A model generated the notes under the pieces. That model saw only the letters and a list, made by a program, of their open reading frames with translations, was not told the origin of the DNA and searched no databases. 47,072 bases of DNA, from NCBI GenBank assembly GCA_010093995.1, contig ML992536.1, positions 1-47,072 on the forward strand, written 5' to 3'. Position numbers and translations under genes: made by a program. Below are positions 1 to 47,072 of this stretch, piece by piece. How positions within the stretch are numbered: position 1 is the first letter of the stretch; the number at the start of each line of letters is the position of its first letter. The stretch comes from Elsinoe ampelina (Eukaryota).

Positions 1-77
1 TAGAGGCTATAGTAGCGATAGAGGCTATAGTAGCGATAGAGGCTATAGTAGCGATAGAGGCTATAGTAGCGATAGAG
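1..77. repeat. 18-bp tandem repeat TAGAGGCTATAGTAGCGA, >=4 copies, truncated by window edge
   Basis: Directly visible. On the minus strand it reads in frame as (S-I-A-T-I-A)n within the relic ORF starting at 448. Confidence 0.95.
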
Positions 78-448
78 TTGTCGTTACTAAAGAAGTCCTT
101 GTCCCTATAGATCTCGTCGTTACTATCGTTAGGATTATACTTGTTATTCTTCTCGCTAGAGTATATAACCTTAACATACTTATACTAGTTAATAAGATTA
201 CCTTTAACGTTATAAACCTTATTATAGTCGAAGTTAGAGCGCTTAATAAAAGCCTATAGGAAAGGGTCGACGATAAGGTTAAGGCTTTAGATCTAGTCTA
301 GAGTAAAGGAGATATTAGTATCGGTACTAATTATCTATAGTATGTAGTAGATTCCCTTAAGCGTAGTATACTTTCGTTCGTCTAGGGTAAGTAAGGTAGT
401 AATAGTAGTAGCTAAGGCTTAGGCTTACTAGGGTCTAATTCTAGATAT
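1..448 (-). pseudogene. RIP-inactivated ORF, unknown product, hexapeptide repeat, runs off window
   Basis: One frame from ATA (ex-ATG) at 448 to the edge with sparse TAA/TAG (Q/W-derived): ...LLTLDERKYTTLKG...LNLIVDPFL*AFIKRSNFDY...DKDFFSNDN(SIATIA)n. Confidence 0.6.
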
Positions 449-1508
449 AGTAAATGTAAGTTAGTAGTCGTAGTATACTATATATATAAGAGTCGATAGT
501 GTAGTAAATTAAATTAAGTGTTTAATACCTCTATCTAGGGGGGAGGAAACTCCCTAATATACTAGTAGTTAAGGAGGAAGATATTTACTAGGTATAGTAA
601 GTAGTCTACTATTACTATTAAATATACCTTTAAGCAAATATTTGCTACACTACTCTAGAGTCTATAAACGTAAACAAATCTCTATAAAGGGAGGCTAAAC
701 CTTAGATAATTAGCTTAGCGTCGCTTCTTAATTATATATAACTAATCTCTTAATATACTAAGTAACACTATTATTAGGTCGTTATATATAGTTGTTAGAC
801 ATAGCTAATTAAGGTAGTGTAGACTATCGACTATAGCGCTAGATAGAGGCCTTATTAGGCGTATATCCTATTATATAAATAGTCGAAGCTCTTTCTCGTA
901 GCTAGTACTAATTCTAATCTCGCTTATAGTTATTTTACTCGTAGCAATCCGTAGCATGTAAGTAGATCTAATACCTCTAGATGTACTAACTAGTAGAGAA
1001 GGTAGCTAAGAGAGCGTTTTACTCCTTAAGTAGTAGAAGTTAGGGCCTTAGCGCCTATACCTTACCTAACTTACTAGAATTGTTAATTCTACTCGGTCCG
1101 AGAGATAATAGACAATAGTAGCAGCTATACTCTAGATAGAGATTCTAAAATAAGGGACGCTCTAGTAAGGTATTATAGTAGGTACTATACTACGCTCGAG
1201 GCTATAGTCTTTAGGTACATTACAGCTATATAGACGAAGTATAAGGAGGCATTAGGTTTGTTAAAGAATATACAAGCTTAAATTAGACTACTATTTAGCT
1301 ATTCTAAAGAACAAATAAAGCGCTAAGTACGTATAGATTAAAGAGAGAATAAAGATAGCTAAGGAGGTAGAAAGTATATAGATAAAATAAAAGTATTAAT
1401 ACTATTTTAGACAGTAAATGTAATACTATACGTAGGGGTAGATATTATAGAGGGAATCTAACGGGATAAGGTTTCCTAGCGCCGAAGATTAAGTAAGCCT
1501 AGCTTAAA

Positions 1509-2903
1509 TTATATATAGATATACGTACCTTCTGTTTCTAAGAAGTAGGCGATAGTAGTATAGATAAATCGTTCTACCTTAGGATTACTCTATATAGGCA
1601 TATTAGAAAGTCCGCGCAAGATAATACTTATAAGCTTACTAATACTATCTATAGACCGAGGCGTAGTTATAAATAGATTAGGTGTAGCGCTACGCTAGCG
1701 AGCTAGGTAGCTACTACTAAGTATCGAAGATAGTACAGAACTACCTCGAGAGATAGCTATAAGAGCCTAAGTCCTAGTAAGTAGTATAGAATAACGAGAA
1801 GGAGACTAGGTAAGGAGGAGAATACTACGCGAAGAATCTATTATAGAACTAAGAGGATAATTAACATCGACCTCTAGAATCGCTAGATAAAGAATATAAG
1901 ATCGACCGTTTATAATAGTATAAGTAGGACCTATAGTAGGAGAGCGTATAGTAGTTAAAGGGTCTATAACTACTAGAATAGTAAGCTACGCTAGAGAGAC
2001 CGTAGAGGTATAAGAGCCGGCAGAATAGGAGCGTATAGTAGATATAATAGGCCTATCTAGCGGATAGCGTAGAATATAGGCTAGTTAGCTAGTAGAGTCG
2101 TTTCTAACGAGAAGCAGATAGAGGCCGCGTACTATAAAGCTCTCTCTAATTACTAAGTTAAGGTTCGGAAGGGACTAACTATAAGGAATAAGCTAATTAA
2201 TACTTATACGTAGATTTATAAACGCTAAGGAGGTTATTATAGGTAAGTTTCGTAGGACTATATCGGCTATAGAGCCCGCGATAGTATACGTCTTAGTATC
2301 GCTACTAGCTTAATAGTAATAAGTTAAGGTCGTATTACTATTATAGTGCGTATCTACGCCGGTTCTACCCTATAGGCGGATGTTAGTAGTGTCTATAGAG
2401 CGAGGATTAGGACTAGTAGAGAAGTTATAGGAAACGTCTCCTACTACGTATTAATAAGATAAAGCCTAGATAAGTAAGTCTTCAAGCTCTTCGACACTCT
2501 ATTATAGGTCCTAAGTACTCTATAAGAGGTATTAAACCGAGCGTAATAAGTTCGAATTAGAACTACTAGAGCGATCTCTATTACGAGCTAGTAGAAGGTC
2601 TACGTACTAAGTATAAATACCTTTATATAGAGGAGGTTATAATTCCTACTACGTAGTACTACTGTATATAGAGCTAGGCGGAGAGGCTAAACCCGAAGGG
2701 TCTAAAGTAGAAGCCTAAAGTCTATAGGCCTAGTTAGGTAAGATACCTCCTTAAAGTAGTATATAGAGAGCTTATAGGTAATTATTCCTAACGCGACTAT
2801 TCGAGGTGTCCCGACTATTAATAAGACTATTGTAAATGCCAACACCCTCTTCTTATTCTTATAGAAGTATATAATAGGTATCCGACCTCTAAGACGTAGC
2901 TAT
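1509..2903 (-). pseudogene. RIP-inactivated ~465-codon ORF, unknown product
   Basis: Start context TAAA-ATA-G (de-RIP CAAAATGG). A single frame is maintained for 1,395 nt with only scattered TAA/TAG. 3' end approximate. Confidence 0.6.
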
Positions 2904-3593
2904 TTTACGTATAACTAGAAGAGGTATATAAAGGCCTAGAGGGTATCTACGATTAGGCTAGAGAAGAGTAGAGAGGTATATACCGAGATGTTACGACTAA
3001 AATAGCTAGTTAGATACTAGGTTTAGGAAGGACTATATAGTTATAGCGACTAACTAAGATAAGTAGGTAAGTAAGTACGAAGTAGAATTAGTATTAGTAT
3101 ATCGAGAATGTAGTTAGTTAGGGGCATTAACTTAAATACTATTAGTTTCGTGTGTCCTATAAAGCTAATAGGTACATTAATTAGTTAGGCTATATACGTG
3201 CTCCTATATAATAGTAAATAGGGAGACTAAGAAGCCTAGAATAGGTCGAAGGACAATTAAAGCGTAACGAGTAATAAATCGTATAAAACTAGGGAAAGCT
3301 AGATAGAAGATTATAAGTAGGAAGATTTAGTAGAATTCGTCTATAGTGTAATTTAAATAGAGTTAAGGGAATAGAGTTCTTAATAGAGAAGTCTTAAGCT
3401 ATTTATACTATTTAATAAGGAAAGCTTAAAAGTAAGCTTAATAGTAATCCTATACGGCTAGATTAAGGAATTATATATACCTAGGTACTATAAGATTAAG
3501 AGAGTTACCTATTATAGTAAGTAAGTCTATTCTCTATACGCTAGAGTAGTATTATCTATAGCTTTTAGCGTTATAGTAGACTTTCCGTGTAGT

Positions 3594-4500
3594 ATGTCTA
3601 AATAGAGCTAAAAAGACATAAACGGACATATTAGTACGGATTATTAGTCGAGAGCAGTAGTAAGTACGAGTAATATTAAGGACGATTCCTAGTCTAGAGA
3701 GTTCCGTACCTATTCTCTCTATTCCTAAAGCTCTTACCTAAAGCTCGAGTAAGACGTATATTAGCTAGACCGAGATAGCCTTATAGCTAATAGACAACTA
3801 AACGACAAAGTTAATAGCCTAATTATAATTGCATCCCTATACGAGATAGTGTTAATTATATATAACTAAGAGAGTTACGTATTAGAATTTCGATATTAAA
3901 GCAAGGCACCGGATCTAAATCTCGTCTTAGTAGTAGTTTCCTATCCCGCGTACTAGCTAGCTATAGACTATTACGGACTATATCTACTACTATAGCTTAG
4001 CAAATTTTTCTCGCGTACTATAGAAGCTAATACAAATACCTACCTCCCCTATATTAATCCGATAGCTATCTAGAAGTAATAACAGTTATATAAGACTTCT
4101 AGAGTAACTTATATATCTAGTGTAGCTATAGTAGCGAACTTAGGTGGCCCCGCTTATAGGATCTTTACGATAGAACAATAAAGGCTATCGGCCGCTAGAC
4201 TAATAGGATGTCTTCTGTTCTATTATATAAGACCTTACCTCCTATAATAACATTCTAATTAGTATACATGTATCTATTTTATAGACTATCGTTTGTATAT
4301 ATAATGTAAACGTAGTACTAGCAAGGTTTATATATAATCCGCTAGCGCTCGAGTAAGATTATTATATATACTACTATTAGCAATTAGGACCTCGCGATGT
4401 TATAGGTAGGCTAGGCGAATATAGGGTATTAATAGAGACTTTATCCTAGATATATAATAAACTAAAATCTTAATCCTTATCTAGGAAAGAATACTTCTTC
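3594..4500 (+). pseudogene. RIP-inactivated ORF, unknown product
   Basis: Surviving ATG at 3594 followed by a stop-poor frame (MSK*S*KDINGHISTDY...DRDSLIANRQLNDKVNSL...VSYPAY*LAIDYY). End uncertain. Confidence 0.45.
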
Positions 4501-5167
4501 GTTAATAGACATTTGCTTCGTATAGTAGTCTATTATAACAGCACTTTAATGTTATTAAATTATATAGAAGCTACTATATCGTATATATGTTTTATATACA
4601 CCGCCTAGAGCTAGTCCTTCGGATAGGAATAATTAAAATAGACTTCTATAGTACTCTATAGAGGGATTCTAGCGCTATCGATATTACTCTACTTAGTTAT
4701 CCTACTAGTATACTACGCTGTTCTATCTCCTATTATAAGCGTAGGAAGCGATATAGAGATTACTCTTTCGCATCCCTACTATTAGTATCTATTAGCCCTT
4801 TTAGATTAGTCGAGATGCCTCTAATACGTCGTTTAGGTACGATATATTATTATTCTCTACTATAGCGATAAACTACTTTTACAATTAACTAGACTAGTAA
4901 GTAGCTTATAGTAAGCTATTTATCCCGTTCCTTAGAAATTACTACCTAATCGATAGGTTTCTAATAGTATCTACGCCTAGGCGGAACCTATTTAAAAGTC
5001 TATAAGAAGGTCCTCGTCGACCTATTTCTCCCTAACTTCTATTCTTACAAGCTCTTTACTAATTCTTAACTTCCTTACTACTAATTAGTACTTTAATAGT
5101 ATCTCTATCTAACGTATAGGTCGACGATTCTCTTAGCTATCTATTAGAGATAGATCGAGCCCTACGT

Positions 5168-5740
5168 ATACCTCGCTATAAGCGTACTAGGGTATATAAA
5201 TATATAAGGTCTTACTTTATAATAACTAACCTATTTTAGAATACCGACGAGAGCGATACTAGTTACTCCTCCTCTACTAGTAGTAAGAAGAGGAAGGCTA
5301 CTACTAAGAAGCTTACCTACCCTAGGCCTATTAACTTCCCCGAACTCCTTACCTACTTTTAGAAGCTTTAGAGTAATATATCGGCTACCGCTAAGGAGCT
5401 TTAGTAGGTTTATAACGGTCTAGTAAGGATTATAGATCTAGTTAAGAACGATAAGGAGTAGAAGGAGTTAGTATTTACCTATCTTATAGGGGCCTATAAG
5501 GATTACTATAACGACACTTAAGAGCTTAATAACTTTACTAAGGGTACATAGAAGAAGGTTAACTAGGTCTCTAGCTTTAATACCTACGTTAATACTACTA
5601 TAAGTCTACCGACTATCTACCTCTTATCCTCGCTAATATTTTAGAACGCTAAAACTATAACTAATAATAGAGGTATAGGTAGTAACTACGCTAAGGCCGC
5701 CTAAGGGTAGCTATAAGGTATAATACTAGGTAGCTAAGAG
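5168..5740 (+). pseudogene. RIP-inactivated three-exon gene, basic NLS-like KKRK plus helical region
   Basis: Exon 5168-5191 (ex-ATG PRYKRTR); intron 5192-5239 (GT...ACTAAC...TAG); exon 5240-5599 (NTDESDTSYSSSTSSKKRKATTKK...); intron 5600-5644 (RIP-hit donor ATAAGT, branch GCTAAT, TAG). Both introns are phase 0 and preserve the frame. Confidence 0.75.
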
Positions 5741-6125
5741 TGTAGGATTTCGAGTTTAAGATGCTATATAGTATTCTTAGAGGAGGAATTAGGATTTCTT
5801 ATAGCTTTACTCCTAGGCTTTTAGTACGTCTACTCCTTCGTTAGCTAGAGAATATAAATTTAGTTACCTACTAATTTAACTTGCCCTTATTATACTTAAA
5901 ATCGTGAATTTAGAGTCTTAAATAATCTATATCTTACTCTACTAGTTATTTTACGCATTAAAAGTATATAATAACCTTAGCTAAATAAGTTCCGATATAT
6001 CGGTTAGTTAATCCTCTATCTATAGCTACTTCTAACCCTATACTTTACTATATAGATCACTCCTAATCTATCTTATTACTATTACCCCTACTCCTAAGGC
6101 GGCCTAAAATCGGCTTACTTCTAGT

Positions 6126-7385
6126 ATAGCTAGTAATTAGACAATAGTTAGCCTAGAAGCTTAACTCTATAGCGAATCCTCCCCTAGTGTCGATAACTCT
6201 TCCTAGCTTCTAGTAGATAAAGTTAGTAGAAGAGGCTCCTTTATAGGACTACTACTCTAACTACTACTTACACCCGATAGACCTAATAGTAAAGATTAGC
6301 TAGATCTCGATATAACTACCCCTAACGCCTACGCTAGCCTCCCTATAGACTAAAATTAGTAGCGAAGCGTAGTCCTAGTCGACCCTTCTAGAGACCTTCT
6401 CTACCTTAATAGACTTAATTAGATCCTAAATAGATAGGAATATCTAGCTATAGTCGAGATATATTAAGACGAAGTAGGGATTATAGATCTTAACTATTTC
6501 TAGTAATGTCCTAGGGATCTAGAAGGTAAAGTATAAGAACTTCTAAGTTATAGTAGTAGGGCGAAACTCGAGGAGAAGTATAATTAGTATAACGCTAGTA
6601 TCTAGCCTACTTATATTAGTTAAATCGATAGCTAGGAGTAGGTTACGAAGGAGACATACGTATTAAATAGGGCTAACCTAGAGCTAGAGCTAAGAGTAAC
6701 TCTCTCCTCTAGAGTCTTCGCTTCCTATACTTAACGCTAGTAAGGCTACTATAGTTAAGATACGAAGTAGAGTATACTAGGTAAGGGGGCGCCTACGCTA
6801 TAGGTCCTAGCTACTAGGTCGGCGTACTTAACTTTCCCTATAGTAAGTAAGTAAAGAGTTTAGCCTAGTAGTATACTATATACCTCGTCTACCTCTTATA
6901 CTAAAGGTGTTATTTAGGGAGAGCGCGAGGAGATAGTCGACTAGAACTACCGTATAGGATTAATATATAAATCTAAAATAGGCGTCGTATATAATTACGT
7001 AGCCTATAATAGAGCTTAGTTCGATAAAGTAGACCTATAAAATAAGATACTCGAGGGATCTTAGAGCTATAGGTAAAGGCTAGTAAGTCCTTCTTATATA
7101 GTTATAACTGCCTTAACTAGCTGTAGGATCGCCTATATCTAGTAAGATCTCTAGATTATAATAAGTAAGGAGATAGTAGAGCTAGATTCCGGCGATAATA
7201 TTATATTAATCTAAGTCCTTAATAGTGCCGAGCTCGATATCTAGCTAATTATATAACTTAGCTATAGCTACGAGACGATCTTCGCGTTACCTCTATTAGT
7301 AAGCCTTCTATCGTATAAAGACTAAGACTATAGCGAGTAGTCTAGGAGTATAGTAGATATCGAAAGGGATAGACGAAGGTCGTAG
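6126..7385 (+). pseudogene. RIP-inactivated ~420-codon ORF, unknown product
   Basis: Single frame from ATA GCT (ex-ATG GCT) at 6126 with protein-like codons and Q/W-type stops only; no frameshift seen. Confidence 0.55.
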
Positions 7386-8039
7386 ATAAATATTAGAGCT
7401 TTCTTTATTATCTATTTTATTATATAAGTAAAGTATAATATATAATAAGTAGAGATTTAGAAAGAGTAGATTTAGGAAGAGTAGGTCTAGAAAGAGGAGG
7501 TAGGAAGTAGAGAATTTCTAATGTAATATAAATTATAATAGACCTAATTAAGTTTACTTTAATACCTAGTAAGCACTAGTAAAGTAGATACGGCATTAGC
7601 CTAATTCTCTAAGAGTATAGCGTCGCTACTAAGGTAATTCTAAAGTATGTCTTAAGACTTACCTTATATAGTAGAGAGTCTCTCGATTATATCGCTAGTT
7701 ATAGTGCCTAAGACTATAGATAGAATATCTGTACACGATATTATAAAAGTTAGATCTAAGAGTATTACGCTCTAGAGCTAAGAAATTACCTCGCCTACGA
7801 GAAGACGTAATATAAAGATAGTTAAAACTAGTATATTATAAGGAACAAAAGTATATAGCTTTTAGAATATAAGGTAGTTTAACGTCTTACTTCCGGGGTT
7901 TAACATTTAATCTAGTAAAGCTTAACCTTGGGACTATTTACGCTAATATCCTAATAGCGTATTTTAGGTAATACTTAAAAGTTAATTAGAATCTTTCTAT
8001 CTTCTAACGCTAAGCTATTTAGCTAAAGGACTTGTCTAT

Positions 8040-9150
8040 ATAGCGCTCGAGTAGACTATCTCTAAGTAAGGCACTTGCCCTTAGTAGTAGCTACTAGCTA
8101 CTCTTAGACAATGTTAGCCCTACTATTACTTATAGAGCTATAATAGTATACGAGACTTTATAGGAGCATCTTAGGACCGATAAAGGACAATACTACCTAC
8201 TAGCTTTATAAAGCCTATTATAGCTTATAAACGACTAGTAGATATATCTACTAGCACGAATAGTTATACCTTCCCTACGCGATAGCTTATCTACTATCGA
8301 TCTTACCTAGGTATAGAAAAATGTTACAATAACTGTAATAGAACGATATAGTAGAGTATTTAAGGCTCCGCTAAAATCTGCACTTACTGTAGATAAGCGA
8401 CAAAGGTTCTTAGAAGTAGAGATGTTTCGAGTAAGTCTCCTACTATTCTAGTAGGGAGAGATCCCTCGAGGCCGACACGAAGAGGTTAAGGAATAGTTAG
8501 CTATAAGGCTACAGTAACTAGCTAGTTCTATAGTAAGCTACTAGCTACTAACTAGATAGTTAGACATAGGAGAGGAGCTTACCTTCCGATAGTTAATAGC
8601 TAGATAGTTTAGTAAAAGGGGAAAAAGTTAGTAATAAAGGGTTCTAGAGAAGTACCTAAGTAGACTTAGTAAGGAGTAGAGAAACAAGAGCCTAATTAGA
8701 TAGTAAGTTAAGCTAGGGACTTATTATAGACAAGTTACTAGTAAAGGACTAGATTAAGTGTAATAATAAGTTTAGATAGGCCTATATAGCCCCGAGACTC
8801 TATAATAGTTTATTTGTTTCGCGCTAATTAATACGTAGAGGCAGTAGTCGGGCTACTTATAAAATTAATTAAGAATCTAGAACGAGAAAGTATACTAGAG
8901 ACATCGCTAGAGATTAGGTCCTATAGCTAAGGATCGGTCTAGTAAGAGGAAGTCCTCGAGGTATACTTCGGAGTATAATATTTAGAAAGAAGAAGTTAGT
9001 AAAGTCTATAATATTAGAAACCTTTCCTATACTAGCGAAGAAGAGTACGAATATATAGTAGAAGCCTACGATAGTAGCGATTATAGAGGCGGAGGTAACT
9101 ATAGAGTTAATAGAGGTAGAGGTACTTACGGCGTAAAATAGTAGAGCTAA
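8040..9150 (+). pseudogene. RIP-inactivated ORF with acidic/Gly-rich C-terminus, unknown product
   Basis: Frame reads ...DKRQRFLEVEMFRVSLLLF**GEIPRGRHEEVKE...KRKSSR...SEEEYEY...DSSDYRGGGNY. Start and a possible internal intron are uncertain. Confidence 0.5.
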
Positions 9151-9499
9151 GGTAAGAGGGTAGATAATAGTAATATAGTAGACTAGAGCAATTCTATAAT
9201 AATAACCCGAATTAAAGTCCTATAAAACTTAATACTATTAATTATAGAATATTGCCCCTCTATTACCTTAATCTTTATAATCGGTTAACTTCTTTAAAGG
9301 AGAAAGTATACTATTCCGAGATTTAAATATAGCTAAGTAGTTTTCTCCTTTTTATCCTACTAGAATTATTATTCTATACCTACGCTTCCTATAGGCTATA
9401 TCTATCGTTAATAACACCTCTTCTAAAGCTTAACTATAGAATTAGTAGGTAAGGTACCTCTACTCTAAGATCTTCCTCGATCTTTAAGATAGTTCTAGT

Positions 9500-10181
9500 A
9501 ATATATACTAGATAAATAGCTCGCACTTTAGGTTCTAGATCGTAACATACATAGTTATTAAAGGCCTCTACTAACATATGTCTTACTAGTAATAGCTTAG
9601 AACGAATACTACGTACTTCGACAATATAAATTCTTTATGTATCTACTAGACTATATAGAGTAGAGTCGATTATAGCCTTAACTAAGACTATATCTAAGCA
9701 GTTAGAAGCCTTCGAAGCTTAAGTATATATACGCTACAAAGTTAAAGACTAGCTCGAATACTAATCTACTATATAGAGGATTTGTACCCGAAGTAATCTT
9801 CCTTAATTACGTGTAGACTACCTAAGCCGCTATAGCCTTCTAATAAGAAAGTTATCGTAGCTATTTCCTAAAGTCGAGCTATCTTCTAAACCTACCTAAT
9901 CCCGTTATACTAGTGTATATAATCCAGGTCGTTAGTTACCTAATAATAGCTATATATTAGACCTAGGCTGCTTGCTTATATGTAATTCTTACTTATAGCG
10001 ACGTAGCTATATTAGATCTTACCTAGATATAGTAGGTAATTAACTCTTATATATACTTCGACACGGAGAGGGGGAACGTTAGGATAGAACGGGACCTAGG
10101 TAACCTAAAATACCTCTAGGTAGATAGCTTAATTAATCTATAGAGTAGTAAACCTACGTAGAGGGAGAAGTAGATAGTTAA
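9500..10181 (+). pseudogene. RIP-inactivated spliced gene, unknown product
   Basis: Phase-0 intron 9723-9776 (GTATAT...ACTAAT...TAG) joins ...TISKQLEAFEA* to RICTRSNLP*LRVDYLSRYSLLIRKL... in frame. A second branch/acceptor lies near 9570-9589. Confidence 0.5.
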
Positions 10182-10229
10182 TCTATTTAATACTTATAAA
10201 TATACTTTACTCGAAACGATAATCGATAC

Positions 10230-11210
10230 ATTATATAGAGTATTTCTATCTAGTATAATTATACCTTTCGCCCTTATATAAGATATTTGCTATATATTCC
10301 CTATCCCCTCGTTACTAGAAGCTAGTTAGCTACTTAGTAGCTAGGATAGAAGTACTATACCTAAGGCTATCGAAGGTCTTAACGGGTAAGCTATACTATT
10401 CTTATGTACTAGATTATAGAAGCCTATACTAGTAGGCAAATGCCCGCTATTAGACGGACTAATATAAGCGACTAGGAAGGTCCTAGCTCTTTCGCTACTC
10501 GTTTAATTCGTTTACGAGCGGTCTCTCTCTATACCTCGCCTCTTGTAATCTCTTTAATTTATCGTCCTTCTCTTTTAACTAGATATACTTATATTAGGTC
10601 CTCTTAATAACTTTATATATCTAGGGTAGACAGGAAGATCTCCTAACCTTATTACTATAGCTAGACTTAACTATAGCCTTAGTCTTCGATAGCCTTTACT
10701 CCGATCCTCTACTAGAGACCTCTCCTTCTAGAGCTTAAGAATAATCTCTAGGTACTTCTAGTTATAGCGCTTTATTTTAGAATTACTTATTGTTACAAGG
10801 AGTTACGCTTTTCTTCTAAGGACGACTTATCCTAGCCTTCGACTTTGTCTTTAGACTAAAGCTAGCTTTAGTCTTATCTATAAGTATAAGATAAGCTCGA
10901 ATAATATTAGAGGCTTACGAGAAACTTACTAATTACGCGGTCTAGTAAGCCCTAGCTAATATCTATAAGTAATTCTACGTTACTAGATTACTTAGAGGAG
11001 TTATAGAGACTAAGTACTTATATAAGCTTAATAATCTCTTCGACCTTATCGGTAGCTTTCTCCGCTCTATCCTAGCAGTAATAATATAGCATTTACTAAG
11101 TCTTTATTATAACTTTCACCGGTCTAGTAGCGGCGGGTAGTCCTATAGCTTAGAATAGTATTAGCACTATAAATAAGATCTCTACGAAGCTCGATAGACT
11201 ATCTCTTTAT
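10230..11210 (-). pseudogene. RIP-inactivated spliced gene with Myb/SANT-like domain
   Basis: Intron 10929-10878 (GTAAGT...TAG) preserves the frame. 10581-10441 reads *LKEKDDKLKRLQEARYRERPLVNELNE*RKS*DLPSRLY*SV**RA, which de-RIPs to WSKEKDDKL...LPGRSYQSVQQR, matching the Myb/SANT W-S-x-E-x-D-x-x-L...PGRS pattern. Confidence 0.6.
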
Positions 11211-11577
11211 ATAAAAATAGATACTTATAAATATATATTATAGAAATGTACTGGGATATCTTATATTAAAGTAGTTCAATCGCTACGGACATCGATAGTA
11301 CCTCTTAAAAAGCTATTAGGTAATATAATTAAGACAGGTAGCTACGGAGCTAAGTAAATTTAATTGTTAGCGGTTTATACTTACTTCTATACGACTAGTA
11401 CTATAAGTGGCCGCTTAAGACGAGATAGACTTATTTATATAAGTTCGATAAGTAGGAGGCGTACTAATTATAATAAATATGTGTCTCGTAATTAAAGGAA
11501 GCGTTTTTACCCTCGGGGACGGCGTTAAGCTATATTAAGGGCTATTTATATAACTAGCTACTATTACTATTCTAATA

Positions 11578-14500
11578 TTAATTCTATTCTACCGCTAGAG
11601 TAAACTTCGACTAGCGTAGTAAATTTCGTAGTAGATTACGGTTAAATACGTATAAAGCTCTAGTAGAGTATAACTAAATACTTAATTAATATAGAGTCTA
11701 GGATACATCTACTAGTATAGAGTAAGGTAGAGAAAATTTACTTAATTTCGTAATCGAACGTACTATTAGCTTTCGTATATACTATTTAGTAACTATTTAA
11801 CTATAGATACTCTAGTCGCGCTCTATTATAGATTTGTAAGGAGTAACTAGCGGTTAATATCGGTCTTCTACGTCTTTAACCTTATTAATACTTAGACTTC
11901 TACTAACTAGACACTCTATAATTTCGTTAGCTAGCTCGGACGCGCTTATAAGAAGAGCTAGATAGTCGATACGCTGTCCCTTATCTTTACTGTCTAGAGA
12001 TAGACTATCTAATCGAGCATCGACTAAGACTTTATTACTATCTAAGATGTCTAGGGAGACTAATTTATTAGTAGCTAGCTATAATAACTCTTAAGTTTCT
12101 ACGAAAATACTATGCCTATAAATACCGCCGGTTTTAAGATCGTTAGAGGTTAGAAGGATAGGTATTCCTAGTCGCGAGTATAGTAAACTTTAAATGTCGC
12201 TATAGGTATAATAGCTAACTATATCCGCTAGGCGACATAGCTAGACTACGAGAGAGAGATAGTGTTATAGTTTCGATGTTATATAACTCTCTAGACTAGA
12301 ATATTTAGGTTCTTATACCCTTCTATCGTATTTACCTAGAGATATATATTCCTTCGATCCTCCTTAGTCGTAGTCCTATAAAGGATTATAGTAGGCAATT
12401 ATAGCTTTCTAGAGTACATTTAATGCTTTATCTATACTTTTATCTAGATCCTCCTAAAATAGAGCATTAACATCTACCTAAGTAAGTATAAAGCGTAAGG
12501 TATACCTATATAGCGATAGAAGTGTATAGACAAAATCCCTAGATCGCTCTAGTAAGATCCGTAGAGAGTCGTATAAGACGTAGAATTCGTCGATAGACTT
12601 ATATAATTCTCTAGTATTAACTTTGTACAAACTATATAAGCGTTACGATTCGTAGCTCTAACTAGGCTATTAATTAGAAAGGAGTAACTATTCGAACTAT
12701 AAGAATAAGCTAGGCTGCGGTATATCTACTAAGTTAAGCTTATAGATTATAGTAGTTAGTTAGGCTACGGTAGTTTTATACTATACTTATAACAAATTTA
12801 TTATATCTCGAAATGTAGTTAGCCTATCGAATAGTCGCTTACTAAAGAATAGATCTATTACCTTTGTACCTAGAACTAAAGTGTTCTAAAATTAGGCTAG
12901 TATATCTTCTCTTAGGATATAGAGAAAGTAATTTTCTCTAGTATCGTAAAACATTAGAGCGTACTAGAATTTAGATATCTCTAAGAAGAAGTCTATCGAG
13001 CTAATCTTAGCTAGTCTAGCGAATCTAACTTAATACTCTATAAAGATAGGGAAAGAGATATAATTAAGAAAGACCTAGAGATCTATAGCTATAGACTCTA
13101 TAAGGTTAAATTCGATATATACTCCTTATAATTTCTTCGCTACCTTCTTAAGTTAGAGTATTCTCTTCTCTTATAGATTTAGATTATCTCTCTAACTCTA
13201 GAGTAGAGACTATAGTTAGTAATTCTCTAGTGTAATAGACTGTAATAAAGGGGCAATCTATAGCCCCCGTAGTAATTTAGGTATTAAAACGGTCCGATCG
13301 AGGTGTATTAATACGTTTATCTTAATCTATCGTAGTACGTCTAGATTAATATAGTAACGCTAAAGCTAAGAGGGAAGCGTAGACTATAAAGGCATCTAGA
13401 ACTTTAATAGGACACTTACGAGGATATAAGGTAGTAGAAGGAAGATGTCCTTACTATAATTAGCTATAAGTAGTAAATGACTATAAGCTACTACTCTACT
13501 AGTAACGTCCCTTAATATATAGATTTCGTATTTAACTATAGACTTTGTGCTCTACCGACTAGATAGAGCACCTATAGTAAATAGTACAACTATAGTTAAT
13601 AAGTCTATAGCTATAATATATACCTACGCGGAGAAACTACTATTAGCTAAATTATGTATCTTATATAAGTAGAAGACGCTATCTATAGAAGCACCTAGTC
13701 CTCCTAACTACTATATAAGTAAGTAGTAATATACGTGTAGTTCTAGACATACTAGGTATAAATAGAACGAAGTTTAATCTAAGGAGCTTAAAGGTAGTAC
13801 AGCGAGCTAGTATAGCTTTCTATATAGGACTTAGAAGGCTAGTAAGGGCATACTTGCCTAGATAATTAGTGTTATTATGTTTGTCTATCGAAGGGTGCTA
13901 AGTAGATAGTAGTTAAGGTTATTTAAAGCTTCGAGTAGGTAATATTATATTTTATACGGAATAATAGGATCTAGTATAGGAAAAACGCTAGCTATTTTAG
14001 TTTTATATCTCCTATCGTGTATTAACATATAGAGTAGAGCTATATATGTGCCGAGCGGCGTAATATATATAAGTACGCTACTAAGTAGGTATAGTTACAT
14101 ACTATAGTATATAGCATATACTAGCTCTATAGCGAACTTATCGTAAATATATCTTTTAAGAGAGATAGTACTCTTCTAGACGCCCGAGGGAGTAATATTA
14201 TTTAGATCGATCTAATCTAGCTTTAGTACTATAGGTCGAGGGGGTATTACTTCTTAAGAGTTAGTAGTCTCTAATATCGCTACGAGTAGAGTAGTAGTAT
14301 AGATAATACTATGTCTAATAATATTAGAGAAGCTTCGAGTAGGGAAAACTTAGTTAAGCTTATTAACTTCGGATCCTCGATACTATAACTTACTTAGGCT
14401 AGTATTTAGCTATTACATACGTAAAAAGAGTAGACTCGTAGCTGACTCGATAAAGAGTCTTCCTATCTTAGTAGTTACGTTTATTACTAGCGTTACAATC

Positions 14501-15777
14501 TTAATATACGAGCTAGAACTAAAAAAAGACTATATAGGCTCGATTAAATATTTATTCTATTTTAAAGGATATAGACTATCCTATTCTATTTCCGAATGCT
14601 TTTACTTTAGGTAGCTACGCTATAGCCTAACCTTTATCGCTAGAGCCTCCGGTTTCTCTACTAACTCTATATCCTTTATAAATACATCCTCGTCTATACT
14701 ACTATAGGCGTTAGTTAAGCGATTAGCCGACGCCTTCGTTTCTATTATGCTTGTACTAAGCGCTAGACTAGTTTTAGATTAAGATTACTAGCTAGGAGAG
14801 GATAGGGAGGTAGCTAGAAGTACTTTTATAGAACTACGTAAACCTAGCCTAACTAAGCTTAGCCTCTAGCGATCTACTAATTCTCTTCTAGGTCCTACTA
14901 TATCCGAGTCAAAATAGACGCTAATCTCTATAAGGTTATCCTCTCTAATACGAATAGTAGTTATACTCTCGATAAAGACACCTATATAGTTAAGCTATTT
15001 ATAGATAGCTTTAGAACGACCTTTATACTAGACGGATTATATAGAGGTTCTTCTAAGCTCTAGATAAGAAAGATTAGTTACTAGATATATAGTAAAGAAA
15101 TACTTTACTTTCGATTATACGCCGTCGAGTAGAAAGTTATTTAGCCGCGAGAGACTAAAGGAAAAACACAATTGTCTAAATATACACCCGAAGTTAATAG
15201 CTATGCTAACTATAGGAAGCTCTACTCGGTCCTTATATTACTCTTCCTTCTTCGTTAGATCTCGATACTTTAGGTTATATTAGGACTTAAAGTAATTAAA
15301 TGTCGTAATACTAGATGTTATAATTATTATAAAATACTTATTATAGAACATTATAAAAGGTTCTACGAGATAGTAGAAACATAATATAACATAGTTAGAA
15401 GTATATTATAAAAGGTAGTATTTATCGTAATTATCTATCCTACTAAAATTTATAGTATTTACTTTATGTCTTAGACCTTACAAACGGAGCTTTAGAGCTT
15501 CTAACGTATAGCTCTATCCTAAGCCTATATCGTCTATAAGAGTTACGACGAAATACGTACCTAGCTTATCTCCCCTTAAAAACAATAATACGTAAGCTTT
15601 AGTAGGTATCTTAGCTAGCGACATTCGATATATAGATAGTAAGTAAATAGGATATACTTATTACCTATAACTTACTCGAGCTAGTCCGAGGTATAAAGGG
15701 CCTTGGACTATATAGTCTATACTAACTTAGAAGACTTACAAAGCCTAGAAATGCGCTATAGGACTACTCTATTACAT
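11578..15777 (-). pseudogene. RIP-inactivated ~1,400-codon intronless ORF, unknown product
   Basis: ATG at 15777 and one frame for 4,200 nt without frameshift. Hand count is about 90 TAA/TAG stops (~6%, consistent with Gln+Trp codons converted by RIP). Spot-checked alternative frames are much more stop-dense. Confidence 0.8.
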
Positions 15778-15986
15778 TGTACTAGTATATAGATAGCCTC
15801 TACGAATCCCTATTTACGAGTATTACCTTTATTACCTATATAAGATTAGAGATAACTAACCTCTTAAGCTAATTCTATATATTATCGATAGCCTTATCTT
15901 CTTTACTTCTACTTCTTTCTCCTTTGTATATTATTAAGATAATAATACTATTATTTTATTAACCTAGTATTACTAACTTCTACCGC

Positions 15987-16088
15987 ACCTAATTATCCGC
16001 TGTACCTAATTATCCACTATACCTAATTATCTACTGTACCTAATTATCTGCCGTACCTAATTATTTACTATACCTAATTATCCGCTAC
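15987..16088. repeat. 6 x 17-bp direct repeat, core ACCTAATTAT, consensus ~ACCTAATTATCCRCYGT
   Basis: Cores start at 15987, 16004, 16021, 16038, 16055 and 16072 (exact 17-bp period). Copies differ by C/T and G/A transitions. Confidence 0.95.
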
Positions 16089-16317
16089 CTACCTATATAT
16101 CTTTATATAACTTCGACACGCTCTATATATCTAATCTTCTAATATTAAGTACTACGCAACTATTATATTAAATTTAGATTAGAGTAGACTATAGCTCGGT
16201 AATCGATTCTAGTATTTAGTAGGCCCCTAAATGCTAGTCTAGTCTCTAAGTATAGTGTACTTTAAAAAAAATCTGCTTAGCCGTTATTACTTCGATCTAG
16301 AGTCTTTAAAACCTACG

Positions 16318-19306
16318 ATGTTAGCCTTTAATAATTAACTTAGAGAGGCCCTACTCCGAAAGAATAACCTAACCTCTCTAGTACTTTCCCTATAATAACC
16401 CTAGTCTATAGCGATATTAATATTAACTTATTAACCTTAACCTCGAAGAGAGTCTTTAATAATAACTACCTTAGAAGCTATTACTCCCGACTACTAAGCT
16501 TCTAAAGCCTCGTTCCTAAGCGTCCCGCTTAATAATAGTATATCTATCCTTAGACTACTATACGACATCTATCCGACATATACTCGATATAGTATAACTA
16601 CCTTTAAGATTCTTCTCTACTATAGTCTCTCTTTAGCCTATGTACCTATTAAGCCTCTTATACCTTAGGAAACTTATCTAGCTTACGCCTAGATATATAA
16701 GTCCCCTCTAATCTAACTTTACTAATAACCTTATTATTCTATAGTAGAAGGAGTATTCCTTACTATTTTCTTTATAATTTCTAATATATTATAAAGATAT
16801 GCTTATTAATCTCCTAATCTACTAGTTATTAAACCTACCTAGACGCTAGTCTATTAGCCGCTAGAGGGGTAGGCTTAAGAGCGCTAAGAGTCGTAGGCGA
16901 CGTAGAGTAGAAGTTAATAGTAGTCGGGCATATAGTCTAGGACCTAGTTTTCTACGATGCTACAATTATAAGCACCTATCTAATAGGCCTTCGAATTATG
17001 TAGACAGATTAAATCTAGAACTTTAATAAATTTATTATCTTACTAGTCTAGAAAGGTTTTATATAAGACATCTATACGTACTATACTACTATAATAGTAG
17101 TTATAATATAGACTAAGTAACGTAGCGCATAGAGGTTCGTAGAAGACTCGATTAAAGATATTAGCCGCTCTAACGCCTAGAAATAGCTAGCGATAGTGAA
17201 TATAGATAACTAGGTCCCTACTCTCTATAATAGGGCTCCTACTTTCTTAAAGAGGTATCTATATATTCTTATCCTCCCCTTAGGTACTAGCTCGAAGTAT
17301 ACGACATAACCTATATTATTTATATAGGATTTTATAGTATAATAGCGTCGGAGCCTCTATAACCCCTCTAAAGACTAATTATAGATAACTAGTCCGCCCT
17401 AGCTAAGGGCAATATATTCGAGGCTTTATAACGGTATAGGTAGGTTATTAGGGGTTTTAAATTTGCATCTATAGATAGCGCTATTAATTGCTCGAGGACG
17501 TACTATAGCTCCTAGTCCTATACTAATCGTTTATAGACTCTATAATAAGAAGCTTAGCATAGTAGACCTAGTTAGTTAGCGCTCTTCGACGTAAAGAGTA
17601 GCTCTACTATAAATGTAATAAACTAACGCTATTAGTCGAGACTATCCTAAAGACCTATTATAGCTTTCTACCTTAGTGTCTACGCTATAGATCTAAGGTA
17701 TCTAGAGATTATACCTAATATATAGTAGGAAAGTAATTACGAAGGGTATATCTATTCGCAAAGCTACTATATTACTTTCTAATTCTCGAAAGATCCTTCG
17801 AATCTAGCTTAAGTAGTCCTAACGAGTTACTTACTAGAGTTATCTACCCTACTGCTTCTTATAACCTGCCTCCTTATACCTACCGGTTAAACTCTACTTA
17901 ACTAGCTTATAGATTTCCTTATATACTTCTACTCGAAGTTATCGGTCGAGTTAGATTAGTAGTTATCTAGAAGACTACCTTCGTAAATCCCTAGACATTA
18001 GTTAAGTTTCCCTAGTAGAGTTCTAAATTATCGCTAGAATATACTTAGTTACTCCCTTCTGAGAATTTACCTAGCTTCTTAGGTTTTAAAGCTACTATAG
18101 AGATCTACTAAGTAATATAAACTTGTGCCTTATAGCCTAGGATATAGGTAGACCTAATAAATCTTTAACCTCGACTTATAGACTTTAAGCTTATTATCTA
18201 GACTAGTAGTAGTCGTACTAATAATATAGGTAAGAGGTAAGTTTTTATTTAGTATAAGCTTAATCTAAGGATTAGACTATATACTAGTATATTCGAATCT
18301 ATACTAGCCTACTAGGAAGTAAAGGACAGCGTAATATAGTATTTCTCCTACACTTAAAGGTAGATATACTATGTCTCTATATTATTGTTACTAACGATGT
18401 AGCTTCGATTTCCTCTTCTACTAATTCTTAGTTAGAGCTCGAGGTAGTTAATAGATCGTATAAGTAGTCTACTTTCTACCTTAGAGTATTCTACTAGACT
18501 CGTTTTACACGATAATAGAACGTACTATTTCTTTTAATTAGCTACAATTTTAGGCTTTTAAGCTTCTAATAACTTTAGATAATACTTAGGTAGACCGATT
18601 ATATTAGATAGTCCTTGCTTTCTAATTACCTAGGTTTATATAGTAGCCTAGTTAACCTCTTAATAATAATAATAGGGATAGTAGTTTAAGTATAGGCATT
18701 ACTAGACGAATAGAAACTTCTACTCTATCTAGTAAGGACGTTGCCGATACTATAACGCTATAGTTAAGCTCTCTTACGTAAGGTGGAAGCTGCTATACTA
18801 CGTACTACTACTTGCTACGCTTATAGACTTTAGATTTTTTCGATAGTATTATAGCTATTTATGTAGAACGGTGCGCTCTAATCTAGTCTTTTAATAATAT
18901 AGTAATTAATGTTAGTTTATAGGTTAGCTAGAATGCTCGTTACTCTACCCTATAACTCTACTATTAGCGATATAGAATTCCTACTATACTATTAGATGTA
19001 TAGCGAGTTAAATTTATATAAGGATCTTAGCTATTTACCTATAACTAGAAGCGAGCTTAGTCTGTATCTACCTATTATATTACTTTTTTATCTCTTAAGA
19101 GATCTCGAGACCTCGCTAAAAGGTCTAAGCCTTTTATAGCGGAATTTCTAACAACTAGACTAATGTAATCTCCCTTATCTTCTCTATATCGACATAGGCG
19201 ACGTAGATACTTAGCCCTATAGTCTAGTAATATATATAGTCCTATCTAGAGATATTAGTATTATAGATAGTTAACGAGACATTCTAAATATGTAAGAAGA
19301 TAATAA
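16318..19306 (+). pseudogene. RIP-inactivated large multi-exon gene (or two adjacent genes), unknown product, possible CxxC
   Basis: ATG at 16318 and long stop-poor frames. A clear intron at 18360-18402 (GT...ACTAAC...TAG) joins frames in phase 2. Other introns near 16,700 and 17,500 were not resolved. FLRCYNYKH at ~16,950 may de-RIP to CxxC. Confidence 0.55.
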
Positions 19307-22206
19307 ATCATCTTTAAAGTTTAGCGCGAGGTCCCTATTAATTATAAGTCTACTTAGTACTAGACTTCTTATAAGTAACTACGTAGTAATAAGCGCTAGT
19401 CCTAAAGGCTTTAATATAAATCGGTAGAACTATGTATAGTCGTTTCTATCTCAAATGACAGATAAATCATTTACGTGGCTATAAGGTATATAAAGGCCTA
19501 TATTAAGTATGTATTGTAGCTTTAGTGAAATTCTGTAATATAATATAAATCACTATAGTAGCGGTTAACTAAAAGACTTCCTTATAGATTGTTTGCTACT
19601 TGTATTACGTTCTAGTTAACAAGTCTAGTGCTCGAGGTCCGAGTCTTGTCTTAGGTCGTTTGCTACCTATGTCTCGGGGTAGTGTAAGACCCCTATCTAC
19701 CACTCTATATTCTAACACCAACCCTAAGATTGTGGCTAAGACTATTATATAGTCTAACTAGCAGATTTGAACCCTCGATCTGGGACCGAGATGGGCCGAT
19801 CTAAAGGGATACGCAAAAATAATAATTATATAGAGTCAAGTAGTTTTAGTTTGACGAGCGTCCAGGACCATGGTGAGCAGCAAGGTATGATCGAAAGCAT
19901 GAGTGTGGTAATTTACGCTCAATTGAGACGATAACATTTTTGTCACACTCAAGTGCCATTGTTCCAAGCTAACCCTGATTCGACAGTGCGTGAGCACAAT
20001 GTTCCAAGCATAGGTCCCAGCCACAACTGCCAGACCATATTTGCTCTCAGAGAAGGCTCGGCGCTCGGGAGCGTTCTCTACCCCGGCAATAAGTACATTG
20101 GAGTAGTATCAGGGCATTGTGTATATGTGTTGTCGTGTAGAGAAGTAGGATCCTCGACTTCCAAGATTGCAGTTCGGGCTGCGGACTCCCAGATCCCAAT
20201 ACCTGACTCTCACAGTCAACTAGGCACTTTTCTCTGGTAGGAGAGTGTGGTGATCTCAGCCTGAAAGACGCCCGCTAGTGGTGTGGAAATTGCTGCACAA
20301 GTCCCGCTATGGCCTAGGTTCGCCGACCATTGTGACCCTCAATGTGATACCCGGCTTTCCTTGCACATCTACAGGAGCTGTGCCATGCGGATCGAGTTTC
20401 CTGGTAGGTGAGGACGCCGTCTATCGGAGCAAGAGAGTAGCGAAGCCGATGAAGCTGGTTCACGGAGATAGGAAGTGGATGTGAGACCATATCCAGATGA
20501 GGCATTTGCGATTTGGACAGACTGAATTGTAAGTGCGATGTAGATCGATACAGACAGGAGGAGGTCGGATCTGTGGTAGTACGACCAACGATCAGCTTTC
20601 AATTGCTCGCACGTCGATTTGCTCAGCCAAACACAGCGTGTCTTCGGCTAATAAAAGCGCCTTGGAAGACCTTCAGTACCAGATCATATCCCGCATCACA
20701 GTCTTCATCGTCGGGCGGAGCATGGCGGCCGACTCTGAGTGGTACTTGATCCCTGATGACGAGCAGCCGAGAGCCTCAGGTGATGAACGCAAGTTGGTAC
20801 ATAGTGGCGTGGTGGGTGTACATGAGAAGCCATGCGGCATAGCAAATGGGTAGAATTGCTACACCGACAGAAAAAAAAAGGCTACCGAGTGGCGACGGTT
20901 GAGCGAGGCGAATATAATGTATAGTAGGAAGTGGAGATAGAAAGATCTACGATATACCTGACATGACATTCTCTATTCCTTTGTTTGCAACGCTCCCAAT
21001 TGCAGCTCTTCTTTGTTCGAGCCGTCAATTACGCTTCGGGTAGGATCTGTACATCGACAGGGACGCACAAGCATTGCTACCGGTAGAGGTCTGCAAGGAA
21101 GAATTGATATTGCGTGCACCCGCTTGCAGCGACGACAGTACGGGCTTAGTCGTGAAGCCGCCGCCCCATCGATGTTCTGCAGGCGAGGGAGATGTGTAAC
21201 AAATGACATAGAATCTGCCAGAGAAAAAGACTGCTCGAGATTCCTACCAGTACAGCCCTGAAGAATGTTCCTTGCCAAGCTGGATAGGATGTGAGAGGAC
21301 CTGCAGCTTGTAGTACACTTGAGCTCCCTTGCAGGTCTTCCACAGCAAACCTTTGAGGTGCAATGCTCTGATCACCAACCTGCGTTGCTACGGGCTTTGG
21401 AGGTCACGATCGTAGGATTCCGACTGAGTTGGAGGATGGTAGCAACCCAGATAAGACATGCTTGAGTGGAAGGCAAATGATTGCCAATGTTGAGACTGGC
21501 TCTTTGGTGTGAGGAAGTCAGATGCTGGGACCGGTTTTGTCACATGTTTTTGTCTCGACGGGCGGCCGCGGAGTTGCTCGAGCTCAAAATCATCAGTGCC
21601 AGCCTTTGTCCCGCGCCGATAGCCGGCGGGCATGATTTGCAAGCGTCATGTCTGGCTTTCTTGGTGCAGAATCACGCAAGAAAAAAAAAGCTTCGAGCAC
21701 ACGTCGCAGCGCGCCGAGGGGCTGGCACGACTTTCTGCGGTGCACAAATCTCGTGCTTGTCTCGGGTCTCCCTCGCTGCCGGCTACATGGCCATTTTCTC
21801 TCCTCACTCTGTTCCAAGCAGACCATTCCGAGTCCAACACCCGAGGCTTGCTCCTGCTAAACCAGACAAGGCATCTCCGCCAGTCCAGACTGTGTGAAAG
21901 AAACGAGCCGAACGTGGGGAGATTTTTCTCTGGGTTGTTCGAGCTTGACCTGATCTGCCTGCCTGACGTGGGATCATCAACGGAGGTGCAGCAGCTTGCT
22001 TCCAACTGCATTCCCAATCCCCGAACTCGGATTCTTCCCGAACTGGACCAGAGGAACTGCAGGCTGTTATCTCGCGCCCACGCCCACCTTTCTTTCTCCC
22101 CTCAGGCAGTCCTCAAACTCCAGCACGAGCTCTACAGAAGTCGCACAATCCTTGTCACATTCCATACAAACCCATTTACCACGTCCGACACCACCCAACC
22201 GCCGAA

Positions 22207-22707
22207 ATGCAACTCACCCGCGTCCTCGCCCAACACCGCCAGCCCATGATCCGCTTCCTAGGCAAGCGCACCATCCCAAGCAGTACGTCCCCTCCCTCCT
22301 CCCTTCCCCTCTCACTCCCATCAACACCCTCCGCCCACCCCCATCTCCTCTCGCCCTCCCTCTCCCACCACCCACTAACCCCCCCTCCAGAAATCGACCA
22401 CACCCCCCACCCCCACCCAGCCAGCCCCTCCAACTCCCTCCCCACCTCCTTCGCCGCCTACCGCCAAAAAGCCCAACAACACGGGCCCCTGACGTCGTCC
22501 TTCCAGACGTCCCCGCGGGGGTACGGCAGCGCCTCGCAGTACGGGGGCAAGATCGGGGCCGCTTCCGGACAGAGTCTGGGTAAGGTGGAGGCGGATGGGG
22601 GGTTGTTCTTCGATCGGGACGAGTTGCCCGCGAGGTTCAGGAGGAGGCCGCTCGAGGGGTGGGAGATTGAGGCCGTGGGGAGTGGGGGCGCGTCGATGTT
22701 TGCTTGA
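22207..22707 (+). CDS. KGD4: Mitochondrial alpha-ketoglutarate dehydrogenase adaptor subunit (Kgd4/Ymr31/MRPS36 family), ~130 aa; intron 22283-22390
   Basis: N-terminal HRQPMIRFLGKR, DHTPHPHPASP, YRQKAQQHGPL and C-terminal LPARFRR...EIEAVGSGGA, typical of the family. Intron GTACGT...ACTAAC...CAG. Confidence 0.85.
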   Translation: MQLTRVLAQHRQPMIRFLGKRTIPSSTSPPSSLPLSLPSTPSAHPHLLSPSLSHHPLTPPPEIDHTPHPHPASPSNSLPTSFAAYRQKAQQHGPLTSSFQTSPRGYGSASQYGGKIGAASGQSLGKVEADGGLFFDRDELPARFRRRPLEGWEIEAVGSGGASMFA

Positions 22708-23848
22708 TTGGTCTGGCGTTGGGATGTATGATGCTTTCTGTACGTGACAGAGTATTACGTATGAGAAAGGGACCAGCTTTTAGGGGCGTTGGCTTGCTCG
22801 GCAGGAATGCAGGGCTGGGACGCTGGTACGTCGTATGGGAGGGGACGTGGAGTGGTATATGAGTGAAGCAAGGCGAGGTTGGGCGTACAAAAAGCGACAA
22901 AAGCGGCACGTTTCTTCGAGATGATTCAACATGACACCTCTTATCTGGGCAAACCCTGGTGGATGACTGCGGTCTTTGACGGTCACGTTTCATAGCGTAT
23001 ATCTGTAGGCTAAGCGTGGATACACAGTATAGATCATGCTATTCTTCCTGATGCCAACCTCTCTGCTGCCTTACCTTCGCCATCTTCATTATGTACCTGG
23101 TCTCGATCTGGTGGCAAACCACCCATCAGCGAACCATTCATGGCACGTGTGTATACATGGAATCACAAAAAAAGTATGAATACTCCCCCAGTCTGATACG
23201 TCGAACAGGTACATCCAGAGCAGAGTCAGACAACACAACCACTCTTCTCACAGGAGACGCCCACACATGGTCATCAGAGTAAACATGGACACATTCCATT
23301 TCATAAAATACAGCAGCCTTTCCTCCATCTACTCGCCGCTCCGACTGCGCTTGTCCCGTCCTCCCTCTTGCCGTCCCTTTTGCAGGGCACAACAGAGGTC
23401 AGGGTATAGCCGTCTAATATAGAATAAAGAATATACATGACTAGGATTGTGCATCCGAGTACCTTGCAAGCCCCGTAACCTGGACCGACCGACCGTCCGC
23501 ACCAAGAGAGATGGAGAGCACGTGGTGATACTTTCCTTGTTCGCCAGCCCAGTCCGTCTTTGCCGGTTTCCGTTCTGCCTGCCGGGGAGCCGTATTCCAT
23601 GGTTTGCGCCGTGCTGGAAAGGAGTATCAGGTCGCGTGACAGGTATCGCCGTTGAGGGTAATGTTCGTAATCAGCCAAAATAAGATGCGGTAGTCCGTGT
23701 CTATGTTCTTTGTACAGGCCAAAGGAAAAAGTTTGATGTTGCCGCTACGCCGTTCGCTGGAAAGCAAGGGAGCGTAGCACTTTTCTGTCGTGATTGGGTT
23801 CGTTATTGCATTTGTTGATCGTGAAAAAGGGAAGTTGTTCATGGTGGA

Positions 23849-25407
23849 TCATGAGCTGGAGAGGCGCAGATCAGAGAAGAAGCGGAGGAAGGCGTTCTTC
23901 TTGGGCATGGGCTTGATGCGGGAGACGTAGGTGACCATGGGCCCGACGATCTCGCCATTGTCAGCCAGGATGGTAGGTTTTGGTAGTGAGGGGATCTTGG
24001 CCAAGGTCGGTTGTTCTGATAGGCGCTGGACGTTGTCGACGTCGATGCCTTGGGCCCTGGCACGCTCGAGTGTCTTCTCATTGTTCTCCTTCCAGGCTGC
24101 GTCGATGGCAGACCACTTTTGTTCGGTCATCTTGAGAGTGTTGGAGGTTGGGCCGTAGTCCTCGCTGACTCTATTTGCGTGAACCAGGTATTGCTTGCGA
24201 GCTGACTCCCAGTCCTCAACCAAGGTCCTGCAAGATTCCAGGTCGTATACCGCTGGCAGGTAGGGAGCCGGCCAGATGTCAAAGTTGGCATGGCCAAGAC
24301 GGTCAGCCCACTCGTCTGCAAGGTGCTCGAATGGACCCGTTGGACCCATCTCGATGGAGTTACGAGACTGGCTGTATGCGAATGAGGCGGTGGACGGCCT
24401 GGTAGAAAGAGTGGGACTCTGGACGGTGGAGGCAACCGGAGTGACAGAAGCAGACGGGAAAGTGAACATTGGCTGATCCGCGACGGTCGGGGACTGAAGT
24501 GGGGACTGTACAGATCCCGTTTCGCTCTGCTTCCTCTCCATCATACAGGGTGGGAGTAGCGGGGTGGAGGCCAAAGCCTTGCGGTCGATTGGGTCCTCGA
24601 CCTGCGTTGAGAGGGAGATGTCCGAAGGAGTAGGTTGGAAAGAGTGGATGTGCTGAGGAAGAGCAGGAACTTCTGGAATTGGCGGAGAGTCCATGGCAAA
24701 GTCAGAGACATCAATGTTTGACGCCAATGATTTGGTCACGGAAGGAGACCTGATAGACGGCGCGCGTGAAGCTGGAGCACTGCGCACACCGTGGAAAGCG
24801 AGTGATGAGAAAGAGCGTTTGTCGCGAAGCTTGCGCGACAGTGATGGCATGCGCTGGCTGAGTCGCGTTTTCAGAGTTGTCGCTGGAGATGTGTCGTGCT
24901 CTCGGATCTTCTTTGGGCTCGGGCAGTCGGTGTCGCTTCTGAAACCGTCCGAGAGGTCGTAGTCCATGCTTGCGCGTGAAGTCCAGGAAGAGTAAAAATC
25001 AGATTCGTCTACATGGATGGTCAGTATGATATCAGCTTGCGGTCCATATCATGCCTACCATTGGAGAAGGAGGGAGCACGGTCACGGCAGTCATAGTCGA
25101 AGCTGTCCTCACGCTCGCTGGGGTCCTCGACCAGATCATGAAGCATAGATTTTGGCGGCAGAGTTGGGGACTCTGGGCGATCGCATGCTGGTGGAGTAGA
25201 GGCCAAGGAAGAGGTCGAGCTAGCGACACGTGAGTGATCCGGTAGTGAGAAAGTCGGCGTTCCAGGTGTTGGGTAATCGGAGCTGCCAGAATTCTGAGAT
25301 GAGCCTCTAGAGTGAGAAGAGGGCATCTGCGGTGAAATGTCCATAGTAGACATCTTCGCGGCTGAGGTCGTGTCGATGGTCAGCAGAGGATTTGATGGTA
25401 ACCTCAT
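23849..25407 (-). CDS. Pro/Ser-rich fungal hypothetical protein, ~502 aa; intron 25058-25009
   Basis: Two ORFs joined in frame by a GTAGGC...ACTGAC...TAG intron. Ordered-looking C-terminal block DEWADRLGHANFDIWPAPY...YGPTS...EIVGPM. Confidence 0.8.
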
Positions 25408-28400
25408 GATTGATGCGCCGTGTGAAGGTTGAGAAGAGTCCAGTTCAACCAGGGAGGCTATTGCCTGTAGAAAAGAAAGGTGGTATCGAGATGCTTGATG
25501 ATACTGACATTCGCGACAAGTCAGTCAAAAGTCCAAAGCTGTGTTGAGCTGTTTCGAATTGTTGTGTTGATGGGGATGCGCCGCAGTGTTTTGCTGCCAG
25601 GAATTTCTTTGGTGGGGTAGGATCGGTGGCTCCGGTTCGTGGGAATGTCTCGGATGGGATTGTAGAGAAGGTGACGTCCAGCAATTGCGTTGACCAGATG
25701 CTATAGAGCAGCGACGAAGGGAAGGTGATGACCGTAAGGACCAGGCGCAGAGATGTCAAAGTGATAGAGAATCACCAGAGCAGAAACAAAAGGACGATCG
25801 GGCAGGTGGAGGGGAGAGCTTCAATGATTTTCAAGGGCGGCTCTGCGGGTGGTGCAAATCAGAAAATCAACGACCGGCGACGACAAAAGGGAAAGGATTT
25901 GCGATGCGCCTGGTGGCCGCACTAAATTAAGTCGAGAGGCACACCACAGACAGTTGGGATCAATCCCATGCCCGACAGCCTTTCTTGGGTCCTTGGGAAC
26001 AAAAAGTCTCTCGATCGCAGCGAAAGGTGGGTGCGAAAAAGTGCGGGCGCGGAAGTTCGCAAAGTGGATGCAGGGCCAGCATTGACAGAAACTGACAGCG
26101 GCAGCGAGTCAGGACCATCTACGCCGAGCTAACCATGCGGGGAGATGTCATCCTTGCAGGTTCTTGCAGGAAACATTTTTTCTTTCTGGTACGGAGTAGG
26201 CTGGCGGTCGCATGCTGGGTCGCACGGCCAGGTGCCTCTCTCTCTGTTTGTTCAAGGCGTGTTTCGTGTGGCATCCCGGACAGCACCACACGATCACGTT
26301 CTTCTTGCCCACTTGCTCCCATGCTTTGATGTGGTCCGATCTTTGGAAAAGTGGTTGGCTCCATAAACAGAATACTGCTTCGACTTCCATATCGCCAAGC
26401 AGGCCGACCACGACCTCGTTGCCTCGCTTGGAGACAAGGCGCCTTCCTTCCACCACACCAATGCAAGGGACAGTGACGCCGCCAGCCCTCCCGGATGTTC
26501 AGTCTGTCCCACCATGACTCTGCGGCATCTACTGTATCCTCAACGGTTGCCGCTACAGCAGGGCATTATTGTGCTTTATGCCACGGTACACAAGTCATGT
26601 ATCTGTACATGATCTTGACAGGTCCTTACAAATCCTTGTCGTAAAGACCCGTCAAGCCATCATGGACAGCGAGCAAAACCGCATCGGCGGGACTCGCCGT
26701 GCACAAGAACAAGCAAAATCCGGTTGAAGATCGACAACCACTGCATAGTCCACGCAAGGAACGCACTGTTCAGCTCGGTCTGCTCAGCCACCAGAAACAC
26801 AGCATTTGCACTTGTGCTTGTCTTTCCTGGGAAGTCGAGCACAAAGCCAGTCAAAACTGGTTCTATTGACAAAGACACGACATAGGTCGCACAAGAACAG
26901 CGATCGATTGACCTGTCTTGATATTTGACAGCCGTGTGTGACATGTGCAACAGGTGCCTGAACAGCGCACATCCACCCAGACCGACGGGAGATGGCGCCG
27001 ACGATCCCCGTCCGGCTTTTCTCTTTGGACCTCCCCAACCAGCCCTTTTCTTCCTGCCGACACCTTTTTCTTACAGCTCTAAGCGAGCTCTTGTCCTCGG
27101 CCGGCGATTCATTCCCTTCGTCCTTCGTCGTCGGCGGCTGATGTTGGCCTTCGATTCACGATTCAGATCCAGGAGAACATGTTCTGCCGTTACTCCCTGC
27201 TGCACACGACAGCAGTCCGTAGCCTTGCAGCGCCAACACTTGCTTCGTTTTTCCCGCAGACCCGGAAACACTGCAAGCGACGTGTGTGTACCTTTACCAT
27301 GGCTGCCACGTAGCTCGACATGCAAGCCCGAGGGCTGACAAAAAGCAAGCTCGGCCAAATCACATCTCCAGCGCATCGCCATCCGACATATGTCTACCAC
27401 TGGTACGGACAAAGTGACAGCAGAGCCGACAATTCCGCCGGCCTGTTAACTTTGTTGGTTCCTGGTCCGTCTCTGCCACTATTTGCTTAGCTTCAGGCAC
27501 CAAAACAGAACTCAACAGGACCATTTTTCGGCTCAATGCTCAATCGCACCAATAGCATTCGTCCCTCGAGGGAAAATATCGCAAATTCACCACTGTGCCC
27601 CATCAGAATCCTTGCCTGCGATTTCTGTTGCCGAGGCGCTTGACTCTGCTTCTTTTCAGCCAGCAGTTCTGTGGGATGTGCCCCGTCGTTCCACGGTCCT
27701 GACTCTTCACGATGATCTCCACGTGGGATAATCTCGACGTTCCTCACTTGCAGCATTGAGAAGCTCTCTCCAGAAAGCTGGAACGTGATCATCGACTATC
27801 ACTGCAAATCGCCGCGTGGCGGGAACGTCTATAGCAGCATCTCATCGCTAGATGTCCTGGCCGTTTCCTATCTCACCTGCGCCATGAGGTTAGATCACGC
27901 CCACCGTTGGGGGAAACACGCTTTTTCCCGTTGCGGCTGCATTCGGGGCAGCAAGGTTGATCAACTCCTAATCCTTCCTCGTCAAGACTCCTTCAGCATT
28001 GCCATCACCCTTGCACAATCCAAGCATCGCGTCATGATTGCTGAACGATCGCGACTCGACCCCTAACGTGTAAAGTGCTCGCGCTGGGGTGGAGATTTGA
28101 CATGCCCCAACTCTCGTCTCGCTCAATTTTACCACAGTGGAGATATCCCTCTGCTCAGTGCGTCCTCCCAACTCCACACGCACAGAAAAACTTTGCACGC
28201 TCGACCGGAGTCGCAACTGACGGCACGGGTTTTTGTTGGAGTAACTCTGCCGTCAATCGAGTCGAGACTCATGAACGGGGATTGTCTTTCCTTTCATGGT
28301 CCATGGAATGCAAGCTCTTTGCATGGATCAAACTTACCCTGCTCATGTTGCATTGTCACGCATATGGATCCGCTGGCTGGGATGCTGCTATGATCTCTTG

Positions 28401-28756
28401 AAGGGCCCTTAAGGGTCGACAAGAGTTCTCCGATCAAACCCTGACACCTTTTCATTGTGGGCCATACTGGAGGAACCCTTGAGCGAAATGAGGGGTCTGC
28501 CATCCTTCTCCGGCGTGGCAGACTCACCGATCAACTTGACTTGGCCTCATAGCGAGCGCAGTATGCTGAACAATACGAGCTGCCGTGGAGAGGAACATAG
28601 TCAATCGCATCGATTGTGCCTGAATATTGGTAAGAAGGTAGGTACTAAAGACATCTCCTCGATATTCCTTATCCCCTTCGTCCCGACCAATCAGAAGGCA
28701 CGAGTAACACCTTGTGCGAGCCCTTCCCAACTGTCTCACGCTCCACAGCCGCCGCA

Positions 28757-29289
28757 ATGACTTTACTTCAAGCTCAAGCATCACCCGAGAAGCCCTACTA
28801 CGCATCTTGAAATACGAAGACGCCCCTGCCCAAACCCATCTACTCATCGACGTACGCCGTACCGATCACGAGGTGCCTTTCCCCCTTGCCGTGACTCCCC
28901 ACAAACATCCCCCCAGGCCTTTGCCAAACTGACTGACTGACCGATTACCTGCCTGCCTGACCGACCGACTGACCGCTCCGTAGGGCGGCACGATCCACTC
29001 CTCCCTCAACCTCCCCGCGCAGACTTTCTACCACTCCCGCTCCACGCTGGCGCGTCTGTGCGTCGCGGCAAAAGTGACGGTAGTTGTTTTCTACTGCGGC
29101 TCGTCCAGAGGTAGGGGCCCGAGATGCGCGGGCTGGTTCGCGGATTACCTCGTCGACCATGGCATCGAGGGGGTGCAGAGCGTGGTGCTTGAGGGTGGGG
29201 TGAAGGGGTGGGTCAGGGCGGGGAGGGAGTATATCGAGCTCATGGACGGGTTTGAGGGGGGAAAGTGGGCGGAGGGAGGACAGGAGTAG
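28757..29289 (+). CDS. Cdc25/rhodanese-fold arsenate reductase/phosphatase-like protein (Acr2/Ych1/Ibp1 family); intron 28873-28983; start unresolved
   Basis: LLIDVRRTDHE|GGTIHSSLNLPAQ, active-site FYCGSSRGRGPR (CX5R) and LEGGVKGW. The nearest ATG (28757) is out of frame with the conserved region. Confidence 0.8.
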
Positions 29290-29306
29290 TCAAGAGGGAG
29301 TAGTCG

Positions 29307-29819
29307 TTACTTCAGCTTGTCGTCGATGTCAGCGGAGAAGCTGCCTGGGAAGCGAGACTGGATCTCGGCGGAGTCTTTGGTGATGTCGTACCAGCTGACG
29401 CGTTGGGAGCCGAAGATGTGCGTGTAGGTGCTGAGGCTTCGGCGTTTCTCTTCCGTGTCGATGCTGCTTTCGTTGATGGAGCCGAGGGTGATGGCGAGGT
29501 GGGGTTTGGGCTTGAGGTAGATCATGGTGAGGGGGGAGTGGCATCTTTTGCAGGCTCCTCGAATGGCCACGTCGGAGAGTTTGAAGGTGTCGAAGTGTGC
29601 ATGGTCGGGTTGGATGGTGGTTGCGTCTACCTGGCCGGATGGACTGTTGATGTGAACCGCAGAGGGTTCGAAGTCGGCGAAGGGTAGGAATGGACTACCG
29701 CTGAGCTTGCGACATGTTACACAGTTGCAGAAGTTGACAGACAGTGGTAGTGTTGTGGTAGTGAAGGTGATATCGCCACATGCACAGCTGCCGGAAAAGA
29801 CAATCTTTGGATCTGCCAT
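29307..29819 (-). CDS. GFA/Mss4-like (DUF636/CENP-V-type) zinc-binding protein, ~170 aa
   Basis: GSCACG, CNCVTCRKLSG, RGACKRCHSPL and HIF motifs. ATG at 29819 (the ORF track start is a GTG). Confidence 0.88.
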   Translation of the reverse strand: MADPKIVFSGSCACGDITFTTTTLPLSVNFCNCVTCRKLSGSPFLPFADFEPSAVHINSPSGQVDATTIQPDHAHFDTFKLSDVAIRGACKRCHSPLTMIYLKPKPHLAITLGSINESSIDTEEKRRSLSTYTHIFGSQRVSWYDITKDSAEIQSRFPGSFSADIDDKLK

Positions 29820-30070
29820 GCTTGAATACGGATGATTGTTCACTCCGTGGGAGCTTGAAGCTTATCTATATTATTCCAAACATTACATACAAGTCAATCT
29901 GATTGGTCAATTCCTGAGCAACGCCCTTCAATTGCCCCTTCCGATAACCACGATCAGTCAGCATGCGCTATCCTTGGCGTTCGGATTTTGTGGAGCTCTG
30001 TTTTCGCCGCTATCAAAACTTCGCCTCTCCCTCCCTCACGGCCCCCAGCGGCCACCACACCTCCCACAAC

Positions 30071-31378
30071 ATGGCCGTCTCACGCACCCTACGGCCGAGC
30101 CTTTGCGCTCTACGCCCTCTACCTTGCCGCATATCTCTCCACCCTTCCCGCCTCTCCTCCACTGCCTCGACCTCCCCCTCGACCGAACCCATCTCCCCTC
30201 CCATCCCACCACTCACGCCCGCCGCTCCTCTCGACCGCCGCTCCACCCTCCGATCCGCCCCTCCCTTCTCCTCCTTCCTCACCGACATCTTCGGCCGCCA
30301 ACACGACTACCTCCGCATCTCCCTCACCGAGCGCTGCAACCTACGCTGCACATACTGCATGCCCTCGGCCGGCGTGCCCTTGTCGCCCGACGCCGACCTC
30401 CTCACCACCCCGGAAATCGTGTACCTCTCCTCCCTCTTCGTCGCGCAAGGAGTGCGCAAGATCCGGCTCACGGGCGGGGAGCCGACGGTGCGGGGGGACT
30501 TTATGGATCTTCTCGGGCAGATCGGGGGGCTGAAGAGCAAGGGGCTGCGCGAGTTGGCGATCACGACGAATGGGTTGATGTTGGAGCGGAAGGTGGAGGG
30601 GATGGTGGAGAGGGGGTTGACGGGGGTGAATGTCAGTTTGGATACGTTGGAGGAGGGAATGTTTGAGATTATGACGAGGAGGATGGGGTGGGGGAAGGTG
30701 ATGAGGGGGATTGAGAGGGTGCTGGAGATGAATCAGGCGGGGGCCGGGGTGAAGTTGAAGGTGAATTGTGTGGTTATGAGAGGGGTCAATGATGGGGAGG
30801 TGGTGGATTTTGTGGAGATGACGCGGGATAAGGATTTGGAGGTGAGGTTCATTGAGTATATGCCTTTTGATGGGAATAAGTGGGCGGAGAAGAAGATGGT
30901 GGGGTATATGGAGATGGTGGAGAGGATTAGGGCGAGGTATCCTGGGTTGAGGCGGGTCGGGGACGGGAGGAATGAGACGAGTAAGACGTGGGAGGTTGAG
31001 GGATTCAAGGGGAAGATTGGGTTCATCACGAGCATGACGCATAATTTCTGTGGGACGTGTAATAGGCTGAGGATCACGAGTGATGGGAATCTGAAGGTGT
31101 GTTTATTTGGGAATAGCGAGGTCAGCTTGAGGGACATGATGAGGAGGGATAATGAGGGGAGACCTATGGATGAGGAGGCGTTTGAGGCCGTACGAGAGAT
31201 TGAGATGAACAGACGCCAAGGACTGGTAGGAGTAACAGGACCACCAGCTTGGATAGATCGAGAGACGGAGCTTCTGAACATAATCGGTATGGCAGTCAAG
31301 CGGAAAAAGGAGAAGCATGCTGGGATGGGTCAGCTGGAGAACATGAAGAACAGGCCTATGATATTGATCGGTGGGTAG
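30071..31378 (+). CDS. cnxABC: Molybdenum cofactor biosynthesis GTP 3',8-cyclase (MoaA/MOCS1A), intron-retained form ending in Gly-Gly
   Basis: Radical-SAM CNLRCTYC, IRLTGGEP, second cluster CGTC...KVC, C-terminal RPMILIGG*. Mitochondrial-type presequence from the ATG at 30071 (CACAACATGG). Confidence 0.93.
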   Translation: MAVSRTLRPSLCALRPLPCRISLHPSRLSSTASTSPSTEPISPPIPPLTPAAPLDRRSTLRSAPPFSSFLTDIFGRQHDYLRISLTERCNLRCTYCMPSAGVPLSPDADLLTTPEIVYLSSLFVAQGVRKIRLTGGEPTVRGDFMDLLGQIGGLKSKGLRELAITTNGLMLERKVEGMVERGLTGVNVSLDTLEEGMFEIMTRRMGWGKVMRGIERVLEMNQAGAGVKLKVNCVVMRGVNDGEVVDFVEMTRDKDLEVRFIEYMPFDGNKWAEKKMVGYMEMVERIRARYPGLRRVGDGRNETSKTWEVEGFKGKIGFITSMTHNFCGTCNRLRITSDGNLKVCLFGNSEVSLRDMMRRDNEGRPMDEEAFEAVREIEMNRRQGLVGVTGPPAWIDRETELLNIIGMAVKRKKEKHAGMGQLENMKNRPMILIGG

Positions 31379-31454
31379 GTTCATGTGTCTCTTTACTTCT
31401 CTGGATATTTTTATGATCAGCGGCATGATGGACATGGGGCTGACGGATACAAAG

Positions 31455-32707
31455 ATGAGAGCCAGAAGAGCATTGCACCCTCAAATCGATTTCAGCCATT
31501 CTCGAGAGGCTGGCCTCTTGCAGGAACTGCGCTGCGACCATTCAGCATACCTCTACATCTGCTTGGACAACAACATCCATCTCTTGGCGGTGGCGCTGTG
31601 CGGTATCTGAGCAATAGGTACAGTAGACCACCGGTGCTCAGGAGACGCGGAAGATCCGGTGTCTCCATGCCAAATACGCAATCCGTGGATGAGCGATTTA
31701 CTTCAGATGATGACATTGGCAGCGAGCAGCCACGACCTGCCCATGGACAGGACGGCAAACACGATGAACCTACAAACGCACACACCTCGACACATTCTAC
31801 TCAAGAAGCCAGAGGGTTGGGCATTATCAGAAAACATCCGGTCGGCCGCCGCTTCAGTGCACCACGCCGCTCTCACGGTGATCATTTCGACGTGCCTCTT
31901 TCACGAGGCACCAGAACGGCCACGCGAGCCATACCAAAAGGGCTCAGAACGCGCCGCAATTTCCCAGCCTTTTCCGACACACCTTCAGACCCAGTCTCCG
32001 AGATCAGCCCTGACGACACCGCCACCTGGACCAAATCCACCACGGAGCCCCCCACTCCTCCGACACCCACTCCGCCTCCCTCCTCTCCTGTCCCCCCTCA
32101 CCCCCTCACCCACATTTCCCCCACCGGCACCGTCTCCATGGTCAACATCTCCAGCAAACCCTCCACGCCTCGCCTCGCCATAGCCCGAGGCCACGTCACC
32201 TTCTCCAACGCAGGCGTAGTCCCACTAATCGCCACCAACTCCCTAATCAAAGGCAACGTGCTCACGACCGCCCAAATCGCCGGGATCCAAGCCGCGAAAC
32301 GCACCTCGGACCTCATTCCACTGTGCCATCCTATCCCGCTGACGCACGTCCACGTCGACGTGGTCCCGCGGCTACACCCTGACGCGGAGAAATCCCAAAC
32401 GAGGTGGAGAAACATTGTCGATATTGTAGCGGTGGTGTCCACGACCGGGGCCACGGGGGTGGAGATGGAAGCGTTGGCGGCGGTGGTTGGGGCGGGGTTA
32501 ACCGTGGTGGACATGTGTAAGGCTGTGGATAAGAGGATGAAAATTCAAGGGGTTGCGGTGGTTGGGAAGGCGGGGGGCAGGAGCGGGGTGTATGTGAATA
32601 ATATTCCGGTGAATGGGGGCTTGGTGAGGGATTTGGTAGAGAGAGGGATCGTGGAGAAGGGGTGGTTTGAGGAGGTGTTGGGGGGTGATGGGAAGGGGGA
32701 AGAATGA
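31455..32707 (+). CDS. cnxABC: Linker plus MoaC/MOCS1B cPMP synthase domain; second exon of the MoaA-MoaC fusion (intron 31371-31454)
   Basis: LTHISPTGTVSMVNIS, KGNVLTTAQIAGIQAAKRTSDLIPLCHP, TGVEMEAL, DMCKAVDK and GKAGGRSG. A GTGGGT...GCTGAC...AAG intron joins it in frame to MoaA. Confidence 0.88.
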
Positions 32708-32844
32708 TCGGGGAGGAGAGGGATGTGGGTGTATGCCTGTATTTGTCTATGAGCTCTAGATACCACTTGTGCAGGATGCATGGCATCTGTTCTATATTAC
32801 CGGAATACACATGTCATTCTAACAAGCAGCTGTGCAAAACATGT

Positions 32845-34607
32845 CTAGTACCCTGCCTCTTCCACCTTCTCCGGGAACGCACTCTGCCCGATTCGCATTC
32901 CGCACTCCTTCTTCCAGTCCCTCGGCGTGAACTTATCCACCACATCCTTGAACGCACTCAGCGTACAAAGACTCTCGTCGTCCCGGTAGTGCTTCCCTGG
33001 CGCTCTGCAACCAGGCACGCTCATGACAGCGTCATTATACCGCACCCGCACAAAGAAGCCATCGAGACCCTTGCGTTCACCCTCACTGAGCTCCTGGAGT
33101 GGCGTCCGCGACGACTTCGGCTGCTTGAGTATCCCTGTTGCTGGGCCAAAGATTCGCTCCCACAAGCCACCGGTACTAGCGAACGTCGATTCAGCTGGCA
33201 GAGACTTGCGATCGCGCAGGAGCTCAATGGCGACGTGGCTCGTGTATGGTGGCCATCGCTCGCCCTCGAAGGCACCGAGACTGGTCAGGATGGCAGCGAG
33301 GGTGGTGTCGTGGCATCCGCTCATGGCGAAACGGATGTCTTTGCCGCTAGCGACTTCGTTGCCTTTCACCTTTTGGCTGTGAACTGACTGAGCGCGCTCG
33401 ACTAGTCGGGCAGTGATGTCTCCGACCAGACTGCCGATACCGAGCCGGCGATACTCGTTGCTCTCCGTGTAGCCTGCGAACCATTCTTCGACGCCGATCT
33501 TGTCGATTGCGTCGATGACTTTTTGGTCGTAGAATTCCCTCGGCAGTTTGGTGGCGGAGCCGTGAGCGAGCGTCGAGTTGATCGTGTCCATCACACCACT
33601 GAGACGAGGATGGGAGTCGACTTCGACTTTGGGCGAGTCGGGTGGCATCCATTTTCCGATCTTGGAGGTGACATAGGCGAGCTCGGGTGAATCATTCCAT
33701 ATGCTGGCGGCACGTTCGCCGAAGGCAAGGGCTAGTTGCGAGAAGCGTTTGCAGGAGCCTTCATTCGGGAAAAGAGTCTCGTCGGAAGCCTGGCGAGTGA
33801 TGATATCCGGCGGTGGTAGGTCGGGGGCTCGTGCGGAAGGCGGGTAGAGACCTGAAAGGGCTTGTTGAACGGACTCGAGAGCGCGAGGGATTGGGGTAGC
33901 ACGGATATAAAGCTGATCTTGGACTGAAGCGGTGAGTGTGGCTGGGATGAATTTGAGCTGGTTGACATAAAGGTGGCGTAGACGAGATCCTAAAGCATGG
34001 GTTGTTTGCCGTCCGAGGTCAGTCAACTCGCCAGGAAGACTTTTAGTAGTGGTCAGTGGCACTGCTTCGTCTGTGGTTGTGTGGATACTACCAGATCGTG
34101 TCCTTCTCACCGCCAGGTCCTGATACTAGTGTAGCACTGTCGTCCTTCCCATTGAAAGTCTCGAGTTGACGGCGGAAGCTCATGTGATCCCATTGGTTGT
34201 CACTCTGTAAAAGAGCTGCCCTCAAGTGGCGTGCTGCTGTACAGTATGGCCAATCTGCTGCAATCAGATAAGACGACCTTCGATGTCATTGCTGTACCCA
34301 CACTTTGGGAGTCCCGCCTATAGTCTGATAAGTTCATAGACGATATTATGTCGTTCTCGACTTACATTTTGAAATCGGGCATTGACTGGCGTTCGTTCTC
34401 CTGGTTCTGGTCAGGCCAAGTCGGCTGCATTGACTTGTTTGTGACAAACCATGTCGAAGTAGCTGTAAAGACGGTCAATGACCGTACGATCAAATTGCGT
34501 AGTCAAGGCCAACCTACTACTTGTACTTGCTCCAGTTGCAGTTCCTGGGGATACAGGGTGGCCAACTTCTCTTCCGAGTATGGCTCGCGGGGTCTAAGTG
34601 TTGTCAT
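32845..34607 (-). CDS. Histidine acid phosphatase (clade 2, ACP6-like), ~503 aa, 6 exons
   Basis: Exons 34607-34518, 34462-34450, 34400-34366, 34317-34302, 34254-34092 and 34039-32845 sum to 1,512 nt. Catalytic RHG|ERTP, GELTDLG, RALES and HDTT motifs. Confidence 0.9.
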
Positions 34608-35085
34608 GGCTTATCTGAAAGGGAATCGTCGAATTGGAGCAAGAAGACACTATGTACAAGGGACATATGGTTTCTCCTTTCCCTCAAAACCAGCAAACGA
34701 ATATCAATGCCTATGGACGAGTCATTGTCCAGCACGTGTTGATGCTGACGTTCCGCAACCTTTTCGGCGGGTTACCCTTTTGGGGTCGGAAAGGATGACT
34801 CGCGTTTGCCCGTTAATCTTCGATATATTACTCGAAGACCTCCAAGAAAGTTCAAGGGTTCTGGTAGTACTTGGAAATGGCTAGCAAGCACTTCACCCGC
34901 TGGGAGAATCACATATGTTCAACGCTGGACACGCGAAGAAAAGTTGAGTCTGTCACTGATTGGTACGTGAAGTCGGATGGGAGGTGAGCGCTTCACCTAC
35001 TTGCAGCTCGATGTCTCTTTCGATTGAGCACTCGACTTGTTAGAGCAGACTTTCAAGGACAAGAGCTAGGTACCTCGATTCCACA

Positions 35086-37584
35086 ATGTCGGCGACATGT
35101 CTCTTATGCCGCGCGCGTATACTCAGTCAAGCGACGCGCCGCTCAAGAGTACTTCATCGATCCTACAGCCAAGGTCTTGACACCATTCTGGATCTTGCAT
35201 CTCCCGACACCGCAGACACGGGCATGAACGACCTTTTGCCTGACAGATTCGTGCCAAAGGGCGCCTTCCAGCCACATTCAAAAGATCCTCGAAAGTCCTT
35301 CTACAAGGGTGTCAGACCTGGCACCACTATACTGGTGCCCGACCAGTTAAAATTTGAACAGAAGATCCGGAACGATTCGCGTCCTCGACATCCTGCTGTT
35401 ATGAAACACGTGCTATCGAGAGACTACATAAGAGCATGGGAAACGCATATGGCACTGCCAAGGGAAGACACTGCGGATTCAATTGATCTTACATCAATTA
35501 GATTCAAGTCAGATTCCCAGCTCGAGCAATTGCAGAGGGATATCTCGCGTGCGGCCCTGGCTCAACTCTACAACAAGGTCGGAGATGCTGAACGTGTCAG
35601 AATCCCTTCGTTGATGACCATGTGGAAGGATATGCAGAAAACATTGCCCAACGCTGACGATCGGATCATTCAGTGCGCCAGCGTACGTGCCATGAAACAC
35701 ATTGGTGTGGCTCTTGCTGGTCAAGACGTCTTCGGTACTCCGTATCGACGCCGCCACATGCATGAGCTATTGGAATTCTGGTGTGCCTGGGTTGGCAAGA
35801 GCAAAGATCGCGACCCTCCTGCCGGCCCTTACGGCATCATACCTGCAAATGCGATACCAAATCCGCATGGCCAGCCTCGGAACCCAATTTTACATCTGTA
35901 TGATTACATCGACCACGTTCGTGCGGATTTTCACGTTTCTTCTCTCTTCGAACTTGCCCTCTGCCTGCAATACATACTTGAACATGGTCTTGCTGGTAGC
36001 ACGAACGCCGCAGAGTTCGAGAAATTCAAGCCGCTCGTCGACGATCTGAATGCAATCTGGGCTGCATCAAAATGGACAAACGAATTGAGGTACAACATGA
36101 TAGGGCGAGTTGCTCGGCATAACAGCCCGGAGGAGAAGACCAATCGATTCTTGAACTGGATTGAATCCAAGATGGGCAGCAATGAAGCTGTCGAAGAAAT
36201 AGTGGAGGAGGATGATGGATCCGTAAGATACTTGGCCAAAGCGGTCAACAAGTCTGTTGGTAGATACCTTGAACGTCAAAACTTGCGCATGGTCGAGAGA
36301 AGCTGGATGAAAACACAGGAGAGATTGAATGCCCTCACTCCAGATCAGATGAACGATCCTGACTTGGGCGGCATCTACGATCAATTCCTCTTCGCATTTC
36401 GCTCATTACGGCGTGCAGCTTGGACAGTCTCTGTATGGAATCACATGATCAGGAACGGGATCAAGCCTACCATAAAGACCTGGAACGTCATGCTAAAGGG
36501 ATGTCACATAGGACGAGAAGTTGATCAAATGGAGGAGATCTGGAGACGTATGATCAAATCTGGCTGTCAACCAGACGAGATATCCTGGGGCACACGCATC
36601 CACGGTCTGTTCAAGTTCGGCCGAGTGCCTGAAGCGTTTGCTGCGTTGGCAGAGCTGAGCAACGCCACCAAAATACCCTCAAAAGGCCGTCCTCAGCTCA
36701 CTACAATCCACACTGTCAGGCCCGACCTCTCTATCCTCAACAACGCCCTCTCCGGCGCTCAAGACCTCGGCACCGAAACCACCGGCCGCATCCTCGCCTG
36801 GGGCCGCGGCCACTCCATCGAACCCGACATCACCACCTACAACACGCTAATCAACGCGGCCCTCCACAGCGGCCAGCGCCAGCAAGCCCGCAAAATCATG
36901 TCCCACATGTCATCCAAATCCATCCCCCCGGACGGCGCAACCTTCGTCATCCTACTTCACGCCCTCTTCCAAGACGGCTTCCTCAACGACCTCCCCCCCG
37001 CGGAACAAGAAACCGAAGCCCTCTCCTTCATCACCTCCCTCGAAGCCGACGGCATCCCCCTCGAAGAACGCGGCTACGCCCTCCTCCTCGACCGCTTACT
37101 GAAAACCCACGGCAACACCTCGGCCGCCACCGCCGTGCTCGCGCACATGATGAAGCGCGAAATCGCCCCCACCCCGCACATGTACACGATCATGATGACG
37201 CATTACTTCTCGCAGACCCCGCCCAACATCCCCGCCATCGAGGCGTTGTGGCGGCGCCTGCAGAGCGCGCAGAACTACGTCGCGGATATTATTCTGTACG
37301 ATCGTATGGTCGAGGGGTTCGCGAGGGCGGACGAGTACGCGAAGATGATGTATTTCCTTGTGCGCATGGGGAAGGAGGGGAAGAGGCCCGGGTGGTTGGC
37401 GTTGACGGAGGCGTTGAGGTGTATTGTGCGCAAGGGGGATAGGGAGAGGGCGAGGGAGTTGGTGAGGGATGTTGCGGTGGGGGAGGGGATGGTGAATACG
37501 GGGGTCAGGGGGAGGAAGGGGTATGGTGAGTTTTGGGGGCTGGTGGAGGAGTTGGGGTTGATGCCAGAGGGAATGTGGAGTTGA
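35086..37584 (+). CDS. Mitochondrial pentatricopeptide-repeat (PPR) protein, 832 aa
   Basis: Intronless ORF with Arg-rich presequence and repeated PPR signatures (GIKPTIKTWNVMLKG, QPDEISWGTRI, EPDITTYNTLINA, PPDGATFVILL, APTPHMYTIMM). Confidence 0.9.
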   Translation: MSATCLLCRARILSQATRRSRVLHRSYSQGLDTILDLASPDTADTGMNDLLPDRFVPKGAFQPHSKDPRKSFYKGVRPGTTILVPDQLKFEQKIRNDSRPRHPAVMKHVLSRDYIRAWETHMALPREDTADSIDLTSIRFKSDSQLEQLQRDISRAALAQLYNKVGDAERVRIPSLMTMWKDMQKTLPNADDRIIQCASVRAMKHIGVALAGQDVFGTPYRRRHMHELLEFWCAWVGKSKDRDPPAGPYGIIPANAIPNPHGQPRNPILHLYDYIDHVRADFHVSSLFELALCLQYILEHGLAGSTNAAEFEKFKPLVDDLNAIWAASKWTNELRYNMIGRVARHNSPEEKTNRFLNWIESKMGSNEAVEEIVEEDDGSVRYLAKAVNKSVGRYLERQNLRMVERSWMKTQERLNALTPDQMNDPDLGGIYDQFLFAFRSLRRAAWTVSVWNHMIRNGIKPTIKTWNVMLKGCHIGREVDQMEEIWRRMIKSGCQPDEISWGTRIHGLFKFGRVPEAFAALAELSNATKIPSKGRPQLTTIHTVRPDLSILNNALSGAQDLGTETTGRILAWGRGHSIEPDITTYNTLINAALHSGQRQQARKIMSHMSSKSIPPDGATFVILLHALFQDGFLNDLPPAEQETEALSFITSLEADGIPLEERGYALLLDRLLKTHGNTSAATAVLAHMMKREIAPTPHMYTIMMTHYFSQTPPNIPAIEALWRRLQSAQNYVADIILYDRMVEGFARADEYAKMMYFLVRMGKEGKRPGWLALTEALRCIVRKGDRERARELVRDVAVGEGMVNTGVRGRKGYGEFWGLVEELGLMPEGMWS

Positions 37585-37704
37585 GGGAGGCATTGGGATG
37601 TATATATATGTAAATCGTCATGCAGATACATTGGGGAGAAATCTTGTTTCATCCGTTGCTTGTCGCTTTTTCCCAATGGATCTACGTTCCCTGTTTGCCA
37701 CTGC

Positions 37705-39498
37705 TTAGCACACGGCGTGTGTCTTCCCATGCTTGCCTCTGAGTGAGTGCTTCTCGTCAGCATAATGATCATTCTTCTTCGTCTGCCTCGCCCTTCCCGT
37801 ATGGTTCTTCACATGCTGCACATGCTTCTCCACCTCCTCCTTATCCATCGACTTGAGCGTATCAAGCGCATACTTGAAGTTGGCAATCAATGCATCAGCC
37901 TTGGACCTGGAGAAATCCTCCCTGACCACCACACGCATCATCTTGAACCCCGTCTTGGGTGGCGCGGTGTAAGCTGGCACGATCCAGCCGCGCTCTCGCA
38001 GCTGGTGGGCGATGGCGAACTCGTCGAAGTGGTACTTCTTGCTTGGGTCGAGGCGGAAAGCCACAAGGGGGAGACCGTCTCCGTGGAGGGCCGAGAGGAG
38101 CAGGAAGCCGAGTTTCTGCAGGCAGTGGGCGAGGTAGTCGCTTGTTTTGGTCAAGTTGAGCATGATGTTGCGGTAGCCGCGCTTGCCCAGGCGGATGAGT
38201 TGGTAGTATTGGGCGATTACTTGGCTGGCGCCGCGAGAGAAGTTGAGGGTGAAGCTGCTTTGGGCTTCGCCTCTGCATCTTGTTAGCGTGAGACCTTCAG
38301 AAGTAGTCGATATTGAATCACAAGTAGTCGATATTGAACACCAATTCCTGCGGTAAAAATTCCGGTGAGCGCCATACAACCCATCCTACACCAGGATAGA
38401 CCAAGCCGTACTTGTGGCCGGAGACGTTGATACTAACCACCTTGGGCAGGCGAAAGTCCCAGACCAGATCAGGCTTGATAAAGGGGGCAACAAAGCCGCC
38501 AGAGGCAGCATCGACTATGCTAGGCTTAGTATAGGCCATGAAGATACTCGGAGTACTTACCATGGATCGGTACTTCCATCTTGCGTTCGACCAGTAGATC
38601 GTTGATCGCTTTGACATCCTCGTACTCGCCGGTGTAGGTAGTCCCAAGGATAGCACAGATGCCGATCGTGTTCTCATCGCACAGGTCCACAGCCTGCTTG
38701 GGATCGATGACATAGCGGTCTGGCTCGCAGTTGACATACTTTTCCTCAACCTCAAAGTAGCGAGCTGCCTTTTCCCAGCAGACCTGGACAGCAGAGTTCA
38801 TGATGATGTTGGGCTTGGAGTAGTCCTTCCCTTCGGCCTTGCGCTTGTTGATCCATTGCTTGCGCATAGCGAGGACTGCCAGCATGATGGCTTCGGAGCT
38901 TCCGACGGTCGAGGTACCCATACATTTGGTCTCGCCGTCTTCTTCTGGGATGTTGAAGAGGCGGGCGATCATCTCGACGCATCTTTCCTGGCATGCAGTA
39001 GAGCTGGGATACTCGGATGCGTCGATGAAGTTGACAGGGAATGAGCTGACCATGAGATCTTCAGCTTCTTTCTCCTGTGAACTTGATCAGACTCAATGGG
39101 ATGGTGGCGATGATTAGAATATACCATGTATGTTGTGACGAAACTAGCTAAACTGCGGAGAATTAGTGAGGAGCAAAAGCTTTCGTGCTCGGTTCGATAC
39201 TGACTTGAGCTGTGGCGTTCCATCAAGAGCGAGCTCATCTCTGCCAGCAAGTCAGTATGGAAGCTCGGATTCATGGTCAATGACAGTACTTGATCAATCT
39301 GTATGCCACTTCCTTGGGCATGTCACTTTCGGGCATCTCATGTTTTGGCAAATCATTGCTAGCGAATCTGCTCCCATAGACACTGACGCTGGCTTCCTCT
39401 TCGGTCTCAATGCCGGGAGGGCCCAGCTGCAGACCATTGAGATCACCAAGAATGTCCTTGAGCGACGGCTCTGGCTTTGGCTGTGAAAGATTGACCAT
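37705..39498 (-). CDS. GAD1: Glutamate decarboxylase (PLP-dependent), ~515 aa, 6 exons
   Basis: Exons 39498-39290, 39240-39205, 39152-39125, 39074-38561, 38514-38322 and 38272-37705 sum to 1,548 nt. Motifs [39 protein letters not shown] and LNFSR. Confidence 0.95.
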
Positions 39499-42400
39499 GA
39501 TTGATTAAAAGTCTTTGTTCAAGTGGTCTCGCGCCTGGTACTGTAGGATCTGGAGCTGTCGGTGAGCTGAGGTCAGGAGGATGACGTGACGAATGACCTT
39601 TGAGCAGTCTTATTACCGGCACGAGGTCCGAAGCATGAAAACAAGCAAAGGTGGACGAAACACAGGAGGAAGGCGGAGAAGGTGGGCTTTTTGGCCAATG
39701 CGTGCATCCAAACGCACTGTTGAGAATGTTGGGTCTTTGGGTCAGTGACGAGCCCCCTGCGTAATGCGAACGCAAAAGGCTATCAGCTTACGAGTTTACC
39801 AACACGTGAGTGGATGTAGAGGTTGCCATGGGCTGTCAATTATTGAAGCATCGCTGTCTCTTCTTGGATTCTGGCTCTAGTCTGGGGACAGCCTTGGCTC
39901 CGTCGATCATCCGGTCTTTCAAAAGCTTGATTTTGCGATCAGCCTTGTCCAATCAGCCTAGAACCAGGAACAGGATCGATGATCAACACCAGCTCGACTC
40001 GGTGGAGTTGGACAGGTATGTGGCTCAGTGTTGCCGGTCTTCGTGGCTGGCCTTTGACCATCAGAGCTTCTTTTCTCGCTCGATGGATTGACCGATTTTA
40101 GCCGCATAGCTCGAGCTTGAGCTCGGACTATGTGCCGTTGACATGATGGAATGGCGTCTGCATGTCCAATGCACGAACAACCTGAACGCGACGTCTGGCG
40201 GTGCTTTGGGAACGCTTAGAGGTCAAGCGCGATATAGATGGTTGAAGCAAGTGTTTCGTTCTTCTGGGAGAATGTATACCGATCAATCATTAAAAGTCGG
40301 CCAAGGTAATCCCGATGGCGTTTCAAGGCACCTTCGTTCGAGTCAGCAGGTCTGGACCGGCACACTTCTGTCCACTAATAAAAGATATGATGCAGCACTG
40401 CAATCAGCTGTTCGGTACTGTATCAATTTCATCAATGAGAGTTCATCCGAACCATCGCCGGTTCCGTGACGGAAACACTATCCAAGGCTTGGATTCATCG
40501 CTCGGCTAAATGCAACCTGACACCAGGGCAAATAGCAGCTCAAGCATCTGAGCAAGACAAGCCAGACGACGGGTCGTTTTATTACTCGTATGGTTCAAAT
40601 GCACCGAATCTGAAACTCTGAGCATTGTCGATTTGCAGACAAGCAGCGAATAGGCAGCGACACGAACATTGACTTCCACCAATCGAGGAATATGAGGCGC
40701 CTGCATGAACTTCTAGACTCGGGCGAAAAAAAAGTCGAGGTCAAAAGAAGCGAGCGGTGAGTACCTTCATTCGTTCCTGGGGAACAAGTCTGAAAGGGTT
40801 GTCCCGCGTGTCAAGTTTCAGATCTGCCAGCCAAGGTGGATCTCCCCCATTCTCCAGCCGCAGCTATTCGGACGTGGTATCTCGAGGTGACTGCGAGAGT
40901 CGCGAATGCAACATGACGAATCTGAACGCGTCGCGCACAAGAAAGGGGCTGAAGTTTTAGCAAGTCCGGCCGCAGCTGAGAATCCATCTCAAATCCACCA
41001 ACATCTCACACGAACCACGACCGTTGAAGGAACTGTGGAACGCAAGACGGTCGGGTGGCACTAAACAAAGGCTCCGGGCTCCTGGGACGGCCGGCCCAGA
41101 GCACTGGGTAATGGCGCATTTGATTGTGGTCATTTGAACCTGGCCGCCTACCATCTTGCGCCATTCCTCTGATGTTCTGTACTGGTGTTGTGCTACGCCG
41201 CTCGAATTTACCACGCGATCCGGTAATTCAACTCCCGGCCGCTTGTGCTCGTCCGTGGGTCTGTCGTCCGTAGAACATGTCATGGCTACCATCGACTGGT
41301 GGGAATGCTTCATCATGCGGATACGGCCACGTCTTTCGTTCTCCACCTTGGTTCCGAAATAACTTCTCCGTCGGTGTCGCCGGCTTGACATTGATCATGA
41401 CCAACTTGCCGAGGTGATACAGAGAATGGTCATGACCGGATTCCTGGCATCGCCTACTCGATCCTGTGTCCGTGGAGGCTGCACCTCTTTTCTGGCTCTA
41501 CCGTTGCCAAATCATCCCTGTACCGCAGACTCGGCCGGGATATTACATGTACATGTACAAAGCGGATGCATAAATGCAAGTGAGCATTTGAGAACAGTGG
41601 TGCGCCAGACGGGCCGGGAGCGAGGTGGAATTCCGTCGGGCGCGACGTGGCTTCGGTACCAGGAGCCATTCCTGAATGAAGAGTTTGGGAAATCATGCGA
41701 GATGCTCCCGCAGGTAATCAAAAACGAAAGAGAAAAAAAATAGGCCCTGTTTGCCTAGGCTGCAGAAGGTTTTTATCCAACTACCACTTCGGTCCAAGGG
41801 CGTCCCAGCGATCCCAGCGACCGTGACAGAAGTCTGCTTGGGAAACAGTGGGTCATCGAATCGCATCGCCATCACATTTGCATCGCATGGTACAACGCAT
41901 TCTACCCCTCGATGCAGCCCAAGACTCCCACCCTTGTATCAGAACCCACCGGTGGATACAGGAACGTACAGTCGTGCGACTTAACCCTGCGGCCTGTCAT
42001 CATCTAGCGGCGCGAGTCCGTACGGTTGGGTCCGATCTGTCGCCATTGGTTGTCGAGATCTGTACGGCAGGCTTACATTGGTCATCTGCCATCCCTGCCA
42101 CCCACACCAGAGGCACACCAGAGGCACACCAAAGGGTGTATCCGGGCCACCGCAGAGCCCAAGCACTCTGCGCGACCCCCCCCACAGACCTGTCGGTGCT
42201 GTGTTCCGTCCTGCTGGCGCCAGACCGAATGAGACCCGTGCACCCTTCTAGCGTAAAGCCCTCCCTTCCCTTGGACCACATCAGACCTGCCCAAGCATAC
42301 AATCTCTTTTGGTCGCGGGGCCCTGTAATTTTTTCTCACACCGACCGCCGCAATCTCTCTTTCCCCTTGTACACGGCCTCCCTCGCTGCGCCGGGACGCG

Positions 42401-43004
42401 CTTTTGAATAATAAGAAGCCAACGCACATGATAAGAGCCATGTGCACCCTAAAGTCCCGGTTCCAGTCTGTCCACTCAACTCTGACCGCCGCGCCCCGTC
42501 CCATCTTTTGGTAGGACCGTGCGAACACAAACCCCCTCGACACGTCGACTAATTGCCAATTTCCGCCATCGCGGTGTCCAGTCATCTTTCTCTGTCGCTG
42601 TCGTTCCCTCGTCGGCGGCGCGGAGGTGGTGGTACTGTACTCGACCATTGGGCGAAAGCGACCCAACAGGCTGGGTACGACCGTTTAGTCCTTTCTCTGC
42701 TCGACCACACTTGGTCTCGTGCGATTGTTTTCTCGCCTTGCACAAGCAGCGAACCGGTACCGAACGAGAGCACAACCGGACTGACAATTCTTTGCCGTCG
42801 TCACCTTTACTCTTTTACAATCCGAGGACTTTGATCTGTAATCACATTCGCTTCAACATTGACCTCGCTGCTGGATGCATTCACTCGACAATCTCAAAGC
42901 TTCACATCACGATCCTCTCTGGACCGATCGCAATCATACAACACCACCGAGATAATTGAATTGGCGGCCTGTAACTCTTCGAGAAGCACTCTGACGTTGC
43001 GCAC

Positions 43005-44177
43005 ATGTCCATACCGGAGGAGACGTACGAAGAAAACGGTCGACTCTATCACCGCTGGCAGAAAGGAGTCTACTGGCTACCTCATGACGAGGTGAGCGTA
43101 GCCGCGCATATACTGGAGCTGCTGAATGACTAACGTATCAAAGGACGAGCTCGAGAGGCTTGATGTCCTACATGGCCTGACCTACAACCTGGACAAATTG
43201 GCGCTGCCGCTACACAGATCTCCTTTAGTTCCCGAACCAGGACAACCTGTGCGAATCCTCGACCTGGGATGTGGGACTGGCTTCTGGGCCATGGAGATGG
43301 CAGAGTATGTACCATGCGCCGGGCTCTTCGCGACTTCCACTGACGACTCACAGCCGATACACAAGCGCCGAGGTGAGACATAAATTCTTGTGAATCTTAA
43401 GACATTCCTAACCTTTCGAATCAGGTCATTGGCACAGATCTCATCAATTGCCAACCTGCTGCTATACCAGCAAACGTCTCGTTCCGTCCTCACTGCAACT
43501 TCAACGACCGTTTTTGGCCTTTTGGCGAAGAGAGCTTCGACCTCATTCATCTGGGCCAGATCACAGCGACTTCGGTCAACTGGAGGGAGATGTATGGAAA
43601 CGTGAAGAAGTACGCCTGGTGTCCGGCTATGTTTGCGATCATGTACTAACAGAGAAAGATATCTGCGTCCGAGATTCGGTCACATTGAACAGCTCGACTT
43701 CGACATTGCACCTCACATCGCCCAAGGGGCTAGGTTCCCGCCCCGTTCCAACATTGAAGCGTGGTGGAGAGATCTTGTCAAAGCCTCAGCTGACGGAGGA
43801 CGACCGATTGCTTACGATGAACGACAAGTTCGAGCGGAACTTGAGATTGCAGGATTCCAGGACATCACGCACGAAAAGATACCTATTCCGTGGCACTATT
43901 ATCGTACCCCTGGTGAAAACTACCAGATTGGAGGTACCTTTCAGGTCACCATGGTACAGGGTGTGGGGTTCGATGCCTATTGCATGGCGCCGTTCTCGAG
44001 GGTCAATCAATGGACAAAGGAGCAGATCACGGAGTACCTGACACTTCTCAAGAGGGAAATATTCCACACCGACCTGCAGATCTTCAGCTACTTGTGAGCT
44101 CAAGCACGTTTGTCAGCATGAAATACAAGAGACTGACCATTGCTTGTAGTCATCTTTGGACAGCCAGGAAGCCATGA
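43005..44177 (+). CDS. LaeA-like SAM-dependent methyltransferase, ~304 aa, 6 exons
   Basis: Exons 43005-43091, 43144-43304, 43354-43372, 43425-43609, 43659-44093 and 44150-44177 sum to 915 nt. Motifs ENGRLYH...LPHDEDELERLD, ILDLGCGTGFWA, SFDLIH, YLRP and ARKP*. Orthology to LaeA itself is not established. Confidence 0.88.
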
Positions 44178-47072
44178 ATGGTAGACGGCCCCGACAGTCG
44201 CGCAACCATACATAGCGCGGCTCGCTCACCGGTCGACACTCAAGAGGCTATCGACAGCCAGTCAGAACGACACAGCATCGCGTGAAGAGGCACAGCTCTG
44301 CCGTCAAACCACAAGCGATGCTCAACAAATCAGCTCCGCCCCGCATATGGTTACACAAACAAGCCATTATCGTGCGGAGAAGGGTCCACGCAGAGCGGCA
44401 CGCTGGGCACGAGGACGTTTTCTGTCAGCACCTCCCCGGGATCACCATCTTCACATGTGCATGGCGATTCCGACTCCCACGCTGCCGCCGACCTGCATGA
44501 GCACACCTTTTTGCGGCAAAATCGGTTTAGCAGCTGCTCACCGCAATCACATTCGGACCGAGTTGGAGTCGCTACAGCTCGCGACGCTCGATTGACTATC
44601 TTTGCATCCACCGGAGGATATGAGAGGAGTTCAATGGTAGGGGCAGAGATGTAGACCCAGGACGGGTTTAGCAGACAGCGTACCACCGCCGTGGCCCACG
44701 CTATCGAGCCCGCGACCACTTGGCCGACTACTAGAAGCATGCACATCATCTCGGTTGGACATTATCACCAAGAGCATAGCAATAATCACGAATTGACAAG
44801 GACATGCCGCGGCATCGAGTGCAGACATGAAGACAAAGCCAAAAGCGTCTTGATCTTCAAACTAGACAAAAACCAATGGATAGAAAAAAGATACCCCCAG
44901 CACATTGAAATTAGTTCACGAGCCAATGACATGCCTTACCGCGGACAATAAGCATTAATCATTTGACCGTCACCAATGGTGTCCCAGCGAATCCATCTTG
45001 GTCCCTCCCGCCAATAGACCTGCATGACCTTGCACCTGCGATAGCAATTCCAGGTAGTTTGACCCGACCAAGAGACGCCCAGGACAAGCGACTTTCCAGC
45101 CCAACTGTAAGTTAAAGTCCGACGTGTACAGTACCTCTCTCGTCGCACAAAACCTCTCCCGCCCCAAAAATAGCCCCGAACAGAGGCCAGACCAAACCAA
45201 ACCCTCTCCCTGGCCCCCCCGAACCAATAGGCAAAAAACGGCACCAAGTTTGCCGGTTTTGATTGTTCCCGCACGCAGTAAGGTACTGTAAGGGCAAAGT
45301 TTAACCACGGTTGTTGGGTGCTGGCAGCCGGGAGAATTGATTGACGTGGGCAGCCAATTGGCGGTTTCTTACTCATGCCATGCACGAGGAGTCTGGCCGG
45401 CTCGGATGGGCAGATATTGACTCGGGGGGTGCTATGGTGATGATTGCTATTTCCCGTCCGAGCCTGATTGTCAGATTCCCATGCTGGAGGGGAGTGGGGA
45501 TGCAGGGTCTGGTGCAACCACAGATGGGCTTGAGTCATGGGGTGCCTGGGCTTTGGTGGTGAGAGTTTGCCAATGTCGTGGTGCCCAGTGGAAGGTTAGA
45601 TTATATAAGAGGATGTGTTCCGGTGGGTGGAGGGTTACGAGGACGATAGGCGTGGCGTTGGTAAGGAGTTGACTTTGTACTATCTGCGAGCTACCTGCTG
45701 CGGAATCATTATTGCAGACGGAGGAATTGCAGATGCACAGCCATCGATGCCCGACCGATCTTACTTCTACCGGTGCATGCATCATCGCGAGCATCAATGA
45801 CCAGCGACTGGTGACAGGGCGATGCAAATTGGCAGTCGTCTCGGTGAACATTACAGCGACACTTCTGTACGGACATCTGTCTTTGTTGCGAACGCTTGGA
45901 AATCTCGTATCCACCCGCGGTGCAATCTGGGGAGTCTCATTCCCCGTGTCTCACTCTACGAGATGGCGCTTGCTGATCAGTTTGGCCCGTTCTTACGGTG
46001 GTCTGGCTCTCCGCGTCCATCTCAGCACTTGCCCTCAACTTGAGGACGTAGAGTGTTGGTGGTGGCTATGGACAAACAATGTCGTTCGCTATGCCAAAGG
46101 TCAATCGTAAAAAGATATAGAATGACGAGAACAGCAAGTAGAACCTCAGCCAGTTCCTACCAGGCCGGTCGATCTAGTACAGATCCTCTGAACCCTGTAT
46201 GAGTGGATCAAGATCCGAGCAAAAGGCAGCGGCGCGGGCTCGTCTGCATACATCTCACGGATCATTTGTCCAAGATGTTGCGATCTGCCCAATCGAGTCT
46301 CACCAGTCGAGGCAACAGCCAGCTCCAATGCGCCCTCGCCCTAATCCACGCCTGGACACCATCACGACAGGAAGCCAAATCATCATCACCACCTGCCGCC
46401 ACCCGAGGAGAAGCATCAAGCTTAATTCCCACGTCCCACCACTGCACTCATTTCCACACAAACTCGCGCAAACCAAGGCGAGACCTTCCTCTAGAAGCGC
46501 AAGACCTGAAGTCTGGCCGCGTCAGCACCCTCGCAAATGTGTCAACAACGTTCCAATACGGGCCCATCCGTCCCCAAGCTTCACCCAAGCTTCACCCACA
46601 CCGGCAAAGCAACCCGTTATAAGCTTCAGGCCCTGTCGAACTGTCGCTGCAACGGCCAGATCCGGAGATGGGCCTTGAGAGGGACCTGCGAGGCTCAACC
46701 CCAAGCTTGATGTCTCATACCGTCGCTTGTTGCCCGAGGGCGCAGCAGTAAAGTGTAAGTAGGCGTTGGTGTCTGGTCCAGCACGTGGGGAGGATACGAG
46801 AGACATAGGGTTGGGCAGGTGAACGTTATGGCCTTTTCGGTCTCGTAAGTGAGGTTGTCTATTCCTTGAACTTGTCTATTACCTGAACTGGTCTTTGAGT
46901 GCTTTTATCCCCTCTTCTATCTCGCTTGAGGGCACACGCTCTTGTTCTTACTCTTCTATCAAACCCCCGACCGCCTCCTCTCCTCTGCCTCACTTCTCTG
47001 CGCTTCTCACTCCTCCACCCAAGGCTACGCCCTGCGGGCACACCCTCCTGTCCCACCCCAAACCCCCTCCCC

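Follow-up and report, generated by a model that had tools for sequence, protein, structure and literature searches.

What is the AT-rich DNA that fills the first 20 kb or so of Elsinoe ampelina contig ML992536.1 (assembly GCA_010093995.1), and from what kind of sequence did it descend? The window analysed here comprises positions 1 to 47,072 of this contig (47,072 nt), in which a long block with a GC content of 33.7% (about 66% AT) adjoins a gene-rich flank. A sequence-only reading of the same DNA had described the block as a RIP 'desert' holding about ten fossil genes and had suggested a Starship-like or undescribed giant mobile element as its source.

The AT-rich block and its boundary

The block, its edges and the nearest flank gene are as follows.

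1 to 19,440, no strand: fully RIP-mutated AT-rich block (GC 0.29-0.39); the contig end falls inside the block
19,441 to 19,900, no strand: RIP gradient (leakage zone) from the block into the GC-rich flank, about 450 bp
1 to 77, no strand: 18-bp tandem repeat, 4.3 copies (TRF score 154, 100% matches)
15,979 to 16,087, no strand: degenerate 17/34/51-bp tandem repeat in the block (TRF scores 131-166)
21,967 to 22,707, plus strand: Kgd4/YMR31 ORF, the nearest tested flank ORF with a Pfam domain (PF10937, E 6.7e-34)

Our analysis confirms that positions 1-19,440 are RIP-degraded AT-rich DNA. The usual RIP cut-offs lie at about 0.89 for TpA/ApT and about 1.03 for (CpA+TpG)/(ApC+GpT). In 1-kb windows over positions 1-19,000 these ratios were 1.57-2.34 and 0.06-0.28, respectively, with a composite index of 1.29-2.28 and a GC content of 0.306-0.381. 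In sharp contrast, 1-kb windows of the flank (20,001-47,000) gave ratios of 0.35-0.87 and 1.03-1.59, a composite index of -1.17 to -0.16 and a GC content of 0.49-0.61. At finer scale there were 82-103 TpA per 500 dinucleotides over positions 1-19,500, and CpA+TpG came to just 1-17 per 500 nt over positions 1-19,440 (ratio to ApC+GpT 0.02-0.35). RIP strength was even across all 19.4 kb. TpA excess, loss of CpA/TpG and a GC drop with a discrete boundary are all present, and the RIP desert that had been claimed for the first 20 kb or so is thereby borne out.

On its right the block has one sharp edge: full RIP stops near position 19,440, and a short leakage reaches to about 19,900. Across this gradient CpA+TpG rises per 100 nt through 6, 7, 7, 9 and 12, then 20, while TpA falls through 17, 19, 12, 11 and 10, then 4, which is typical RIP leakage. 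Normal housekeeping genes start about 2 kb past the block; the flank genes include MoaA/MoaC, a histidine phosphatase, a PPR protein, Kgd4, GFA and a phytase whose ORF is 100% identical to an NCBI protein annotated for Elsinoe ampelina.

No intact ORF was found within the block. Stops make up 9.6-11.4% of codons in each of the six frames (634-753 per 6,600 codons), and the longest stop-free run is 101 codons (8914-9219, minus strand). This run was rejected as a gene: it lacks a Met, and its opposite strand is a purine-rich tract. The block also gave zero tRNA and zero Rfam family matches. At the contig start the 18-bp tandem repeat is probably the assembly break point; in two source-sample runs its 48-nt unitig had a depth of 1428 and 2250, versus 265 and 319 for the contig of the block.

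Coding footprints inside the block

Segments were scored from their stops and their purine/pyrimidine codon classes, which RIP leaves unchanged, and period-3 power was measured in an R/Y alphabet (blind to transitions) and expressed as a multiple of the mean. The block holds 26 segments scoring at least 12, whereas 100 first-order Markov simulations averaged 14.8. Its top four scores (52.5, 50.5, 42.2 and 39.6), which stand for two loci on both strands of each, exceed the simulation maximum of 35.5. Sliding 600-nt windows (n=127) showed period-3 power above 7x in 8 cases where 0.1 were expected, and above 4.6x in 15 where 1.3 were expected; the corresponding counts for the gene-dense flank were 23 and 34 of 176 windows, and two real flank genes reached 18.1x and 21.8x. 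The frame bias presupposed by the sequence-only reading was thus looked for and is present, both in scores above the simulation maximum and in period-3 windows above expectation. Coding periodicity is confined to about one third of the block; period-3 power is 0.9x at 7600-12,600 and 1.7x at 16,000-19,400. About five phase-coherent coding relics are real; they are listed below with the corresponding ORFs of the earlier reading (start position and strand) in brackets.

Relic A, 1188 to 4175, no strand assigned: coding (2903-, perhaps 3594+); period-3 power 15.9x
Relic B, 5084 to 5701, no strand assigned: coding (5168+); period-3 power 13.0x; 11 stops in 206 codons (plus), 7 in 177 (minus)
Relic C, 12,677 to 15,964, no strand assigned: coding (15777-), core 13,411-15,615; scores 52.5 (minus, 735 codons, 36 stops) and 39.6 (plus)
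Relic D, 2 to 1030, no strand assigned: coding-like (448-); scores 32.3 (plus) and 32.2 (minus), simulation 95th percentile 32.1
Relic E, 5817 to 7517, no strand assigned: weaker coding (6126+); scores 33.4 (minus) and 26.5 (plus); 9.3x for 6066-7517

Relic A scores 50.5 on the minus strand (877 codons, 61 stops) and 42.2 on the plus strand (930 codons, 75 stops), and it holds one phase over about 2.8 kb, from 1051 to 3900. A degenerate minisatellite was considered as the origin of its period 3 and rejected, there being no peak at other periods. Period-3 power is 9.0-10.9x in relic C. In relic D it reaches 19.1x in window 1-600, a signal that stems partly from the 18-bp repeat. The best relics have an in-frame stop density of 4.9-8.1%, versus 4.0-4.5% in host genes after simulated RIP. 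Relic sequence is about 30% mutated.

Strand is a different matter from phase. The purine/pyrimidine codon model recovers phase, not strand; a codon-table classifier trained on flank genes after simulated RIP called the strand correctly in 14 of 20 chunks and the exact frame in 7 of 20, and a class-asymmetry strand score for the relics ranged only from -4.5 to +1.2 nats.

The earlier count of about ten single-frame ORF relics holds for about five of them and not for the full ten. Four of the ten (448-, 2903-, 5168+ and 6126+) have a period-3 power above 4.6 when their first 900 nt are taken. The named frame has outright the fewest stops among the three same-strand frames in six ORFs, among which 15777- shows a marked bias (16 stops versus 39 and 35). 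It is tied for, or within one stop of, the fewest in 448- and 2903-, and has the most stops in ~9500+ and 16318+. Across all ten, in-frame stop density is 5.3-13%.

Homologues, controls and copies

Pfam searches of the six read-through frames of positions 1-19,900 returned no real hit; the sole entry, Pik1 (E 0.073, 13.4 bits), is noise. No RT, integrase, RNase H, transposase or helicase domain was found in these frames, in agreement with the earlier remark that no gag/RT/integrase/DDE motif could be recognised, and the relics gave no Pfam match to an LTR, LINE or DNA-transposon protein. Nor did Pfam find a DUF3435 recombinase in any of these frames, the far end of the block lying beyond the contig.

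Searches beyond Pfam covered relic A in both readings and relic C in its minus reading. Relic C (13,411-15,615, minus) had zero phmmer matches among 1.84 billion representative proteins. Word-index searches with relic A yielded no homologue among 6,907 candidates from proteins of 511-1628 residues (1386-4175, plus) or among 7,999 candidates from proteins of 314-1001 residues (1188-2903, minus), and the plus reading had no PDB match at E up to 1. In these phmmer and word-index searches neither relic showed a host-gene or fungal homologue. Metagenome contigs gave 183 and 171 pattern matches to 1386-4175 (plus) and 13,411-15,615 (minus), respectively, none of which was confirmed.

These negatives were calibrated on the phytase gene of the window. 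After simulated RIP to a GC content of 0.32-0.34 it kept 349-375 of 641 HMM bits and 241-268 of 478 phmmer bits, and the positive control succeeded, a long read-through translation costing just 3-4 bits. With more than half of the score retained after simulated RIP, this process by itself would not be expected to conceal an ordinary domain.

Self-BLAST of the block revealed no repeated fragments, no LTR pair and no TIRs. A self-comparison with transitions collapsed gave best values of 36 (direct) and 46 (inverted), versus 34-44 and 37-52 in 10 simulations. A mosaic of transposable elements would usually be expected to yield an RT, integrase or transposase signal as well as repeated fragments; Pfam gave no real hit of this kind, and neither self-comparison found such fragments. 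Of the public runs, only two, both of the source sample, contain the stretch. In the source contigs of these two runs no second copy was seen at 80% likeness or more, a weak test given the incomplete record set; at this likeness one contig spans the block and the others give just 18-21-nt stray pieces. Simulated sister copies were 74-93% identical and shared 25-369 exact runs of at least 18 nt per 20 kb. From the RIP signature alone we infer that the block was formerly duplicated.

Origin of the block and comparison with known systems

The best explanation, to which we give a probability of roughly two in three, is that the block belongs to the numerous AT-rich compartments of Elsinoe ampelina that lack genes and have been degraded by RIP. 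[quoted passage not shown] These figures favour the ordinary reading. Against it stand the missing domain signal, which the RIP controls make unexpected, and the lack of internal repeats and of a second copy in the comparisons above. The DNA would once have had two or more copies in the same nucleus, where RIP would have struck before meiosis; its ancestors would most probably have been lineage-specific elements of some age, either transposable elements or unclassified repeats, with ORFs of their own. Nearly all CpA/TpG would then have been turned into TpA, with TAA/TAG filling every frame, and some 450 bp of the unique flank would have been reached by leaking mutation. The remnant would be silent, probably heterochromatic filler bearing about five faded ORF footprints. 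The block breaks short-read assemblies, as the contig end in an 18-bp tandem repeat indicates, and it thereby accounts for the contig ending here.

Read as a further example of the RIP-degraded AT-rich compartments in which this species is already rich, the block matters little so far. The remaining puzzle is the set of about five coding footprints, for which the searches described turned up no counterpart among transposon, host or database proteins despite the RIP controls. Should they be relics of unclassified lineage-specific repeats, they would help to explain the makeup of the unannotated AT-rich fraction of E. ampelina.

Known TE superfamilies (LTR, LINE or DNA transposon) that decayed past detection through heavy RIP, long neutral drift and continuing deamination of methylated cytosines, the relics being pol or transposase genes, are an unlikely source. 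Relics of 2.2-3.3 kb fall within the size range of TE ORFs and so suit this explanation, and a relic stop density above that of simulated RIP hints at extra damage. Yet very heavy simulated RIP of the phytase gene (GC 0.25-0.26) still keeps 250-300 of 641 HMM bits. By a rough estimate, moreover, few CpA/TpG have been regained since RIP, since their ratio to ApC+GpT has stayed so low, and a phase that stays coherent for 2.8 kb suggests that indels were few.

Quite unlikely is a giant cargo element, Starship-like or of an undescribed type, that has become derelict, or else a segmental duplication in one piece; in either case a long multi-gene segment without internal repeats would have been duplicated as a unit and killed by RIP, its sister copy being later lost or segregated away. 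This reading would agree with coding relics that lack any TE domain, with even RIP strength over 19.4 kb up to a single sharp right edge with short leakage, and with the lack of internal repeats even after transitions are collapsed. RIP-mutated 'derelict' Starships are on record, as is insertion of some families into AT-rich sequence (PMC11162782). [quoted passage not shown] The roughly five relics have no Pfam domain and the searched ones no fungal homologue, which is unexpected for ordinary cargo; coding periodicity is limited to roughly one third of its length; neither a sister copy in the source contigs nor a relative in the metagenome contigs was found; and a special origin is unneeded in a genome that is 17.9% AT-rich (PMC7259788). 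As for the Starship idea itself, it is neither refuted nor supported: the matches named as speaking against it did not turn up, nor did any feature that defines such an element. A further-reaching version is very unlikely: that the block is what lies at the right of a giant element, or of a large one-piece duplication, that carried several lineage-specific orphan genes and was killed by RIP, with its recombinase and left end beyond the contig break, and that the 18% AT-rich fraction derives partly from such cargo elements and not from classical transposons.

That the block belongs to a regional centromere or pericentromere, which would be long, unique, AT-rich, gene-free, methylated and epigenetically specified DNA, is highly improbable, even though it has an AT content of 66%, carries no genes or repeats, extends over at least 19.4 kb and is bordered by housekeeping genes. 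The 17.9% of AT-rich sequence (about 5 Mb; PMC7259788) is far more than centromeres could supply, so any single block is unlikely to be one. A mitochondrial insert was rejected, as no mitochondrial gene domain is present and a TpA/ApT of around 2 points to RIP.

Among known systems, the centromeres of Magnaporthe oryzae, defined by CenpA ChIP, measure 57-109 kb, are at least 67% AT and have no common motifs or repeats (PMC6667624). The block resembles them in being long, unique, AT-rich and gene-free without shared motifs, next to conserved genes. Their identity, however, rests on CenpA binding, and AT-rich DNA is far too abundant in E. ampelina (PMC7259788) for most blocks to be of this kind. 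With Starships, as described in PMC11162782, the block shares a size in the range of tens of kb, several ORFs (here coding-like relics), a Pezizomycotina host and inactivation by RIP, which is described for duplicated Starship copies. It differs from them in that neither a DUF3435 captain nor a recognisable cargo gene was found. Starships have direct repeats at both boundaries, with or without terminal inverted repeats; of the block just the right boundary is on the contig, and no direct or inverted repeat inside it rises above chance.

The AT-rich blocks of Leptosphaeria maculans are mosaics of multi-copy TE families that can still be aligned. Unlike these, the E. ampelina block has no second copy or internal repeat that we could find, and its coding relics match nothing. 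In other respects it is like the AT-rich regions of Elsinoe (PMC7259788) and the AT-isochores of L. maculans (PMC3105345, PMC4943192): about 34% GC next to a gene-rich part of about 53%, extreme TpA excess with loss of CpA/TpG, no genes, TEs beyond recognition, a contig end and ordinary genes directly adjoining.

The RIP-degraded block and its edge

The window spans an entire contig of Elsinoe ampelina, the grapevine anthracnose fungus (Dothideomycetes), with an AT-rich block at its left end. The RIP desert claimed in the sequence-only reading of this DNA is borne out by base composition: GC is 0.306-0.381, TpA/ApT 1.57-2.34 and (CpA+TpG)/(ApC+GpT) 0.06-0.28 in 1-19,000, in sharp contrast to 0.49-0.61, 0.35-0.87 and 1.03-1.59, respectively, in the rest of the contig. 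At 500-nt resolution, TpA amounts to 82-103 dinucleotides per 500 nt throughout 1-19,500 and no spared island was found. Full RIP ends at ~19,440, and CpA+TpG rises from 6 to 20 per 100 nt across the following ~450 bp (19441-19900). Such a gradual fade is of the type expected of RIP leakage into a unique flank and would fit a duplicated segment, with its edge near 19.4 kb, as the source. The earlier reasoning from RIP to a past duplication is sound.

Past the gradient lie ordinary genes (Kgd4, GFA, MoaA/MoaC, histidine phosphatase, PPR protein), and the ORF at 32845-34125 (-) shares 100% identity with the NCBI protein "histidine acid phosphatase [Elsinoe ampelina]". Neither tRNAs nor Rfam families were detected across the window. 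At 29948-32707 (+), MoaA-like (Radical_SAM + Mob_synth_C) and MoaC-like ORFs share one frame with a single stop (31376-31378) between them; this arrangement suggests a single fused gene for molybdenum-cofactor synthesis of the MOCS1 type, the stop presumably lying within an intron.

Coding relics within the block

Stops make up 9.6-11.4% of codons in every frame of the block. Since RIP causes transitions only and leaves purine/pyrimidine (R/Y) classes unaltered, coding structure was tested in the R/Y alphabet. Maximal segments were scored on stops and R/Y codon classes against 100 Markov simulations; the top segments reached 52.5, 50.5, 42.2 and 39.6, compared to a simulation maximum of 35.5.

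Features of the block (relics are coding-like remnants that may lie on either strand; period-3 power in multiples of the mean)
1-77: perfect 18-bp tandem repeat, 4.3 copies, opening the contig
2-1030: relic D
1188-4175: relic A, 15.9x
5084-5701: relic B, 13.0x
5817-7517: relic E, 9.3x in its part 6066-7517
12677-15964: relic C, 9.0-10.9x

Two real flank genes gave 18.1x and 21.8x for comparison, and no coherent period-3 signal was present in 7600-12600 and 16000-19400. Sliding windows above 7x numbered 8 of 127 in the block (0.1 expected) versus 23 of 176 in the gene-dense flank. The phase of relic A is constant from ~1,050 to 3,900, which implies few frameshifts; a decayed minisatellite was ruled out here, as no periodicity other than 3 was seen. 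About ten single-frame ORFs had been proposed for the block. The named frame has the fewest stops outright in six of them, is tied or within one in two and has the most stops in the other two, and period 3 is significant (first 900 nt) in only four; we therefore count about five real relics and not ten.

The longest open stretch of the block (101 codons, 8914-9219 (-)) is hydrophobic, of low complexity and without Met. The plus strand opposite is rich in purines and would translate into an acidic, RGG-like peptide; this candidate gene, which looks like an effect of composition, was rejected.

Repeats, copies and identity of the relics

Self-BLAST of the block returned only the 18-bp array and a degenerate 17/34/51-bp array at 15979-16087, one plus-strand frame of which gives a repeated "QLSAVPNYPLYLII"-like peptide. 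Unitig depth of the 18-mer in the source runs is 5-7 times that of the block's contig (1428/2250 vs 265/319), so the array either extends further than the contig shows or also occurs at other sites, and the assembly probably broke because of it. When transitions were collapsed, so that independent RIP cannot mask similarity, the best self-matches scored 36 (direct) and 46 (inverted), within the range of ten simulations (34-44 and 37-52). Thus, neither approach revealed an LTR pair, TIR or internal duplication in the block. Among public sequencing runs, this DNA occurs in only two, both of the source sample. Among their contigs compared to 1-20,000 at 80% likeness, one covers the block without differences and two others contribute only stray pieces of 18-21 nt; simulated sister copies remain 74-93% identical, with 25-369 exact runs of at least 18 nt per 20 kb. 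A second copy thus appears to be absent from the contigs of the two source runs, a result that is suggestive only because the filters of the contig listing drop some records.

A Pfam scan of six frames of 1-19,900 (stops read as Q/X; E up to 0.01 or 0.1) gave no family except a Pik1 match at noise level (13.4 bits, E 0.073). No reverse transcriptase, RNase H, integrase, transposase, helicase or DUF3435 recombinase was found, in agreement with the earlier failure to recognise gag/RT/integrase/DDE motifs. As a positive control, a long read-through of the flank recovered MoaC, Mob_synth_C and Radical_SAM with a loss of 3-4 bits. RIP was also simulated, with context probabilities of our choosing, on the window's own histidine phosphatase (phytase) gene, and the products were scored with a family HMM derived from 96 homologues. 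At the block's GC (0.32-0.34) the gene kept 349-375 of 641 HMM bits, and its phmmer score against a homologue of 51% identity was 241-268 of 478 bits; at GC 0.25 it still kept 250-300 HMM bits. Simulated RIP, likewise under chosen probabilities, left 68-79% of residues unchanged and introduced 4.0-4.5% stops. Direct searches were empty: the minus reading of relic C had no phmmer match (E up to 0.001) among 1.84 billion representative proteins, word-index searches with relic A confirmed 0 of 6,907 (plus reading) and 0 of 7,999 candidates (minus reading), the PDB search gave none, and 183 and 171 pattern matches in JGI metagenome contigs yielded none confirmed. Together with the empty Pfam scan, these searches indicate that, as far as tested, the relics are unlikely to be RIP-damaged copies of annotated host genes or of any recognisable TE protein.

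Origin of the block

Two oddities remain. The relics are real coding footprints with few frameshifts and no match, though RIP alone should leave them recognisable, and the block lacks internal and, suggestively, genomic repeats. Lineage-specific, unclassified repeat families would explain this best, followed by extra decay after RIP and, last, by one-piece duplication of orphan genes.

According to supplement file 5 of PMC7259788, AT-rich regions cover 17.9% of E. ampelina YL-1, with TEs at only 1.59%, versus 0.92% AT-rich in E. australis; the main text gives 1.03% for E. fawcettii, and recognised TEs are ~2% or less in all three. Recognised TEs therefore leave most of the AT-rich fraction of E. 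ampelina unexplained, and the species-wide abundance of such DNA stands against a special origin of the block. A centromere is possible in form, being unique, AT-rich, gene-free DNA as described for M. oryzae in PMC6667624, but is unlikely for any single block, because 18% of the genome looks alike. A Starship-like giant element, the origin previously favoured, is defined in PMC11162782 by captain, boundary repeats, empty site and cargo. As tested, neither TE or host matches nor a loss of frame bias speaks against it; yet no DUF3435 captain or recognisable cargo domain occurs in six frames of 1-19,900 (the contig ends inside the block, the left end lying beyond), nothing positive points to a Starship, and this origin, neither supported nor refuted, is improbable.

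The block is probably no more than an ordinary AT-rich compartment degraded by RIP, with ORF relics of no known match. Its likeness to the AT-rich regions of E. fawcettii as reported in PMC7259788 (mean GC 33.8%, half at contig ends, 66% without recognisable TE) is exact: it has a GC of 33.7%, lies at a contig end and carries no recognisable TE.

Follow-up and report, generated by a model that had tools for sequence, protein, structure and literature searches.

The window analyzed here comprises the whole 47,072-nt stretch of contig ML992536.1 (positions 1 to 47,072) from the Elsinoe ampelina assembly GCA_010093995.1. Its left part is an AT-rich block with a strong RIP signature, and within this block lies the relic of a long ORF, referred to here as the ghost ORF. 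The locus contains the following features.

1..19400, no strand: RIP-mutated AT-rich block (GC 31 to 38%) that contains the ghost ORF; on the left, where an 18-nt satellite lies, the contig end truncates the block
19400..19900, no strand: fade-out of the RIP signature into DNA of 50 to 55% GC, placed by counting TA and CA+TG in windows of 200 nt; a Kgd4-like gene follows at about 21.6 to 22.7 kb
11578..15777, minus strand: the 1,400-codon reading of the original prediction, with 91 stops (6.5%)
11700..15656, minus strand: core of the ghost ORF, 1,319 codons in one frame throughout, with 78 in-frame TAA/TAG stops (5.9%)
11579..15778, plus strand: opposite-strand shadow frame, whose third codon positions are aligned with those of the minus frame; 103 stops in 1,399 codons (7.4%)
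15979..16088, no strand: tandem repeat detected by TRF (17-nt unit, 5.7 copies; 51-nt period)

For the recognition of RIP, a TpA/ApT ratio of 0.89 and a (CpA+TpG)/(ApC+GpT) ratio of 1.03 are the usual cut-offs. In 1-kb windows, these ratios were 1.48 to 2.34 and 0.06 to 0.59 from 1 to 20 kb, and 0.35 to 0.87 and 1.03 to 1.59 from 20 to 47 kb, which places the high TpA/ApT and low (CpA+TpG)/(ApC+GpT) of RIP in the first 20 kb. Within 1..19400, the values were 1.5 to 2.3 and 0.06 to 0.28; the RIP block extends over at least 19.4 kb at the contig end. Among its dinucleotides, CA and TG alone were depleted (observed/expected, 0.16), and TA was in excess (1.7).

RIP introduces transitions only, and it targets duplicated DNA. 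The marks of a transition-only process acting in a dinucleotide context were all present, namely, the loss of CA/TG, an unshifted frame of 1,319 codons, and stops of the TAA and TAG types alone. A duplicated target was not found in the contigs of the two source runs (X1 and X2), from which some records had been filtered out. At an identity of at least 80%, each run yielded one covering contig, that of X1 beginning at base 48 of the window, and no second copy; further matches did not exceed 18 to 21 nt.

The codon census of the minus frame matches RIP acting on a real ORF. Its 91 stops in 1,400 codons consisted of 40 TAA and 51 TAG codons with no TGA, and the same frame retained 2 CAA, 3 CAG, no TGG, and 9 ATG codons. 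His was encoded 11 times and Cys 6 times. By residue, the reading held 0.0% W, 0.8% H, 0.4% C, 0.6% M, 7.8% Y, 10.1% I, and 16.1% L. A stop density of about 6% by hand count, explained by lost Gln and Trp codons, had been reported with no strand given, and both the figure and the explanation were borne out in this frame. A live gene in which TAA and TAG encode Gln was considered and rejected (no TGG, five CAA+CAG, nine ATG, 11 His, and six Cys codons); the reading with Gln in place of stops retrieved no homologue by exhaustive phmmer or by a word-based protein search.

The interval 11578 to 15777 fits the minus frame exactly: the upper coordinate, 15777, is a multiple of 3, and an ATG opens the reading. 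Read on the plus strand, the same interval gave 167 stops in 1,400 codons (11.9%), the second-worst result among the six frames. An equal stop density in all six frames, which would speak against a gene, was looked for. Instead, the frames differed, with 6.5% in the minus frame versus 7.4% in the wobble-aligned plus frame and 10.9 to 12.6% in the other four (153, 164, 167, and 176 stops), and the counts of the three minus frames were unequal (chi-square test, P = 1e-6). When low-stop segments were scored in the six frames of 1 to 19.5 kb, the minus core (segment 11701 to 15657) ranked top with a score of 27.6. The top segment scores of 100 simulations matched for composition averaged 10.8 (standard deviation, 2.2) and never exceeded 17.8. 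A Viterbi path in which frame switches were permitted remained in a single frame across 11700 to 15656 at switch probabilities of both 1e-2 and 1e-3. Of the single intronless 4.2-kb frame originally predicted, the long, intronless, frameshift-free ORF stood, on the minus strand, with firm support for 1,319 codons; the outer 40 or so codons at each end showed background stop density and lie beyond this core. Where the gene really began and ended is unreadable because RIP destroys ATG codons and creates stops. The gene has a core of about 1,320 codons and possibly reached 1,400.

To calibrate these frame statistics, saturating CpA RIP was applied in silico to five Pfam-verified host ORFs. Their sense frames acquired 2.5 to 6.1% stops and their wobble-aligned antisense frames 4.6 to 9.0%; the same shadow effect appeared, and the sense frame had fewer stops than its shadow in all five cases. 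The coding statistic (G1-G2)-(C2-C1) was +0.087 for the minus frame and -0.087 for the plus frame of the ghost ORF, compared with about -0.01 to +0.08 for the simulated host sense frames (from composition tables). It was zero or above in all seven 600-nt blocks of 11458 to 15657 (0.0 in one) and did not exceed 0.01 in four blocks outside this interval. On these grounds, the ghost ORF is very probably a real former coding region; the evidence for its protein is statistical, as no intact homologue was found. A fluctuation in RIP-mutated noncoding DNA, whether by chance or through composition, would suit the lack of a homologue, the unevenness of the low-stop signal (of 14 blocks of 100 codons, the minus frame ranked lowest in 6 and among the two lowest in 11), and the other low-stop stretches of the block, whose scores of 13.9, 13.2, and 11.3 fall in the null range. 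However, the core outscored every simulation, kept its phase over 4 kb, showed a coding-like G-rich first codon position, and had a stop density inside the range produced by in silico RIP of real ORFs, so that such a fluctuation is very improbable. As for the strand, the minus frame has the fewer stops (91 versus 103), and the sense of the ghost ORF is very likely minus. The opposite assignment, with the frame from 11579 as the true sense and the minus frame as its shadow, is decidedly unlikely. It draws on the small number of stops in the plus frame, which fell below that of the minus frame in some blocks (e.g., 14278 to 14877), on a low-stop run that continues to 16168, and on the fact that exhaustive phmmer covered the minus reading only. 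Against it stand the order of sense and shadow in all five simulated ORFs, the G1/C2 statistic, and the Viterbi calls, which on the plus strand comprised 13521 to 15278 alone under the looser setting and were absent under the stricter. In addition, the plus reading had no match in Pfam, NCBIfam, PHROGs, the PDB, or the word-based search. Two further strand tests did not discriminate: a codon-likelihood test trained on the in silico-RIPped host ORFs could not tell sense from antisense, leave-one-out controls included, and a TA-phase test of the ghost ORF was neutral.

The ORF had been described as belonging to no recognizable family, and none emerged here. Pfam returned no match for 19 translations that spanned the six frames of 1 to 20302 and had stops replaced by X or Q, and its fungal transposable element (TE) enzyme profiles gave nothing at an E value of 0.1 or below. 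With 1,200 aa of the minus reading, exhaustive phmmer found none of 1.84 billion representatives at E values up to 1e-3, and the word-based search of both strands at E values up to 10 found none among 7,999 and 8,000 scored candidates. Neither reading matched NCBIfam or PHROGs; among PDB sequences, the minus reading had one chance match (E = 1.2). Scans of metagenome and viral contigs yielded 156 and 16 pattern matches, respectively, with none confirmed, and Rfam found nothing in the entire window. The ghost reading contained no internal protein repeats, and AlphaFold2 without an alignment gave it a mean pLDDT of 33.3, too low for the model to be usable. A RIP-aware motif scan detected no Walker A, YxDD, DTG, CCHC, DEAD, GDD, or polB motif; together with Pfam, it upheld the absence of motifs such as Walker A and YxDD that had been reported. 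A match to a TE polyprotein or a housekeeping gene, which would have overturned the prediction, was also sought, and no clear one was found.

The sensitivity of such searches after RIP was estimated with a host ORF mutated to the load of the ghost ORF (0.46 transitions per codon). It retained 75 to 77% identity and 72 to 76% (about 73%) of its phmmer score against 120 homologues, which share 61 to 88% identity with a conserved enzyme; for distant relatives, the loss of score may be greater. As about 73% of the homology score survives, RIP alone should not conceal ordinary relatives.

Known element classes were examined one by one. For the pol region of LTR retrotransposons (Gypsy/Copia), there were no Pfam matches and no RIP-aware YxDD or DTG motifs in any frame, and integrase-like HHCC patterns were no more frequent than in the control frames (2 versus 3 to 23). 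Flanking direct repeats or LTRs were not found by blastn, the contig end truncating the left side. When transitions were masked by a purine/pyrimidine alphabet, the sole long repeat was the array at 15979 to 16088, which lies 200 to 310 nt upstream of the minus-strand ATG of the 1,400-codon reading and contains a perfect 59-nt direct repeat in that alphabet; the others did not exceed 46 nt. Terminal inverted repeats (TIRs) and internal repeats delimiting an element were not found in the block. A Tad1-like LINE ORF2 was not indicated, with no reverse transcriptase (RT) or endonuclease by Pfam and no YxDD or FxDD. For Helitron Rep/Hel, there was neither a Walker A motif nor a Pfam match, and three HUH-like matches at codons 671 to 682 (0 to 1 in control frames) fell on a run of Tyr codons. 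The Starship proteins, namely, the captain DUF3435, DUF3723, and NACHT, had no Pfam match in the six frames of 1 to 20302, and Walker A was again absent. The Plavaka/KDZ transposase (PF18759) had no Pfam match in the block and no other copy in the source contigs. By Pfam, no signal of RT, integrase, or chromodomain was found anywhere in the approximately 20-kb block, and transposase, RT, and recombinase domains were absent from all of it.

Two alternatives concern the kind of gene that was lost. The gene could have encoded a DDE transposase, a tyrosine recombinase (YR), or another enzyme of a known transposon superfamily, so divergent that its short catalytic core is too remote from known members to be scored after RIP, but this is unlikely. 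The size of the ORF, its lack of introns, and its location in a RIP block suit a TE gene. No simple motif marks DDE or YR cores, patterns loosely resembling YR occurred at chance level (9 versus 5 to 20 in control frames), and single-sequence phmmer misses profile-level relations. Nevertheless, no Pfam TE profile responded even though about three-quarters of the score should outlast RIP, and neither TIRs, LTRs, nor a further copy was found. That the relic is a duplicated copy of an ordinary, conserved host gene hit by RIP is very doubtful. Any duplicated DNA is a RIP target, and long intronless host ORFs do occur in the window, such as an 846-aa PPR gene. However, Elsinoe and Dothideomycete proteomes are among the searched collections, from which the host MoaA ORF retrieves proteins of 61 to 88% identity, and the ghost matches nothing in them.

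On balance, we favor the explanation that the ghost ORF is what remains of a single long, intronless, minus-strand protein-coding gene, an orphan killed by RIP. Near-saturated CpA-to-TpA RIP marks the block of at least 19.4 kb containing the gene; in the frame of the gene, RIP converted essentially every CAA, CAG, and TGG codon to TAA or TAG and erased most His, Cys, and Met codons as well. The frame remained unbroken because RIP makes transitions only. Since duplicated DNA is what RIP targets, at least two copies of the block were presumably once present, the partner being later lost or segregated out. A recent death is suggested by the absence of any frameshift over 4 kb. A mobile-element or lineage-specific origin, as opposed to a conserved host gene, is likely, although no element ends, enzyme, or second copy was found. 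We thus regard the relic as a dead but real orphan, a single-copy long ORF that probably came from a low-copy mobile or lineage-specific element; the gene may have been cargo or structural in this element, and was presumably neither a canonical transposon enzyme nor a conserved host gene. The original prediction had envisaged a very large protein invisible to annotation; with 91 in-frame stops, the locus is instead a dead pseudogene that does nothing now and has no foreseeable function. A role as the defining gene of an element, raised there too, is at most conjectural: no repeats delimit an element, no transposon enzyme domain was found in the block, and the block continues past the contig end. 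A bolder version is a long shot: the relic could be all that survives in this genome of a protein family of about 1,300 aa without a detectable relative among approximately 15 billion predicted proteins, carried by a giant, low-copy mobile element that recently invaded an Elsinoe lineage, was duplicated once, and was promptly killed by RIP. This would be an undescribed kind of element gene.

Starships are low-copy elements of tens of kilobases with a DUF3435 tyrosine recombinase captain, DUF3723 and NLR cargo, and many cargo genes of unknown function. An element of this kind, with low copy number and unknown cargo, could account for a large RIP-mutated block that is unique. Unlike Starships, the block has no DUF3435 or DUF3723 Pfam match, no Walker A/NACHT motif, and no identified element ends. 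An intact copy in a relative, should there be one, would open the way to a large unknown protein, which might belong to a new low-copy element; for now, the locus is of value mainly as a query for future fungal assemblies.

The RIP-affected AT-rich regions of Elsinoe fawcettii are reported to have 33.8% GC, with 66% lacking a recognizable TE and half located at contig ends, and the AT-isochores of Leptosphaeria maculans are also cited there (PMC7259788). Unlike those regions, described there in bulk, the block reported here has no second copy in the source contigs, and one 4-kb frame in it is readable as a single ORF (PMC7259788). It resembles them in its GC of about 33%, its position at a contig end, its adjoining gene-rich DNA of 52 to 54% GC, its CpA-type RIP signature, and its lack of a recognizable TE domain (PMC7259788). 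Here, a transition-only defense has left a long dead gene readable by frame statistics where homology methods all fail. Part of the "unrecognizable" AT-rich DNA in Elsinoe-type genomes probably comes from genes without relatives in the searched collections rather than from known transposon families.

The left part of the window, from base 1 to about 19,400, was AT rich, with a GC content of 31 to 38% versus 49 to 61% in the remaining window. TA/AT was 1.5 to 2.3 in this part compared with 0.35 to 0.87 for the remainder, and (CA+TG)/(AC+GT) was 0.06 to 0.28 (0.59 in the final kilobase) compared with 1.03 to 1.59. CA and TG were the only depleted dinucleotides (observed/expected, 0.16), TA was overrepresented (observed/expected, 1.7), and CG was not depleted. 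This is the classic pattern left by repeat-induced point mutation (RIP), which was thus CpA specific and near saturation. Estimated from the gain in TA, the ancestral GC content of the block was about 49%. At the right edge, the signature faded gradually over 19.4 to 19.9 kb (about 500 nt) with no sharp stop, which is consistent with RIP leakage into the flank and obscures where exactly the mutated block ends.

Within this block, the original prediction placed a frameshift-free, 1,400-codon ghost open reading frame (ORF) with about 6% stops. The reverse complement of 11578 to 15777 begins with an ATG and contains 91 stops in 1,400 codons (6.5%), in agreement with that estimate. Stop density was far from equal in the six frames: four unrelated frames held 153 to 176 stops (10.9 to 12.6%), including the plus-strand reading of 11578 to 15777, which was the second highest of the six (167/1,400), and 103 stops (7.4%) were found in the plus frame whose third codon positions coincide with those of the ghost frame (the shadow, 11579 to 15778). 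Stops were unevenly distributed among the three minus frames (chi-square test, p = 1e-6). When maximal segments were scored in the six frames of 1 to 19.5 kb, the top segment was 11701 to 15657 on the minus strand (1,319 codons, 78 stops, score of 27.6), while 100 simulations of the block under a first-order Markov model gave maxima that averaged 10.8 (standard deviation, 2.2) and never exceeded 17.8. Viterbi decoding with frame switching permitted kept one frame across 11700 to 15656 at switch probabilities of both 0.01 and 0.001; therefore, the frame is indeed free of frameshifts. Other results weaken the case. Across 14 blocks of 100 codons each, the ghost frame had the fewest stops in only 6 and ranked lowest or second lowest in 11. 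The outermost 40 or so codons at either end of 11578 to 15777 had a background-like stop density, and the true start and stop are unrecoverable because RIP destroys ATG and creates stops.

Downstream of the ghost ORF, weak low-stop stretches were observed in other minus-strand frames at 9705 to 11708 (7.6%), 6267 to 8720 (6.5%), and 1362 to 2450 (3.9%). Their scores fell inside the simulated null range and none had a Pfam match; they may be further dead ORFs of the block, or chance.

For comparison with genes of known frame, saturating CpA RIP was applied in silico to five host ORFs, with frames verified by Pfam. Ordinary genes lie to the right of the block:

Right of the block: Kgd4-like, MoaA, MoaC, histidine phosphatase, and PPR protein genes
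29948 to 31375, plus strand: MoaA-like ORF, in the same frame as the MoaC-like ORF
31379 to 32704, plus strand: MoaC-like ORF, separated from the MoaA-like ORF by a single stop codon

The MoaA ORF was 88% identical to an Elsinoe fawcettii protein and 75% identical to an E. australis protein, which identifies the host as an Elsinoe-like Dothideomycete. The nearest Elsinoe proteins to the pair are annotated as single MoaA-MoaC fusions of 814 to 816 amino acids. The stop between the two is probably intronic or bypassed, comparable to MOCS1-type genes.

After RIP in silico, the sense frames of the host ORFs held 2.5 to 6.1% stops and the wobble-aligned antisense frames held 4.6 to 9.0%, with about 7 to 13% in other frames of ORFs longer than 400 codons; in all five, the sense frame was below its shadow. 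This is the pattern observed at the ghost ORF. RIP converts Gln and Trp codons to stops, His and Cys to Tyr, and Met to Ile. Among the 1,400 ghost codons were 40 TAA, 51 TAG, no TGA, 2 CAA, 3 CAG, no TGG, 9 ATG, 11 His, and 6 Cys; in the residue composition, W (0.0%), H (0.8%), C (0.4%), and M (0.6%) were scarce and Y, I, and L were inflated. The census fits a RIP-killed gene. A live gene that reads TAA and TAG as Gln was ruled out by the census together with the residue composition.

The sense strand is very likely the minus strand. It carried fewer stops (91 versus 103), and (G1-G2)-(C2-C1) was +0.087 in the minus frame and -0.087 in the plus frame, against about -0.01 to +0.08 for host sense frames. 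In the minus frame, this index was at least 0 in all seven 600-nt blocks over 11458 to 15657, with a value of 0.0 in one of them, and did not exceed 0.01 in the four blocks outside. Viterbi decoding of the plus frame recovered 13521 to 15278 alone at the loose setting and nothing at the strict one, which also favors minus. The TA-phase test was neutral between strands, and the codon-likelihood test failed its own controls.

No family was recognized for the ghost ORF, as originally noted. Of 19 translations covering all six frames of 1 to 20302, none matched Pfam at a threshold of E ≤ 0.1 (relaxed to E ≤ 1 for three of them), and neither NCBIfam nor PHROGs matched the ghost readings. When stops were replaced by Q, as had been proposed, an exhaustive phmmer search with 1,200 minus-strand residues (12103 to 15702) against 1.84 billion representatives returned 0 hits at E ≤ 0.001. 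A word-based protein search of both strands found none at E ≤ 10 among 7,999 and 8,000 scored candidates; PDB sequences gave one chance match for minus (E = 1.2) and none for plus, and no match was confirmed in scans of metagenome and viral contigs. AlphaFold2 without an alignment gave a mean pLDDT of 33.3, too low to be of use for fold comparison. A motif scan permitting every TA as a former CA or TG left the ghost frame without a match to Walker A, YxDD, D[ST]G, CCHC, Zn2Cys6, DEAD, HRD, GDD, or polB motifs. Less strict patterns were at the control-frame level, except for three HUH-like matches (codons 671 to 682) that fall on a run of Tyr codons.

Could RIP itself hide relatives? With 87% of CpA/TpG sites mutated, a host ORF kept 83 to 85% identity and 79 to 83% of its phmmer score against 120 homologues; at the load estimated for the ghost ORF (0.46 transitions per codon), 75 to 77% identity and 72 to 76% of the score were kept. 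Therefore, ordinary relatives should have been detected. The control homologues were 61 to 88% identical, a range that excludes very distant relatives; such relatives, e.g., a divergent DDE core, might escape detection after RIP.

With blastn, no direct or inverted repeats were found within 1 to 20.5 kb. Two tandem arrays were present:

1 to 77: perfect 18-nt tandem repeat, 4.3 copies, beginning at the first base of the window
15979 to 16088: 17-nt tandem array, 5.7 copies, 51-nt higher-order period, 200 to 310 nt upstream of the first ATG of the ghost ORF (minus strand)

The latter was the sole long match in a transition-blind alphabet (others, ≤46 nt), and some of its units retain RIP-spared CA/TG dinucleotides. 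In two sequencing runs whose contigs contain this DNA, probably its source, each run had one covering contig at ≥80% likeness and otherwise 18- to 21-nt matches; thus, the block looks single-copy in this comparison, in which some records were filtered. The 18-nt repeat looks like a satellite that breaks assembly: a 48-nt contig of it had 5 to 7 times the depth of the neighboring source contig, and the covering contig of one run starts at window base 48, within the higher-depth satellite. The contig end truncates the block.

RIP requires duplicated DNA, so the block would once have been duplicated; it was mutated to saturation, and the present copy is apparently the sole one remaining. The unbroken 4-kb frame, given the usual share of indels in neutral change, suggests that little time has passed since gene death. 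A conserved host gene is an unlikely origin, since no relative appeared in fungal proteomes where the host MoaA readily finds matches. Our best guess is a low-copy mobile or lineage-specific element. What remains is the genuine and well-preserved ghost of a long orphan ORF, whose interest stays modest until an intact relative is found. The phenomenon itself is already known: for E. fawcettii, PMC7259788 reports AT-rich regions with 33.8% GC, of which 66% are without a recognizable transposable element and half lie at contig ends.
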